Assembly: GCA_964346405.1 (NCBI GenBank)
Contig: CAYFVL010000001.1
Coordinates: 4,640 to 61,692 of the forward strand
From: an uncultured Fibrobacterota bacterium
GTDB taxonomy: Bacteria > Fibrobacterota > Chitinivibrionia > Chitinivibrionales > CAYFVL01
Reading direction: 5' to 3'
DNA: 57,053 nt
In this document: positions 1 through 57,053 of the stretch, piece after piece
Numbering within the stretch: position 1 is the stretch's first letter
Layout: the number at the start of each line of letters is the position of its first letter
Notes under the pieces: generated by a model
Database searches by the model: none
What the model saw: only the letters and a program-made list of their open reading frames with translations
What the model was told of the DNA's origin: nothing
Position numbers and translations under genes: made by a program

Positions 1-428
1 AAACCTGAGTACGAGTACGAATGTTCCACCTCGGTAAAACCACCTCTTAATCAGCAAAGCGGTAATCGTACTCAGTGAACCCGCAAAGCGGGTGAACGGT
101 ACTCAGCAGAGCGAAGCGATGCGGTACTCGGAAATCGGAGTTCTTCGTTTCCGCGGGGCCATTCGAGGCTCGAGTACGAGTACCGGTCTCCTTCGCTTCG
201 CTACGGAAACCTGAGTACGAGTACGAATGTTCCACCTCGGTAAAACCACCTCTTAATCAGCGAAGCGGTAATCGTACTCAGTGAATCCGCATAGCGGGTG
301 AACGGTACTCAGCCCCAGTGGGGCGGTACTCGAGAATCGAAGGGTTTCGCGTGTGCCGGATTTTCGAGGTTCGAGTATGAGTACCGGTCTCCTTCGCTTC
401 GCCGCGAAAACCTGAGTACGAGTACGAA
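1..428. repeat. Tandem repeat with a ~201-206 bp unit: copies start at 1, 207 and 408 (third copy only ~21 nt). It runs off the window start.
   Basis: AAACCTGAGTACGAGTACGAATGTTCCACCTCGGTAAAACCACCTCTTAATCAG recurs at 1 and 207, and its first ~21 nt recur at 408. The unit flanks are near-identical and the middle (~110-170 of each unit) has diverged. Each unit carries GAGTACGAGTAC twice and GTACTC three times, which are inverted sub-repeats. The period is not consistently a multiple of 3. Confidence 0.9.
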
Positions 429-452
429 CTCGAGTTCATTGGTTCGGGAAAA

Positions 453-3400
453 TCATTCGCCCGAGAGTTTGATTTGAAACTTCTCGGAAAGCAGCATTTC
501 GACGTTCAGTCGTTCCTTGTCGGTCAAGGCTCGGCCGAAAAAGACCACCTCTGCAATATCCCCCTGAAAATAGGGTCCCATAGTGTTGTCCAACTGGCCG
601 GCGCCAAGGACAAAGTCATTGCCGCTATTGACACTGCCAAGGGTCATCGAGGTACTCCCCGGCGTACCGTCACGCCATGCTTCCACCGTAACCGAATCTC
701 CGGTGATCCCCTCGAAGGACCGGTAGGTTACAATGCACCACGTCCCCGGAGTTATTTGCAGTCCGGAGGATGCGCTGTTCTCATCAGTACAGAATCGTCG
801 ACTATCTTCATTGAGAACGGCGATTTCGCCGCTGCAGCCGATACCCAGAGCAAATCCGTCATCGACGCCCACGGAGATGAGCGCCTGCTGACTGTCTATC
901 GGTTGGGTTGTGCGAACGACGAGGCTGACGGTAAAGGCACTGCCGGCCCAGTTGCCGTAACCGAGATGATAGAGATGGCTGCGCCGGTTCATATCGAATC
1001 TGACCGCTATTTTGCCGTTGGGGCCGCCGTTTTGCAGTAGTGAGGGCGTTTTCCCTCCGATGGGCTGACTCAGGAGAACCGACGAATCGGAACTGAACCA
1101 CTGCTCTAAGGTATTGCCTCCCGAAAGAACCATGCCATCATCCGTCCCAAACCACCCCGCCAGATTCGATATTTCCGCCGGACTCGCGAAAGCGTATGCG
1201 ATATACAGTGTAACCGTGTCTCTGTGAGCGGCTTTATCCTGAGCAACCACCACAAGGGTATCCATCCGAAGCGTCGGTTTGGGAGACAGTGTAATCGTGA
1301 TTTGTCTGGTGCTGTCCAAAGCATTCCCTATAGTCGCATTTCCGCGAACGACGGTAATGCTGTGATGATCGACCAAATGGTGATCTTCGTCTTTTATCAT
1401 CATAAAGATATCCGAAGGTTCCATTACACTCCGCATGTCAACGATACCGTTCTCCAACCGGGGTAAGTCAGTCACGACAATGAGTGAACACGGACTGTCG
1501 GCCGTCGGTGCAACAAACACGGTTCTCAAAAGCGTATCGGCCGATCCCACCAGATCGGTGACCATTACTTTCACCACCCGGGATCCGGTATCCGAAACCG
1601 TTGGCGTCCAGATTACCGAATCATTCGACAGCGTAACCGTTTTCTCAAGCCCATCGAGTAGAAATTCAAAGCGGTACGGCGGTTGCCCGGAGGCCGTATC
1701 CACGTGCACCGGGATCCTCACCGGTCGGCCGACTTCGACCACTCCCGGAATTGACGATGAGGATAAAGCGAAAGAAACCGGTCCGGGTTTTTCATCACGG
1801 TCATATACATGCAGCGGCCAGACGTATCGACGGCCTAGCTGAAATCCATCCCAGAATTCGACTACAACACTGTCCAGCATTGGTCTTCTGGGGTGCCACC
1901 GAATACTTCCGTTCAGAATTTCCATTCCGCCGGGCGCATGCATCACTTGCGTAATCACCCGATCACCATCAGGATCGTATACGCCGAAAGGGAAAACATA
2001 CGTGGTGTCTACGACCAGCACCGAGGGGATCTCCGGCGGATTGACCAGCGTGGGTCGGCCATTCCTGTAAATCGTTACCAGTGTATCGGCGACATTTCCA
2101 TGTTCATCGACGACTTTAATCGCGACCTCGTTTCCCTGGGGAGTGTGCTCCAGGTCAATGTTGCGATACCAGACGTACCCTTTCGTGTTGTTTTCCAGCG
2201 AAGGCTCGGCCGGAAGGTTGTTCATCTTGAATGTCTTTATTGCGGATCCTTCATCGAACGCGATTACCTCTACACGGGCTCGAGCGGAGTCGACAAACAG
2301 CCCGTTGGCAGGTTTCCCGTCAACTCCCACCTGCAGAATAACCGGAGATCTCTCGTCGCCGGCCGAAGGGTCATATTTAACGACAATCATTTCACCGGTA
2401 AGTACCGAATCGCCCGACGCGTTTTTCGCCGATACGGTAATCAGATTCGCACCCTTTTCAGGCAGGTATACTTTCCAGTTCCATAGTCCCTGTCCGCCGG
2501 AAACCCGTTTGACATCTTTGTACAGAGAGTCGTTCACCTGAATATGGAGAATTGTGGTATCCCGCAACGGTGCATGGAGGCTTCCTGAGATATACACGAA
2601 CGGATTAGAGGCAATCGTGGTATCGCCGGACGGCACCTTCACCCTCAGGTGCACTTCCGACACCGGTTTTTTCGAAGCATCGTATCGAAGGTACACGGTC
2701 TTACTGGCTTCGTTTCTGAACCGTCGGTTGTCCATTGCCCACAATGTAGTATTCTTAACCCCCGAAAGACTGTCCAACCCTCGGAAGATCTTCACGTAAG
2801 TGTTCGAATGTGCATCGCTGTAATCGAATGATTCACCGTCGATTTTCGCCGCCTCAACCGGCATTTCTCCCCTGTCGGTGATTCTGGCGGAGAGGGCAAA
2901 TTCACTCATACCAGTCACGATGGTGTCCGACGCGTGATTCAATATTGCTATCGAGGGAGGAGTAACATCGGACAGCGAGTAGAAAAAGGGCGTTTTTGGT
3001 GAGCACGCCGCGGTGTCTTTCACGTCGGAAATCCAGACATGCCCGGTTCCTTCCGCGGGCCCGTGCAGAAGCAGCGCCGATCGGCCAGGCTTTGAGGACT
3101 GAAATCGCCGGCCGGCGCCGCCGAAATCCCAATAATATATGACATCATCGTCCGGAACCGATTGAGTGGAAAGTTCGAGTTCGACACCGTAGGCTACCAT
3201 AATTGTGTCGGATTTAAGTGGTGAACGGCAAAACGTTTTCAGTATGCGTGAGGGCTTCGTTCCGTTAACCAAATAAGCGGAGATTTCTATTTCCTGAGTT
3301 CCGGTGTCGAAAAAGGATACCTCGAATTCCGCGCTCGAGGGGAGGAGTTTCCCGCCGAGACCGGGAAGCAGCGTAGTATCCGACCAGCATCGATTACCCG

Positions 3401-3656
3401 GAGCAAAAAGTACCACCGAGTCAATCAGTTCACGAGCGGTGATTCGTATGCTCAAGGTTCCGGTCGAAAAAACCGGGATCGTATCCCTTTCCGAGAACGA
3501 CCAGGATTCGATATGAACCCCGGCATTCACCGGATCTGCGAATGGATTGCTTTCCTCCGTACACGACGGTAACAGCACGACTACGAAAATAAGGACACAT
3601 AGAACAGCCGGAAGCGAAAAACCGATGAATTCACGTTTGTTTTTCATAAGCAGCAT
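453..3656 (-). CDS. Large secreted lipoprotein with a C-terminal LamG/concanavalin-A-like lectin domain and Ig-like repeats
   Basis: Uninterrupted 1067-aa ORF. The N-terminus (MLLMKNKREFIGFSLPAVLCVLIFVVVLLPSC) is a signal peptide ending in a lipobox-like Cys. The C-terminal ~200 aa (FTVSLVVRT...DGFALGIG...FQGDIAEVVFFGRALTDKERL) fits the Laminin_G_3 pattern. Confidence 0.8.
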   Translation of the reverse strand: MLLMKNKREFIGFSLPAVLCVLIFVVVLLPSCTEESNPFADPVNAGVHIESWSFSERDTIPVFSTGTLSIRITARELIDSVVLFAPGNRCWSDTTLLPGLGGKLLPSSAEFEVSFFDTGTQEIEISAYLVNGTKPSRILKTFCRSPLKSDTIMVAYGVELELSTQSVPDDDVIYYWDFGGAGRRFQSSKPGRSALLLHGPAEGTGHVWISDVKDTAACSPKTPFFYSLSDVTPPSIAILNHASDTIVTGMSEFALSARITDRGEMPVEAAKIDGESFDYSDAHSNTYVKIFRGLDSLSGVKNTTLWAMDNRRFRNEASKTVYLRYDASKKPVSEVHLRVKVPSGDTTIASNPFVYISGSLHAPLRDTTILHIQVNDSLYKDVKRVSGGQGLWNWKVYLPEKGANLITVSAKNASGDSVLTGEMIVVKYDPSAGDERSPVILQVGVDGKPANGLFVDSARARVEVIAFDEGSAIKTFKMNNLPAEPSLENNTKGYVWYRNIDLEHTPQGNEVAIKVVDEHGNVADTLVTIYRNGRPTLVNPPEIPSVLVVDTTYVFPFGVYDPDGDRVITQVMHAPGGMEILNGSIRWHPRRPMLDSVVVEFWDGFQLGRRYVWPLHVYDRDEKPGPVSFALSSSSIPGVVEVGRPVRIPVHVDTASGQPPYRFEFLLDGLEKTVTLSNDSVIWTPTVSDTGSRVVKVMVTDLVGSADTLLRTVFVAPTADSPCSLIVVTDLPRLENGIVDMRSVMEPSDIFMMIKDEDHHLVDHHSITVVRGNATIGNALDSTRQITITLSPKPTLRMDTLVVVAQDKAAHRDTVTLYIAYAFASPAEISNLAGWFGTDDGMVLSGGNTLEQWFSSDSSVLLSQPIGGKTPSLLQNGGPNGKIAVRFDMNRRSHLYHLGYGNWAGSAFTVSLVVRTTQPIDSQQALISVGVDDGFALGIGCSGEIAVLNEDSRRFCTDENSASSGLQITPGTWCIVTYRSFEGITGDSVTVEAWRDGTPGSTSMTLGSVNSGNDFVLGAGQLDNTMGPYFQGDIAEVVFFGRALTDKERLNVEMLLSEKFQIKLSGE

Positions 3657-4409
3657 ACATATTCGGTAACAGGTTATATGTTTTTACGATGTTTGCGCCG
3701 TCGGACAATTGGCAACGAAGATTTCTTCAGAAAACAAGAATCGATTTACAGCAACACACTGTAACTACCGATTTGAGTATAAAATTCCGGGTGAGAATTT
3801 GCACGCAAGAAAACCCATTTTGTGTCGGGTAACATGCTGCCGCGAATCACATAGACAGATCGTTTCGCAGGCCGCACGATCGAATAAGCCCAAAGCAGTC
3901 GTCGGAAGCCGTTGGCACGGGCGTTGCATTGCAGCTTGAGGCGTACCATTCCAACCATCTTGAGCATGAGGATAGGTTTATGAGGTCTCTCCGGAGAATG
4001 ATCAATCCGTTGAAAAGCAGCAGCGATATTACCGTCACTGCCGACGGACGACATCGGGTACTTTTAGACCGGGGAGATAATCCGAAGACCAATTATTATA
4101 TTAATTTCAGGACTCACTTTCCGGGGAAAGTACCCTCGCGATATTTCCGTTGCAATCCATACAAAACAGTCGATAACCCGGAATCACCAGAATTCACCGG
4201 TAATTACATTTCATTCCAGGGGCCGATATCCGCAAACCAAGGTTCACGTGAATGAAGATTTCATTTCGCATTTCTGGAGACACGAACCATTGTCCCTCAC
4301 ATCCAATTGGTTGCGGGAGATTCAGTGGCGCCAATCAGACCCGAAATTCGGGAAAAGGCAGTATAACGAGAGCCACAATCCATTTAAGCGCTTGAAAGGA
4401 CCGTGTGTC

Positions 4410-7400
4410 ATGAATACCAGGAGCAACATACTCAGTCTCCTCATATCCATAGTGGCCTTCTACTCGGCGGCCGGACAAGACCATGCGCGACAGATCCCGA
4501 CCCGTTCCTGCGTGGTCTCTCAGGATACTTCGAGCTGTTACGTATTCGGACCCAAAATGTACACGGTGGGCCGCGATGTGGAAAACCTGGGAAACGTCTA
4601 TCGCATGTGTTTGAATGTCGACAGCGTGATCTCGGATTCGAAGCCAGTGCGCGTTGTACTTGCACTGGATAGATCCTCCAGCATGTGCGCTTATGCCACC
4701 AATGATCCGAACGATATCAGAATTCTTGCCGCCCATTTATTCATCGACTCACTGGCCAGTCGCTCACCCGAATCTCAAGTCGGGATTATGCCATTTTGGA
4801 CCGAGGGAGAACCCTATGAAATCCTTACCCTCGATACCCCGGAAAACATCCGGCAAATACATGAATGGATTACAACGGCCGCATGTAATCAGAGCGGTGA
4901 CGATTACCTTGACAAACAAAGCAAGGTTCTCGCGACCTACACCGGATTGGCCCTCCGAGATGCACTTGAATTCCTCGACCGGGAACCCCCCGATGTCGGC
5001 GATCGCGATCGCCATATCGTGCTGCTTACCGACGATGAATGGGATACCAATCCAAAAAATTCTGTCGATCAGACTCCGCAGGGAATACTCAATGCCTATA
5101 CGGCGGGAGGAAACCAGCTCCCTCGAATCCACGGAATTCATCTCACCGCGGGTGGGACAAACCCGCATGGCACAGAACTCGAATACATAACCCAGCAGAC
5201 CAATGGCATCTACGTCCCAAACGCCACGCCGTCGACAATCGTATCCGAGCTGCTTCACCTCCTCGGTGAAATCTATATCGAACAATATGAACGCCCACTG
5301 TCCCTCACAACCACCAATCTAACGACCGGAGACTCGGAATCGGGAAACTTCAGTTCCATAAACGAAGTAGAGAATACGTGGCTGGCCATGGGCGATCGCA
5401 TTGCGCTAACGGAGGATACCAACAAAATCGAGATTTTCCTTGAAACAAACATGGGCGAACAGCGCGACACGATCACGGTCGTTCGCACCAATTCTCCCGG
5501 CGCCGGAAGTCCCGGTGGCGGCGTGTCCACCTCATGTTTCGCGGATACCCTGCACATGCGTTTCGAAGCCTTGCCCTCGTTCCTCTATGCAAATGAGTTC
5601 ACTTCAGTTACCGCCGCGGCCGAACGGGTGGATCGCCGTCGATTTCATCCGGGGGATAACGCAGTCGTGATCCGAATACCCTACTCCGAGGTCCCTTCCC
5701 TGACCACAGCACTTCTGCATCTCGACGGCAATGTCGAAATCCAGGGGCCGGACGCCTCGGTTACGGGTGAGAACGGTCTGCAATTCACCGCCAACAACGC
5801 ACTTTTCGATACCTCACTCAGCGGAGGTACGCTCGATATCGAATCGGGTTCACTACCGGATATCTTCACCATGGAATGCTGGATTCGACTCGAAAACGGC
5901 ACCAGGAATGCAACCGTTTTCACGGCAGGCGATTTTGTACTCGATATCCGCGATCGACGCCTGAGATTCTCCACACCCAACGATACGGTTCTAAGTCATG
6001 GAACACTTGACCGCGAATGCTGGCAGCACATTGCCGTCGTACGCGAGAGTGACAATGCTGTAAGCCTATATGTAAACGGACGAAAGGACTCTCCCTCGAT
6101 AACCGACCCCACGACCGTACCCGGGACCATAACGATCGGAGACGTCGACGGATACCTGCTCGATGAAATCCGCTTCAGCAACGCGTTCGACACTGAACAA
6201 ATAGAAGGAGTCACCGTCCTGCAGCTCCAGTCGTCGGGCAACACTCGATGGATTCTGGGTACCGATACCCTTTCTCAAGGGACAATGTCGCTTCGTGAGG
6301 CCGACTGGATACGGGATTCAGTCACTTTCCAGTACTCGCTGGACTCGCCGGTTTCTTCAATTGCGCAGATGATTCATGACGGTCCCGATGAGTTTGAATG
6401 GGCAAAATCAGCCTCACCGGTAAAATTCGGCTACTATGGATCCTCCGGTATCGCGACGTTCCGTGACACCAGCGGTGACGGATATATCGATGCGATCGAT
6501 ATCGATCTTGGCCTAAACGAAGTTGCCGACTCGCTGCCCGACGGTCTTGTCGAGGTAATCACTATGACAACCCTGGGCGGACAGAGCAAGCAGTGGACGG
6601 CCGACACGATTTTTCCGATGGAGACCAATGTTTTCAGAATCACCGTTCCACAGAGTAACGACGGCATCTACGAAACGGGGTGGGAATCCGCCAGTATTAA
6701 ATTGAACGAAATTCCAGTTACTTCGGGAGGTCTTCCGGTTTCGGTGACCGAGGTATTCGACGGCGCCGGTCCGGTAGTGCGGAAAGTGGTGCATCATCCC
6801 TCATTGCGCGACGATGAAACGGATTCGTTGTTTATAACGTTAAGCGAACCGGTGCGAACGGATTCACTGGCCCCGTTCACTCCCGACAGTTGTTTCAGAT
6901 ACTACAAGAGCACCGAAGGGCATCTCGAAACGGCACTGGATGATTCCGAATTTCCGCAATGGGAAGGCGATTACGCCGGATCATTCATTGTACTGATTGG
7001 GGATCCGGACTTGGAGGTTATAGTATATGAAGATAGTCTCCAACTCACGGCACACGGAATCGACGAAGCCGGAAATACTCCTCCCGACCACCGGATTGCC
7101 CGAAAGCAGCCGATCGAACCGGGAGGCGGGAACAGAATAGAGATAGGTGTGGCGCCGTCAATCTTCAGACCGGGCTCAAACAACATCCGGACCACTCTCA
7201 ACCCGAACACCTACCGCATCTATGAAGAGGCTATCGGCGACAATACCTCCGGTACCCTTATAATTGTCAGATCGATCAAACAGCTTACGCCCGACGGAAC
7301 ATCATCGGACGGACGGCAGGCATACGGCTCAGCGGTTGTATTTGATGCCGTCGGGAATGTCGTCCAGGACGACTTGACATTAGTGCGTACCGGGCGAAAC

Positions 7401-7541
7401 GACAGCTATGCCGCTTTCTGGGATGGAAAAAACAGAAACGGGCGGACTGTAGGCAGTGGTGCGTATCTCATACGAATCAAAGCACGGGATGAAAGCGGCA
7501 CTACAGTTACCGAAGCGATAAAGGTTGGCGTCCGTGAATAA
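4410..7541 (+). CDS. Secreted vWA + LamG + C-terminal FlgD-Ig-like domain protein
   Basis: I moved the start to Met55 (MNTRSNILSLLISIVAFYSAAGQ, a signal peptide). The MIDAS motif is VVLALDRSSSM (DxSxS). The LamG block is FTMECWIRLENG...WQHIAVVRESDNAVSLYVNGR...LLDEIRFSN. The C-terminus (FWDGKNRNGRTVGSGAYLIRIKARD) is typical of FlgD-Ig-like tails. Confidence 0.8.
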   Translation: MNTRSNILSLLISIVAFYSAAGQDHARQIPTRSCVVSQDTSSCYVFGPKMYTVGRDVENLGNVYRMCLNVDSVISDSKPVRVVLALDRSSSMCAYATNDPNDIRILAAHLFIDSLASRSPESQVGIMPFWTEGEPYEILTLDTPENIRQIHEWITTAACNQSGDDYLDKQSKVLATYTGLALRDALEFLDREPPDVGDRDRHIVLLTDDEWDTNPKNSVDQTPQGILNAYTAGGNQLPRIHGIHLTAGGTNPHGTELEYITQQTNGIYVPNATPSTIVSELLHLLGEIYIEQYERPLSLTTTNLTTGDSESGNFSSINEVENTWLAMGDRIALTEDTNKIEIFLETNMGEQRDTITVVRTNSPGAGSPGGGVSTSCFADTLHMRFEALPSFLYANEFTSVTAAAERVDRRRFHPGDNAVVIRIPYSEVPSLTTALLHLDGNVEIQGPDASVTGENGLQFTANNALFDTSLSGGTLDIESGSLPDIFTMECWIRLENGTRNATVFTAGDFVLDIRDRRLRFSTPNDTVLSHGTLDRECWQHIAVVRESDNAVSLYVNGRKDSPSITDPTTVPGTITIGDVDGYLLDEIRFSNAFDTEQIEGVTVLQLQSSGNTRWILGTDTLSQGTMSLREADWIRDSVTFQYSLDSPVSSIAQMIHDGPDEFEWAKSASPVKFGYYGSSGIATFRDTSGDGYIDAIDIDLGLNEVADSLPDGLVEVITMTTLGGQSKQWTADTIFPMETNVFRITVPQSNDGIYETGWESASIKLNEIPVTSGGLPVSVTEVFDGAGPVVRKVVHHPSLRDDETDSLFITLSEPVRTDSLAPFTPDSCFRYYKSTEGHLETALDDSEFPQWEGDYAGSFIVLIGDPDLEVIVYEDSLQLTAHGIDEAGNTPPDHRIARKQPIEPGGGNRIEIGVAPSIFRPGSNNIRTTLNPNTYRIYEEAIGDNTSGTLIIVRSIKQLTPDGTSSDGRQAYGSAVVFDAVGNVVQDDLTLVRTGRNDSYAAFWDGKNRNGRTVGSGAYLIRIKARDESGTTVTEAIKVGVRE

Positions 7542-7596
7542 TGAATTCGGAATCTCCTATTTCACCCCGACAGGGAGTAGACAATTGAGACGGCTC

Positions 7597-9987
7597 ATGA
7601 GAGTTACTTTAAAAATAGTGTGTCTGGTGTGCTTTGGTATTACCTTGAGGGCAACGGCCGACGGTCTTCCGGGAGAATACCTTCTTACTCAGCGTTGGCG
7701 CGATTTGTATTCGGGACGTTCGGCCGCAAGTAATCCGGCATTTATCACCGAAGACAATTTCGTGAATGTCAGGACTACCTTTTCTCCCGTCCAGTTGACG
7801 GACGACCCTTCCGGCGATTTTCGGCTTTGGGAGGTAGGAGCGACAATCCCGATCGGTCTGTATCAGACCGCCGGACTGAGCTGGCTCGCTCAGGACGGCG
7901 GAGACATACCGGGTTACGACTTTGCCGTTGACGGTGCTCTAGAGCGGAACTCGTCAAGCATTCCTTCCCAGGAGCACTTTTTCCTGTTCAGCTACGCGAT
8001 AAATCCGTGGCGCAGATTGTCGCTCGGCGCCAACCTCAACATTGCGTATCAGAACCTTTTCGGTGATGCCTACGCCGGGCTGGGCCTTGACCTCGGAGCA
8101 AGTTACCGACTGCTCAACCATCCCCTGTTCGGCAATCATCTCTTAGGTCTCATGCTCCAGAACGCGATTACGCCCCAGACATCGGAGGGCGGCGAAAATC
8201 TTTTCGGCGACTTTTTCAAAAACTTTGCATTCTGGCGGGGAGGCGGCGAAAACCGCTATGCGGCAAACCTTCGTACCTCCTGGATTGGTTCGTTTCTCGA
8301 GGATCAGCTCGAGGGCGGAATCGATATGGATATCAAAGACATCTTCTCTCAAACCGATGAGTTCGCACGGACAATCTCCGCCGACGCCGAAGGATCCGGG
8401 GTAACTCGTCTCGAGGAAGGTACCAAGAAGATCGAATTCGATATGAATTTTCGGGTCGGGGGATGGCCGCTTAGGCGAATCGCCGCGGGATGGTTCCAGT
8501 GGGGAACCGACTATTGGGGCCTTTCGGCCGGGATCAACATTCCCATGGTCAACAGTGGTCGAGACCTGATGATTATGTACCAGTATATAAACCTTTTCGA
8601 GGAAGAGTTCACTCGAAACCACACGTGGTATTTTCGCGGAGAGTTTGGAAATCATCGTGAAGAAATCTATGCCCGTCGAATGGCTCGTCTGGCAGACGTA
8701 TTCCCCAATTCTCTTTACGAAAAGGGTATGCGTCTTTATTACCAGGGCAAGTACTGGGATGCGTATTTCGTGTTCGGGCGACTTGTTGCGCAGTATCCGG
8801 ATTTTTTCAAGAATGACTGGGTATCATACTATCGCGGTGCATCACTCGAGGCCATGGATATGCAGGAACAGGCTATTCGCGCCTATCAGGGCACAATCGG
8901 CGATTACCCGCGCAGCAAGGCGGTTAAGCACGCGGAACTGGGAATCATGCGCGTCGCCTATCTGCAGAACGACGACAACATCGTGGAACGTCAGTACGAG
9001 ACTCTCGATACCGATGAAACCCCGGACTCTCTTCGGAACCATGCTCATTACCTGATAGGCGAAAGTTTCATGAATAATGAAAACTACCACGCCGCCCGCA
9101 CCGCCTTCGAGCGCATACCTCCGGAACATCCGGATTACATTTTCGCCCAGCATTCACTTGCGGTGGCGTTCGTCCATGTTCCATCCCTGGAACAAGCGGC
9201 TCTGGCACTACAACGGTGCCTTCAGGTTCCAACGGAAACCGAGGCTCAGAAGGAAATATCAAACCGTTCGGCGCTTCTTCTCGGCTTACTTTACTATGAA
9301 CAGCAAGCGTTGTCGCAGGCTGTCAGTGCACTTCGGCTCGTGCCACAAGGAACGTACCATTACGAGGAAGCCCTCCTGGGTATGGGCTGGACAGCACTCA
9401 AAGCCCGTCAATGGAACGATTGTATTTCGGCCGGACGTGAACTGGCTGCACGTGCCGAATATGAGGAATTGCGCGCCGACGGACTTCTCTTGCAGGGATA
9501 TGCCTACCTGGTCCAGAAGGACCACCTCAACGCCGCGCGTGTTTTCGACCAGGCGGTGGACATTGCCGAAAAGCTCGATGCGCCGTCGGTGGACTCTCTG
9601 GTTGCTCGCAGGAGGCAGTATTCCCGCGACCGCGAACAGTATCGTCTTCTTGCCGGTCGTGCAAAGGAGCTGTCTCTCATGAATCCAAATTCACAAATCG
9701 CGAAAACGACCGACAGCCTTCACAAAATGCAGGAGCAACTGGAATCCAGAATGGATGAGCACAAGGACTTCATAGACAACATACAGCGGGAAATGTTCTT
9801 CTCCAGGAATATCGCGACTATCCGGGCTGATATCCAATACGCTCAGGCGGTAATTCAGAAAATCGTCAACCGTTCACAAGAGATGCGCGCTACCGACGAT
9901 GCCCGTGAGGAACAGAAAGATATCGACGAAAAGATTCGGGATCTGAAGCGGGATTTGGAGAAACTGGAAAAGGAAGAGCAGGACTAA
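7597..9987 (+). CDS. Fusion of an N-terminal outer-membrane beta-barrel-like domain (PorV/PorQ/UPF0164-like), TPR repeats and a C-terminal coiled coil
   Basis: I moved the start to Met25 (MRVTLKIVCLVCFGITLRATA, a signal peptide). The SNPAF motif and alternating beta-strand pattern (GLGLDLGASYRL) mark the N-terminal ~330 aa. TPR-like helical repeats follow (YYQGKYWDAYFVFGRLVAQYPD...). The tail is charged and coiled-coil-like (EEQKDIDEKIRDLKRDLEKLEKEEQD). Confidence 0.65.
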   Translation: MRVTLKIVCLVCFGITLRATADGLPGEYLLTQRWRDLYSGRSAASNPAFITEDNFVNVRTTFSPVQLTDDPSGDFRLWEVGATIPIGLYQTAGLSWLAQDGGDIPGYDFAVDGALERNSSSIPSQEHFFLFSYAINPWRRLSLGANLNIAYQNLFGDAYAGLGLDLGASYRLLNHPLFGNHLLGLMLQNAITPQTSEGGENLFGDFFKNFAFWRGGGENRYAANLRTSWIGSFLEDQLEGGIDMDIKDIFSQTDEFARTISADAEGSGVTRLEEGTKKIEFDMNFRVGGWPLRRIAAGWFQWGTDYWGLSAGINIPMVNSGRDLMIMYQYINLFEEEFTRNHTWYFRGEFGNHREEIYARRMARLADVFPNSLYEKGMRLYYQGKYWDAYFVFGRLVAQYPDFFKNDWVSYYRGASLEAMDMQEQAIRAYQGTIGDYPRSKAVKHAELGIMRVAYLQNDDNIVERQYETLDTDETPDSLRNHAHYLIGESFMNNENYHAARTAFERIPPEHPDYIFAQHSLAVAFVHVPSLEQAALALQRCLQVPTETEAQKEISNRSALLLGLLYYEQQALSQAVSALRLVPQGTYHYEEALLGMGWTALKARQWNDCISAGRELAARAEYEELRADGLLLQGYAYLVQKDHLNAARVFDQAVDIAEKLDAPSVDSLVARRRQYSRDREQYRLLAGRAKELSLMNPNSQIAKTTDSLHKMQEQLESRMDEHKDFIDNIQREMFFSRNIATIRADIQYAQAVIQKIVNRSQEMRATDDAREEQKDIDEKIRDLKRDLEKLEKEEQD

Positions 9988-10073
9988 CCCAAGTTTCGCA
10001 ATCAACTCACGGCATTCTGCGTAAGCCGGCGCGCGATTCATTGTAGAAAAATGCTCAAGGTAAACTTGGGTTA
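9985..10073 (+). repeat. Interspersed stop-codon-abutting repeat, copy a (full length, hairpin with perfect 12-bp terminal arms)
   Basis: TAACCCAAGTTT (9985-9996) is the exact reverse complement of AAACTTGGGTTA (10062-10073). The core TAACCCAAGTTTCGCAATCAACTCACGGCATTCTGCGTAAGC is shared with copies at 40466, 38302, 53660, 18708 and 18980. Its TAA is the stop codon of CDS 7597..9987. Confidence 0.85.
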
Positions 10074-10209
10074 GGAGTCGTCACGAAATAGCCTCTCTAT
10101 TCTCGCTTGATCCCGCCGAGGCGAGACCGGCGAACGAAAGGGTTTCCGGACGGACACAGATTGACTGCCGCCGCCGAAACGGCCTATTGGAATCGAAGCG
10201 TCGGCGCTA

Positions 10210-11073
10210 TTAACCCCGGGATATTTCCTCGGAAAGGAATTCGTCGAACGCATCAGTCCAAAGCGGCATCCCGTTGATACCGAGTTTCTTGAGATTTGCG
10301 TTCTCAAGTACCGCAAATGGAGGTCGAGGTGCCGGACGAGGGAATTCGTCAGTGGTGCACGGTTGCACGTCCACCGATATGCCGGCCGAATCTATAATCC
10401 GTTTGGCGAAATCAAACCACGAGCAGATTCCTTCGGAAGTACAATGATACAGGCCGTACTGTGCATGATCCACGGTATTGAAGATCTGTCGACAGACATC
10501 ACGCGCGTAGGTAGGTGTTCCCCATTGGTCGGCTACGACCTTCACCACTCCTCCTTCGGAGGCTTTATTCACAGCAATCTTGCGTATAGTTTTGACGAAG
10601 TTGTTTCCCTGGTGCCCGTACAGCCAGGCGATCCGGAATATGTAATGGCGTTCCCAGAGATTCCTTAGATTCTCTTCACCCGCCAGTTTTGATTTTCCAT
10701 ACACAGACAGAGGATTGGGAGTATCATCCTCGAGATAAGCGATTCCCTTATTCCCGTCAAAAACATAGTCGGTACCGATATGGACTATTGTTGCGCCGGA
10801 ACCTTTAGCCGCCCGGGCTAGATTCGCCGGTCCTTCGCCGTTAAGGGCGTACGCAATACCCTCATTGCTCTCACAGTCGTCGACTGCGGTATACGCTGCG
10901 CAGTTCACAACAAGGTCCGGCCTTACCGAATTCAGGCATTCGCGTGGACTCTCGATATTACCGATATCGATTTCGGGGAAGTCAATCGCCAGTGTTTCAT
11001 GCCCAAACACTCTGGAGACCTCGACCATTTCGGAGCCAAGCTGACCCCCGGCGCCAATCACGAGTACTTTCAT
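10210..11073 (-). CDS. rfbD: dTDP-4-dehydrorhamnose reductase
   Basis: I moved the start to Met24 (MKVLVIGAGGQLG, a Rossmann motif), which has GGAGG just upstream. Family-typical blocks are present: YHCTSEGICSWFDFAKRI and RPAPRPPFAVLEN. Confidence 0.85.
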   Translation of the reverse strand: MKVLVIGAGGQLGSEMVEVSRVFGHETLAIDFPEIDIGNIESPRECLNSVRPDLVVNCAAYTAVDDCESNEGIAYALNGEGPANLARAAKGSGATIVHIGTDYVFDGNKGIAYLEDDTPNPLSVYGKSKLAGEENLRNLWERHYIFRIAWLYGHQGNNFVKTIRKIAVNKASEGGVVKVVADQWGTPTYARDVCRQIFNTVDHAQYGLYHCTSEGICSWFDFAKRIIDSAGISVDVQPCTTDEFPRPAPRPPFAVLENANLKKLGINGMPLWTDAFDEFLSEEISRG

Positions 11074-11111
11074 CACATTCCTCCGGAGTCTTATCCTGTT
11101 TCGGCAAAAAG

Positions 11112-12689
11112 CTATTTGTCCGGCTTCAGTAACTCGCGACATTCCTCGAGGATCGGCTCCTCCACTGTAGAGTTACCCAATCTGACCGACCGCGTCGGGA
11201 GAGAATGCATTCGCAATTTCCATTCCGGATCGGCGGTAAACAGCTTATATTGTTTCATGGCTTCGGCGGCGGTGATGTTCGTGTTTAACCCCGTGATTAT
11301 ACCCTCGAGCATTACCGGATTCAAAACGATTTCCTCCTCGGCAAGTGCCCCATAGATGGCCCTGAGAAGCCGCATTTGTCTTCTCTCCGCATCGCCGGTT
11401 CCGGATATCGATGGTTTCAGGTACTGAATCAACTCCAGCCCTTTAAGGGCATTTGTCCCCCCGGAAATTCCCATGGAAGCAGCCGCTGCATCGTCTACAT
11501 CAAGCGCTACCCCACCAATGATTTGCGCCGTCTTGATGACGTCTTCCTTGGCAAGCTGTGCGTATTTGGGAATCCGAACCCCGAGAATCCGTTCGGCTAT
11601 CGATGAAGCGGTTGTCGTGCCGCCTTTCAGAACCGATTCCTGTAATGTTTTATATCCCCGGGCAAATTCCCCAATCGCCGTTCTGGCACTCATCCCGACT
11701 ATCTGAACGAGTTTGTCCGCATGCGAAACGCTGAATACATAGAAGCTGTTCGGCTCGGCAACAAAGAGAAAGTTAAATGGAAGCCGATCGACCATAGCGT
11801 CTACGCGTGCTTCAGCCAGCCCGGAAAAACGCTGTGCGGGAGCCATATCCTCAGATACCCGCCCAACACTAAGGGGTCTTCCATCTTCATAGATCGTGAT
11901 CGACTGACCCGCAATCAGATTCATCGATTCACCGGTCTCTTCCCGTTCAATCAGAAGAAAGCCGTCGGTGTTACTCACGATCACTTCACTGTAGTTCACT
12001 TCTACGGTAAAATCGGCTCCCTTACCGCCGACTGTAAGTTTACCCAGCGGCGTATTGACAATGACAAGCTCGGATTTCTTTGCATATACAATCTGATACC
12101 AGCACAGACCGGCGCGCTGGAAAAGCTGAGTGACCCGCTTCCCGTTCATATCCTCGTCGATCTTGTCGAATTCCAATTCGGAGTAGCTGTCCAGGTCAAT
12201 GCGGGAAAAGGAATTCAGGGAAAGCTCGGCTTGAGAGTTTTCTTCGCAGATCAAACGATCACCTTCATTGATCTCCATCCCCTCGTGCACATTCCTGCTC
12301 GATCCATCGGAGGACAACACGGACGGCTGATCAAGAAGGAATTCCAGCCGGACAAATGACTTCAAAGAAGCGGGCGCATCGGAGGAGCCAACGTCAAGCG
12401 GCCGATCTTCCTCAACCTGACGCGATAGATCGATCGCCGACAGATCCGAAGTGGGGCGCACGCCGGCAACCTGCAGTATCTCGTAGGCGGTCGTCCCATC
12501 CACAACCCGATACTTTCCCGGTCGTTGTACATTGCCTCTCACTTCCACCAGCCTGGTTTCCACGGCAATACCGGTCATTCGACGCCGAACCGCCGAGTAG
12601 AGCCCGAGAGATTGCCAGATAAGCAATCCGCCAAGGATCCCGAAAACCAGATGCACATAGACGGGCCGTTTTTTTCTTGACTGTTTCAT
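11112..12689 (-). CDS. Membrane-anchored SLBB + FecR-like + LytR/CpsA/Psr (LCP)-like fusion protein
   Basis: There is an N-terminal TM helix (VYVHLVFGILGGLLIWQSL). The SLBB-like segment is VEVRGNVQRPGKYRVVDGTTAYEILQVAG. The FecR-like segment is GDRLICEENSQAELSLNSFSRIDLDSYSELEF. The C-terminal part (FNFLFVAE...VQIVGMSARTAI...LKGGTTTASSIAERILGVRIPKYAQL...IIGGVALDVDD) follows the LCP pattern. The start overlaps the upstream stop by 4 nt. Confidence 0.6.
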   Translation of the reverse strand: MKQSRKKRPVYVHLVFGILGGLLIWQSLGLYSAVRRRMTGIAVETRLVEVRGNVQRPGKYRVVDGTTAYEILQVAGVRPTSDLSAIDLSRQVEEDRPLDVGSSDAPASLKSFVRLEFLLDQPSVLSSDGSSRNVHEGMEINEGDRLICEENSQAELSLNSFSRIDLDSYSELEFDKIDEDMNGKRVTQLFQRAGLCWYQIVYAKKSELVIVNTPLGKLTVGGKGADFTVEVNYSEVIVSNTDGFLLIEREETGESMNLIAGQSITIYEDGRPLSVGRVSEDMAPAQRFSGLAEARVDAMVDRLPFNFLFVAEPNSFYVFSVSHADKLVQIVGMSARTAIGEFARGYKTLQESVLKGGTTTASSIAERILGVRIPKYAQLAKEDVIKTAQIIGGVALDVDDAAAASMGISGGTNALKGLELIQYLKPSISGTGDAERRQMRLLRAIYGALAEEEIVLNPVMLEGIITGLNTNITAAEAMKQYKLFTADPEWKLRMHSLPTRSVRLGNSTVEEPILEECRELLKPDK

Positions 12690-15600
12690 GACTCCGGTGC
12701 CTTCCTGATTTTTTGCCGTACAATTTTCCAGGCGCTATTCCGTTTACCCCAGGCCATAACAATCTCGTGGTTGACGGTATCGCTCTTCTGGATCTCGTAG
12801 ACCGTTTGTCGGGTTGTATAATAATGGCCGGAAAGACGCTTTGCGATACCATCACCCAGCAAGATGTTGCCGTCTCTGGGAAAGGATACCTGATCCGTGC
12901 GAGCCCCGGACATCCATTCTTTGAACCCGCCACCGGGAAACTTGAAATCAAGCGAGTCATAGAAACGCGACACATCAGACCAATTTTCCCCGCGCAACGC
13001 ATCAAACCATATGGAAACCGAATCGAGCAGATCGTGACCGGAGCCCACATCGTCCCGGTTGTCGGGATCGGAAAAATCGGTTCCGGAGACCGAAGCGCCC
13101 GAACTCTCCCGGATACGAATTGCCGGCGGAACATTCACTGATGAAGCTCCATCGATTTCCACCGGTGTAATGAATTGATCGATCAACCCGACGGAACCAC
13201 TCTCTATATACAGACGAATACCCACAACAGTCGTTAAAGCCGCGACAAGGAGCCAAAGCATCGGCCTTCGGGCAATTCTCCGTGCCGCTCGACTGAGCCT
13301 CGCAACCTTCTGCGGAACCGCGAATCGAGCATTGGACACCGCCTCACGCATTTTCCCTTCCACCCGCAGACCAAATTGCCGCATGGACGCTTTGCGAGGG
13401 GGATCTTCATCGTAGCTATACGTGTACTTATATGCATAATAGCCATAATATCCGTAATAATATGGATAATAGCCGTGTTGATGCGAGACGCCGTTGAGTA
13501 TTCCTCCAAGTATTTTAGCCCCCATCCTCTTGAGCTGATTGCGCGTCTGGCGCGCCGCCTTCAGAGGGGTCCACAAGGTTCGCAAAATCATCACGACCGC
13601 ATCCATTTTGGGAGCCATGGTAAGTGAATCACTCACCGGGAGGAATGCGGGAGAATCGAAAATCACCAGGTCTGCCCGAGAACGCAGCTCCTCGATGACT
13701 TCATCAAAACGATATGTCCCAAGCAATTCAGCGGGATTGTGGCATTTGCTTCCGGCTGTAATGATAGATAATCCCTCATGCGGGGTCTGACGCTCCACGT
13801 CTTCGGGGCGCCTTTCCCCCAAAAGCAAGTCGACCAGGCCCTCGCCGCGATCCACATTGAAATAGTGATGTACCTGTGAGCGCCGAAGGTCCGCATCGAT
13901 AAGAAGAACTTTTTTACCGTCCATGGCAAAGGTGATTGCAAGATTTCCCGCCAGCGTGGTCTTCCCTTCTCCCTTGACCGCACTGCAGATCATGATCACT
14001 TTCGCTTTGTGAATACCGGTCAAGTGTTTCAAATTCGCCCGAAGCGCCCGAAACGGCTCCAGGACCGACTTTGCAAGGTGCCCGGGAGTTTCAACCGCCG
14101 TCTGGTCCGCTTCGATCAGAGGTACGACCCCCAACAGAGGCAGTTCCAGATTTCTTTCGACCTCTCCGGGATCCTTGAGAGTTTGATCCAGATATTCAAG
14201 CAGGAACGCCAGTCCAATGCCCAGAATGAAACCCACGAGGAGTCCCATAAATATGCTGGAAACCTTTTTCTCGGCAACCGCCTGCCCCGGAATTCCCGCC
14301 AATTCGAATACACGAAGGTCCGATTCTTTTGAATCCTTATCGATCTTGGCTTCCTCGAGCCTGCGCCTCAGCAAGTCGAGAGTCTCCATCATCGATTTTG
14401 TGTTCTTTTCCAGATGAGCATACTCCAGCTCAATTCCCGGCAGCTTGCGAATTTCTTCATTCTGTTTCTCTCGGATCTGCTCGAGAGCGGTTCGTTTTGC
14501 CTCCAGGACCGAAATCTCAACAGAAAGATTCACGACACTCTTGATCAGTCCCTCGCGAACTGGATTCTTCACCACGGTTTTCTCAACCGCGAGTTTGGAG
14601 ATTTCGTTCTCCATCGCCTCGGTAAGACTTTTTATCTCGTTCTGTACTCTCTGTACCTTGTAGTGATCGGGGTTGTACTCCGCCATCAATGTGACCAGTT
14701 CGAGCTGAAGATCCGCAATACGATTCTGGTACGGATTCTTGTATGTCATCGACTGAACGATATTCTCGTCTTGCTGGGTAATTTTGGATCCAAGAGTCTG
14801 AAGACGTTCGCGGTTCTCCAACAAAGCAAGCTGCGTCTCCTGAAGTGCCAGCTCGATTTCGGAAGCCTTGCTTGTGACAAGACCGGCTCGGTCGGAGAGT
14901 TGCACAATTTGATGTTCTTCCTTGAACTTTCGCAGGGTCTCTTCCTTCCCGCCCAGCCCCCGTTCGATCTTTTCTATCTGTGTTTTCAGTTTGAGGATGA
15001 ACCGAGTATTCTCTTGTGAATACACGTCACGGTGGTATTCTATATAGGTACGACAAAGTTCGTTGGCAACATCTCTGGCAAGTTCAGGGTCCACATGCCG
15101 ATAACGGACATTAATGATGTTGTTTTTTACTCCGTCGGTTTCACCACGCGAAACCCTGATTGCCGATCTGATTTCGTCCGTCTTGACCGCCCCCCCGAGA
15201 TTCTCCGCCACGCGTTCGAGAACCGCCGACGAGGTAAGAAGCTCAAGGTGGGTATTGAGATTTTTCTCCTCCTGCCGATAATAGGTCCACCCGCTCTGCC
15301 CCTCGAGAATTCTTCCATATCCCGGCTGAAAAAGCAGAGATGCCGATGCAGTGTAGTATTTCTCGGAGCGGAGGTACGAAAACAGAGAAAAAATGCCGAC
15401 GGCAAGTGCAGTTATTATGATGATAGGTTTGCGGCGCAGAATAACTGAGAGATACCGCAGATAATCGATTCCTTCGTCGTAGTCTTCCGCACCACGCTGC
15501 GAAGACATCGCACTTTCATAGCCGAGAGGCAATTCACCTTTTTCAGCGGGTTCGGACGAAACCGGTACGGGTTGTCGGGGGCCGTATTTCTCCTCCAGCG

Positions 15601-15808
15601 GTGGAGAATCTATAGATTCGGAATTGTTCCGCGGCCGGCCTGATCGAGGTTGCGGAGGAAGCGGAGAATTCTCGGACAGTCGATTCGATTGAGGTACGGA
15701 TCGCGTGAAGCGAGGCTTTGAGGAAGAGGGTTCCTCGTTGTTTCCCGCGTTTTCATTCAATTTGCGAACAATGTCGCCTAAACTGAACCGTCTTTTTCCC
15801 TCGCTCAT
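12686..15808 (-). CDS. Polysaccharide co-polymerase / tyrosine autokinase (Wzc/GumC-type BY-kinase) with an extra C-terminal TM segment and extracytoplasmic domain
   Basis: The N-terminal part is a Wzz-like chain-length region with a long coiled coil. Kinase motifs are Walker A SAVKGEGKTT, A' LLIDADLRR and B VIFDSPAF. A Tyr cluster follows (HGYYPYYYGYYGYYAYKYTYSY). Beyond it lie another hydrophobic helix (MLWLLVAALTTVVGIRLYI) and about 200 further residues. Confidence 0.85.
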   Translation of the reverse strand: MSEGKRRFSLGDIVRKLNENAGNNEEPSSSKPRFTRSVPQSNRLSENSPLPPQPRSGRPRNNSESIDSPPLEEKYGPRQPVPVSSEPAEKGELPLGYESAMSSQRGAEDYDEGIDYLRYLSVILRRKPIIIITALAVGIFSLFSYLRSEKYYTASASLLFQPGYGRILEGQSGWTYYRQEEKNLNTHLELLTSSAVLERVAENLGGAVKTDEIRSAIRVSRGETDGVKNNIINVRYRHVDPELARDVANELCRTYIEYHRDVYSQENTRFILKLKTQIEKIERGLGGKEETLRKFKEEHQIVQLSDRAGLVTSKASEIELALQETQLALLENRERLQTLGSKITQQDENIVQSMTYKNPYQNRIADLQLELVTLMAEYNPDHYKVQRVQNEIKSLTEAMENEISKLAVEKTVVKNPVREGLIKSVVNLSVEISVLEAKRTALEQIREKQNEEIRKLPGIELEYAHLEKNTKSMMETLDLLRRRLEEAKIDKDSKESDLRVFELAGIPGQAVAEKKVSSIFMGLLVGFILGIGLAFLLEYLDQTLKDPGEVERNLELPLLGVVPLIEADQTAVETPGHLAKSVLEPFRALRANLKHLTGIHKAKVIMICSAVKGEGKTTLAGNLAITFAMDGKKVLLIDADLRRSQVHHYFNVDRGEGLVDLLLGERRPEDVERQTPHEGLSIITAGSKCHNPAELLGTYRFDEVIEELRSRADLVIFDSPAFLPVSDSLTMAPKMDAVVMILRTLWTPLKAARQTRNQLKRMGAKILGGILNGVSHQHGYYPYYYGYYGYYAYKYTYSYDEDPPRKASMRQFGLRVEGKMREAVSNARFAVPQKVARLSRAARRIARRPMLWLLVAALTTVVGIRLYIESGSVGLIDQFITPVEIDGASSVNVPPAIRIRESSGASVSGTDFSDPDNRDDVGSGHDLLDSVSIWFDALRGENWSDVSRFYDSLDFKFPGGGFKEWMSGARTDQVSFPRDGNILLGDGIAKRLSGHYYTTRQTVYEIQKSDTVNHEIVMAWGKRNSAWKIVRQKIRKAPES

Positions 15809-16659
15809 CAGCTATGCTCACGAATATCTTCGAGGACGACTTCCAAATCTTCCTTTGAAATCTCCTCGAGTGAATTGCCGAAACCGTAGGTTAGGGCCAA
15901 TTTACAGAGCCGGTTGATTTCGCGCGGAACACCACCGGTGGAGCGAAAAACAAGCTCCCGTGCCGGACCGGTGAATACCGTCTGTTTTGGCGGCCCTGCT
16001 AGACGAAGGCGGTGTTCCATATAATCCACGGCATTTCGGAAATCCAGGTTATTGAGATGAAACCGCAGGAAGATGCGTTGGTCCACCTGTTTCAGGCGAC
16101 GGATCTTTTCACGGAGTTCGGGTTGCCCGACCAGAAATATTGTGAGATAATTCTCGGACTCGGAAGAAATGTTGGTCAACGTCTTCACCTCATCCAGGAC
16201 TTCGTCGTCCATTAACTGTGCTTCGTCGAAAACAACGACAAGGTGGCGTTTCTCTTCATACACGATCTTGTCGATTTTTTCCTTGAGCATATTACTTAAC
16301 ATATATACGTCTCCCCTCTCGGGAAGAGCGCTATCGTCCCAAAGACCGACCCTGACATCGCGGTATGTGATCCGCTTCACAATGTCGTAAAGAATATCGA
16401 CAAAGGGAAAGCGGGAGTTCTCGAAGCTCACTACTTCGAAATCATCCTTTGGAAGAGAATTGATAAACACGTTTTTGGTGATCGTTTTCCCCGAACCCAC
16501 TTCTCCGGTCAAGAGCCCCATGTTCATGTTTCGATCGTTCACTACATAAAGAAGACGATCCAGAGCCTCTCTGTGATCGTCACTCTCAAAGAAAAATCGT
16601 GTATCACACAGCTCCTCGAACGGAGGTTCTTCCAGTCCCCAGTGTTCCAGTATTCCCAT
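15808..16659 (-). CDS. ExeA/GspA-like AAA ATPase (the type found in PEP-CTERM-style EPS loci)
   Basis: I moved the start to Met48 (MGILEHWGLEEPPFEE), the canonical ExeA-family N-terminus. The Walker A is LLTGEVGSGKT and the Walker B is LVVVFDEAQ. This start lies 56 nt inside the upstream MinD-like ORF. The stop (TGA) shares 1 nt with the start of the BY-kinase gene (TGATG). Confidence 0.75.
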   Translation of the reverse strand: MGILEHWGLEEPPFEELCDTRFFFESDDHREALDRLLYVVNDRNMNMGLLTGEVGSGKTITKNVFINSLPKDDFEVVSFENSRFPFVDILYDIVKRITYRDVRVGLWDDSALPERGDVYMLSNMLKEKIDKIVYEEKRHLVVVFDEAQLMDDEVLDEVKTLTNISSESENYLTIFLVGQPELREKIRRLKQVDQRIFLRFHLNNLDFRNAVDYMEHRLRLAGPPKQTVFTGPARELVFRSTGGVPREINRLCKLALTYGFGNSLEEISKEDLEVVLEDIREHS

Positions 16660-17572
16660 CGTATGTCCGTTCTTCGGTGAGTGCAAGCAGGTTATCGGCC
16701 AGAGAGTTGAAGCAGGTACGAAGCTCCCCTGCTTCCGGCATAAGAGCAGCGGGACATGATGCACGTACCGCGCTCCGCACATAGGGCGAATCGATAACAT
16801 AGCCGATATAGGTCGGCCTCACACTCAAATACTTGTCAATAATTTCCACAAATCTATTTCCGACCGCAACATCTCCGCGATTTTTGACCATGGTTACGGC
16901 CAGTGCAATCCGTCTCTCCCTCAGCCATGTCCGAATCAGACCGGCTTCGCGCGGGTATTCTCGGGTGAATTCCCGCAGGAACTCTTTCATCGTTGCACAC
17001 CCTCGTGCACCACGGGAATTGGAAAGGCGTCGCAACTGCCGGCGAATATCTCTTTGACCGGCGAACAGGTGGTGAACTCCCCTGATTATTCCGTTCTTGA
17101 GAAACGCGTATGCGTTTTCTATGGAAGTCGGCAGGCTGTCGCAAACAACGATTCCGTTCTGAAATGCGGCAAAGAAATCGACTACATTATTGCCGCTGCC
17201 GGCACCCAGATCGACCAGAACGTAATGGCAATTCAGTTTTTCAATACCACGAAGGATTTTGCCTTTTTGCGTGAACTTTGGATTTGCGAGTTCCACGATA
17301 TCCCCCGCGCCGCCGACAAGATAAAGGTTGGGTGTAGAAGTCTCCAGCGCAACATCCGCCAGCGAATTCAAATTGCCCTGCAGGAAATCCTGAAGTCCCA
17401 CCTTCGGCGCCCGAATACCGACGAAATGGTGCAGATTTGCCCCACCCAGATCGGCATCCACAAGGCAAACCCGTTTTCCGCGAGAAGCCAACAAAGCCCC
17501 CAGATTTGCCGCAAGGGTTGTTTTTCCCACGCCGCCCTTGCCGCTGCCGACAGTAACTATGATGGGCGCCAA
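16604..17572 (-). CDS. MinD/ParA/BcsQ-like P-loop ATPase
   Basis: Deviant Walker A: IIVTVGSGKGGVGKTTLAANLGALLASRGKRVCLVDADLGGANL. The layout is typical of MinD/FlhG. Confidence 0.75.
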   Translation of the reverse strand: MAPIIVTVGSGKGGVGKTTLAANLGALLASRGKRVCLVDADLGGANLHHFVGIRAPKVGLQDFLQGNLNSLADVALETSTPNLYLVGGAGDIVELANPKFTQKGKILRGIEKLNCHYVLVDLGAGSGNNVVDFFAAFQNGIVVCDSLPTSIENAYAFLKNGIIRGVHHLFAGQRDIRRQLRRLSNSRGARGCATMKEFLREFTREYPREAGLIRTWLRERRIALAVTMVKNRGDVAVGNRFVEIIDKYLSVRPTYIGYVIDSPYVRSAVRASCPAALMPEAGELRTCFNSLADNLLALTEERTYDGNTGTLGTGRTSVRGAV

Positions 17573-17611
17573 ACCGCGGGTTCTCCTCTCGTGGTGCCGT
17601 ATCGGAGACGG

Positions 17612-18307
17612 TTATCCTCTCGAAGAGAGGGTGATTATCAGAAGAACGAGCGATATCGTCGAGGTTACGCTGGTCAGAATAGTATTGTACACCCCGAAAG
17701 GAATCCTGAAGGTAGCCGGTACAAAAAGCGTATCGCCCGGATACAGAAGATATTTCTGTTTGGTTTTACCCGTCCAGAAATCCTCCTCAACCGGAACATC
17801 GACCGTGGTACCGTCGGCCCGAATGATTTTCATCATTTTCACCCGCAGATTCTTAACGCCACCGCACATTGCCAGCGCTTTGAGGACATCGACCGGTTCA
17901 TATATTTCGTACTCCCCCACACCGCCAACGTCACCCATAACGTAGATCTTATTGGCGTAGTAGGCTTCTATGGAGACTGAAACCACCGGATTATTGACGT
18001 ACGATGCAAGTTTGCCCTGCATAATTTTGACCATCTGAGCCGGCGTTAAAGAAGCGACCTCAATTTCACCGACTACCGGGAAATTAATGCGCCCATCGGG
18101 TCGAATCTTGTGTCTTCCCGTGAACTCCGGATGCTCCACGACCTGAATCGAAATCACGTCGCCCGCCTGAAGGACATATTCCTGTACCTGCGCAAAAAGC
18201 CCGAATGAGGCCAATATCGCAAGGATGAGGGCTGTCCTGGTGTGTGCAGTATGTTTCCTCAAGAGCCTTTCCTTTTCAATTGTAAGAGTCTCGGAAGACA
18301 GGAACAC
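17612..18307 (-). CDS. Polysaccharide export protein (Wza-like: Poly_export + SLBB)
   Basis: The Poly_export pattern is YVLQAGDVISIQVVEHPEFTGRHKIRPDGRINFPVVGEIEVASLTPAQMVKIMQGKLASYVNNPVVSVSIEAY. An SLBB-like segment and a C-terminal hydrophobic helix follow. Confidence 0.8.
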   Translation of the reverse strand: MFLSSETLTIEKERLLRKHTAHTRTALILAILASFGLFAQVQEYVLQAGDVISIQVVEHPEFTGRHKIRPDGRINFPVVGEIEVASLTPAQMVKIMQGKLASYVNNPVVSVSIEAYYANKIYVMGDVGGVGEYEIYEPVDVLKALAMCGGVKNLRVKMMKIIRADGTTVDVPVEEDFWTGKTKQKYLLYPGDTLFVPATFRIPFGVYNTILTSVTSTISLVLLIITLSSRG

Positions 18308-18707
18308 ACATGAAAATAATTATAGATACAGTACTTACGACAATCAAGCGAAGAAATTCCTGCTGTTTGGGGCAACTGAAGACTCATAATTCACCACATT
18401 TTCGACGATGCGCGGAACCCGGAACAGACACTGATTTCCAGGGAACGGCTGCACCCTCCGATTTCCTCTCGTGACAAAGCCGATCAAAAATCCTTATACC
18501 AAGCTTGCCGGCGGTCGGTTTCGACTCGCAATATCTTCGCTGCGGAAAACAAGATATTGATTTGGTTGCACATAGATCGTCCGAAAACCCGATTCCCAAC
18601 TCGCTCACCTGATAATATAGATTCGGTCAAAGGAGTGTCAACTACTTTACCAAAACACCGACAAACTCTTCCCGACGCTCGAATGCCCCGACTGTGTTAC
18701 TCATTCC

Positions 18708-18753
18708 TTAACCCGACTTCGACAATCGACTCACGGTGTTCCGCGAATGAGGC
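18708..18753 (+). repeat. Interspersed stop-triplet repeat, copy e (5' half), followed by a hairpin and T5
   Basis: The copy reads TTAACCCGACTTCGACAATCGACTCACGGTGTTCCGCGAATGAGGC. Downstream, AGGCC (18750-54) pairs with GGCCT (18770-74), and a T-run extends to 18778. Confidence 0.75.
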
Positions 18754-18979
18754 CGATCGTGCCGAATATGGCCTTTTTGCACACAAAGCTTCCACCGCCG
18801 AGGTTCCGGAGCTATTTTCTACCTAAGCTGGCCGATTCTGAGCGAGGAAACCCTTCTCGGCCATGGAGTTTTCACTACCGTTCAGCTACTTGAGGTATTC
18901 CGGCTTCTCAGCCGAACCTGATTGTAGCCATTTGTGTGGTGATGCGATTTTCCGCGAGTGAATCGCTCAACTTAGGTTC

Positions 18980-19008
18980 TAGCCCAAGTTTCTGCACTCA
19001 ATTGTGGG
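18980..19008 (+). repeat. Degenerate copy f of the interspersed repeat (AAGTTT subfamily)
   Basis: TAGCCCAAGTTTCTGCACTCAATTGTGGG resembles TAGCCCCAAGTTTCGCAATCAATTCACGG at 40466. It lies 80 nt upstream of the ribD start. Confidence 0.5.
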
Positions 19009-19088
19009 ATAAAGGGTTCCAGGCTCTTTTATGCACCCGACAGGGAACAAAACGTACAGATGCCTCCCATACAAGCGACGGAAACACA

Positions 19089-20207
19089 ATGACCACCTAT
19101 TCTCCCGAAGATCGTGATTACATGGCTCAGGCGCTCAGTGAAGCCGAGAAAGTGAAAGGGAGCACATTCCCAAACCCCGCCGTCGGTGCGGTAATTGTCA
19201 CTTCGGCCGGAATTATAGCCAAAGGCGCAACAGCCCCGGCAGGGGGGGATCATGCCGAAATTCACGCCATGAAGCAAGCCGGCCGCAACACCGAAGGCGC
19301 AACGCTCTACGTGACGCTCGAGCCGTGCAGCCATCAGGGAAGAACCCCTCCCTGCGCTCTTGCAGTGGCCTCGGCAGGAATCAGAAAAGTGTTTATTGCG
19401 ACGGAGGATCCAAATCCGCTCGTGTCCGGCAGAGGAATACGTTTACTGCGCTCCAAAGGTATCGAAGTTCACATCGGCCTTCTTCGTGAACCTGCGATGC
19501 GACTCAATGAGGATTTTTTCTGGTCCATAACGAAACATCGAGCCTGGATTACCGTGAAACTGGCTCTGACCCTCGACGGGAGAATCGCCGATACGCGAGG
19601 GGCTTCGAAATGGATCACCAATAAAGAGTCCCGATGCCTCGTTCATGAGCTTCGAAGCCACCATGCCGCTATTGCGATTGGCCGAAAAACATTGGAAATT
19701 GATGATCCCAGCCTCAATGTGCGCCATGTGAAAGGTCCCTCGCCCGCACGTATTGTTTTTATGTCGCACCCCAATCTCGATCCGAAATCCAGGCTTGCAC
19801 AAAGTGCCGCTTTGTTACGTACTATATTGGTGTGTCCCGGAGAGCCGGAAGGCGGCAGTGATTTGTTTGGGGGAAATATAGAAATCTGGCGAATGGGACG
19901 AGGGTCCATGGCCGACCAATTGCATATTTTTTCGGAGATGGCTCACAAGGAAGATCTTTCCAGCGTTTTGGTCGAGGGTGGACACGGACTCGCCGGATCG
20001 TTTCTGGAGGCCGGGTTGGTGAATCGGCTTATCCTTTTCTACGGAAACAAGATTCTCGGAGAAGGGCTTTCCCCGGTAAAACTATCCGCTCCCAGGGATA
20101 TCAATGGATGTTTTCAGCTCAGTGATATGGAAGTACGCATACTAGGGGACAACATAATGGTTTCCGGTAAACCCGGTCCGGAGGCTGGCCAATGTTTACA
20201 GGACTGA
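19089..20207 (+). CDS. ribD: Bifunctional riboflavin biosynthesis deaminase/reductase
   Basis: I moved the start to Met52 (MTTYSPEDRDYMAQALSEAEK). The deaminase zinc motifs are HAEIHAM and TLEPCSHQGRTPPC. A reductase half follows. Confidence 0.9.
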   Translation: MTTYSPEDRDYMAQALSEAEKVKGSTFPNPAVGAVIVTSAGIIAKGATAPAGGDHAEIHAMKQAGRNTEGATLYVTLEPCSHQGRTPPCALAVASAGIRKVFIATEDPNPLVSGRGIRLLRSKGIEVHIGLLREPAMRLNEDFFWSITKHRAWITVKLALTLDGRIADTRGASKWITNKESRCLVHELRSHHAAIAIGRKTLEIDDPSLNVRHVKGPSPARIVFMSHPNLDPKSRLAQSAALLRTILVCPGEPEGGSDLFGGNIEIWRMGRGSMADQLHIFSEMAHKEDLSSVLVEGGHGLAGSFLEAGLVNRLILFYGNKILGEGLSPVKLSAPRDINGCFQLSDMEVRILGDNIMVSGKPGPEAGQCLQD

Positions 20208-20851
20208 TAGAAACAGTCGCCACTATTTCCGACGTGAGATTGTCCGGATTGAACCAGACTATCGGAATAAAACCGGATCGCCGTGAGTTCGAAGTAGAAG
20301 TCGGTGGTTCGGTGGCAATTGATGGTGCGTGCCTCACACTGGAATCAACCAGACAAAATATTCTATTTTTCACCGCCGTCTATGAAACATTACGGCATAC
20401 AACCCTTGCGCGGCTCAGGCGAGGAGATCGGGTCAACCTGGAACGAGCGGTTACTCTGCGGAGTCGAATGGACGGGCATATTGTTCAGGGCCATGTCGAT
20501 GCAGTTGGAACTATATTAGGGGACCGGCCGAAAAACGGCAGCATTGTTCGAACGGTGCGAATCCCCGAAGAACTTCGGGCTTTCGCGGCAAAGAAGGGAT
20601 CGATAACAATAGACGGGGTCAGCCTTACTATCGCGGAAGTACAAAACGATACAATTTCCGTTTCCATTATTCCGCATACGCTCAGAGAAACAAATCTGCG
20701 GTACAAAACGGCGGGAAGACAGGTTAATCTCGAAGTCGACGTGATTGCCAGGTATGTAGTAAATGCATTGCTCAGAAGTGGTGCGCCGCAAAACGAAAAT
20801 ACAAAATCCTCTTCCGACTTATTGTCCAAGCTGAGGGAACCGGAACAGTGA
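20192..20851 (+). CDS. ribE: Riboflavin synthase
   Basis: The N-terminus is [12 protein letters not shown], and the duplicated lumazine-binding repeat is present ([12 protein letters not shown] / [11 protein letters not shown]). It overlaps the end of ribD by 16 nt. Confidence 0.9.
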
Positions 20852-22065
20852 AAAGTCTGCAAGAAATAGAAAAGATCATAGAAGATTACCGCCAGGGCAA
20901 AATGGTCATCATCGTGGACGATGAAGATCGCGAAAACGAGGGGGATCTTGCGTTTGGGTCGGTACACTGCACTCCCGAGAAAATAAACTTCATGGCCAGG
21001 TATGGCCGGGGTTTGATCTGCGTCGCCCTGGAAGCGGAAAGACTGGAATCTCTCCGAATCCCGATGATGGTTTCCCAGAACACGTCGCGCTTCGAGACCG
21101 CGTTCACGGTATCCGTGGAAGCGAAGCATGGTACCACGACCGGGATATCCGCCGCCGACCGAAGCGAAACGGTAAAGAGACTGGTCGATCCTGAAGCCGG
21201 CCCCGACGATTTTGTTATGCCCGGCCACATGTTTCCGGTCAAAGCTCGCCGAGGTGGAACCCTTGTTCGCAGCGGCCAGACCGAGGCCTCGGTCGATTTG
21301 GCAAAGCTGGCCGGTTTGTATCCCTCGGGAGTCATCTGCGAAATAATGAACGAAGACGGAACAATGGCCCGCATGCCGCAGCTTCTTGAAGTAGCCAAGC
21401 AGCACAATATCCGGATCATTTCCGTTGCCGAGATCATCCGATACAGAACGGCACACGAGCATTTCGTGACCTGCAGTTCGGTCGCCTCACTGCCGACCGC
21501 CTGGGGCGAATTCGAAATCCGCTGCTACGAAGAGCATATAACCGGCCTTGTGCATGTCGTTCTTAAAAAGGGTGATATCACGCCCGACAAACCAGCATTG
21601 GTTCGCGTCCATTCCGAATGTTTCACAGGTGATATTCTGAACTCACTCAGATGTGATTGTGGGGAACAACTGCATCACGCCATGTGCCAAATAGAGAAAA
21701 GCGGTGGTGCTTTACTGTACCTTCGGCAGGAAGGCCGCGGTATTGGTCTGGCCAACAAAATAAGAGCCTACGCGCTGCAGGAAGGTGGCCTGGACACCGT
21801 TGAAGCCAATCAGGAACTGGGATTTGCTCCCGACCTCAGGGATTATGGAATCGGCGCACAGATTCTGGCGGACCTGGGTATACGGAAAATTCGTCTGATG
21901 ACAAACAACCCACGGAAAATTGTCGGACTCGAGGGATACGGCCTGGAAATTGTCGAACGTGTCCCAATTCAGATACCTGCACGAACCGAAAATGAACGAT
22001 ATCTCGATACAAAAAGACAGAAGCTGGGACACCTGCTCGAAGGGGGAACTCGATGCCAACCGTAA
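20848..22065 (+). CDS. ribBA: Bifunctional 3,4-dihydroxy-2-butanone-4-phosphate synthase / GTP cyclohydrolase II
   Basis: The DHBP synthase motif is [11 protein letters not shown]. The GCH II motifs are [18 protein letters not shown] and [11 protein letters not shown]. The GTG start overlaps the upstream stop. Confidence 0.9.
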
Positions 22066-22517
22066 TTGAAGGCTCACTCAGTGCGGCCAATCGCCGATTC
22101 GCTATCGTTGTGAGTAGATTCAACGAGTTCATTTCCAGTAAGCTCCTGGATGGTGCCGTTGATTGCCTGATACGCCATGATGCGGATGAGAAAAATATTA
22201 CGGTTGTCTGGGTACCGGGTTCATTTGAAATTCCACTCGCAGCAAGAAAATTGGCTCAATCCGACAAATTTGATGCAGTAATCTGTGTTGGCGCCGTAAT
22301 CAGGGGAGCGACTCCCCATTTCGATTATGTTGCCGCCGAGGTGGCAAAAGGTATAGCAACAACTTCCCTGGATACCGGAAAGCCGATTGCCTTCGGCGTT
22401 CTCACCACCGATTCGATCGAGCAGGCAGTGGAGCGCGCCGGTACCAAGGCCGGTAACAAGGGATTTGATGCCGCGATGACTGTAATGGAAATGGTCGACG
22501 TTCTCGGCAAACTGTAA
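22053..22517 (+). CDS. ribH: 6,7-dimethyl-8-ribityllumazine synthase
   Basis: Family-typical blocks at the typical 154-aa length: [40 protein letters not shown]. Confidence 0.9.
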
Positions 22518-22598
22518 TGATGTAAGGGGAAATCCTAATAGACGGAGGATTGCCGACCTATCGGCGATTGCTCCCGTCGTTTGTTTATAGATATTGAT

Positions 22599-23033
22599 AT
22601 GAAACAGCGAAGAAAAGCTCGCGAGCTTGCCCTGCAGTGCCTCTACGCCGGTGAAGTAGGGCTGGACACCGACTACAGAAAACTGCTCGAAACAATTGCC
22701 GATTCGCAATCGTCGGCTCGAGAAACCAAGGAGTACGCACTTCGATTGGTAACCGAGACAATAGAAGCAAAAAACGATATCGACACTATACTCGAAAAGC
22801 ACACGGCCAACTGGCAGATCGAACGCATGGCCGTTGTCGACAGGAATATTCTGCGAATGGCCGTGGCCGAACTCAGAACCGGTAAAGAAGTGCCTTTCAG
22901 AGTCGTAATAGATGAAGCCGTAGAACTGGCGAAAGAATACAGTGGTGATGAATCGGGCAGATTCGTAAACGGTGTAATTGATGCCGTTTTTCACGAGATG
23001 GCCGAAAAACCATCGAGAAAGGAAAGCAGATAG
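22599..23033 (+). CDS. nusB: Transcription antitermination factor NusB
   Basis: MKQRRKARELALQCLY...WQIERMAVVDRNILRMAVAEL...VVIDEAVELAKEYSG. The ribH-nusB adjacency is the conserved arrangement. Confidence 0.85.
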   Translation: MKQRRKARELALQCLYAGEVGLDTDYRKLLETIADSQSSARETKEYALRLVTETIEAKNDIDTILEKHTANWQIERMAVVDRNILRMAVAELRTGKEVPFRVVIDEAVELAKEYSGDESGRFVNGVIDAVFHEMAEKPSRKESR

Positions 23034-23036
23034 ATT

Positions 23037-26000
23037 ATGGATGATCGTCACAAGAAAACGAATGCCGTCCTGGCGTTGGTTGTATTTGCCGTCACGTTCG
23101 TTACATTTCTGACGACCGTTGCGCCCACGGTGTCATTCTGGGACTGTGGAGAATACATCGGGGCGGCTCATTCACTCGGGATCCCTCATCCTCCCGGAAA
23201 CCCTTTGTATGTTCTTGTCGGACGTTTTTTCTCGATAATGCTGCCATTTTTCACTCAGGTGGCCTATCGAGTGAACCTCATATCGGTTCTCAGCGGAGCG
23301 TTTACCGCAGTGTTCATGTACCTGATCGTGGTACGGGTCATGATATCCTGGATGGGTATTCCTCAGAAAACCTGGCAGCGCCTTACGATCTACACCGCGG
23401 GACTTGTCGGAGCGTTCTTCGCGGTATTCAACTATACATTCTGGTTCAGCGCCGTTGAAGCATCGGTGTATATACCCAGTATGTTGTTCATATCGATATG
23501 CACCTGGCTGGCCATCATCTGGTCTCAGAGCACCTCACCGGACCGTGATCGTCTGCTGGTCCTGATTGCGTATCTTGTATTTCTGAGTATAGGAATACAC
23601 ATGATGGGCATGATCGCAATGGCACCGATCGGGCTTTTCATTTTCCTCAAAGATCGGGAAAAGCTCAAAGACTGGCGACTCTGGTTTATTGGTTTCATGA
23701 TGGCATCCGTGATCTGGCAACCAAGCATGTTCCTTGCAATCGGGCCGATGTTATTGCTCATGACGGTCGTGTATGGATTCTTACGATTCAAGGATTCCCG
23801 CGTTATCAATCCGGTCATTTTCGGGTTTCTTTTCGTCTGGCAGGTCATGGTCGCATATAACAAGTTTTCGCTCGACGGAGGCTTTGTCGAGGCGGTATTC
23901 CCATTCGCGGCGCTCTTCGGGTTTACTCTGCTCGCTATGTTCCTGGACGAGAATGCGATTGCTCTGCAACTGAAGAAGAAGTGGCGTTTCATGTTCTGGC
24001 TGGTCGCTTTTGCTTCACTCGGATACTCTGTTCACGCCTATATCCCGATCCGATCGGCACTCGATCCCATAATCGACGAGAATAATCCGGTTATCACCTG
24101 GGAAGACGGGAAAGTCAATGCGGATAATTTCCGCTACTTCCTCGAGCGCAAACAGTACGGCTCTGAATCCATGATTTCCCGCATGTTCTGGCGACGCGGA
24201 TCCTGGCAGAAACAGCTTGGAATCGATGACCACATGGGGTATGGAGGATTCCACATTACCCAGTTCTTCCATTTTGGCGATCACATCGGAGCCGATCGTA
24301 CCACTCCACTTTTCGAATCGTACGGAGGAGCGGGAGGCTTTCTGAGGCTTCTGGTATACCTGGTCCCGACCTTCTTCATGATATACGGGTGGGCCTATCT
24401 TTATAAACGAAACAAGAACCTGGCCATATTCCTGATCGTGCTATTCGTGCTCTCCTCTATCGGACTGGTTCTCTACATGAATTTCGCCGACGGGTATCAT
24501 GCGGAAAAACGCGACTACATGGCCTGGGTTCGAAGCGGAAGACAGGGAACGATGCCAACCGTGCATCGCGAAGTGCGTATTCGAGACTACTTCTTTACCG
24601 CGGGATTCATGTTTTTCGGGATGTGGATCGGTCTTGCGGCGGGCAGTCTGCTCCATCTCCTGTTCACGAATTCCAACCGTTTCCTCAGAACGCAGATGGC
24701 TCCGATTGCCGTCGTGCTGTTTCTTGTCTCTCCCGCACTTCCCTATGTACATAACTATGCGGAAAATAATCGTACCAATGACTGGATACCGTATGATTAT
24801 GCATACAATCTTCTGATGTCGTGTGAAAAGGATGGAATAATCTTCACCAATGGAGATAACGACACTTTTCCGCTATGGTTCCTGCAAGAAGCCGAGGGTA
24901 TTCGGAAAGACGTTCGAATTGTAAACCTGAGCCTGCTTAACACCACCTGGTATATAAAGCAGCTCAAGGACCTTGAACCCAAGGTGCCGATATCGTTTTC
25001 TCATAAGGAAATCGAAGCCCTTACGCATGAACTGAATCCGCTTGAGAAGCCACTCCCCTACACCATGCCCAAAGCAGGTATTCGAGTAGTTCTCCCCGGA
25101 CGTCGGGAGAAACAGGCTCTGCGGGTTCAGGACAAAATGGTGGTGAACATCGTCGATTCGAATAAATGGCGCAAACCCATCTATTTTGCGGTAACAGTTT
25201 CCAACGACAACATGATGGGACTCCAGCCTTATCTCCAGATGGAAGGTCTTGTCTACCGCGTACTGACTGAAAAAGTTCCCTCCGACGATCGGATAGATCT
25301 CGACAGGACGCTTTATCTTATCGACGATGTTTATCAGTTCAGGGGCCTGGGTAAAGGAAATGTCATCATGAGCGAAACGGCCCAGAAGCTCATGTCGAAT
25401 TATGCGGCAAGCTTCATTCAGGTTGCGCTCACGCTCGAGCAACCGCTCCTGGACAAGAAATCCAGAATCGAATCTCTGGAAAAAGCGCTCGTCGATACAA
25501 CGGCCGATGCCGGAGCAGGCGAGGTTTCCCGGGAACTAACGGAACTTCGGGCCGGGTATCAGGATACTCTGGATATCGTTATCAACAAACTCGAGCAGGT
25601 GATCGCTCTTATGCCGTGGGATTGGCGTCCACGTACTCTGCTTCACCGAACTCTTACTCAGCATGATCGGTATGAACTTGCTCTTGAAAAAATCAGGCAA
25701 GCGAGAATGGTCGAACCGGACAATCCGGATTACATGAAAATGGAAGCCCAGATTCTGGATGAATTAGGCAGAAGTGCCGAGGCGAACGATCTGCTGCGCA
25801 ACATTGCAAGGAGTGATCAAGATCCTTTTAATGCGTATGCTCTGCTAATGCGAAATTATCAGGAACAGGGCATGTACGACAGCGCAGTTGCCGTTATGGA
25901 AGAGTTCCAGAAGGTAAGTCCGGGGGATCGAAGAGCCACGGCAATGATTTCGGAATTGCGCCGCTTACAAAAAGAATCCGGGGATGCGGAAACTGAAGAT

Positions 26001-26054
26001 ACGGCAGAACCCGTGTCTTCGAAACTCTCTCCGTCCCCTGCCGTAAAGGGGTAA
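23037..26054 (+). CDS. DUF2723-family polytopic membrane protein (glycosyltransferase-like) with C-terminal TPR repeats
   Basis: VSFWDCGEYIGAAHSLGIPHPPGNPLYVLVGR is the hallmark DUF2723 N-terminal block. Many TM helices follow, and the last ~250 aa are TPR-like. Confidence 0.75.
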   Translation: MDDRHKKTNAVLALVVFAVTFVTFLTTVAPTVSFWDCGEYIGAAHSLGIPHPPGNPLYVLVGRFFSIMLPFFTQVAYRVNLISVLSGAFTAVFMYLIVVRVMISWMGIPQKTWQRLTIYTAGLVGAFFAVFNYTFWFSAVEASVYIPSMLFISICTWLAIIWSQSTSPDRDRLLVLIAYLVFLSIGIHMMGMIAMAPIGLFIFLKDREKLKDWRLWFIGFMMASVIWQPSMFLAIGPMLLLMTVVYGFLRFKDSRVINPVIFGFLFVWQVMVAYNKFSLDGGFVEAVFPFAALFGFTLLAMFLDENAIALQLKKKWRFMFWLVAFASLGYSVHAYIPIRSALDPIIDENNPVITWEDGKVNADNFRYFLERKQYGSESMISRMFWRRGSWQKQLGIDDHMGYGGFHITQFFHFGDHIGADRTTPLFESYGGAGGFLRLLVYLVPTFFMIYGWAYLYKRNKNLAIFLIVLFVLSSIGLVLYMNFADGYHAEKRDYMAWVRSGRQGTMPTVHREVRIRDYFFTAGFMFFGMWIGLAAGSLLHLLFTNSNRFLRTQMAPIAVVLFLVSPALPYVHNYAENNRTNDWIPYDYAYNLLMSCEKDGIIFTNGDNDTFPLWFLQEAEGIRKDVRIVNLSLLNTTWYIKQLKDLEPKVPISFSHKEIEALTHELNPLEKPLPYTMPKAGIRVVLPGRREKQALRVQDKMVVNIVDSNKWRKPIYFAVTVSNDNMMGLQPYLQMEGLVYRVLTEKVPSDDRIDLDRTLYLIDDVYQFRGLGKGNVIMSETAQKLMSNYAASFIQVALTLEQPLLDKKSRIESLEKALVDTTADAGAGEVSRELTELRAGYQDTLDIVINKLEQVIALMPWDWRPRTLLHRTLTQHDRYELALEKIRQARMVEPDNPDYMKMEAQILDELGRSAEANDLLRNIARSDQDPFNAYALLMRNYQEQGMYDSAVAVMEEFQKVSPGDRRATAMISELRRLQKESGDAETEDTAEPVSSKLSPSPAVKG

Positions 26055-26084
26055 TCCGCGACTCAAATCGGCCTCGCACTTTCG

Positions 26085-26120
26085 GCCCTGTTCCTCGGAT
26101 GGGAACAGGGCTTCTTTTCT
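26085..26120 (+). terminator. Rho-independent terminator between convergent genes
   Basis: GCCCTGTTCC (26085-94) pairs perfectly with GGAACAGGGC (26102-11) around the 7-nt loop TCGGATG. TTCTTTTCT follows. Confidence 0.8.
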
Positions 26121-26291
26121 CTCGTCGTGCATTCCTGCCGGGGTATAGCGCAGATACCCATCTGAATTACTTGCTTGTGGTCCCCATCGTGGGTAATCGT
26201 GGGTGAATACGCGAATACTCTTTCCAACGCACCGGTAAGCGCTCGTGAAAACCACTCCAGAACCTGTTCCAACGGTAATCCGGCGGGTGGA

Positions 26292-27106
26292 TTACAGCCC
26301 AATCTTTCTTCGGGTTATCCGACCCAAACCGTCTGAAAGTTGCAGTATGTACATCCCATGAGAAGGACGCTCTAATGAAACGCTGCTCCCCGCGGTTCCA
26401 CGGGAAACGACACGTTGCCTAACAACACGCCCCGACGGATCGAAAAGGGTGACAACGACCGTCCCCGACTTCACCGCGGATGTCTGATCGTAAAAAACTT
26501 GCAATTTGTCGGAATGTTTTCGGACTTCAAGGCGTTTTCCTTGCCGACTTACCGACGATCTTTCTCCTGGTGTCGGTTGAGCGGACATCTCCCCGTCCTT
26601 ACGAAAATCCTTGCCCTGTTCCATGGCACTGCTTTTCGGCAAAATCGGCGTGCAGTTCTTCGAGAGTGTCTCCGGGGGTAATTCGGTTGAACCAGGTAAG
26701 ACCACTGCCCCTGGTTTCCCAATAGGTATCCCAGCGAAGTGCCGGCACATGTGCCGGCGCGATCATTCGCCCCTTTACCATTATCCCTATATGAGGGGGT
26801 CCGGGATGTTCGGGCAGCGCAACCTCTTTTACACGTGCGGTGAAAGTGAAACTCCCTCGGACAGGCGGATTTTCGACGTGTGCCAGTGCACAAGCGTCAA
26901 CCCACCAATACACCCCCTGACCATTACCGGACAGCGTGTACTCCTTTTGCCGGGATCGTAGCCTCCCTCCGCAGGAAGAAAAAGGAAGAGAGCAGCAGGA
27001 CAAACAGGGCTGATCGGATTACGCAAAGTGATAAACCTCTGCTGAAAGCACTCGCATGGATCCATGGATCTCTCATTGAGACCTCTCCATCATGGTGACC
27101 TTTCAT
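26292..27106 (-). pseudogene. Secreted protein with a T9SS-type C-terminal sorting domain, split across three reading frames (pseudogene or assembly indels)
   Basis: Three consecutive minus-strand ORFs in different frames read as one protein. The first (26924-27106) is signal-like: ...SALFVLLLSSFFFL. The second (26599-27003) is globular: YTLSGNGQGVYWWVDACALAHVENPP...WFNRITPGDTLEELHADFAEK. The third (26292-26750) has a Por_Secre_tail-like end: VVVTLFDPSGRVVRQRVV...GMYILQLSDGLGRITRRKIGL. Frame switches coincide with short A-runs (CAAAAGG, GAAAAG). Confidence 0.4.
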
Positions 27107-27260
27107 GTCTTTTTCTGGATTATACCAACAAACTATAGAGAGGACCGGCCGAACAACAACCATGATAATTACTTGATTACAGTATCCGGGGGTTTTCGGG
27201 TTTCTTTCCCCAAACCCACGGGATACGATAGAAACGAACGATTCGTTCCAAACGGCGCGG

Positions 27261-28523
27261 TTACATTTCATAGGGACGAATACCACAAGCGGTCATGGCT
27301 TCACCAACCGTGTAGAATGATCCGCAAACGCATACCACGTCGGCCTTGGAATGCTCCGCGACCGCGATGCCTTCGGGTACTGTTCCTTTGCTCACGGTTT
27401 CTCCCTTGAAGCTGTCCGGAATACATTTCAGCAACGCTTCCGAATCCGTAGCGCGAGCGACGGAGGGTGTCACTGCTACAATTTCAGTGGCGGATGCGGA
27501 GATGGTTTTCATGATTGCGTACACGTCTTTGTCCACCATTACTCCGACCACAAAGAGGATGCTTTGACTGGGGTAGATTGCAGCCAGCGTCTCCGTCAAG
27601 GCCTCCACGGCCTGATGATTATGACCGACGTCAAAGATCCAGGGCTTACCGTCCCGGATCACTATCTGGAGTCTTCCCGGAAGACGAACCGATGCAAGTG
27701 CCAAAGCATTTGACGGTGGACCCGCAATATCGAGTTTATGCAGGACCGTCATGGCAAGAAGAGCATTAGCGGCTTGATGATACCCGATCAGCGGGACCGT
27801 AACCTCGGTCTCCCGGAACCGGAATCTACTGAAACCACCTGTTATTTCAGCCTGATGGTGCGGCTCGAGCGCTACCCAGTCCACCTGGGTATTGCGGGCC
27901 TCCACGATCTCGTTGGCCAGCCGACGGATTTCCGGATTTTCCGGAACGAGCATCACCAGTGGAACGCCCGGTTTCACTATTCCCAGTTTTTCACGCGCCA
28001 CCGAACACAGATCATTTCCAAGGTATTGGGCATGGTCCATTCCTAAACGGGTGATCACCGATGCTCTCGGAACAAGCACATTGGTCGCATCCAACCGCCC
28101 GCCGAGCCCTGTCTCAACAACCGCCCAATCTACTTCGGCATTTTTGAAGACCAAAAGGGCGAGAAGTGTGGTAACCTCGAAAAAGGTGAGGTCGTACTTA
28201 TCGATAAGCGGCTCAACTACATGGTAGATGTCTTTCCATTCATTGAGAGATACCGGCCGACCATTGATCAGAAAGCGCTCTTCAAAGTTCACCAGGTGCG
28301 GAGAAACGTACAGACCCGTTTTGTATCCTGCATTCCTGAGTGCAGACTCGAGGAACGTACAGACCGCGCCTTTTCCGTTTGTGCCCGCCACGTGAATGGT
28401 TTGATAGGCCCCTTGTGGAGTTCCCAGCTCCGAGGCGGCCTTTTGTATCCGTTCAAGCCCCAACTTGATGGTGCCCGTTGTTCTCTGATAAAGAGCTGAG
28501 AGTATTCTTTCGGCAGACGCCAT
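27261..28523 (-). CDS. folC: Folylpolyglutamate synthase / dihydrofolate synthase
   Basis: I moved the start to Met17 (MASAERILSALY), which has GGAGA upstream. The P-loop is HVAGTNGKGAV. The layout is Mur-ligase-like (VVETGLGGRLDATNV). Confidence 0.85.
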   Translation of the reverse strand: MASAERILSALYQRTTGTIKLGLERIQKAASELGTPQGAYQTIHVAGTNGKGAVCTFLESALRNAGYKTGLYVSPHLVNFEERFLINGRPVSLNEWKDIYHVVEPLIDKYDLTFFEVTTLLALLVFKNAEVDWAVVETGLGGRLDATNVLVPRASVITRLGMDHAQYLGNDLCSVAREKLGIVKPGVPLVMLVPENPEIRRLANEIVEARNTQVDWVALEPHHQAEITGGFSRFRFRETEVTVPLIGYHQAANALLAMTVLHKLDIAGPPSNALALASVRLPGRLQIVIRDGKPWIFDVGHNHQAVEALTETLAAIYPSQSILFVVGVMVDKDVYAIMKTISASATEIVAVTPSVARATDSEALLKCIPDSFKGETVSKGTVPEGIAVAEHSKADVVCVCGSFYTVGEAMTACGIRPYEM

Positions 28524-29293
28524 CCGTTCTCCTTCCCACAGTTTTGCGCGAATAAGGACCCAAAGATACACGTCGCGAAAAGGCTTGGCAACAATTGGTG
28601 TCCGTTCGAAAATTACCTGAAAACGGACCCTGATCTTGTCCGGCGGGACGAAGCGCTCGTTTTCGGGCTGAAACGCAGGTTCACTTCGTCCTCCTCCCTC
28701 TCGGCGGGACGGGACGGGATCAGTGAACGAGTAGCTTCCGGACAGGCATTAATCAGGAGTTGTCATGGAATAGAGACTCCAGAAACCGCGAAGATATCCG
28801 CAAGCAAGAGCAAGCAAAAAATGTAAAGTTATTTTTGCGCGAGCCCTCAGTTAGTATCAGGAAGGAAGCGCTACCAAAAGCGCGTAGATTATAAGCCTCA
28901 GTGTTTCCATTATTTTCTCCCTCGGTGCCGAATGGTTTCCGATTTCCGGGATAGGTGATCCGTCCAGTTTTTGACGAAAATTCATGATTAAAGGTATACT
29001 CAGAGAGGTAACGCGCTTTTTTGAGTACTCGAAGAAAATCACTATCGATTTCACTGGAATAAACCTGTTTCACCTAAAACGGCTTTCCTGTCCGGACTTG
29101 AACATCAGGACATTATGCGCCGAGGCCGACGCAAAAAGTTATCTTATATTAGTATGCCGGGAGGGTATCGAAATGCCCTCACATGGAATACACGGCGGCA
29201 GTGCATTGGGTTCACCGGGTTTGTGGGTGGATATAGCGATATTGCTTAATTAAAGCGGCCCCTCTAAGGATCTAGTGCAGGAATGGGAGCAGT

Positions 29294-31465
29294 ATGCCGA
29301 AAAATACAGCATCAGATGCAGAACTTGGCCGACGTGAGGCCGAATCGATTGCGCGAACGTTCAATCTCGCATTCAACAATGCCGTGATCTACGGCGCACA
29401 TCATCCTTCGGTCAAAAAAAGCCTCTACGATTTTCTCGGGGTGCTCATTGAACCTCTGAATCAAAGCGGCATGATCAGCTTAATGCTGCATCGAGAATCG
29501 CTTTTCGTTGATCAGTGGCGTGTGGATATGAAAATTCATGCCCGAAAACTCCTCGATTTCTTCACGAAATCGGGAGTTCAGTCGATATCGTTTGAGAAGG
29601 GTCTGACCGGAGATTTGCTTCGAGCATTCTTTCCTGTCCTGGTGGGCTCCGATAAGAAGGTAGAACGAATCCAGAATTCGCTGGCCCAACGAAACATTAC
29701 CAACATCAAAATAAACTATGTTTTTTATCGAAAAATCACTTCGGATGAAACTGTGGTGCAGAAGGACTCCCCGGATGCTCGCAAACTTGATACGGAACGA
29801 GCCCGAAAGGAAAATTTCTTATTACAGAATATCGGGACGGTAATTTCTCTCAAGGATTTAGCCGAGAAACCAAAGCAGTTCACTGAAGAGCTGATTTCGG
29901 TTATCGGGGGAACCAGCGAAGTTACGCCGGAAGAGGCGATAACCGCCCTTCGGTATCTGAACAGAGAAATCTCCGAAATCGACAAAAACGACGGCCCCCT
30001 GTCGGTCGAGGTATTGTCCGAAGTCGTCATGCGATTGAAAATGGATCTTCGGGACAGTCTGGCCGTACAGAAACAGCTCGGGAAGCTTGCCGAAGGGAAG
30101 GAACAGGTTCTCGATCAGGTTGATCGCATGTCATACGAAGTGATCGTCAAAATCATGCAGGAGGAATACCGAAATGGCAGCGTTTCGGCAAAACGCCTTG
30201 CCAATCTTATCAGGCGCATGATACCGGACCTGACAGAGTTGAAGAAGCTGCTACCGCTTCTGAAGCGAGGGCTTTTCGCCGAAGGCATGCAGTTACCCGA
30301 GTATCTTGCACTCCTGGAAGAACTGAATGAAGAGCTTCAGAGTGAGACCGTGATTTCGGTGCTCAAGGAAGGCGCTGAAGATATCGGAATTTCATTGGAA
30401 CGGATTGTGGAAGGGATGAAGAGTGACCCCGGTGAAGCTGCCCGCCTCATCTACCTGGCGTCCACCATACGAAAAGATACCAATGATGATGAGGTTGCCT
30501 TATCAAACCTCTTGATATCATACATAGAGGCGGCCGGACGGAAAATGGCGGCCACATCGGAGAAAATAAAGGAAGAAGGAAATCCGAAAATTCTGGAGGC
30601 AATGCTTCTTCAGCTTGAAGAACAACTGCTTGGAAAACTTCATGAACAGGGCCTCCCCGACGATCTTGTAAAACAGATCGACAGCGGCTTATCAACCCGC
30701 TTCAAGCAAACTCTCGAGCAACTCAAGACCGATTGGATGGTAACAACCGCGGCGGAAGCCGGAGAATTGACCGGAACTCATTTGGTGAGACTTCTCGATA
30801 CTGTTGCAGATCAACAAATCGATATTTCCACCGTCACATCTCCACTCGAACAATCCTTGTTCGCCAAAGGATACACTCGGGACCAGGTAAAGAGCGTCGT
30901 TGATGAGTTCACCCGCAAATACAATGAAGAACAGTCACAGATTATGATCGAAAAGCCTTCACCCAAAGAGCTGCCAACCGGCATCCTCAGTGCAAACAAC
31001 ACCCGTTTCTTCCTGCAGCGGTTTATCAAGGAACACATACGGTACGGGAATCCCTTTTCAGTTCTTGCGGTTTCGGTGGTTGCCGAACGTACTGAGAAAG
31101 CATGGACTATTGCGGAACGAGAACTCACGGAAAAGTTCCGGGCTCACGTGTATACCGAACTGCGCGGTATTCTCAGAGACCTGGATCTGGTAGGATCTCT
31201 TACTCCAATCGACAATGTTCCGTTTGCGCTTCTTCCGATGACCGATGCCGAGGGCTGCAAAACGGCATGTGACCGGGTAACCCGCCGATTTTCCGAGCGA
31301 TTCACCCACAAATCCGATACCGGGTATCAGATCAAGGTCGCCGTCACCGCACAGGCATTCGACAGGACCATTACGCCCGGAGAAAAAAGCTTCCTTGAAC
31401 ACCTGACGAAGCAGCATGCCAAGTACGTGAAACGGGCCAAGCGAGAAATCGTCGAATCCGCGTAG
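29294..31465 (+). CDS. Large helical protein with a C-terminal degenerate GGDEF-like domain
   Basis: 723-aa ORF. The C-terminus (GILSANNTRFFLQRFIKEHIRYGNPFSVLAVSV...LRGILRDLDLVGSLTPIDNVPFALLPMTDAEG) aligns by eye to the GGDEF fold, but TPIDNVPF replaces the GGDEF signature. Confidence 0.55.
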   Translation: MPKNTASDAELGRREAESIARTFNLAFNNAVIYGAHHPSVKKSLYDFLGVLIEPLNQSGMISLMLHRESLFVDQWRVDMKIHARKLLDFFTKSGVQSISFEKGLTGDLLRAFFPVLVGSDKKVERIQNSLAQRNITNIKINYVFYRKITSDETVVQKDSPDARKLDTERARKENFLLQNIGTVISLKDLAEKPKQFTEELISVIGGTSEVTPEEAITALRYLNREISEIDKNDGPLSVEVLSEVVMRLKMDLRDSLAVQKQLGKLAEGKEQVLDQVDRMSYEVIVKIMQEEYRNGSVSAKRLANLIRRMIPDLTELKKLLPLLKRGLFAEGMQLPEYLALLEELNEELQSETVISVLKEGAEDIGISLERIVEGMKSDPGEAARLIYLASTIRKDTNDDEVALSNLLISYIEAAGRKMAATSEKIKEEGNPKILEAMLLQLEEQLLGKLHEQGLPDDLVKQIDSGLSTRFKQTLEQLKTDWMVTTAAEAGELTGTHLVRLLDTVADQQIDISTVTSPLEQSLFAKGYTRDQVKSVVDEFTRKYNEEQSQIMIEKPSPKELPTGILSANNTRFFLQRFIKEHIRYGNPFSVLAVSVVAERTEKAWTIAERELTEKFRAHVYTELRGILRDLDLVGSLTPIDNVPFALLPMTDAEGCKTACDRVTRRFSERFTHKSDTGYQIKVAVTAQAFDRTITPGEKSFLEHLTKQHAKYVKRAKREIVESA

Positions 31466-31478
31466 AGTTTCAGCGGCT

Positions 31479-32477
31479 ATGCCGGATCAGGAGATAGAAA
31501 GGAATTCGAAATCGATGTCTCTGTTCAGAAAAGCCGAGATGCTGTACCACCGCGCGGTATCTCTGCAAACCGACGAATCAGATTTGGATGAAGTCATCGC
31601 CTGGGCGGAAAAAGACCTTTCCGTTCTATTCGCCTGTACCGACCAGATTCGGCGGCATTTCTTTCAGGATACGGTTGACCCTTGCGCCATTATGAACGTA
31701 AAATCCGGAGGATGTACGGAAGACTGTGCATTTTGCTCGCAATCGGCGCATAACAACGCTCACGTAACCGTAACAGCGGCGGCCGGTGAGGAAGAGATAC
31801 TCGCCGCATACCGAGCCGCCCGAGAAAAGGGCCTGGCCTTTGGAGTAGTATCGAGCGGAAGAAAACTTTCTCCCGCTGAGCTTGCTCAACTGGTGAACAG
31901 TCTGGAAAAATGCGAGGGCCCGATTCATGCATCACTGGGCCTCCTCTCACAGGACGAACTTTGCCGTCTTTACCAGGCGGGGGTCGTCTGTTACAACCAC
32001 AATTTGGAGACAGGCAAGGAATTTTTTGGAAAAATAGTCTCAACCCATCGGTTTGAAGACCGCGTAGAAACGGTGCGCAGAGCAAAAAAGGCGGGTATGT
32101 CCGTCTGCTGTGGCGGAATATTCGGACTTGGCGAAGGTTGGGAGGATCGCAAATCCATGTGCATGACCTTACGGGAGTTGCAGGTTGACACCATACCGAT
32201 CAATTTCCTCAATCCGATTCCCGGAACGCGTAGCACGGGAGCACAGATCGATCCGTTGACTTTCCTCAAAATGATCTCCCTCGTCAGAATCGCCCTGCCG
32301 GACAAGAAAATCAAGGTATGCGGAGGACGAGAGGTAAACCTGGGTCCGCTGCAGAGCCATCTGTTTTTTGCCGGCGCCAACGGATACATATCGGGAGACT
32401 ACCTCACCACAAAAGGCGATCGAGTAGAATCGGACGATGCAATGATCGAAGCGCTCGGACTTCGCAAAGCTTTCTGA
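31479..32477 (+). CDS. bioB: Biotin synthase (radical SAM)
   Basis: The radical SAM cluster motif is CTEDCAFCSQS (CxxxCxxC). YNHNLET and the typical length are present. The start may instead be the internal Met13. Confidence 0.85.
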   Translation: MPDQEIERNSKSMSLFRKAEMLYHRAVSLQTDESDLDEVIAWAEKDLSVLFACTDQIRRHFFQDTVDPCAIMNVKSGGCTEDCAFCSQSAHNNAHVTVTAAAGEEEILAAYRAAREKGLAFGVVSSGRKLSPAELAQLVNSLEKCEGPIHASLGLLSQDELCRLYQAGVVCYNHNLETGKEFFGKIVSTHRFEDRVETVRRAKKAGMSVCCGGIFGLGEGWEDRKSMCMTLRELQVDTIPINFLNPIPGTRSTGAQIDPLTFLKMISLVRIALPDKKIKVCGGREVNLGPLQSHLFFAGANGYISGDYLTTKGDRVESDDAMIEALGLRKAF

Positions 32478-32507
32478 GATACTGGACCCATACTCTCATG
32501 CAATTCT

Positions 32508-32525
32508 CCACCCGGTGGTTTTTTT
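32508..32525 (+). terminator. Weak hairpin plus T7 run after bioB
   Basis: CCACCCGGTGG is followed by TTTTTTT. The stem is only 3-4 bp once a sterically possible loop is allowed. Confidence 0.3.
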
Positions 32526-32571
32526 GGAAAAGAAAAGGCATATGGGAGGCACTCCATTACTCCTTACTCCA

Positions 32572-35500
32572 TTACTCCATAGCGGGCTCTTTGCCGAACT
32601 CCTCCTCTTTGGGAGGAAAGAGCTTGAAGTTAAGGGCAAGCATACTAGGCACCACCACCAGAGTCATTACCGTTGCAAAGGTAAGTCCATAAATCATTGC
32701 CCATGCAAATGCGCGCCAGAACTCCGAAGACTCCGAACCGACCTGAAGGCCAAAACTGCCCGGATGTATATCTATGCTCACGCCGAATGCCATGGGCAGC
32801 AACCCAAGAACAGTGGTAATTGCCGTAAGGAGCACGGGACGCAAACGTGTCCTCCCTGCCTCGATAACCGCATCCGCGGGCTTCATACCGTCTCTGATCA
32901 GAATATTTGTATAGTCAACCAGCACAATGCAGTTATTCACCGCAACTCCGGCAAGTGCGATACACCCGATACCCGACATAATCACCACGAATTCCTGACC
33001 CGACAAGAAGTAGCCCCAGAAAACACCACCCAGCGAAAGAAAAACCGACGAAATAATTATGACCGGCTGTGTAATGGAGTTGAACTGGGCAACCAAAACA
33101 ACAACAATTAGGAACACGGCAATAATGAACGCCTTCATGAGAAACTGCATCGCCTCGGCACGCATTTCCTCCCCCTCCCCCTGAGTCACTTCATACCCTC
33201 GGGGGAGCATCATTCCACGCACGATTCCGTCGATTTCCTTTTTGATGACATCCTTGTTCTGTACGTCGTCATGGAAATCGCCCCAAACGCCCACGGATCT
33301 TTCGAGACCTCGACGCTTTATAACCCCCACCGAGGAGTTGATAGCCACATCGGCGACCTCCACGAGCGGGATCCGCAGCCCGTCATGGTTGACAAGATGC
33401 AGACGCCGAAGGGAGGGTACGGCATTCCGTGACTCGCGACCGTACCGAAGTGTAATATCGTATTCTTCTTCGCCCTGTCGGAAGCTGCCGATCGTGGAGC
33501 CGTTGATTGCATTACGTATCGTGCCGGCGACCTCCTGCACCGATAAGCCGTGGAATGCCGCTTTTACCCTGTTTACCGTTACTGCGATCTCGGGCTTTGC
33601 GGCTTCATAGTCGGTATCGATAAGTTTCAGAGCATCGTATCGAGAAAGAACAGTCAGAATCGAATCCGCGAATCGTCCCATCACGGCATATTCGCTGCCG
33701 ACAATTTCGTAGGATACGTCGTGTCCGGACGGTGGTCCATTTTCTTCCGCTCTCACAATTATTTCCGCTCCGGTCACCCCCTCCAGCGAATCCTGGAGTG
33801 CAATCATTGTTGTCTTTCCCTTGATTTTCCGCTCAAGGAAAGGCTTGAATACTAACCGCACATATCCCTTGTTGAACTCCTCACCAATCCCGGCAAACAT
33901 TTCGCCGCTTCCCGAGCGACCAACCGTTGCCTGTATGTTGTCCAATGAGGCAGGAGTTCGGTTAGCGATTTTCTCCACCTCCCGAACCAGCGAATCGGTG
34001 GTTCGCAGCGGTGTTCCTTGAGGAAGCTCAACTGAGACAACCGCTTCGATCGGATCGGTGGTTCCAAAGAACACCATTTCTTTACCCATAGCAAAGTACA
34101 GTATGAACCCCAGGACCACCACGACGAAAGAACTTGCCAGAACATATACCGGATGCTTTGTTGCGCTTTTGATCCGTTTAGTGTACCACGACTGAAGTCG
34201 GCCGAAAAATCCGCCGCCCTCAACCATTTTCTTGCGACTGCGCTCGTCGATCCGAAGGAATCCCGCACAGAAAACCGGGTTAATCGTGAGCGCCACGAAT
34301 AGAGACGAGGCGAGCACGACAATCACCGTTTTCGGGAGATATGACATGAAATCACCCATCACATCGGGCATAAAAACGATCGGAAAAAATGCCAGACAGG
34401 TAGTGATTGTGGACGCGATAATCGGCCAGGCTACCTCTTCTGCACCGTCAATCGCGGCCCGCATTTTGGTTTTCCCCATGGTGCCGTGCCGGAATATGTT
34501 CTCGACTATGACAATGCCGTTGTCAACCAGCATCCCCAGCGCCAGAATGAGGCTGAAAAGAACAACCATGTTCAGAGTAATTCCCATCATATCCAGGACG
34601 AAGAACGACAGCAACATGGAAAACGGGATCGCCAGCGAAACGAAAAGCGAATTCACCAAACCCAAAAAGAAAATGGTGACTATCATCACGAGCATGAACC
34701 CGGTGAACATATTGTTTTCCAAATCGGCTACAATCTGCCGGACATATCGTGATTGGTCGGAAATGTAGTCTACCTGTGTTCCGGCCGGGAATTGCGGTTT
34801 CAGTTTCTCGATAATGAGCTTGGTCTCATCGACAATATCAATGATATTCTGTCCCGAGCGTTTCTTCACCGAGAGAGTTATGCAGGGATCTCCGTTGACA
34901 CGCGAATACGTTTCCGGTTCGGCCCCGACAAAACGGACTCGTGCGATATCGCGCAAGTGCACCTTCACCGGCCCGGACTTCACGATGACATTTTCGAATT
35001 CTCGCGGATTCCTGATTTCGGCGTTGACCGAAATCGTATAGTTCTTCGCACTGTTCTTGAGAATGCCGCCCGGTATGGCGATATTCGACGACTGAACGGC
35101 CATGATAACATCGTTAATGGAGAATTCGTAACGCTCCAGTTTCACGGGATCGAGTTCAATCGAGATTTCTTGCTCGAGGCGCCCCGCGATATCCACATCC
35201 AGAACCCCCTTGACCCTGCGTAATTCGTCTTCCAGAAGCTCCGAGGCCTTCTCGATGACCTCCACACCCTCGGGGTGGGAAAGCGATACGATGAAAATGG
35301 GCCAGTCGGAAGAACTGAATTCCCGGACAACCGGTTCATCGACATCGGCGGGCAGTTGGGCACGTGCGATATCGACCCGCTCACGCACTTTCTGCAGCGC
35401 CCTCTCGACCGTCATACTCGAGGAAAACGTTGCGAAAATAAACGAGAGGCTCTGCTGACTGGAAGAACTGAGATCCTCGAGTCCCTCAAGCCCGTCCAGC

Positions 35501-35703
35501 TCGGTCTCGATCGGTCGAGTGACCAGATTCTCGACATCCTTTGCGGCAACCCCCGGGTAGACCGTCGTCACGAAAATATACGGCTGCTTGATTTCCGGTG
35601 AAGCTTCCTTGGGCAAGCCGACATATGAGACGACACCGATAACCAGTATAAGTACCGACAGCGTGTAAACCGCCGCATGCTTGCGGACAACAAAGTTAAT
35701 CAT
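32572..35703 (-). CDS. RND efflux transporter permease (AcrB/HAE1-like)
   Basis: 1043 aa with a 12-TM RND layout. The N-terminus is typical (FVVRKHAAVYTLSVLILVIGVVSYVGLPKEASPEI), as are blocks such as LALGMLVDNGIVIVENI. Confidence 0.9.
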   Translation of the reverse strand: MINFVVRKHAAVYTLSVLILVIGVVSYVGLPKEASPEIKQPYIFVTTVYPGVAAKDVENLVTRPIETELDGLEGLEDLSSSSQQSLSFIFATFSSSMTVERALQKVRERVDIARAQLPADVDEPVVREFSSSDWPIFIVSLSHPEGVEVIEKASELLEDELRRVKGVLDVDIAGRLEQEISIELDPVKLERYEFSINDVIMAVQSSNIAIPGGILKNSAKNYTISVNAEIRNPREFENVIVKSGPVKVHLRDIARVRFVGAEPETYSRVNGDPCITLSVKKRSGQNIIDIVDETKLIIEKLKPQFPAGTQVDYISDQSRYVRQIVADLENNMFTGFMLVMIVTIFFLGLVNSLFVSLAIPFSMLLSFFVLDMMGITLNMVVLFSLILALGMLVDNGIVIVENIFRHGTMGKTKMRAAIDGAEEVAWPIIASTITTCLAFFPIVFMPDVMGDFMSYLPKTVIVVLASSLFVALTINPVFCAGFLRIDERSRKKMVEGGGFFGRLQSWYTKRIKSATKHPVYVLASSFVVVVLGFILYFAMGKEMVFFGTTDPIEAVVSVELPQGTPLRTTDSLVREVEKIANRTPASLDNIQATVGRSGSGEMFAGIGEEFNKGYVRLVFKPFLERKIKGKTTMIALQDSLEGVTGAEIIVRAEENGPPSGHDVSYEIVGSEYAVMGRFADSILTVLSRYDALKLIDTDYEAAKPEIAVTVNRVKAAFHGLSVQEVAGTIRNAINGSTIGSFRQGEEEYDITLRYGRESRNAVPSLRRLHLVNHDGLRIPLVEVADVAINSSVGVIKRRGLERSVGVWGDFHDDVQNKDVIKKEIDGIVRGMMLPRGYEVTQGEGEEMRAEAMQFLMKAFIIAVFLIVVVLVAQFNSITQPVIIISSVFLSLGGVFWGYFLSGQEFVVIMSGIGCIALAGVAVNNCIVLVDYTNILIRDGMKPADAVIEAGRTRLRPVLLTAITTVLGLLPMAFGVSIDIHPGSFGLQVGSESSEFWRAFAWAMIYGLTFATVMTLVVVPSMLALNFKLFPPKEEEFGKEPAME

Positions 35704-35709
35704 GATCTA

Positions 35710-36750
35710 TTAGCCCCGTTCCTTCACAATGACCGCATCGCCCTGCGTAACCAGATGCTGCCCGGCGATAATCAACCGGTCTCCCGGTTGTAACCCATCC
35801 GTGATAACCGTCCGTTCTTCATCCATCGGCCCGAATTGAACTTTCCGTTTCTCCACGATACCCCCATTTACCGTCATTACCTCGTGGAGCGACCCCGCTG
35901 TAAGAACCGCCGAGGTGGGGATCACGACCTGATCATTGTATGTCCTAAGAGTGAGATCCACCCGGGCCGTCATCCCCGGCAAAATCATTCCATCTTTGTT
36001 GTCGACAAGAAGCTCTGCTTCGTACCGTTTGGTGGCTGGATTGGCTCTCCGTGCGACGGAATGGACCTTCCCATCCCAGGTCCTTCCCGGAACAGCGGCC
36101 AGTGTGACAGTCGCTTCATTCCCCACCGTGACGCCCGCGATTTCGCTTTCCGGGACGTTTACCATAACTTTGACTTTATGCAACTGTGCTACCACGAAGG
36201 TAGGAGTGCCGGGACCGATATCCTGAAACTCATTTATACCGCGGGACGCAACTCTTCCGGTAATCGGGGTTATACAGAATGCCCCGTTGTATGCCTTTTC
36301 GGCCTGCAATCGATGGGTTTTAGCCTGGAGCCAGGCAAGATGAGCGTTGTCGAGTGCAACCCGTGAAGATGTTCCCTGATCGTAAAAAGATTTCGTACGT
36401 TCGTAGTTGTCTTTAGCGACTTTTTCCTGAAGTTCAGCGGTCTCGAGCTGGGCCTCCGCACGCGCGGCATCGATCTCGGCAAGCGACTGACCTTCCTTTA
36501 CCCAAGCCCCGATACTTGCGTGAATCCGCTCAACCGTTCCGCCTGAAACATTTACCAGGTACGCTTCCCGAAGCCCGGCCACTTCGCCGTAGTACTCGCC
36601 ATGTTGAACAAAGTCCGACATTTGTACCGTCATTGTCTCTACCGCAACGGTATCGTCGTCACGCTTTGCGCTGTTCTCCGCGCCCTTTTTGCCCCCGCAA
36701 CCGACAACAGCGACCGCAAGTGCGCAAATGGTCAAAATACGAAACTTCAT
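35710..36750 (-). CDS. RND periplasmic adaptor (membrane fusion protein), lipoprotein
   Basis: The signal with lipobox is LAVAVVGCGG. The layout is HlyD/biotinyl-lipoyl-like with a coiled-coil hairpin. It overlaps the TolC-like gene by 4 nt. Confidence 0.85.
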   Translation of the reverse strand: MKFRILTICALAVAVVGCGGKKGAENSAKRDDDTVAVETMTVQMSDFVQHGEYYGEVAGLREAYLVNVSGGTVERIHASIGAWVKEGQSLAEIDAARAEAQLETAELQEKVAKDNYERTKSFYDQGTSSRVALDNAHLAWLQAKTHRLQAEKAYNGAFCITPITGRVASRGINEFQDIGPGTPTFVVAQLHKVKVMVNVPESEIAGVTVGNEATVTLAAVPGRTWDGKVHSVARRANPATKRYEAELLVDNKDGMILPGMTARVDLTLRTYNDQVVIPTSAVLTAGSLHEVMTVNGGIVEKRKVQFGPMDEERTVITDGLQPGDRLIIAGQHLVTQGDAVIVKERG

Positions 36751-38174
36751 TTCTTCTCCTCGTACAAAGGTATCCCCAGAAGTGCCTTCAGTTGTGCGAC
36801 CGCCAGCACTTTCTGAGCTTCCAGTTGCATGTGCGTCTGTTCGGCATCGCGAACTTCGCGTTCTATTTCCAAAAGCTCGGTAACATCTATAAACCCGTCG
36901 GCGTAATCCCGCTCGGCCTCCTCCAATGCTCCCCGTGCGGCCTCGAGCTGAAGCGATAAGGCTTCGATATTGCTATTGAGCGTCGTTATGCCGGTCCTCG
37001 TTTCCTCGATCTCCCTGGCGTTTTCTTCCTTTATCTGCTTGGCCTCACGTTGCGCTTTCTCGAAGCCGTACCTGGCTTTGTTGTGCTCCGCACGCGTCCT
37101 GCGGCCGTCAAAAATATTCCACGTGAGTTGAAGACCGAGGGCATAGTTGTAGTACTCAGGATCGAGAACCGACTCCAGATTCGGGTTTGCATAATCCTCT
37201 GTCGACGATCCATTTTGCCCCCCCCCGGTTGCAGAAGGCATTGATTCCAAAAACTCATCATAACTAAACCAATCCTTCTTATGATGCAGAGAAATCATTC
37301 GCTGCACCTGACTTCCGGCCGTGGCAAACAAACCTATCGTGGGGAAAAGTTTTGCGCGGCGATAGTTTATGTTGAGTTCCTGCAGTGCAACCTCGTGCTC
37401 CTTCAGCCTGTACTCCATGCTTTGACTAGCCGAAGTATCTGAAGGAATATTGGATGCCCAGCCATTTTGGTCTTGTACGAGTCGCACGGAATCGTCTATC
37501 GTGGTTTCAGAAACATCGGACAATCGCTCGAACGCAATCGTTTTGGCTGCGCGTGCCTGTGAGAGATTTGCCTCTTTGCGAAGAGCCAGAGCCTTCACTC
37601 GCAAAAGATCTCGACGAGCTACACCATCCATCTCGAATGCGCGTTCGACCCGGGCGAGGGTCCTGTCGGCGTATTGCGCGGCCCTCTCGGCCGACCCAAC
37701 GGATTTCTGCGCAAGGAGTGCGCCGTTGAACGATGAAATGAGCTTCAAGTAATATGCGTCTTTCTTCAGGCGAAGCATATCGTCAAGCATGTCACTTCGA
37801 CGATGAGCGATTTTCAACGCATTGAACGCACTCCCAAACGTGAATATCGGCTGGTATACCGACAAACTCCAGTTGGCCGATTGGGCATTGGCCCGGGTAA
37901 TACCAGGCGGAATGGCGGTGAACGCCTGTCCCTTCAGAGCCTGTGAACCAAGCCCCGCGCCCGCTTCCAGCGAAACCATCGGCAACGCCTCCGACCGGTA
38001 GAACTTGATATCCTCCCTCCCGATCGCATCATCGAGTTCGGCTATGGCGATATCGTCGGAACAACCGTTGCACTTTTCGAACAACTCTTCGAGCGTAAGG
38101 GTAGTTTCCGAAAGCGATTTGGTGCAAAGCGCCGCGGTAAATAGAAATGCCGCTATTGAAATTGACCGTTTCAT
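36747..38174 (-). CDS. TolC-family outer membrane efflux protein
   Basis: Signal peptide and a duplicated OEP repeat pattern (475 aa). It is the first gene of the efflux operon. Confidence 0.8.
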   Translation of the reverse strand: MKRSISIAAFLFTAALCTKSLSETTLTLEELFEKCNGCSDDIAIAELDDAIGREDIKFYRSEALPMVSLEAGAGLGSQALKGQAFTAIPPGITRANAQSANWSLSVYQPIFTFGSAFNALKIAHRRSDMLDDMLRLKKDAYYLKLISSFNGALLAQKSVGSAERAAQYADRTLARVERAFEMDGVARRDLLRVKALALRKEANLSQARAAKTIAFERLSDVSETTIDDSVRLVQDQNGWASNIPSDTSASQSMEYRLKEHEVALQELNINYRRAKLFPTIGLFATAGSQVQRMISLHHKKDWFSYDEFLESMPSATGGGQNGSSTEDYANPNLESVLDPEYYNYALGLQLTWNIFDGRRTRAEHNKARYGFEKAQREAKQIKEENAREIEETRTGITTLNSNIEALSLQLEAARGALEEAERDYADGFIDVTELLEIEREVRDAEQTHMQLEAQKVLAVAQLKALLGIPLYEEKK

Positions 38175-38301
38175 TTCTCTACGTTCCCATTAGGGTAAGT
38201 TGTTGCCCCGACTTTTTATCCACCGTCGAGACATCGATCTCCTCGACCGCGGATGGGCCGGCTAGTAAATCAATTGAGTCGGATAATATCGTTTTCTCGC
38301 C

Positions 38302-38376
38302 TGACCCGACTTCGACAATCGACTCATGGCATTCTGCATAAGCTGTTGCTCGCTCTCGACTGTCGAACTCGGGCTA
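38302..38376 (+). repeat. Interspersed stop-codon-abutting repeat, copy c (full length, 12/13-bp terminal arms)
   Basis: The copy reads TGACCCGACTTCGACAATCGACTCATGGCATTCTGCATAAGCTG...TGTCGAACTCGGGCTA. CCCGACTTCGACA pairs with TGTCGAACTCGGG with one mismatch. The terminal CTA is the TAG stop codon of the minus-strand TetR gene. Confidence 0.85.
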
Positions 38377-39039
38377 AGAAGACAAGTCCGGATTGAATTC
38401 CAGTTTCATGCCTTCACAAAGAAATGTCATTATGTTGCCGACCTCTTCGTCGATATTGCCGAGTTCCCCGGCAATTTTCCACTCGAACATCGTTCCCCGA
38501 ATCAACGATCCCAGATAGCGTGCCAGAACAGTATCCGAAAGAGAACTCTTGATCGTTCCAGCAGCCCGCGCCCGTGCGATTATTCGCATCATAGCCGCCT
38601 GCATCATTCCATAGAGATTCTTGAACTGCTCGGTACGATCGGCATGACGTCGTTCTACCTCCTCTATCGATCTATTACCGTGTGCGGCTGCTCGAAAATG
38701 CGATATCGCCAGCATAATCCCGAATTGCTCACCGAACAGAGTGAAAATGGAGTACAGAATCGATCGGATACTTTCCCCCGCATCAGCCCCGCCACGTTCG
38801 GTCTGCTCAACTTTCTTGAGCAGACGCTCATACTCGCGGATAGCGAGACTTAGAAAAATCTCTTCTTTGTCCTGGTAATAGTTGTAGAGCGCCGCCTTCG
38901 AGAATCCCGCGGATGCCGCTATATCCTCGAGCCTTGTCTCGTGATAGCCTCGGGCGCTGAACACCTGCCGTGCCGCATCGAGTATGATATTTGTTTTTGC
39001 GTCACGTACAGCCTGATCCCTTGCCGACTTAGCATTCAT
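38374..39039 (-). CDS. TetR/AcrR-family transcriptional regulator
   Basis: The N-terminal HTH is AARQVFSARGYHETRLEDIAASAGFSKAALYNYYQDKEEIF. It lies upstream of the efflux operon on the same strand. Confidence 0.85.
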   Translation of the reverse strand: MNAKSARDQAVRDAKTNIILDAARQVFSARGYHETRLEDIAASAGFSKAALYNYYQDKEEIFLSLAIREYERLLKKVEQTERGGADAGESIRSILYSIFTLFGEQFGIMLAISHFRAAAHGNRSIEEVERRHADRTEQFKNLYGMMQAAMMRIIARARAAGTIKSSLSDTVLARYLGSLIRGTMFEWKIAGELGNIDEEVGNIMTFLCEGMKLEFNPDLSS

Positions 39040-39066
39040 AAGAGTGACTCCAGAGTCAATTTTTTG

Positions 39067-39086
39067 TATATACGGTTCAATATACT
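39067..39086. promoter_or_regulatory. Candidate operator palindrome upstream of the TetR gene
   Basis: GTATAT-N8-ATATAC has perfect 6-bp arms. It lies 28 nt upstream of the TetR start in an AT-rich stretch. Confidence 0.3.
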
Positions 39087-39154
39087 GATTATTTTGTCGG
39101 AAGGCAAGATCAAATGGATTTCTAACAAAAAAGAATTAGTTAAGCGCGATAATT

Positions 39155-39691
39155 GTGGAAACCAATCCGAGTATGTATTTTATGGCCATGAATATGTTTC
39201 CGAATAACTTTAGCGATCCTCGCCTGCAAGAGATGTTCGAAAGAACCGAGATTTTGCGCAAACCAATCAGCGGTATTGTTTCCGGATACCACGAGCTACC
39301 GTATGTGCTGATTGCTCCTCGTGGCGAAGAACCTGATGGTAGCGTGAGGATAGACGGCAAAATCAGTGTCTCCCCTAAATTCGTAATATCTCCCCAGGCC
39401 CTGGGTGATGCCTTTGGGGATGTCTTCGATCCGGAAACTTTCGATAACGATCTGCAGGGCAGACTGTTTTCTTTTGGCGGTCACCGCAAGCAACTCAAGG
39501 TGGCAAGCGAATACTTTCAGAAGACTGAAAGCGAAAAGCCGCCACAAGAGCTGATCGACAGAACTCTTGATGAGCTTCTTCAGCAGGAAGACATACGGAC
39601 CGGCCTGATTCTGGCTCCTAAACTGGAATATTATCCGGTCTCGATCGACCGCTTCATTACGGAAATCACCGACCGGGAATTTCGTGTCTAG
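39155..39691 (+). CDS. Hypothetical soluble protein (178 aa)
   Basis: Clean ORF with ordinary composition and no TM helix or signal peptide. I recognised no family. The exact Met is uncertain because there are several near the N-terminus. Confidence 0.55.
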   Translation: METNPSMYFMAMNMFPNNFSDPRLQEMFERTEILRKPISGIVSGYHELPYVLIAPRGEEPDGSVRIDGKISVSPKFVISPQALGDAFGDVFDPETFDNDLQGRLFSFGGHRKQLKVASEYFQKTESEKPPQELIDRTLDELLQQEDIRTGLILAPKLEYYPVSIDRFITEITDREFRV

Positions 39692-39781
39692 CCGAATCGG
39701 TGTTTTAGCTCTTCCGGCTTTTGCCGAGTTGTGGTATACTGTTTGTACGACTGTTTCCTGGCTCCAACACCGGAGGAATGC

Positions 39782-40009
39782 ATGTACGAACATCCACAAT
39801 ACCTCACTCCCGACGGATACCGCCGTGACGGGGCTAAAAAAAACACTCGAAAGAACCGAAAAGCTTCGATACATAAGTGGCCGGACAGTACTGTTTCACC
39901 GAAAGCGCGGCAACTGCAGGCCCAAAAAGGAACGCCTCGACGAGGAATCAGCGAAGATGCGGCGAAACTTATTGCCAATACTATAAAGATTATGCTCAAC
40001 AGTAAGTGA
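39782..40009 (+). CDS. Small, highly basic hypothetical protein (75 aa)
   Basis: The ATG at 39782 sits 4 nt after GGAGGA (39772-77). The sequence is Lys/Arg-rich (GAKKNTRKNRKASIHKW...). It ends 6 nt before the next ORF. Confidence 0.5.
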   Translation: MYEHPQYLTPDGYRRDGAKKNTRKNRKASIHKWPDSTVSPKARQLQAQKGTPRRGISEDAAKLIANTIKIMLNSK

Positions 40010-40015
40010 GAGTAA

Positions 40016-40468
40016 ATGTGGTGGTTGGGATTTTATCGGTTTTATGCATCGATTGCGGCGGGAACTGTCGTCTATCTCTTCACCACCGCAGGAGTGTGGT
40101 GGGCCGTCGGAATCGCAGTTGTGTTTCGTGCGATATGGTTTGGGGCGGATCGTGCATGGGAGCGATACCGAGTCGAACGGGATTTTAAGGAACACCTGCA
40201 GGATTTCAAGAACGGACTGGGCCCCTACGGAATTCGTCTCGCCAACAAGGCCGAGCGCGACTACCACACACGAAAATCGCTGGCTGAAGTATTCACCAGG
40301 GATCCCGGAAAACTCGCCAGGTCGGTCGAACAACTTGAGGTTATGGACACGCTTTTTCAGGCCGGCATGCGTCCCGATGGGGATCAATACCTTCTTCATG
40401 ACCTGAAACTGAAGTATGGCCGCACAAGGCTTGGGGGGCTGAAACAATCGAACCCGAATAAACCTTAG
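40016..40468 (+). CDS. Hypothetical membrane protein (2 predicted TM helices plus a cytoplasmic tail)
   Basis: The two hydrophobic helices are FYRFYASIAAGTVVYLFTTAGVWWAVGIAVVFRAIWF. Its TAG stop is the first triplet of repeat copy b. Confidence 0.6.
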   Translation: MWWLGFYRFYASIAAGTVVYLFTTAGVWWAVGIAVVFRAIWFGADRAWERYRVERDFKEHLQDFKNGLGPYGIRLANKAERDYHTRKSLAEVFTRDPGKLARSVEQLEVMDTLFQAGMRPDGDQYLLHDLKLKYGRTRLGGLKQSNPNKP

Positions 40469-40511
40469 CCCCAAGTTTCGCAATCAATTCACGGCATTCT
40501 GCGTAAGCTGG
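40466..40511 (+). repeat. Interspersed stop-codon-abutting repeat, copy b (5' part only)
   Basis: TAGCCCCAAGTTTCGCAATCAATTCACGGCATTCTGCGTAAGCTGG. It occupies the whole gap between two convergent stop codons (40466-68 and 40512-14). Confidence 0.85.
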
Positions 40512-42497
40512 TTAGAGATCGGCTTCGCCGAACCAGCCTTTTGCCTGCGCCACCTCGAAAAATATCTCAACCACCGCCGGATCGAACTGGCGCCCCTGCT
40601 CGCCTCGAAGGCGGCGCACCGCTTCGCCTTTGCCGAGACTGTTCCGGTACGGACGGTTAGAGGTCATAGCCTCGAATGCATCGGCTACATGCAAAATTCG
40701 TGCGCCCAGCGGAATATCCTCACCTTCGAGCCCTTCGGGGTATCCGCTTCCGTCGTAGTTCTCGTGGTGGTACAGAATAAGCGAATAGAGTTCACGAAGG
40801 AACGGGACGTCCCTCACGATATTTGCCCCGAGAGTCGTATGTGTTTTCATGATACCGTTGAATTCCTCATAGGTGAGAGGGCCAGGTTTGTTGAGAATAT
40901 ACCCGGGAATTCCGATCTTTCCGATATCATGCAAAAGACCCGCATCCCGCACAATCCCGATCCATCGACGGTCGTCGCTGAATTCACCGGCAAGTGCCTC
41001 GGCGATGTTCATCACGTTTTCCGAATGCCCGTGAGTATAGGTATCTTTCGCATCCACCGCAATCGCCAGGGCCTTTATCGTACGGATATAATTCTCTTTC
41101 ATGTCGTTGTACAGATTTGCATTGGCCAATGCAATTCGTGTCTGGCTGATAAGAGAAGAGAGAAGCGAGAGCTTTTCCTCCCGATTATCCAGATCCCGGG
41201 AGGCACCGCAATAGAGAACACCGAAATTGAAATCTTCCCAGACTATGGGAACGATATGACTGAAAGCCGGTGGAGTGTCGATGCTTCCGTCGACGCCGTC
41301 CTCTTCGAGCAGTTTTCGATGGGTCACCCGTTTCGCCAGGACTTTGCTCTTTCCGGATTTGTTGTACCGATCGATGACTTCACCGGATACCTCGGACAGT
41401 GTCTCACGACTTAGCGGTGCACGAGACCAGTAAAGAAATTCATGAAACCGTTTGCGGACCAGGAGAAACCCAAGGGTATCTATGTCGAAGTAGCGTCGTA
41501 TAGTTGAAAAGAGGCTCTTTATCACATCCTTCTTCTCGATCAAACCCATGAGCTGTTCGGAATAGGTGCTGATAAGCGAAAGCTCGTCGAGCTTGCGATG
41601 AATCGATGTGTACATGCCGGCGTTCTTGAAAGCGACACCAATCTGCGTAGCGAGTACATTCAGAGTATTCAGATCGGAGACCGTGAAGGGGGTATCCCCG
41701 GATGTGCGGTAAAGGGCGACAACTCCAAGAACATCGTTGTAAGCGGATAGCGGAGCCAACAGTTGAAATGGTGTCTCGAGATTTTCTTCGGGTGGGACCA
41801 CTCCCTCGGGATAACATGTCCCACCGTTCAGCATGAGCGGGCGTCCGTTATGCACAACCCATTCGGCAGCCCCGGAGTGCAGAAATTTTGAAACGCCGTC
41901 CGGATCACCGGACATAAGACTCTTCCCGGGAGGAAGAAATTCGAGTTTCGATTCGGCATTTCCGCGCGCCAGACGAATGCATCCGGATTCCGATTTCAAA
42001 ACTCGAAGGCAGGAGTTCAGAGCGATCGTGGGAAGCTCGTCGAGATCATGCGTTGTCGTAAGCTTGGTTGCTATATCGTGGAGAGATGCAAGACTCGCAA
42101 GGGCACTGTTTTCACGGGACAATCGGGAAGACTCAAGCGCTCGACAGAGCTTGTAGTATAATATTTCCAGTTGAAAAGGCTTAACGATGTAATCGAAAGC
42201 GCCATTCCGGACGGCCTCTAATGCAGCGTCTTGCTCGGGATGCCCCGTTATCAGCAGAACCGGAGACCGGGACTCGTCTTCTCTGATTCTTTTTAGTAGT
42301 TCCAATCCACCCATGGTCGGCATTCGCACATCGGCGATAACAGCCACGGGCTCGAATCTTCCGATTAGGTCCAGGGCTTCCTCAGTAGTGCTAACCGCAA
42401 GTGTTTCGTACCCTTTGAGTCGAAGAAAATCGGAAAGGGCGGCACCGAGGACTTGATCGTTCTCGGCGATTATTACCAGTTCTTTTGTTTGCTTCAT
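40512..42497 (-). CDS. Response regulator receiver + GAF-like region + HD-GYP domain protein (RpfG-type c-di-GMP phosphodiesterase)
   Basis: The REC domain is VIIAENDQ...VIADVRMPTMGGLELL...LLITGH. The HD-GYP motifs are HGHSENV, LLHDIGKIGIP and HHENYDGSGYPEGL. Confidence 0.85.
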   Translation of the reverse strand: MKQTKELVIIAENDQVLGAALSDFLRLKGYETLAVSTTEEALDLIGRFEPVAVIADVRMPTMGGLELLKRIREDESRSPVLLITGHPEQDAALEAVRNGAFDYIVKPFQLEILYYKLCRALESSRLSRENSALASLASLHDIATKLTTTHDLDELPTIALNSCLRVLKSESGCIRLARGNAESKLEFLPPGKSLMSGDPDGVSKFLHSGAAEWVVHNGRPLMLNGGTCYPEGVVPPEENLETPFQLLAPLSAYNDVLGVVALYRTSGDTPFTVSDLNTLNVLATQIGVAFKNAGMYTSIHRKLDELSLISTYSEQLMGLIEKKDVIKSLFSTIRRYFDIDTLGFLLVRKRFHEFLYWSRAPLSRETLSEVSGEVIDRYNKSGKSKVLAKRVTHRKLLEEDGVDGSIDTPPAFSHIVPIVWEDFNFGVLYCGASRDLDNREEKLSLLSSLISQTRIALANANLYNDMKENYIRTIKALAIAVDAKDTYTHGHSENVMNIAEALAGEFSDDRRWIGIVRDAGLLHDIGKIGIPGYILNKPGPLTYEEFNGIMKTHTTLGANIVRDVPFLRELYSLILYHHENYDGSGYPEGLEGEDIPLGARILHVADAFEAMTSNRPYRNSLGKGEAVRRLRGEQGRQFDPAVVEIFFEVAQAKGWFGEADL

Positions 42498-42504
42498 GCG
42501 GGAA

Positions 42505-43563
42505 TCACCATTCGGTAGCCATGCTCACCGTATAGCTTCCTCCCAGATCCGTTACAATGTAGGAGACATTGAAATTCATGATTTTTTCAAACAGAGAAAC
42601 GCCGCCCCCGAATGAAGCGTACCCCGAGTGATATCCCAGACGCAGGGCAACAACATCGAATATGGTATACTCAAAACCGACATGCCCAAACCGGACGGCA
42701 CTCAATACGCCCTGATGTTCCGTCCAGGTCTCGGAATCGTAATCACTTCGAAAAGATTTGCTTAAACGCGCGCCGTCGTTACCCAACAGATCGGCAGTAC
42801 TAGCCACGGCAAGGACTCGACCATAGACGTAGGGGATCTCTTTGCGATAGCCTACCCCGATTCTCAGCCGTGGGGCCTGATACTCGTCGTATTTTCCCCA
42901 GTAGTTGTAAGTCGCAAGCCCATCGAAATTTATTCCGGCACGCACCCCGGACAACATGTGATCGAAAACAGCCCCGGCATCGATTCCAAGGCCATATCCA
43001 TGGATATTATTAATCTGGCTTTTCCTGGAATCCCAACCGGGGAGCCGAATACGCAATCCGTTCGCGGCAACTCCCATAGATATGTTAATATGCGGTGTCA
43101 CCACAAAACGACGGGAGTAGGATGCACCCAGCCGCAATTCGGAGGCCGATGTTACAATCACGTCTTCTTCGCTGTAATCCTGCGGATACCCGTCCGCATC
43201 GGCAGCCATATGCGCGTTGAATGGGATATCGGGATTATGAAGGTAGCCGAAAAACAACCCAATTCCGTGCAGATCATCGATTCGAGTAGTATATGAACCA
43301 CCGGAGATGGAGAAAAGGTTCCCGTGATAGCCCGCATAGGTTGCTTCGAGCCGAGCACCCGGTTCCAACGCGGAAACCGCCGGATTACTCATCGGAGATG
43401 CATCGCGTGAATAAACAAGGTCGGAAAGAGCCATCGACTGAGCGCGGGGAAAAACAAAAAGATCGCGATTCACGTCGCTATACTGCGACTTTTCGGCGCG
43501 GCCTGTTGATACCAGGGTTAGTCCGGCTATCAGAATCGCACGCATTCCATATATTTTTCGCAT
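42505..43563 (-). CDS. Outer-membrane beta-barrel protein (PorQ/PorV/UPF0164-like)
   Basis: Signal peptide (MRAILIAGLTLVSTGRA), an SNPAV motif, alternating beta-strand pattern and a C-terminal aromatic residue (...MATEW). Its stop is 8 nt from the HD-GYP gene start. Confidence 0.55.
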   Translation of the reverse strand: MRKIYGMRAILIAGLTLVSTGRAEKSQYSDVNRDLFVFPRAQSMALSDLVYSRDASPMSNPAVSALEPGARLEATYAGYHGNLFSISGGSYTTRIDDLHGIGLFFGYLHNPDIPFNAHMAADADGYPQDYSEEDVIVTSASELRLGASYSRRFVVTPHINISMGVAANGLRIRLPGWDSRKSQINNIHGYGLGIDAGAVFDHMLSGVRAGINFDGLATYNYWGKYDEYQAPRLRIGVGYRKEIPYVYGRVLAVASTADLLGNDGARLSKSFRSDYDSETWTEHQGVLSAVRFGHVGFEYTIFDVVALRLGYHSGYASFGGGVSLFEKIMNFNVSYIVTDLGGSYTVSMATEW

Positions 43564-43820
43564 AGCTGAAACCGATCATTTACCGGGGTCGGAATTAGTG
43601 AACAAATATACTCATTTTCAGGCCCGTATTGCAGAAATTTCCGCAGCATACGATCTAGGGAACCACGCTTGTTAAATACGTTTTACTACGGTTTTCTATT
43701 GGCATCGTCGGACATCGTTCAGGCACTGAAGAAGGGGGAATCTCGCGGTGCCGCGCACTGCGTCCCGCCGGACATCAATCTGCCAACGGACACCATTCTC
43801 AGCCGATTTGCGGCATAAAC

Positions 43821-43849
43821 TTGAAAATGGAGTTACCCGGTGGTATTTT
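43821..43849 (+). promoter_or_regulatory. Candidate sigma70-type promoter for tRNA-Val
   Basis: TTGAAA (43821-26), a 17-nt spacer, then TATTTT (43844-49). It ends 11 nt before the tRNA 5' end. Confidence 0.4.
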
Positions 43850-43860
43850 CTATTGCACTT

Positions 43861-43934
43861 GGGCGCATGGCTCAGTTGGTTAGAGCGCCGCGTTCACATC
43901 GCGGAGATCGCTGGTTCGAGTCCAGCTGCGCCCA
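43861..43934 (+). tRNA. tRNA-Val (anticodon CAC)
   Basis: The cloverleaf folds by hand. The acceptor stem is GGGCGCA/TGCGCCC and the D arm is GCTC-AGTTGGTTA-GAGC. The anticodon arm is CCGCG-TTCACAT-CGCGG and the T arm is GCTGG-TTCGAGT-CCAGC. The discriminator is A and CCA is not encoded. Confidence 0.9.
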
Positions 43935-43978
43935 TTTAACCTCCTACGGTATCCCCCTCCGGACACCGCGAGAACTCT

Positions 43979-45424
43979 ATGACAAACAGTCGGTATCTGC
44001 GCTTTGCGTTGACAGTTTTTTCCTTTTTCCTGATTCCATTGGCCGTTTCAGCCCAAAACGAGTGTTTTGCCCTCACGGCTCCTGGTTCCGGCACAAAAGT
44101 TACAACGGATGCATGCACGCTGTCGGTGAAGGCGTGTGAGGATATTCGCTCAATTACGTTTTCAGCATTCATTCCAGTCTCGGAGGACTCCGTCGACACC
44201 CTCCAACTGGGAACAATCTCACGCCCACCATTCAGGATGGTTTGGGACGTTGGTGACCTTTCAAACTATCTTTTCTCCGGTGTGGTCGTCTCCGCGCAGG
44301 CAACATACCGAAACGGCATTTCGGAAGTGATCCGTCACGAAGGAATCCTTTTGGCTCATAATCCGATCTCCCGTCCGCGGTATCCGCTTACCTTTGCCCG
44401 GTCGGAGGATATCGAGTCGGTGCCGGAGATAGTCGTCGGAGGAACCTCGTCAACTCCGAATTACACGGCCAAAGCATACTGGAACAACGAAGGTGTGGTT
44501 TTCGAGCTCCAGGTCAACGACCCGTTCTACTATCGTGATCTGCCCGACGACAAATATGCTGAACTCGGGGTGGAAATCCTGCTGAGCCGCGGTCTGAATG
44601 AAAAACCATACCCGGACTCCGGCACATTATGGTTTGTCGTTCCGCTGAACGTGAGACCATACCGTATTCTTGCCCAACCGGTAATGAATGGCGGGCAGTT
44701 TGAGATCAAACGCATCCGAAAATCAGTCGATTACCCATTCATTATAAAAACGGAAGACTTCAAGGGCTTCGGAATACGTTTCACCGTACCGCTCCAGGCC
44801 TTCGGCCCGGAACTGCCGGACACGCTTGGGATGAATATCATAGCTCATGTCCTCAATAGTCGAAATGAGGTCGAGAGTCTCTCGTGGGTAGAAGCCGGCG
44901 CACACAACATGCACAGTCCACAGGTCTATGGCATAGTCCCTGTGACGGAGCGTGCCCCAGTCGCGGATACAATGTTTCTCTGGATAATCGCCTTTGGGGC
45001 AGGGCTGCTGCTTGGTGTTCTGGGAGTCGGACTCAAAAAGATCACTTCGCCCGCGCCGGCGGGTTCCCCTCGGCGGTCACAATCCGTGCAAAAACAGGAT
45101 GACCTTTTCGAAAAAAGCAAGAGAGTCATGGAATCCGAAGTCACGAACGGCAGTTTTTCGGTCCGTGATGCGGCCTCAACGCTCTCGGTTTCACCGCATG
45201 CTCTCAATACCGCGGTTCGACGAGCGTCCGGCGAGAATTTCCAGAATTTTCTGATGCGTTCACGTGTGGAAATAGCCAAAGAGCGACTTCGTTCCTCCCA
45301 TTCCAGCGAAACCGCCATAGCGTCATCCTGCGGATTTCGATCCGTCGACGAAATGGAAAAACAGTTCAGAAAGTTCTGCCGAATCACCCCGTACCGGTTC
45401 AGAGAAGAAAACCAGGTTGCCTGA
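43979..45424 (+). CDS. Membrane-anchored AraC-family regulator with an N-terminal extracytoplasmic (CBM9/DOMON-like) domain
   Basis: Signal peptide (FALTVFSFFLIPLAVSAQ) and an ectodomain of about 320 aa (AKAYWNNEGVVFELQVNDPFYY). A TM helix follows (MFLWIIAFGAGLLLGVLGVGL). The C-terminus is an AraC HTH (VRDAASTLSVSPHALNTAVRRASGENFQNFLMRSRVEIAKERL...CGFRSVDEMEKQFRKFCRITPYRFR). Confidence 0.7.
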   Translation: MTNSRYLRFALTVFSFFLIPLAVSAQNECFALTAPGSGTKVTTDACTLSVKACEDIRSITFSAFIPVSEDSVDTLQLGTISRPPFRMVWDVGDLSNYLFSGVVVSAQATYRNGISEVIRHEGILLAHNPISRPRYPLTFARSEDIESVPEIVVGGTSSTPNYTAKAYWNNEGVVFELQVNDPFYYRDLPDDKYAELGVEILLSRGLNEKPYPDSGTLWFVVPLNVRPYRILAQPVMNGGQFEIKRIRKSVDYPFIIKTEDFKGFGIRFTVPLQAFGPELPDTLGMNIIAHVLNSRNEVESLSWVEAGAHNMHSPQVYGIVPVTERAPVADTMFLWIIAFGAGLLLGVLGVGLKKITSPAPAGSPRRSQSVQKQDDLFEKSKRVMESEVTNGSFSVRDAASTLSVSPHALNTAVRRASGENFQNFLMRSRVEIAKERLRSSHSSETAIASSCGFRSVDEMEKQFRKFCRITPYRFREENQVA

Positions 45425-45963
45425 ATGTAGTTGATTGAGCCGTAGAACCGTGAAATTTGCCAAACTCGTTGAGTTCTTTGTGCAAGGTTCGACCCTCAAT
45501 TACGATAAAATCCTTCCATATCACTACCACGAAAGCTACGACAAGCAAAAACGCTCAGTACGTGTGGATCTCTCTCAACTCGTTATCATTTGCAGAACCG
45601 AAACATCCCCGGGGTTTCGGCCCCGCACGACGACCTACTCCCGGCAAACGCCCCAAGAGTAGGCAGAAACGCCGGCTCCCGGAAACCGCAGCTTATCGCC
45701 TCCGACTCCGGGATGGGCCTGCAAACTCGTCGGCTAAGTCGCCTCCTCAAACAGGCAGGCCCAATCATCCCGAGGTCTCCGGCGGCGGCACTGAACGTTC
45801 GCTTCAAGAAACACTACCGGAATTCACCTCCAAGCCATACCGCAACCCCGGGCCTTTTTTACTTCCACAAAGCCACGACACTTGTCCAAACGACATACCC
45901 AAATTTAGATTTGATTCATAGTGTTTTTTCGCTATCCCGTTTCACTACACAAGGAAACTACCC

Positions 45964-46101
45964 ATGAAAACTGTCCGTTGGACGACCGCTGCCCATTCTT
46001 GCTTTCTTCTGTTTTTTACCAAGTGCGATTCTGAGCCGGATAATCCTTTTGCCGCAAAAGAGCATCTAAACGCAGAAATCTATTTTTTCACTCTATCGTA
46101 A
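45964..46101 (+). CDS. 45-aa mini-ORF resembling an orphan lipoprotein leader
   Basis: The sequence is MKTVRWTTAAHSCFLLFFTKCDSEPDNPFAAKEHL.... The Cys-x4-NPFA segment mirrors the mature N-terminus of CDS 453..3656 (C-TEES-NPFA). It ends 14 nt before the next gene. It may be a gene remnant. Confidence 0.25.
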   Translation: MKTVRWTTAAHSCFLLFFTKCDSEPDNPFAAKEHLNAEIYFFTLS

Positions 46102-46115
46102 AAAGGAGACATACC

Positions 46116-46805
46116 ATGTCACACTCCAAAGAACAACGCCTGAACAAATCACTGCGAAGTGAATTCAAGCAACGCGGGCTTGATCTTTCTCGAATCCTTT
46201 ACTCCTCTCCCAGCGACCTCAAAAGCGAAAACCACAGACTTCGTGTTCTGCTCAAGTGGGTCAATCGGTACTCGCAGTGCAAAAGCCGGGAGATAATGGA
46301 ATCCGAAGGATACGACTATCCTCCCGTCGACCCAGACACCGGACCGGACAACGACTGGGATCTGTTCGAGCGCTGGATGAACGGAAAACCGACTAGTGCA
46401 AGCCTCGAGGACATCCTGTACCCCGACAAACCGATGACTCCCCCGGACCGGCTCACCGACGAACAGATCGAGTCCGAACTGGAGCGGATCCAGGATGCAT
46501 GCGAGCCTTACAACATCTTTTTCGATTTCAGAGCGAACGTACCGTCACGCCTGATTTACGAGTACGTGTACAATACGCGCGACACGCAGCACTCTCTTCT
46601 TGCCCAGGGAGAGACCATCATCGACTCCTGCCGTAGCTACTGCCCGGAATGCATTCAACGCCCGTGGTGTGAGGTAGGACAGAGCAATTGCTGGCTGGAA
46701 GACGAGGATGAGGGGAAGATGTATCTTTCCGAGCCGCTCAAAGGAATCGTGTCTTCCCTCCCCGGGTCTTTGGAGATACTGAAGAGTCGGGGTGATGACT
46801 TGTAG
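46116..46805 (+). CDS. Hypothetical protein with a C-terminal Cys cluster (229 aa)
   Basis: A strong RBS (AAGGAG) lies 7 nt upstream of the ATG. The composition is ordinary. The Cys cluster is CRSYCPECIQRPWCEVGQSNC. I recognised no family. Confidence 0.65.
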   Translation: MSHSKEQRLNKSLRSEFKQRGLDLSRILYSSPSDLKSENHRLRVLLKWVNRYSQCKSREIMESEGYDYPPVDPDTGPDNDWDLFERWMNGKPTSASLEDILYPDKPMTPPDRLTDEQIESELERIQDACEPYNIFFDFRANVPSRLIYEYVYNTRDTQHSLLAQGETIIDSCRSYCPECIQRPWCEVGQSNCWLEDEDEGKMYLSEPLKGIVSSLPGSLEILKSRGDDL

Positions 46806-46876
46806 GCCACGCGGCTTTCAAGGGTCCGTCGGTGACTTTCAGCCGAAGTGCTCCTTTGTGTCAAACGATTACCTCC

Positions 46877-46911
46877 GGTGCCTCAATTCGCAAGTGGAGT
46901 TTTGAGGCACC
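46877..46911 (+). other. Perfect 10-bp hairpin downstream of CDS 46116..46805
   Basis: GGTGCCTCAA (46877-86) pairs with TTGAGGCACC (46902-11) around a 15-nt loop. No T-run follows. Confidence 0.5.
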
Positions 46912-47081
46912 GAAGCCAACTTCCTCCCAAAGACATTCCTTTTCATTTTGGCCTCCAACGGCCGCCAACCCAGTATTTTAGCTTGACAGTCCCCTTGTGG
47001 CCCTTTCAACTTGCTGTTGATTGATGCTATTCCCTGATATTCTCAAAATGTTTACTCTGAATTCTTTGCATACCATCAACG

Positions 47082-48188
47082 ATGTGCAAGCCGGGACCAC
47101 GGCAGGCAGGAAAAACCACCCTTGTTCGAGCCGCCTTTCCCAGGCATGAATACGTGAGCCTTGAATCCCCCGACATGCGGTCCTTTGCTCAGAGTGATCC
47201 AAGGGGATTTCTGGATACATACAGCCGGGGTGCTATTCTCGATGAGGTACAGAACGTCCCGCAGTTGATGTCGTATATACAGGGAATAGTGGACCTGGAC
47301 AGTCGAATGGGTCGCTTCATTCTGACCGGATCACAGAACTTTCTTCTCCTGGACAGCATTACCCAAAGCCTGGCCGGAAGAACCGCCATTCTCAATCTGC
47401 TGCCATTCAGCATGAGAGAACTCCTGGATGCGGGAATGATGCGCGAGCAGTGGGAAAACTGGACTTTCCACGGATTCTATCCCCCAATCTACGATCGTAA
47501 TCCGCGTCCGGACGAATGGATGCCGGCCTACATTCAAACCTATCTTGAACGCGATATCCGGAGTATCAGCAATGTCCATGATTTGAGCACTTTCCAGAAC
47601 TTCATGAAACTGTGTGCCGGCAGAGTTGGTCAAATTGTAAAGCTGAGTTCGCTAAGCAATGATCTGGGTGTCGATCAGAAGACAGTACGTTCATGGCTGT
47701 CTGTTCTGGAAACGAATTTCACAGTTTTTCTATTGCGACCATATTACCGAAATTTCAACAAGCGAGTAATCAAATCACCGAAAATTTACTTTTTTGACAC
47801 CGGACTCGCATGCAATCTTCTTGGCATCAGGTCACCTCGGGAGCTACAAATCCATTACGCCAAAGGTAACCTCTTTGAAAACTTCGTTCTTGCCGAACTC
47901 TGGAAAAACAAACTCAATAACGCGCAGCCACCTCACCTTTACTTCTGGCGCGACAGCAAAGGTCATGAAGTGGATTGTCTTTGGGAGCAGGCGGGCGGGA
48001 TTGGCGCAATGGAAATAAAGGCAGGCAAAACAGTCGCCCCCGACTTTTTCAAGGGACTGGATTTCTTGCGCACGGCAGCCGGAGAATCGTCGGTGAAATC
48101 CTATCTTGTGTACGGCGGCGAAACGGAGCAAAAACGCACCAATGCCCACGTTTTGCCGTGGCGTAGCATCTCAGATTTCATGGTTTAG
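47082..48188 (+). CDS. AAA-family ATPase with DUF4143 C-terminal domain (possibly 5'-truncated)
   Basis: The P-loop GPRQAGKTTL begins only 5 residues after the first Met. Family members normally carry about 20-30 residues before it. An in-frame TGA lies at 47058. Confidence 0.7.
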   Translation: MCKPGPRQAGKTTLVRAAFPRHEYVSLESPDMRSFAQSDPRGFLDTYSRGAILDEVQNVPQLMSYIQGIVDLDSRMGRFILTGSQNFLLLDSITQSLAGRTAILNLLPFSMRELLDAGMMREQWENWTFHGFYPPIYDRNPRPDEWMPAYIQTYLERDIRSISNVHDLSTFQNFMKLCAGRVGQIVKLSSLSNDLGVDQKTVRSWLSVLETNFTVFLLRPYYRNFNKRVIKSPKIYFFDTGLACNLLGIRSPRELQIHYAKGNLFENFVLAELWKNKLNNAQPPHLYFWRDSKGHEVDCLWEQAGGIGAMEIKAGKTVAPDFFKGLDFLRTAAGESSVKSYLVYGGETEQKRTNAHVLPWRSISDFMV

Positions 48189-48419
48189 CCGTTACCAGGC
48201 TTTGAAACACTGCCTCCCAGGCAACGGGTTCCCAGCCACCGGCCCGCGGGCATTTTCGTTCCAGATAGTATTTTGTTTGATTCCCCTTTCTACGCCCGAA
48301 GCAATGGCGACGGGCGAGCCGTGTTGGTTCCGAAGCAATACCGCACATCGATGCGATTGGATTACCGGCTAACTTGCGCGGCCGATCGGAAGAAGATAGT
48401 GAAACCGCAATTCTAAATC

Positions 48420-50429
48420 ATGGAAGCCAAAATGAAATCACTTACCGCAAAACTGCAAAACATACTGGACCCATCGAAATCCACGGCCAGGGAACGCTAC
48501 GAAGCGTTTATCGACGGCGGGGGCGGAGTCGTTACGAAGCAGCAGGTTGCCCTGGAAAACGTATCGGCGCACTACGCCCAGGGCGGTCTCGAGCTTACGG
48601 CGACCAACCACGGCATACCGCAAGAGGAACCCTGGACCGATCTGACCGACTTTCCCCGAAAGACCTATGCGGAAGCAACCCCACCGGTGCTGGAATTTCC
48701 GCAATCCTGGCAGGGGTACGACAGCCTGTGGGCTTCGGTAACGAACGGCGATAAACCGCTCACTTTCGAACTGACGGTTGTCGGCGCACGTGGCCGCATG
48801 ACCGACTCCCAGGAACTTCACCCGGGACAAACCGCCGATTTCATTATCGATCTCACCGGTCTTCCGCTGGTACAGGGGAAAATGCCCGAATTCGAGCCGG
48901 TCGGAATCCGGCTGGTCATGTACTGGAAAGGTGAAGATATACCTCACTCCGTCACCATCAATAAAATGGTTCTTAACCCGTCGGCGGGCTCTTCAATCAC
49001 TCCCTGTGTCGACCGTTGGGGACAGAGAAAAAACAGCTCGTGGCCGGGAAAGGTGCGTTCCGATGAAGACATGCGTCACCAGTTGACCGAGGAACGCAAA
49101 CTGTTGAACTCGCTTCCCGAACCCAAAGACCGCACGAAATATGGCGGATGGGCAGACGGTCCCAGATTCGAAGCTTCCGGTTTCTTCCGAGTTACACAGG
49201 CCGACGACGGACGATGGTGGTATGTCGATCCGGAGGGATACGCTTATCTCTCAATGGGCCCCACCGGTGTGCGTGAAGGCGATTCTACTCGATCTCTGGG
49301 TAGAGAATTCCTCTTTGAGGAACTACCCGATCCAAATGGTCCCGAGGGATTCTGTTATGATACGGACGGTAATATTCGACTCTATTATCTCAACGTGCTT
49401 CGAAAGTACGGATCCATGGAGTCCTGGAGGGATCATGTGTGCTTCCGGTTCAGAAAATGGGGCGTTTCGACGATCGCCAACTGGTCTTCGCACATAATGT
49501 TCGCCCAGGAACAGGTTCCGTATGTCAGAACACTTGGAACCCGTCGACTGGAAGACACGTGGGTTACAAAGGGGTTCAATGATGTATTCGATCACCGATG
49601 GGAGCAGTCGTTTGATGAAGACTGCCGTGAAACCGGCGAAGCAAACCGCGACAACCCCTGGATTCTGGGATACTTCATCGATAACGAATCGAGCTGGCGT
49701 AAGTTCCGGGTGTTCGATGCCAAACCGGACGCCGCGATTCGTGATGAATGGATGAAGATCGTGCGTGAAAATTATGAAACAGTCCAGGCGTTCAACGATG
49801 CCTGCGGATTTTCACTTGCGGACTGGGACGCGGTAAAAAGTGTGTCCGAAGAAGACATGCCGCGAGAGGGAGCGGCCCTTGTCCTTCGCGAAAAACTCGA
49901 AGACGCTTATGCCGAACGCTATTTCTCGAAAGTCCGGGAGATTTTCAAACGCCACAATCCGAATCATCTGTATCTCGGTAATCGCTTCACCCGTGTGCCG
50001 CCCCGGGCAAATATAGTCCGGACGGCCGGTGAATACGTCGATGTTCTCAGCGTAAACTGCTACACTCACAAACCGGACCGGGCGGCGTTTGACGAATGGT
50101 ATGCAATGGCACAAAAGCCGATACAAATCGGCGAACACCAGCTTTCAAAGCACGGTCCTCGCCAATATCCGCCACTGTGGCCGTCGTTTACCGGAGAAGA
50201 ACGACGCAAGTATTACCCGATTTTCGATCGCGCACTGTTCAGTATGCCATACGGCATCGGCAGCCACTGGTTCCAGCATGCCGATCAGCATATTACCGGT
50301 CGCCCGAGCAACGGCGAGAATATGGCTATCGGATGGGTAGATATAACCGATCGTCCGCAACCCGATATGGTCGATGCGGTGCGAGAGATCTGCGCGAATA
50401 TGTATGTGTGGCATGCGGATTCAAAATAG
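48420..50429 (+). CDS. Clan GH-A (TIM-barrel) glycoside hydrolase, GH50/GH42-like, with no signal peptide
   Basis: DGRWWYVDPEGYAYLSMG, a candidate acid/base in WILGYFIDNESSW, a candidate nucleophile in PIQIGEHQ, and NYETVQAFNDACG. The family assignment is tentative. Confidence 0.55.
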   Translation: MEAKMKSLTAKLQNILDPSKSTARERYEAFIDGGGGVVTKQQVALENVSAHYAQGGLELTATNHGIPQEEPWTDLTDFPRKTYAEATPPVLEFPQSWQGYDSLWASVTNGDKPLTFELTVVGARGRMTDSQELHPGQTADFIIDLTGLPLVQGKMPEFEPVGIRLVMYWKGEDIPHSVTINKMVLNPSAGSSITPCVDRWGQRKNSSWPGKVRSDEDMRHQLTEERKLLNSLPEPKDRTKYGGWADGPRFEASGFFRVTQADDGRWWYVDPEGYAYLSMGPTGVREGDSTRSLGREFLFEELPDPNGPEGFCYDTDGNIRLYYLNVLRKYGSMESWRDHVCFRFRKWGVSTIANWSSHIMFAQEQVPYVRTLGTRRLEDTWVTKGFNDVFDHRWEQSFDEDCRETGEANRDNPWILGYFIDNESSWRKFRVFDAKPDAAIRDEWMKIVRENYETVQAFNDACGFSLADWDAVKSVSEEDMPREGAALVLREKLEDAYAERYFSKVREIFKRHNPNHLYLGNRFTRVPPRANIVRTAGEYVDVLSVNCYTHKPDRAAFDEWYAMAQKPIQIGEHQLSKHGPRQYPPLWPSFTGEERRKYYPIFDRALFSMPYGIGSHWFQHADQHITGRPSNGENMAIGWVDITDRPQPDMVDAVREICANMYVWHADSK

Positions 50430-50553
50430 GTCTCGATCGGGCGATTCCGGATGAGCCCGGCATTCGCTGTGTCAGGCGGGAAGGGCGTAAACGGAATATC
50501 GCAAGTCGAGTGAACTGAACGGGGATTGATCAAACGCAAACGAGGAGGCGTAA

Positions 50554-52302
50554 ATGGCGCAAGACAAGCAAAAGTGGATTGATGATAAAATCGGCGCAAT
50601 GAATCTCGACCAGAAAGTCGGTCAGATGATGGTCTTTGGATTGTGCGGACCGATCATTACGCCGGATACTGTCGAGATGATCTCCAAATATCATGTAGGT
50701 GGTGTTCGGATCAGCCAGATATTCCGGGTTATAACGCTGAACAACGACGTGAAACCCGGAGAAGAGCCGGACCCGATGACAATGAAATCGATGCATCCGC
50801 CGGCCGGGCTGAACAAGGACTATTCCTATCCCAAAGCCCCCCCGCGTGCGACAGCCGGTGAATACGCGGCCGTGCTCAACAAACTCCGACGGATCTCACT
50901 GGAACGGGAGCTGGGAGTACCGGTTCATTTTACAATCGATCAGGAAGGAAGCGGATCGGACGACATGCTGGGTGGACAACGCCTCTTTCCTCACCCAATG
51001 GGAATTTCATCTTCAGGCGATCCGTCACTGGCTTACCGTGTTGCAAAAGCAATCGGGATGCAGGCACGTGCACTGGGTGCAAACATGATTCATTCTCCTG
51101 TACTGGATGTCAATACCAATCCGAAGAATCCGGAAATCGGTACGCGAGCGTACGGGGATACGGCCGAAACCGTCACGACCTATGCATTGGAGAGCCTCAA
51201 GGGATTCCTGGAAGCCGGCATGATACCTACCGGGAAACACTTCCCCGGCCGCGGCGAGTCGATGGCCGACGCCCACTGGGGACTTCCGTCGGTAGATCTT
51301 GACAAGGACACGCTATTTGCAAACCATATCAAACCTTACACGGAAATGATAGCGGCGGGCTTGCCGGCAATCATGACTGCCCACTCACTGTACCCCGCCC
51401 TTGGCGTCACCGAGAAGCCGTCAAGCATGACCCGTTCCCTGGTCACCGACTACCTTCGGGGGGAGCTGGGCTTTACCGGTGTAATTACAACGGACAATAT
51501 GATGATGGGCGGCATCCTTAAGCAGTACGAAATGTCCGAGGCAATCGTGCAGGCACTGATTGCCGGAAACGATCTGGTTCTATGCCGTGACGAAAGTCCG
51601 GTTCGGTTCAAGATTCTCGAGGATGTGAAAAAGGCCGTGCGGGAAGGACGGCTTCCGGAAAAGGAAGTCGATGAAAAGCTGCAGCGAATTCTCGGTATGC
51701 GCTGGGATATGGGGATAGTCGAAAAACCTGAATCCGATCCGGCGGCGGCCGACGAAATCACCCGGGATTCTTTCGTGGTAAATACCGCCGACGAAGCCGC
51801 GAAAAAATCGGTGAGTCTTCTTCGAGACGGCCAGAACGTACTCCCCCTGAAAAAGGATAAAAAGATACTCCTGGTAGAACAGATATTCCCGTCTCAAGCC
51901 GCCCAGAACAACATGTATTCCCATCCGGGCCTTCTTTGGGAAGAGATGCTCCAACACGCGCCGAATGTGGGACAGATCGAAATCGAGAACACTCCCGGCG
52001 ATTTGGACAGGGCGAGGATACGGAGACGTCTTATGTCGGACGACTTCGACATTATAGTGACAACAAATTACTATTACCATAAGGCCGCCGCCGCTATTGG
52101 CGATATCGTTCGGGAACTGATGCAGACGGGGAAACCGGTAATCGTGGTTACCAACACTCCGTACGAATTCGGCGCCGAACCCGAATTCCCGTCGGTGGTA
52201 GTCTGCTATCAACCGGGCGGACGCGAACACATGAAAGCGGTGGCTGATATGCTTTTCGGCGACTTGAAGTCGACGGGAACGCCTCCGGTGGCCCTTTCGT
52301 AA
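50554..52302 (+). CDS. GH3 glycosidase (NagZ/beta-glucosidase-like), with no signal peptide
   Basis: KVGQMMVFG, FTIDQEGSG, HSPVLDVNTNPKNPEIGTRAYG, GKHFPGRGES..DAH and GVITTDNMMMGG. The RBS GAGGAGG lies upstream. Confidence 0.85.
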   Translation: MAQDKQKWIDDKIGAMNLDQKVGQMMVFGLCGPIITPDTVEMISKYHVGGVRISQIFRVITLNNDVKPGEEPDPMTMKSMHPPAGLNKDYSYPKAPPRATAGEYAAVLNKLRRISLERELGVPVHFTIDQEGSGSDDMLGGQRLFPHPMGISSSGDPSLAYRVAKAIGMQARALGANMIHSPVLDVNTNPKNPEIGTRAYGDTAETVTTYALESLKGFLEAGMIPTGKHFPGRGESMADAHWGLPSVDLDKDTLFANHIKPYTEMIAAGLPAIMTAHSLYPALGVTEKPSSMTRSLVTDYLRGELGFTGVITTDNMMMGGILKQYEMSEAIVQALIAGNDLVLCRDESPVRFKILEDVKKAVREGRLPEKEVDEKLQRILGMRWDMGIVEKPESDPAAADEITRDSFVVNTADEAAKKSVSLLRDGQNVLPLKKDKKILLVEQIFPSQAAQNNMYSHPGLLWEEMLQHAPNVGQIEIENTPGDLDRARIRRRLMSDDFDIIVTTNYYYHKAAAAIGDIVRELMQTGKPVIVVTNTPYEFGAEPEFPSVVVCYQPGGREHMKAVADMLFGDLKSTGTPPVALS

Positions 52303-52345
52303 TCCGGCTATTCTAACGTACCGCTATAACTTTTATTGGTAATCT

Positions 52346-53662
52346 ATGAAAGAAAAAGCCTCTCCAATAAATATCATCTGGTTGCTCATGATTGTGGCGG
52401 CTACCGTTACCGCCGCGTACACCGGCAAAATGCAGGCGGTTACGGATGCCTCCCTCGATTCGGCAAAAAGCGCGGTAATGCTCGTCATAGGGCTTATCGG
52501 TCCAATGGCGCTATGGCTTGGAATCATGCGAGTTGTTGAAGAAGCCGGGGCTCTCCATGGTGTGGCTCGAGCTATCCGCCCGTTGACGGTGCGGTTGTTT
52601 CCCGATGTGCCCCCGGAACATCCCGCGATGTCGGCAATGATCATGAACTTTGCCGCAAACGCCCTGGGCCTGGGCAACGCCGCAACACCAATGGGAATCA
52701 AGGCGATGAAAGAGCTGGATTCCTTAAACAAGGAAACAGGCACCGCCACAAATGCAATGTGCCTGTTTCTGGCGATAAATACATCGAGCATAACGCTGCT
52801 TCCCCTTGGTGCAATAACCGTACGGGCCTCTGCCGGCGCGGACAATCCCGCGCTTATCCTCGTTCCCTCGATTCTGGCTACGGGCATATCCACCACGGTA
52901 GCGATCATTGCCGCGAAACTGATGTCTCGCGGCACCGCCATTCCTCAACCATCACGGAAAACCGAATCAAAATCATCCGAGGGAAGCGAACCGCGTGTTA
53001 AAACCGCCGCCGATGAAGCGGAACTCGCACCTCCCGGCATCATATCCAAGGCGGTGATCATTCTCCTGATCGCGGGGTTTCTGGGAGCGGTCGTATATCG
53101 GATTTCCGGAGGAGAAGTTCCGTCACTCGGCAGTCAGGAATTCATGACGGGTATTTCTTACTGGCTTCTTCCCATACTCATGTGCGGCCTTCTCCTGATC
53201 GGTTTCTTTCGTGGTGTAAAGGTGTACGAGGGTCTTACCGAAGGGGCAAAAGAGGGGTTTACCACCGCTGTTCGGATTATTCCATTTGTAGTGGCCATTT
53301 TCGTGGCCATTGGGATGTTCCGGGCGAGCGGGGCACTTGAGTTGCTCAATGAATTGCTGAGTCCGTTTACCTCATTGATCGGTATGCCGCCCGAAGCCGT
53401 TCCAATGGCACTCATTCGACCACTGTCCGGAAGCGGCGCATTCGGCGTGATGTCGGAGATCGTGTCGAACGCACCAAACAGCTTCACGGCATTTCTTGTA
53501 TCGGTTATGCAAGGTTCGACTGAGACCACCTTCTATGTGCTGGCGGTTTACTTCGGAAGCATCGGAATTCGTCGCACGCGCCACGCTCTTCCGGCCGCAC
53601 TCAGCGCCGACGCAGCGGGTATTTTCGCGGCATTGTTCATTAGTCATCTTTTCTGGCGTTAA
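52346..53662 (+). CDS. Nucleoside-recognition (Gate) domain membrane protein, SpmA/SpmB-like fusion
   Basis: INIIWLLMIVAATVTAAYTGKMQAVTDASLDSAKSAVMLVIGLIGPMALWLGIMRVVEEAG is SpmA-like, and the second half is SpmB-like. Its TAA stop is the first triplet of repeat copy d. Confidence 0.7.
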   Translation: MKEKASPINIIWLLMIVAATVTAAYTGKMQAVTDASLDSAKSAVMLVIGLIGPMALWLGIMRVVEEAGALHGVARAIRPLTVRLFPDVPPEHPAMSAMIMNFAANALGLGNAATPMGIKAMKELDSLNKETGTATNAMCLFLAINTSSITLLPLGAITVRASAGADNPALILVPSILATGISTTVAIIAAKLMSRGTAIPQPSRKTESKSSEGSEPRVKTAADEAELAPPGIISKAVIILLIAGFLGAVVYRISGGEVPSLGSQEFMTGISYWLLPILMCGLLLIGFFRGVKVYEGLTEGAKEGFTTAVRIIPFVVAIFVAIGMFRASGALELLNELLSPFTSLIGMPPEAVPMALIRPLSGSGAFGVMSEIVSNAPNSFTAFLVSVMQGSTETTFYVLAVYFGSIGIRRTRHALPAALSADAAGIFAALFISHLFWR

Positions 53663-53738
53663 CCCGACTTCCGCAATCGACTCACGGTCCCGCCGTGTGG
53701 GACGTAAGCTGTTGCACGATCTCGACTGTCGAAATCGA
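53660..53738 (+). repeat. Interspersed stop-codon-abutting repeat, copy d
   Basis: The copy reads TAACCCGACTTCCGCAATCGACTCACGGTCCCGCCGTGTGGGACGTAAGCTGTTGCACGATCTCGACTGTCGAAATCGAG. It shares CTCGACTGTCGAA with copy c. The internal hairpin has been replaced by GTCCC-GCCGTGT-GGGAC. Confidence 0.8.
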
Positions 53739-53766
53739 GAAAAGATTATAACTGGTACGGATCACT

Positions 53767-54432
53767 ATGAAAGACAAGATTTTTTCTGAACCGAAGATCG
53801 CACGATGGATGGAAACTGTAGAGAGTAACGGATGCGCCATTCACAAAGTTGAACCACTGAGTCTGCTTGAGCGCCACAACGGCGAGATACTGTTTGCGCT
53901 CCTTGAAGCCGATGTTCGTGACGAATCCGGCCACAAATTGCCGTCTTGGGTGTTCCTTCGTGGCGATGCCTGCGTAATTGTCCCGCTGGTACGTAATATT
54001 AGCACCGGTGAAGAACGTTTTCTCATGGTTGAGCAGCGAAGGATCGGTCATGGGGGGCTCAGTCTCGAATTCCCCGCGGGAATGCTTGACCGCAATGTCG
54101 ACGATGCGCTCCGAGTGGCCCAAAAAGAACTCGAGGAAGAAACCGGGCTACGTGTATCGGACGATCAACTCAAACCCTTGTGGCCACGACCAATGTACAG
54201 TTCTTCGGGGGGAAGCGACGAAGCAATTCATTTCTTCGGCTGTACCGTTGAGGTTGACGATAAGACATACCATGCATTTGACGGATCGGTTCTGGGTGAA
54301 AAACAGGAAAACGAGCACCTCACCGTCCGTCTGAAAACGCGTGCCCAAGCCCAACGAGAGATCTCCTCTTTGCAGGTACTTTTGGGGTTCACACTGTTTG
54401 AGCGAGCATTCGGTGAAGAAGGTTGGATGTGA
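53767..54432 (+). CDS. Nudix hydrolase
   Basis: The Nudix box is FPAGMLDRNVDDALRVAQKELEEETGL. Confidence 0.8.
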   Translation: MKDKIFSEPKIARWMETVESNGCAIHKVEPLSLLERHNGEILFALLEADVRDESGHKLPSWVFLRGDACVIVPLVRNISTGEERFLMVEQRRIGHGGLSLEFPAGMLDRNVDDALRVAQKELEEETGLRVSDDQLKPLWPRPMYSSSGGSDEAIHFFGCTVEVDDKTYHAFDGSVLGEKQENEHLTVRLKTRAQAQREISSLQVLLGFTLFERAFGEEGWM

Positions 54433-55970
54433 AAACGATTGAAGGACGTGATGACATTCTCAGGGCATTTTCCGGTCCGCCGACAGATGAATCACGCGCG
54501 ATAATCGGAGTACCCTCGGCCGTTTTTTATCCTGAAAACATCCGTGACATAGAAGCCGTGGTAGAGCAAGCCCTACTGGAACGCAAGGATATTACCATTC
54601 TGGGAGGACGCACCGGGATTACAGCCGGGAGCGCTCCGAATGAGGGCTCGTATGCGATTTCGTTTGAAAAGCTCAATCGCATACTTGAAGTAATCTCCGA
54701 TACCAATGGAATCATTCTGCGTTGCGAACCCGGCGTCACCATCGACCGAATCACGGATTTCTGCCGCTCTCCCGATGCAGCCGTACCGGGCGCCGACAGT
54801 CTCGAACCGGGCAAATGGTTCTACCCTCCCGATCCCACGGAAGCAACCGCCCAATTGGGGGGAACAGTCGCCACAAACGCTTCGGGCGCACGGTCGTTTC
54901 GGTTCGGGTCCACCAGAAACCACGTGGATTCACTCTCGGTATTGACCGTCGAAGGAGACCGGTTCGAGATCAGGCGAGGGAAGATCTTTTTTACCGATGA
55001 CTCGGTAACCCTTACAACCTCTTGCGGGAAAAACATAACGATACCCGCGCCCATTTATCGCACCCCCGTTTCTAAAGCAGTTTGTGGATATTATGCACGC
55101 GATGACATGGATCTTATCGATCTCTTCATCGGTTCAGAGGGAACACTGGGCATATTCCATGAAATTGAAATCCGTCTCTCTCCCTCACCACACTTCCTGG
55201 GTGGGTTGAGTTTTTTCCATACAAGTGAACATGCCTTTTCCTTTGCGGAATTTCTCCGTATCCAGGAACATGTGGCAGCCGTGGAGTTTTTCGATCAATC
55301 CGCACTTGCGTTTATGCGAACCCATATGGAGGAACAGCCGATATCTTTTCCCAGAATCCCCGACGAAGCCGGGGCTGCATTGTACTGGGAGTACATGGAT
55401 GCCGTCGAGACTCCTTTCGATGACGTCCTCGAGGCATGGGAAGATGCACTTCTGGCGAACGGTTCTTCGTTTGAGTCGACATGGAGTGGATTTGACACAT
55501 CAGAAATGAACAAACTGAAGGCGTTTCGCCACGCGATCCCTGAGTTGGTCAACCAGGTCACGGGTATGCGTAAACGCGAGATTCCTTCCCTTCGCAAGGT
55601 AGGAACGGATACCGCCGTTCCGTTGGAGAGTTTCCCCAAAGTGTATCGCGAGTATACCGACTTGCTCGATCAGTCGGGTATTGAATGGCTCGCTTTCGGG
55701 CACATCGGCGACTGCCACCTGCATTTCAACCTTCTCCCGGGAACGGACGAAGAATTGAACAGGGCTCTCCAGATTTACAAAAAGATGATGTACATAGCGA
55801 TTCGCGAAGACGGCTGCATTTCTGCGGAACATGGAATCGGAAAAATCAAAACCGACTATCTTCAGGAAATGGCGGGATCCGAGGCCATGGCTTCAATGAG
55901 GCGAATCAAGCGGGCGCTGGATCCGCGTTTTCGTCTCAATCGAGGAAACCTGTTTGCGCCCGACGAATGA
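54423..55970 (+). CDS. FAD-linked oxidase (GlcD / D-lactate dehydrogenase-like)
   Basis: The FAD_binding_4 pattern is ILGGRTGITAGS...GSEGTLGIFHEIEIRL. The C-terminal pattern is ISAEHGIGKIKTDYL...MRRIKRALDP. A TTG start overlaps the Nudix stop. Confidence 0.8.
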   Translation: MDVKTIEGRDDILRAFSGPPTDESRAIIGVPSAVFYPENIRDIEAVVEQALLERKDITILGGRTGITAGSAPNEGSYAISFEKLNRILEVISDTNGIILRCEPGVTIDRITDFCRSPDAAVPGADSLEPGKWFYPPDPTEATAQLGGTVATNASGARSFRFGSTRNHVDSLSVLTVEGDRFEIRRGKIFFTDDSVTLTTSCGKNITIPAPIYRTPVSKAVCGYYARDDMDLIDLFIGSEGTLGIFHEIEIRLSPSPHFLGGLSFFHTSEHAFSFAEFLRIQEHVAAVEFFDQSALAFMRTHMEEQPISFPRIPDEAGAALYWEYMDAVETPFDDVLEAWEDALLANGSSFESTWSGFDTSEMNKLKAFRHAIPELVNQVTGMRKREIPSLRKVGTDTAVPLESFPKVYREYTDLLDQSGIEWLAFGHIGDCHLHFNLLPGTDEELNRALQIYKKMMYIAIREDGCISAEHGIGKIKTDYLQEMAGSEAMASMRRIKRALDPRFRLNRGNLFAPDE

Positions 55971-56078
55971 TTTCAGCGTTTGCCGCCCAATCCGGCTGTG
56001 TTTCCGGCCATTCAACACCCATCAGGGCATAGCCCGGGTTTTCGCTTCCGGTTTGCGGTTTCTCAACCCGGCTTTTAT

Positions 56079-56094
56079 TGTCGAACTCGGGTCA
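56079..56094 (-). repeat. Arm-only copy g of the interspersed repeat (minus strand)
   Basis: The minus strand reads TGACCCGAGTTCGACAA, identical to the minus-strand reading of the 3' arm of copy c apart from the stop triplet (TGA here, TAG in c). Its TGA is the stop codon of the STAS gene. Similarity is lost after about 18 nt. Confidence 0.6.
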
Positions 56095-56466
56095 GGTATC
56101 GGGCAACTCATCCTCGTGCGAATAAACATCGATTATGCTGTCTATATTCATCTGCATGATAAGATCGAGAAGGTTTGCATTGGGTTCCAGAATGCACAGG
56201 TCTCCCCCGTGCTCGCGTACCATTTTGAAACAGTTTATCAAGACCGATACGGCTCCGCTGTACAGGTAGGATGAGTCGGTAAAACTTACCGCGATATTTT
56301 CGAATCCGCTCTTCAGGTATCCCGTGATGAGCGCGTTGAGTTCGGTAAGATCCGATATCACGTTCATTGGCGAGCGTATTTTGACAATACGATATTTACC
56401 ACGGTTGTACACCTCGATTTTTATTGACAATTCAGCACCCTTTTGTGATGAATCATTCGTGCTCAT
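56092..56466 (-). CDS. STAS-domain protein (anti-sigma-factor antagonist, SpoIIAA-like)
   Basis: I moved the start to Met90 of the ORF (MSTNDSSQKG...). The upstream part of the ORF runs through the repeat array. The STAS pattern is IVKIRSPMNVISDLTELNALI...IAVSFTDSSYLYSGAVSVLINCFKMVREHGGDLCIL. Confidence 0.7.
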   Translation of the reverse strand: MSTNDSSQKGAELSIKIEVYNRGKYRIVKIRSPMNVISDLTELNALITGYLKSGFENIAVSFTDSSYLYSGAVSVLINCFKMVREHGGDLCILEPNANLLDLIMQMNIDSIIDVYSHEDELPDT

Positions 56467-56614
56467 AATGCTTGAACCTCTTGTGAATGTAATTTGTCCA
56501 TAATAGTCCGGCCGGCCGGCCGGGGAGTCGGAGCCGTTGGTATTGTACCATGAGAAAAGGTATGATTCAAGTTGGACCTGAGTTGAGCGATTGTCACTGT
56601 GATTTTTTAGAGTT

Positions 56615-57053
56615 AGCCCTGAAGGGGCGCAACATAAATTGGTTTGCACGTGGCTCGTAATCGATTCGTCGCGATTCGGCGTGCAAAAACAAATATGTCC
56701 CGCCCCTTCAGGGCTGGGGAGATGGCGTGGCATTGTTTTACCCGGGCCTTCAGCCCGGGCTGGTATATCCCGCCCCTTCAGGGCTGGAGATGGCGGGGCA
56801 TTACCCTTCCTGGGCCTTCAGCCCAGGCTGGTATGTCCCGCCCCTTCAGGGCTGGTGGCGGCGCTTTCGAAATGGGCCTGAAGGGCCCTGACATACAAGC
56901 CTAGGCTGAAGGCCTGGGTAGAATCCCGGCAAAACGCAACCTCAGCCCTGAAGGGGCGCAACATAAATTGGTTTGCCCGTGGCGCGTAATCGATTCGTCG
57001 CGATTCGGCGTGCAAAAACAAATATGTCCCGCCCCTTCAGGGCTGGGGAGATG
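56615..57053. repeat. Composite repeat array with a 329-bp period, made of 13-15 nt mini-hairpins. It runs off the window end.
   Basis: The 110 nt at 56615-56724 recur at 56944-57053 with 2 mismatches. Ten hairpin units of the form stem(4-5 bp)-CTTCA-stem (or TGAAG on the other strand) occur at 56616, 56702, 56744, 56772, 56812, 56840, 56874, 56903, 56945 and 57031. Confidence 0.9.

Follow-up and report, generated by a model that had tools for sequence, protein, structure and literature searches.

Short repeats in a Fibrobacterota genome

We analyzed a stretch of 57,053 nucleotides (hereafter, the window) from the genome of an uncultured Chitinivibrionia-like Fibrobacterota bacterium of microbial mats, about 90% of which is coding. 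Dispersed along the window are copies of a short repeat, several of which abut the stop codons of protein-coding genes. An earlier note on this DNA listed seven copies, a to g, and all seven were present at the positions it gave. Two further copies (h and i) lie just to the right of the window and two (j and k) about 4.4 kb to its left, bringing the family to ~11 copies in roughly 68 kb of sequence (the window and its flanking extensions). The copies in the window, together with two target sites that are vacant there and filled in a sister genome, are as follows.

9984–9987, plus strand: left flank of copy a, CTAA, whose TAA is the stop codon of a TPR gene (7597–9987)
9988–10070, plus strand: copy a, full-length (83 bp, CCC...GGG), a-type, with TTAG next to it at 10071–10074
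18708–18753, plus strand: copy e, TTAA and the 5' half only of an old c-type element, away from gene ends in a divergent intergenic region
18979–19008, plus strand: copy f, CTAG and a degenerate 5' arm, of uncertain status, ~80 nt upstream of ribD (arm profile E = 0.035)
26055–26075 (approximate), plus strand: approximate vacant target; the filled sister site reads CTAA, then CCCAAGTTTCGCAATCAACTCAC
38301–38304, plus strand: left target duplicate of copy c, CTGA, one transition from CTAA and not the stop of any gene
38305–38373, plus strand: copy c, full-length (69 bp), c-type, with inverted repeats matching at 16/19 positions (−29.1 kcal/mol, z = −5.3)
38374–38377, minus strand: right target duplicate of copy c, CTAA, or TTAG on the minus strand, where the TAG terminates a TetR gene (38374–39039, minus strand)
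39688–39691, plus strand: vacant target CTAG, with gene 39173–39691 ending on its TAG; the filled sister site reads TTAG, then CCCAAGATTCGCAATCAACTCACGGC
40465–40515, plus strand: copy b, TTAG, 43 bp (5' arm and core) and TTAG
53659–53739, plus strand: copy d, TTAA and 77 bp of c-type, the 3' arm being degenerate and the internal hairpin longer; the TAA is the stop codon of a Gate-domain gene (52346–53662)
56033–56095, plus strand: copy g, probable 5' arm CCCGGGTTTTCGC and 3' arm TGTCGAACTCGGG, then TCAG; the TGA on the minus strand is the stop codon of a STAS gene (56092–56466)

The core consensus proposed earlier had no match in its literal form, two of its positions being mis-registered, but the corrected 25-nt consensus CCCRASTTYSRCAATCRAYTCAYGG matched the window five times (at 9988, 18712, 38305, 40470, and 53663, all on the plus strand) and never in 100 shuffles. 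A repeat search and blastn independently recovered the same family and the two subfamilies already claimed for it (a-type and c-type). The degenerate copies f and g required an arm profile for detection, and the 3' arm of copy g (56077–56095) was found with that profile only (E = 0.005); copy g is probably a 59-bp degenerate element with a degenerate 5' arm at 56033. Beyond the window and its extensions, a scan of genome-collection contigs returned at least one true match among the matches listed, here called L001, next to a gene for a protein whose sole homologue is 46% identical to it. A first metagenome scan gave no match, although a JGI contig from the same population exists, and a second one, run with the a-type inverted repeat, yielded 44 loci that are all chance matches, since the similarity does not continue in them and no YTAR flank is present. 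Viral contigs and PLSDB plasmids had no match.

Full copies (n = 4, belonging to two or three subfamilies) measure 69–90 bp and remnants 43–59 bp, and none has coding capacity, the open reading frames within them being spurious overlaps only. A full copy runs from CCC to GGG between inverted repeats of ~19 bp (consensus CCCRASTTYSRCARTCRAS), with a conserved subterminal segment, CAATCRAYTCAYGG, on the 5' side and a short variable hairpin after it; the conserved CTCACGG is followed in copies a, d, h, and j by a hairpin whose sequence varies. The terminal inverted repeats span 13–19 bp across full copies, matching at 16 of 19 positions in L001 as in copy c, at 13 of 19 in copy d, and over 13 bp in copy a (9 bp plus flank). 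Folding yields long hairpins in full copies, with a z-score of −6.5 in L001 and, in copy a, a 13-bp terminal stem (−26.9 kcal/mol, z = −2.9). The earlier observation that the arms differ between copies yet stay complementary within each was correct as to pairing, which is perfect over 13 bp in copy a and holds at 12 of 13 positions in copy c, where the inverted repeat extends further; we interpret it as reflecting subfamily-specific terminal inverted repeats rather than RNA covariation. Truncation is asymmetric: the 5' half alone survives in five copies (b, e, h, i, and j, about half of the total), the 3' arm alone in one at most. Nearly identical cores (95–100%) were found within unrelated flanks, and seven contigs from four data sets terminate inside copies, assembly breaks that indicate a multi-copy repeat. 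A different short repeat, R2, adjoins copies a and j, forming a mosaic.

The statement that all long copies lie on the plus strand is accurate inside the window and for copies h and i to its right, but copies j and k on the left are inverted, giving an overall orientation bias of roughly 9–11 to 2. GC skew is mostly negative across the window, which therefore probably lies within one replichore. A symmetric cut-and-paste model does not predict such an orientation bias.

Filled and empty sites in related genomes

A sister genome about 92–94% identical to the window precisely lacks the element at the site of copy c. Its contig there (L066, about 92% identical) reads ...GGACTTGTCTTC-TTAG-GCGAGAG, where the window, on the minus strand, reads ...TTAG-(69 bp)-TCAG-GCGAGAA. 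The alignment gap is exactly 73 columns, corresponding to the 69-bp element plus 4 bp, and the comparison with the single TTAG of the sister confirms a 4-bp duplication of TTAG; the TetR gene ends on the same TAG in the empty site. The polymorphism is reciprocal, in that the sister carries copies, in the same orientation as those of the window, at two sites vacant in the window. One of these sits exactly on the TAG stop codon of gene 39173–39691, a gene supported as real by the position of 28 of 36 substitutions at third codon positions, and the other (with CCCAAGTTTCGCAATCAACTCAC) comes 13 nt after the point where the orthologue of gene 23037–26054 stops. Three sites are thus polymorphic between window and sister, and two of these recent insertions are exactly on native stops. 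Presence/absence polymorphism between genomes 92–94% identical indicates recent insertion, not conservation.

Other sites in the sister are less simple. Similarity to its contigs L070 and L071 stops exactly after the CTAA of copy a, a synteny break that is placed at the left (5') element boundary only and carries no information on duplication. The flanks of copy a are discordant (CTAA vs TTAG), which, together with the synteny break at the element boundary, suggests that copy a is recombinant. At the position of copy e, the sister (L068) has a diverged orthologous remnant, and most of the matching sequence of copy f, GTTTCTGCACTCAA, is common to the sister genome; both are old rearranged remnants in the sister too, and duplication is not readable there.

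Copy b is absent from the more distant relative L061 (90% amino-acid identity in the HD-GYP protein), where a 57-bp spacer of unrelated sequence and TGA stops occupy this site. The HD-GYP gene ends in the same position in L061 and the window, but L061 offers no simple empty TTAG and the gene tail there is six codons longer; adjacent deletion or simply divergence may account for the difference. In L012, syntenic and also more distant, nhmmer found no element at the sites of copies d, g, h, and i. At those sites whose flanking genes permit a direct comparison, L012 has intergenic gaps of 18 bp vs 104 bp in the window (copy d) and 12 bp vs 121 bp (copy g), shortfalls of about the length of the element. 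The family is absent from L012 and L061 at the sites compared and is lineage-restricted.

Target sites, stop codons, and the nature of the element

The arms are preceded by tetranucleotides of the form Y/A-T-R-R (CTAA, TTAG, CTGA, TTAA, TTAA, and CTAG, with CTAA, TTAG, and CTGA at reverse-complemented 3' arms). A YTAR-class flank was present at 11 of 13 tabulated arms, plus copy j, with CTGA at two arms and ATAG at one; TGA takes the place of TAR at the 5' arm of copy c and at copy g. Both flanks are TTAG in copy b and CTAA in L001, and they read CT(G)A and CTAA in copy c, so that three of four flank pairs agree over four bases if one transition is allowed at copy c. Among a-type copies that are 95–100% identical, the base after TA is A, G, A, A, G, and G, and such variation beside TA in near-identical copies is as expected if that base is target-derived. 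These flanking bases make the 4-bp YTAR, and not TA alone, the most likely duplicated target. Taken one site at a time, the same strings would also result from an IS630-like duplication of the 2-bp TA beside a terminal base that varies.

The earlier note had drawn attention to the triplet at the head of each copy, which is always a stop triplet and usually a real stop codon. Independent gene calls agreed that the triplets ending at 9987, 40468, and 53662 are genuine stops, and that the stops of the TetR (38374) and STAS (56092) genes lie inside 3' arms. The Gate-domain protein that ends at copy d, of 438 aa, equals its homologues in length. At copy b, the left TAG is the stop codon of a 150-aa gene (40016–40468) and the right TTA (TAA on the minus strand), which the first reading had missed, is that of the HD-GYP gene (40512–42497), so that the copy exactly occupies the gap between two convergent genes. 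The stop triplets at the 5' arm of copy c and at copies e, f, h, i, j, and L001 are not the stop of any gene. Six of 15 arms abut real stop codons. Within the window contig and its 6.6-kb extension the coincidence is non-random, with 5 of 11 arms on real stops against about 8% expected (P about 0.001). YTAR holds a TAA or TAG on each strand, so the "first triplet" belongs to the duplicated target and lies outside the element, and because insertion into a stop codon regenerates a stop on both strands, it is tolerated.

We propose, with a probability of about 85%, that the family is a mobile non-coding miniature inverted-repeat transposable element (MITE) with IS5-like YTAR target duplication in this uncultured Fibrobacterota lineage. 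Its small size, terminal inverted repeats, target duplication, and dispersed polymorphic copies are those of a MITE, and the 4-bp YTAR duplication, confirmed at copy c and discordant at copy a, is that of an IS5-type element. A MITE was among the explanations offered earlier; the filled and empty sites directly support it, with the 4-bp YTAR, in place of TA alone, as the most likely duplicated target. In the proposed mechanism, a transposase encoded elsewhere would move the element into the palindromic-class tetranucleotide YTAR and duplicate this target, as IS5-type DDE transposases do. Where the target falls on the stop codon of a gene, an intact stop would remain for a gene entering from either side; insertions at stop codons would be coding-neutral and would survive preferentially in a genome that is ~90% coding. 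The transposase is probably of IS5-like type, and the enrichment at stops appears to stem from selection rather than active targeting. A less likely reading is that the transposase actively prefers stop-codon or gene-boundary contexts as a "safe haven", with the fixed orientation of independent insertions in two genomes reflecting replication-fork coupling; two of the three polymorphic insertions are on native stops, and CTGA flanks occur twice, as they might with "Y + stop codon" for a target in place of strict YTAR. The gene tables for about 68 kb of the host genome list no transposase gene, and neither the collection matches listed nor the metagenome, plasmid, and viral searches yielded a parent insertion sequence whose inverted repeats match.

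The hairpins and the proximity to gene ends invite a different explanation, in which the repeat is primarily an RNA or DNA structural module under selection at the 3' ends of genes (a REP/BIME-like stabiliser, a terminator or insulator, or a source of 3'-UTR small RNA) whose function drives its spread and conservation. The strong hairpins of full copies, including the varying one after CTCACGG in copies a, d, h, and j, the arms against real stops, and the exact fit of copy b between convergent genes are all consistent with such a module. A terminal hairpin is impossible, however, in the copies without a 3' arm; copy c is antisense to both neighboring genes, h, i, and L001 lie 16–33 nt upstream of start codons, copy e lies between divergent genes, and insertion polymorphism between closely similar genomes argues against conservation. 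No copy has a U-tract or contains a terminator-like or sigma-70-like call; terminator-like calls in 37000–56900 overlap none of copies b, c, d, and g and number no more than the shuffle background, and no T-run follows copy a or copy c. At the gathering score, Rfam 15 identified only a tRNA-Val over the window, and even at E up to 10 the copies matched no family beyond chance miRNA-hairpin matches of 13–17 bits, against thresholds of 84–95. With about half of the copies lacking a 3' arm, several lying upstream of genes or antisense to both neighbors, and no U-tract, terminator call, or Rfam match, neither the stabiliser or terminator nor the small RNA suggested in the earlier note is supported as the primary nature of the repeat; a selected 3'-end module is improbable. 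Individual copies may have been exapted. Two narrower candidates were rejected: an intrinsic terminator, since U-tract and terminator calls are missing, and an outward promoter in the 5' end (considered for h, i, and L001), since no acceptable −35/−10 geometry was found by eye or by scan.

We consider it very improbable, too, that a Y1/HUH enzyme moves the repeat as single-stranded DNA, whether as a REP/REPIN with a RAYT or as an IS200/IS605-type palindrome-associated element, although the shared orientation would be explained if insertion took place on the lagging-strand template, 3' of a specific tetranucleotide. From the window through its right extension, all seven to nine copies occupy one strand regardless of how the genes are oriented, the two independent sister insertions are oriented alike, the mostly negative GC skew points to one replichore, and a conserved tetranucleotide class precedes the 5' end. 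IS200/IS605 elements, however, have neither terminal inverted repeats nor target duplication, whereas this family has true terminal inverted repeats of 13–19 bp and a target duplicated on both sides. The preceding tetranucleotide is variable (CTAA, TTAG, TTAA, CTAG, and CTGA), there is no GTAG-type REP palindrome, copies j and k are inverted, and DDE families too, IS5a in some chromosomes among them, are documented to be biased in orientation with respect to replication (PMC3971601). A RAYT-mobilised REP/BIME was rejected because the required palindrome with GTAG/GGAG is absent and target duplication is present. To the reading of the copies as integron attC sites, or as an integrase-less attC cluster, we give almost no credence. 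The inverse core site of attC often holds the stop codon of the cassette gene, copy a starts with GACTAAC and ends with GTTAGGA, resembling RYYYAAC...GTTRRRY, and the copies are imperfect palindromes on a 57–141 nt scale in one orientation. But copy c and L001 end in GCTAAGA, not GTTRRRY, and start with GCCTGAC and GTCTAAA, respectively; copies are 2–20 kb apart, between housekeeping operons (rib, RND efflux, and capsule export) on both strands; and an integrase is absent from all gene tables. The empty site at copy c refutes this reading, the insertion there consisting of the 69-bp element and the 4-bp duplication with no gene or cassette.

Significance and comparison with known systems

As a MITE, the family would be a previously undescribed one, from poorly studied uncultured Chitinivibrionia-like Fibrobacterota of microbial mats. 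It exemplifies how a stop-containing target duplication lets a transposon sit on a stop codon, even between convergent genes almost without a spacer. Mechanistically it opens nothing new, the explanation being the ordinary one that the stop triplet is the target-site duplication. In practice, the copies break metagenome assemblies and can mislead the annotation of gene ends and 3' UTR motifs, and their insertion polymorphisms are markers for strain tracking in these mats.

With REP/BIME sequences and REPINs the family shares the character of short, structured extragenic repeats of high copy number, often just downstream of stop codons, and the tendency to form mosaics with other short repeats, here R2 beside copies a and j. 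It lacks, however, the 20–40 nt REP palindrome with a conserved GTAG head, a RAYT gene was not seen, and it has a target-site duplication and terminal inverted repeats.

RUP elements of Streptococcus pneumoniae are mobilised by IS630-Spn1. Termini that contain TA, and stem-loops formed between the 5' and 3' ends, are typical of bacterial MITEs (PMC2229807). Like the Correia/NEMIS elements of Neisseria and RUP, this family is non-coding, of ~100 bp, with terminal inverted repeats, TA at the termini, target duplication, transcripts predicted to pair between 5' and 3' ends, and intergenic positions near genes (PMC2229807). Unlike them, it has no A+T-rich composition, belongs to a different host phylum, and shows no sequence similarity to either; and whereas they duplicate a TA dinucleotide, the variable bases on both sides of TA here behave as target-derived.

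In target choice the family resembles the IS5 group, although the IS5 terminus, GGAAGGTGCGAA, has no convincing similarity to the CCC(A/G)A start of the inverted repeat here, and a YTAR-like 4-mer is duplicated by further families, IS701 for one. IS5 has a documented 4-bp target duplication, 5'-YTAR-3' (PMC5009759). The copies described here differ from the IS5 group in carrying no transposase gene, and resemble it in their YTAR-class flanks at copies b and c, at L001, and in the empty site, in terminal inverted repeats of ~16–20 bp, in their bias towards non-coding DNA, and in an orientation bias, which for IS5a in some chromosomes is reported to be replication-related (PMC3971601).

Copies, subfamilies and surroundings of the repeat

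All seven copies (a–g) that the earlier note had placed in the window were inspected there, and the repeat family is real. The consensus proposed with them had two positions out of register and returned no matches in its literal form, but a corrected 25-mer, CCCRASTTYSRCAATCRAYTCAYGG, recovers the family, with five window matches, all on the plus strand (at 9988, 18712, 38305, 40470 and 53663), against none in 100 dinucleotide shuffles of the window. The same family, with two subfamilies, CCCAAGTTTCGCA and CCCGACTTCGACA, was recovered independently by repeat search and blastn. A profile search returned the following copies:

L002:18134 and L002:19173, plus strand: copies h and i, on the same contig as the window and just past its right end
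roughly 4.4 kb to the left of the window, inverted: copy j
adjoining copy j: copy k, degenerate
within the window: copies f and g, degenerate

A weak 5′ arm (the terminal part of a copy, beginning CCC) probably persists in copy g, at 56033. Aligned at CCC, the tetranucleotide before the arms is Y-T-R-R in all but one case, which is A-T-A-G, and five copies preserve the 5′ half alone. Elements of the h type form a third subfamily (L002:18146-18196; L062:14561-14611), in which CCCAGGTTTCGCAATCAACTCACGG precedes the hairpin CATACCG...CGGTAT, with TTTCGACTCC after it; degenerate copy k is 83% identical to such an element over 52 nt. The hairpin after the conserved CTCACGG differs by subfamily: GCAttcTGC (a), GTCCC...GGGAC (d), TCCCG...CGGGA (j) and ATACCG...CGGTAT (h). 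A different short repeat, R2 (about 44 nt, AGGAGTYGTCACGAAATARCCTCTCYATTCTCGCTTGATC, 91% identity), has one copy immediately 3′ of copy a (window 10069-10112) and another about 35 nt 5′ of inverted copy j (L062:14393-14437), giving an intergenic mosaic of small repeats.

The claim that all long copies lie on the plus strand holds from 9.9 kb to 61.5 kb but not for j and k, which are inverted at the far left. Both insertions specific to the sister genome, a close relative of the window genome, are also in plus orientation, and GC skew across the window is mostly negative. Replication-linked orientation bias is known in several IS families, including IS5a (PMC3971601); the bias here is probably real, though not unusual.

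The window, a metagenome contig from a microbial mat, is matched by identical sequence in ENA ERZ922771, JGI 3300012002 and several Logan assemblies, and protein homologues point to Chitinivibrionales/Chitinispirillaceae within Fibrobacterota. Among the matches listed in the reference-genome collection, only L001, from an uncultured Fibrobacterota MAG, holds a full-length copy; its 13-bp arms are perfect, and CTAA flanks it left and right. Four assemblies contribute seven contigs that break off within a copy, which marks a multi-copy repeat. Several assemblies also end at window 1-428, in direct repeats of about 200 nt (90–97% identity) through which JGI contig L062 reads. At the right end (56615-57053), just upstream of the STAS gene, larger direct repeats enclose a tandem array (TRF, 56694-56855; 68-nt unit, 2.4 copies, 87% matches) with the hairpin CCCGGGCCTTCAGCCCGGG in each unit; ENA contig L002 and the window diverge there (93.6% identity and an indel), so this region is variable between assemblies. 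A Logan contig (L003:1-3410, ERR1878606) matches the window at 99.96% identity to the right of 45755, inside gene 45469-45921, and departs from it completely to the left, where a Ser/Thr kinase gene is part of the different sequence. The junction, at which there is no copy of the element, reflects either rearrangement in a strain or chimeric assembly. The single tRNA-Val (anticodon CAC, 43860-43935; Rfam and ARAGORN) bears no relation to the repeat family.

Filled and empty sites in related genomes

We propose, at a probability of roughly 0.85, that the repeat represents a MITE family not described before, which duplicates a YTAR target in the manner of IS5, and that the duplicated target accounts for the "stop triplet". 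A MITE was among the options of the earlier note, and it is borne out by comparison with the sister genome (SRR15425354/352, GCA_964498225.1), which was located through 90%-identity protein clusters and shares 92–94% DNA identity with the window genome. At the site of copy c the sister is empty, reading GGACTTGTCTTC-TTAG-GCGAGAG, and between the same flanks the window has TTAG-[69 bp CCC...GGG]-TCAG; the 73-column alignment gap equals the element and a 4-bp duplication in which one transition occurred later. In both genomes the TetR stop is the TAG of this TTAG. Conversely, the window is empty at 39688-39691, where its CTAG contains the TAG that ends gene 39173-39691, and the sister has TTAG with CCCAAGATTCGCAATCAACTCACGGC immediately after it; the gene is supported as real by its substitutions, 28 of 36 of which fall at third codon positions. 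Another sister copy, flanked by CTAA, lies 13 nt past the stop codon of the gene orthologous to 23037-26054, and the window has no element near 26055.

In more distant relatives, no element was found at site b in L061 (HD-GYP 90% amino-acid identity; neighbouring 150-aa gene 74%) or at sites d, g, h and i in syntenic L012 (about 69% amino-acid identity), where the intergenic gaps measure 18 versus 104 bp in the window at d and 12 versus 121 bp at g, the two sites whose flanking genes are directly comparable. Together with the filled and empty sites in the sister, these absences indicate that the family is mobile, recently active and lineage-restricted.

Copy a has discordant flanks (CTAA left, TTAG right), and similarity to the sister ends exactly at its left boundary, with different DNA beyond; both features fit recombination between copies. 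In the sister TPR gene (L070:3740-3838 and L071:2840-3348 versus window 9925-10420), TAG stands for the window CAG two codons before the window stop, giving 784 versus 796 aa, and past the shared GGACTAA the sister DNA has no relation to the R2 and rmlD region of the window. The sister also has rearranged remnants of copies e and f, both of them old. The 781-nt region 18308-19088, upstream of the rib operon (ribD, ribE, ribBA, ribH, nusB), had no FMN riboswitch match at the Rfam gathering threshold, and the sister has 21 nt in place of a 164-nt segment at about 18822-18985.

Association with stop codons

Independent gene calls agree with the stops reported earlier on the plus strand at 9987 (TPR gene), 40468 (150-aa gene) and 53662 (Gate-domain gene) and on the minus strand at 38374 (TetR) and 56092 (STAS), and place the HD-GYP stop at 40512, in the right flank of copy b. 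The overlap is non-random: 5 of 11 arms coincide with real stops against about 8% expected from the share of real stops among stop triplets outside CDS bodies in a 63.7-kb stretch (P ~0.001). The association is real, yet not universal. No gene ends at the triplets of c-5′, e, f, h, i, j and L001; start codons lie 16–33 nt downstream of h, i and the L001 copy.

YTAR holds a stop triplet on both strands, and its duplication puts one at each end of the element, so that a gene entering from either side keeps its stop. The Gate protein has the same length as its homologues despite copy d at its stop, the HD-GYP stop codon is the same in the window and L061, and copy b lies between two convergent genes that its flanks both stop. 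Non-coding DNA makes up about 10% of the genome, and most other YTAR sites are coding or regulatory; we infer that surviving copies probably became concentrated on stop codons through purifying selection, with targeting a possible alternative. The observation is real and statistically supported, and its explanation is ordinary.

RNA readings and target-site duplication

Full copies fold into long hairpins (z −2.9 for a, −5.3 for c and −6.5 for L001), and folding of truncated copies gave no such hairpin. The terminal pairing is that of an inverted repeat, whose two ends agree at 16 of 19 positions in copies c and L001. Arms do differ between copies while remaining complementary within each, as reported earlier, but this is not a sign of RNA covariation: the "compensatory" differences are subfamily differences, with both ends of a copy from the same subfamily, a transposon-end pattern that gives no evidence of RNA selection. 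A terminator or RNA-family reading was rejected; the repeat matched no Rfam family (E up to 10), no terminator-like or sigma-70-like call overlapped a copy, and no T-run followed the hairpins.

The flanks are TTAG/TTAG at copy b, CTAA/CTAA at L001 and CT(G)A/CTAA at copy c, with a single TTAG at the sister's empty site for copy c. In the sequence examined, no transposase of a parent element turned up. A duplication of TA only, as in IS630-type MITEs, is less favoured, because the bases on both sides of TA vary among near-identical copies and are therefore target-derived. In its favoured 4-bp YTAR duplication the family would resemble IS5, which makes a 4-bp target duplication (PMC5009759), and would differ from IS630-type MITEs such as RUP, which duplicate only TA (PMC2229807).

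Follow-up and report, generated by a model that had tools for sequence, protein, structure and literature searches.

A three-hairpin repeat array upstream of a STAS gene in an uncultured Fibrobacterota bacterium: relation to Acido-Lenti-1 and to REP-like elements

A dense cluster of small GC-rich hairpins closes a 57,053-nt stretch of DNA from an uncultured Fibrobacterota bacterium (hereafter the window), where it lies upstream of a gene for a STAS-domain protein. The cluster had been brought to attention by an earlier note, made from the sequence alone, which regarded the hairpins as selected structures and left a protein recognition site, a REP/REPIN-like element and a structured RNA side by side as candidates, together with the suggestion of a leader of the STAS transcript. 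The question raised by this locus is accordingly what kind of element has been multiplied here, and whether it serves the neighbouring gene or belongs to a repeat family with a life of its own.

Anatomy of the array and its surroundings

Reading of the sequence combined with a pattern search retrieved all ten stem-CTTCA-stem hairpins of the earlier note, whose coordinates and strands proved correct throughout, and which are confined to window positions 56616-57043 against a chance expectation of 0.5. The pattern SSSS-CTTCA-SSSS is matched nine times in the 57-kb window, while shuffled sequences gave a mean of 0.51 and a maximum of 2; the tenth hairpin, AGGC-TGAAG-GCCT at 56903, has one A-T pair in its stem and was seen by reading the sequence. 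Considered as single-stranded DNA, each strand of the array is more stable than its shuffles, with z = -12.2 and -12.1. The hairpins are organized into units of three, and the window contains two overlapping units on the plus strand, one on the minus strand, the start of a fourth and one orphan hairpin.

The in-window share of the array spans 56615-57053, and the complete array amounts to about 540 nt in a contig of the same organism termed L001 (7709 down to about 7169). Its outermost element is the orphan hairpin, of the class designated A (56616-56628, minus strand), which reads GCCC-TGAAG-GGGC on the plus strand and was located by sequence reading and pattern search; the array boundary is found at 56614/56615, immediately outside the invariant CT of this hairpin. 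Next to it, the repeat search delineated a head-to-head spacer of about 70 nt (56631-56699), an imperfect palindrome of the form GGTTTGCACG ... CGTGCAAAAAC, whose position is filled in other genomes by about 21 nt or by a Y1 gene. Unit 1 (56698-56788, plus strand) is constructed by hairpin A1 (56702-56714), hairpin B (56741-56759) and hairpin A2 (56772-56784), and is recognized by the covariance model R1, described below, with 79.3 bits (E = 3.9e-19). Unit 2 (56768-56856, plus strand) overlaps unit 1 and continues from the hairpin A at 56772-56784 to a hairpin B at 56809-56827 and an A2 at 56840-56852; the inner tandem repeat of the array, with 87% identity, has a period of 68 nt because the two units share that hairpin A. 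The inverted unit 3 (56871-56961, minus strand; R1 52.4 bits, E = 4e-12) comprises A2' (56875-56887), B' with one mismatch (56900-56918) and A1' (56945-56957), and is followed by the second copy of the head-to-head spacer (56960-57028) and by the start of unit 4 (57027-57053, plus strand), whose A1 occupies 57031-57043 and which, cut by the window end, is a partial unit of 20.9 bits. In L001, unit 4 extends through its hairpin B, after which the array stops (7152-7229, R1 35.7 bits). No other R1 unit was detected in the window and the extra 7 kb of L001, 64 kb together.

The second spacer belongs to a higher-order repeat of 329 nt, in which positions 56615-56724 and 56944-57053 are 98% identical. 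The 329-bp period claimed before is thereby upheld, whereas its continuation past the window end is limited to about 115 nt in the only contig that spans the array.

The STAS-domain gene (PF01740; 56092-56466, minus strand; 124 aa) is situated outside the element, with its start codon 148 nt from the array. On the other side, the array is bordered by an APH-family gene, which is the last of a group of NamZ, NTP-transferase and APH genes transcribed in the same direction as STAS, and about 540 of the 882 nt between the APH-family gene and the STAS gene are taken up by the array. A sigma-70-like promoter match, TTGAAT-17-TACAAT with a TG, separates the array from the STAS start (56542-56570, minus strand, converted from L001 7754-7782) and is a match to the consensus only; if this promoter is used, the array does not form the STAS leader, and the proposal of a 5' leader is probably to be given up. 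The open reading frames that run through the array with PFRAG/SPEGAG peptides, among them a 159-aa 'gene' called in L001, gave no match in Pfam, in agreement with their description as artefacts of the repeat.

The three-hairpin unit, its covariation and its distribution

The full unit is about 88 nt long (range 84-92), and consists of hairpin A1, about 22 variable nucleotides, hairpin B, a linker of about 12 nt and hairpin A2. Hairpin A obeys the scheme C-G-NNN-N / triloop / N-NNN-C-T, and hairpin B the scheme ACC-YRGGGC / triloop / GCCCYRGG-CT, the latter commonly as ACCCAGGGC-GTT-GCCCTGGGCT. The exact 18-mer of hairpin A (CCGCCCCTTCAGGGCTGG) was utilized as a search word and gave at least 118 genome loci, and a 19-mer of hairpin B gave 114 metagenome loci; a 26-nt pattern of B plus the linker yielded zero matches in metagenomes, where the shorter B pattern succeeded. 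Seventy-one diverse units were aligned, from which R1 was built.

Throughout these 71 units, the CG opening each A, the first C of B, the GGCT closing B and the CT closing A2 are invariant. The three hairpins, all capped by a triloop, contribute 5, 8 and 5 pairs, and 13 of the 18 pairs are changed on both sides, a covariation score that was reached by none of 500 shuffles. The alignment seeds had been chosen for intact stems, so the percentage of paired positions is a selection effect, from which the diversity of pair types is exempt. The hairpin structure is under selection across the family. The covariation of the stems asserted earlier accordingly stands at the family level, whereas true compensation within the window is confined to hairpin B, where CCCGGGC/GCCCGGG alternates with CCTGGGC/GCCCAGG; the apparent strand 'flip' of GCCC/GGGC against GGGC/GCCC, formerly taken as covariation of one hairpin, instead separates the hairpin classes A and B. 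Likewise, the constant five-base loop is true of this organism, in which CTTCA is invariant, but not elsewhere in the family, where TTTCA, TTACA, CTTCG, CGTTG and others are encountered, and the loop is better read as a closing position plus a triloop, here a C.A top (loop-closing) position over TTC.

An Rfam scan of the window at gathering level returned a tRNA alone, and the family Acido-Lenti-1 (RF01687) surfaced in a scan by E-value. Its matches cover the B+A segment of the unit on the plus strand, at 56741-56785 with 36.1 bits and at 56809-56853 with 33.4 bits, and reach 36.6 bits in L001 (E about 1.5e-6), whereby the gathering score of 37 is missed by less than 1 bit at best. The alignment runs over model positions 1-46 of 46 and reproduces the complete architecture of RF01687, namely an 8-bp hairpin, a 12-nt linker, a 5-bp triloop hairpin and the 3' U, with the top pair of hairpin B as the sole non-standard pair. 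The linker GCU..UAU.. and the CU end are shared as well, and the Acido-Lenti-1 seed holds CGCCCCUUCAGGGCU, hairpin A of the window, verbatim, in addition to tandem copies 74-200 nt apart. The differences are that hairpin B here bears a C-TTC-A top rather than a 4-nt loop, and that a third hairpin, some 22 nt farther upstream, enlarges the unit. As judged from this alignment, the Rfam motif is the B+A2 part of the larger unit. The original description of Acido-Lenti-1 recorded it in Acidobacteria and Lentisphaerae, 'sometimes near group II introns', and gave no function (Weinberg et al. 2010, PMC2864571); a preprint of 2026 continues to describe the family as little known.

The loop-closing position of hairpin A carries information on the strand that folds. 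In loci retrieved via hairpin B only, whose A hairpins were unselected by the search word, the combinations at this position of A1 and A2 were T..A (102), C..G (48), C..A (37) and T..G (0), while about 23 T..G are predicted by independence, and the same pattern was obtained from the larger alignment. Read on the complementary strand, the observed combinations correspond to U-A, C-G and U.G (or T.G), never C.A. The absence of T..G in the presence of C..A thus indicates that pairing, wobble included, has been kept on the strand opposite to that modelled by Rfam. This asymmetry fits recognition of a folded single strand, be it RNA or single-stranded DNA read by an HUH enzyme, and by itself does not distinguish the two. 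The data as a whole suggest that Acido-Lenti-1 acts at the DNA level, with a pairing strand complementary to the modelled one.

At E <= 1e-3, R1 identified 407 units (179 + 116 + 112) in 232 loci, which had been fetched solely through the 18- or 19-nt hairpin word. According to record titles, they are distributed over at least nine phyla, including Verrucomicrobiota, Planctomycetota, Acidobacteriota, Bacteroidota, Chloroflexota, Armatimonadota, Lentisphaerota, Desulfobacterota and Hydrogenedentes. Some 20 of the 118 genome matches of the 18-mer arose by chance within genes of Proteobacteria, Actinomycetes and other groups; these are devoid of an R1 unit and doubled as an informal control. Adjacent units are arranged head-to-head in 71 cases, with a gap of about 21 nt, tail-to-tail in 41 and in tandem in 17. 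Alternating arrays extend up to 2.3 kb (L073), and another locus (L059) displays higher-order tandem repeats with a 302-nt period, like the 329-nt period here. The family therefore presents what is expected of REPs, multi-copy extragenic palindromes that often form inverted pairs or mosaics, and the array in the window is itself intergenic.

Y1 HUH genes between inverted units and comparison with known systems

Open reading frames within 4 kb of units were clustered, with those running through units excluded, and the top cluster turned out to be a 150-aa protein from nine loci, encoded 4-187 nt from a unit. This protein matches Pfam Y1_Tnp (PF01797) at E of about 1e-25 and the NCBIfam IS200/IS605 model NF033573 with 67-69 bits against a cut-off of 55, and scores 19.3 bits with the RAYT model NF047646 (REP_Tyr_transpos), below the cut-off of 80. 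It harbors an HUH motif (DHIHLL), a Y---Q--HH motif (YIANQAEHH, YIRKQPEHH) and a conserved C-terminal tail, ERYVWD. The gene was found by tblastn in about 20 of 236 loci, and in none of the 57-kb window, L001-L004 and the extra 7 kb of L001. A 150-aa open reading frame in the window region (L248, 1041-1493) was considered as a Y1 protein and rejected, having no Pfam match and no tblastn match.

In 10 of the 19 full-length cases, a (-) unit is located 4-30 nt upstream of the Y1 gene and a (+) unit 13-53 nt downstream. The same arrangement was recovered in the reverse direction, in which homologues were chosen by protein only, four of them sharing about 80% identity with the Akkermansiaceae copy, the other four being from Bacteroidota and including the isolates Spirosoma, Nibrella and Aequorivita; all eight are preceded by a (-) unit (6-101 nt) and followed by a (+) unit. 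The Y1 gene between inverted units is a layout of the REPtron or TIRtron type, and the gene-less doublet with its 21-nt centre shows this structure without the gene, to which it is related as REPINs are to REPtrons.

The comparison with REP, BIME and REPIN elements and their RAYT proteins, known from E. coli, Pseudomonas and Stenotrophomonas, discloses several common traits, namely short GC-rich extragenic palindromes, inverted doublets and mosaic arrays. As in REPtrons, a Y1 HUH gene is flanked by inverted copies, here in the related loci only, gene-less doublets far outnumber the gene, and assemblies break at the repeats. In contrast to REPs, the present units lack a GTAG (or CGTC) tag and have C-G...C-T feet instead, are built from three hairpins of 5-8 bp where REPs have a single hairpin of 8-15 bp, are associated with a protein that NCBIfam classifies as IS200-type and not as RAYT, and retain their hairpin sequences across phyla. 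The GTAG- and CGTC-tagged REP families were excluded by tag, stem length and stem composition, the stems of the CGTC families measuring 8-9 bp and starting with A-T pairs, unlike the units here (PMC3733652).

A layout of this general kind is offered by the TIRtrons and their TIRYT proteins, in which Y1 genes are enclosed by long inverted repeats, some of them 'double palindromic', and whose TIR copies group into families and occur singly, as dimers or in clusters (Di Nocera et al. 2013, PMC3733652). Examples were given from Koribacter versatilis and Rhodopirellula baltica (PMC3733652), both of which also occur in the Acido-Lenti-1 seed; the paper draws no link to Rfam. A Y1 gene with inverted repeats that are also present elsewhere is likewise the layout of the loci described here, which are likened to TIRtrons by description and not by TIR sequence.

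As for the protein, the Y---Q--HH signature, the length of about 150 aa and the tail ERYVWD resemble TnpA-Y1 'subclass 1.2' (Quentin et al. 2018, PMC6006769), to which the Y1 proteins would be assigned on motif only. They differ from that description in that the genes here are consistently flanked by hairpin units and are also encountered in Verrucomicrobiota, Chloroflexota and probably Acidobacteriota. Class 3 Y1 proteins with a 'CnGA foot', from Planctomycetes and Acidobacteria, were set aside, as the protein motif fits subclass 1.2 instead. With IS200/IS605 elements, the present loci share the Y1 HUH transposase (PF01797, NF033573) and hairpins beside the gene ends. Known IS200/IS605 ends, however, are hairpins in the same orientation on one strand without inverted repeats, whereas the units here are inverted in 10 of 19 forward and 8 of 8 reverse cases and vastly outnumber the gene. 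A full-text search for the hairpin sequences themselves retrieved no paper.

Explanations of the array

The REP/REPIN-like reading is strengthened by the multi-phylum repeat, its covariation, the inverted doublets and the Y1 HUH gene between inverted units in other genomes, and the array in the window is probably a BIME-like cluster of a Y1-associated, REP-like repeated DNA element. The spread over many phyla, the Acido-Lenti-1 relationship and the flanking of an IS200-like gene argue for an ordinary selfish or domesticated repeat and not for a STAS-specific regulator; what lies in the window is an Acido-Lenti-1-type or REP-like repeat in a lineage without an earlier record of such elements.

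The following course of events is envisaged. In many genomes, an inverted (-)/(+) pair of units, with the A1 ends inward, brackets the 150-aa Y1 HUH gene, and the commonest form elsewhere, an inverted pair with about 21 nt between the heads, would represent a gene-less derivative comparable to a REPIN or MITE. Once single-stranded, the DNA would fold into the hairpins, chiefly on the strand opposite to Rfam's orientation, and these would be recognized in trans by the Y1 enzyme, which may cut and rejoin beside the invariant CT after each hairpin and in this way give rise to new intergenic copies. From these, arrays such as the 68-nt and 329-nt repeats could grow by local duplication, by slippage or by recombination.

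A role of the units as substrates of an HUH-Y1 enzyme may draw indirect support from the strand-asymmetric pairing, the invariant CT and a breakpoint in the contig L004. This contig agrees with the window up to 56614 and is unrelated further out, so that the break coincides exactly with the outer CT of the first hairpin; it is the only hint of cutting next to the invariant CT, and its unmatched 117 nt have no match in any fetched locus. As regards MITEs of the DDE type, which combine terminal inverted repeats with a target-site duplication, the inverted-pair structure is present, and L004 supplies the single boundary that can be compared with unoccupied sequence. Several observations speak against the reading as a Y1-associated repeat. 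The 64 kb of the window and L001 contain neither a Y1 gene nor another unit, the protein fits the IS200 model and not the RAYT model, and the units are without the GTAG tag. REPs normally co-diverge with their RAYT, so the conservation of the hairpins across phyla could point to a conserved host factor or to an RNA role; and tolerance of G.U-type pairs on one strand would equally be expected of a functional RNA.

A broader proposal, to which we assign about even chances, is that Acido-Lenti-1, listed in Rfam as an sRNA since 2010, is first of all a DNA repeat and not an RNA gene, and that it belongs to a REPtron-like system which crosses phyla and depends on IS200-like Y1 HUH proteins of 'subclass 1.2', earlier thought to be without cognate hairpins, with a functional strand opposite to Rfam's and a marked preference for type I restriction-modification operons, and the array in the window would be one of its BIME-like products. 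What may be new is the connection of the family with the transposase, together with the larger unit, the assignment of the strand and the restriction-modification setting, the 2013 TIRtrons having been compared by description. If the proposal is true, an orphan Rfam family could be identified, concretely and testably, with the repeat on which a small HUH enzyme acts, biology of the REP/RAYT type would be extended to Verrucomicrobiota, Planctomycetota, Acidobacteriota, Bacteroidota and others, including gut Akkermansia, and many natural hairpin variants would become available for studies of DNA-structure recognition by Y1 enzymes. Attention would likewise be drawn to an association with type I restriction-modification operons that has no explanation so far.

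Among the alternatives, a structured non-coding RNA (Rfam: 'Gene; sRNA'), acting in trans or on its neighbours, perhaps on the STAS mRNA, is the leading one but unlikely, even though it would account for the near-threshold Rfam matches, the strong covariation and the tolerance of G.U-type closing pairs on one strand. It is further favored by the Y1 loci, in which 4-13 nt separate the upstream unit from the start codon, so that this unit must lie in the Y1 5' UTR, in the pairing-competent orientation. The pairing-competent strand is nevertheless opposite to the one modelled by Rfam, and both orientations occur within one array, most units being inverted doublets with head-to-head gaps of 21 nt, too short for a promoter. 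Single units between co-directional genes likewise show no orientation bias (11 sense and 10 antisense, assigned by eye on rough ORF calls), the greedy ORF calls having been too noisy for a test of intergenic position or orientation, with half of the units in spurious ORFs made by the repeats. The dispersed multi-copy spread and the tight linkage to a transposase fit mobile DNA better, and as for the STAS mRNA, the promoter-like site intervenes between array and gene.

Barrier, stabilizer or insulator-like roles have been proposed for REP/BIME elements, and the array might analogously act at the host level as a transcription barrier, a 3'-end stabilizer or a supercoiling insulator between the MurNAc-recycling-type operon (NamZ, NTP transferase, APH) and STAS. 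Such a role, which would be compatible with the repeat reading and the RNA reading alike, conforms to the position of the array between two co-directional genes, to its large share of their intergenic DNA and to its very stable folding, as well as to the reported location of REPs mostly downstream of genes (PMC3733652). As the main explanation, it is nonetheless rather improbable, since the hairpins are not followed by T-runs, terminator-like matches are no commoner than in shuffles, and the flanking genes of related loci are arranged nearly at random, with 49 co-directional, 18 convergent and 14 divergent cases and no clear bias (rough ORF calls). For a Y1-associated repeat, any effects of the array on neighbouring genes, such as on transcript ends or insulation, would be secondary.

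An assembly artefact, by collapse or chimera at the contig end as the earlier note had cautioned, or a protein-coding repeat with PFRAG/SPEGAG peptides, could be invoked for the five contigs that end inside the array (the window, L002 from the MAG GCA_963991655.1, L003, L249 and L250) and for the 159-aa ORF placed through it by gene callers in L001, and is practically dismissed, the artefact being refuted by five independent assemblies and a spanning contig with unique DNA on both sides, and the coding repeat being contradicted by ORFs that lie in several frames on both strands without a Pfam match and by conservation in base pairs and not in codons. Assemblies obtained independently for this organism, namely ENA ERZ922771 and ERZ922774, NCBI GCA_963991655.1, JGI 3300012002 and Logan ERR2437276, all carry the array, which shows that it is not an assembly chimera. 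The single spanning contig is ENA ERZ922771 k127_1135294 (L001, also L248), in which the array is succeeded by unique DNA with the APH-family gene. Assemblers commonly stop within repeats. At the level of the locus, a repeat array thus explains the contig breaks, the spurious PFRAG-type ORFs and the exotic-looking region upstream of STAS.

Four further contigs code for an identical STAS protein, and three for the neighbouring FAD oxidase, whose best named relatives come from Chitinivibrionales and Chitinispirillaceae MAGs, with 46-49% identity; as judged from this one protein, the organism is probably Fibrobacterota-like. The array itself differs in copy number between assemblies, the 68-nt repeat being present in three copies in L001 and in two copies in the window and L002.

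Restriction-modification surroundings and start-codon spacing of the Y1 gene

Restriction-modification operons very often house the hairpin units together with the gene for the 150-aa Y1 HUH (IS200-like) transposase, which they flank in inverted orientation, and the sites of these elements are found between or beside hsdM, hsdS or hsdR. Such a setting was observed for six of the eight Y1 proteins looked up, which had been picked by protein alone, and it was encountered in Verrucomicrobiota-like and Bacteroidota genomes alike. The families that recur next to the units are HsdM, Eco57I-type methylase, HsdS, RhuM and DUF1016. The loci concerned are L237-L244, L246, L247 and L251-L253, together with L059, L006, L112 and L159.

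At many loci, the Y1 start codon is located only 4-6 nt past the end of the upstream unit, as exemplified by L241 (1406-1503) and its equivalents, so that any ribosome-binding sequence must lie in or against hairpin A1, the first hairpin of the ~88-nt unit. This spacing suggests that translation of the transposase is controlled by hairpin A1, and the suggested hairpin control at the Y1 loci constitutes a likeness to IS200.

Variation between assemblies at the array

The STAS gene adjoining the array (56092-56466, minus strand) and the 148 nt upstream of it are identical between the window and L004, a JGI contig (3300012009), beyond which the L004 sequence (1-117) is unrelated to the window from 56615 onward and has no match among the fetched loci. 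The junction coincides precisely with the CT on the outer side of the first hairpin. L004 represents either a strain without the array, a strain rearranged at the array, or a mis-join.

The stretch separating the STAS gene from the array contains a (CCGG)4 tract (56508-56523) that varies in length among assemblies; it is one CCGG shorter in the MAG GCA_963991655.1 (L002) and carries a substitution in L004. Within the array, several A hairpins of the spanning contig ERZ922771 k127_1135294 (L001, 7400-7488 and 7152-7229) read GCCA-CTTCA-GGGC, in which the C-to-A change disrupts a stem pair; GCCC is intact at these positions in the window. The GCCA variants may be due to decay of members of the array or to their variation among strains. 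In the whole window, the sole gathering-level Rfam match is a tRNA gene at 43861-43934.

Units and hairpin B variants in other genomes

Three high-scoring units (about 71-75 bits) were detected on L005, a contig assigned by binning to a Klebsiella pneumoniae MAG; outside this contig the family was seen in Verrucomicrobiota and similar phyla, and L005 is probably mis-binned.

Some genomes have 20-40 nt inserted into the hairpin B loop, and this nested segment forms a hairpin of its own, for example CCCAGGGCGGCGCTTCGCGGCTTATCAGCCGCTTCGCTCTGCCCTGGG. The loci concerned are L031 (225-340), L114 (6923-7038), L029, L107 and L079, and a tandem duplication of hairpin B was found within minus-strand units of L073.
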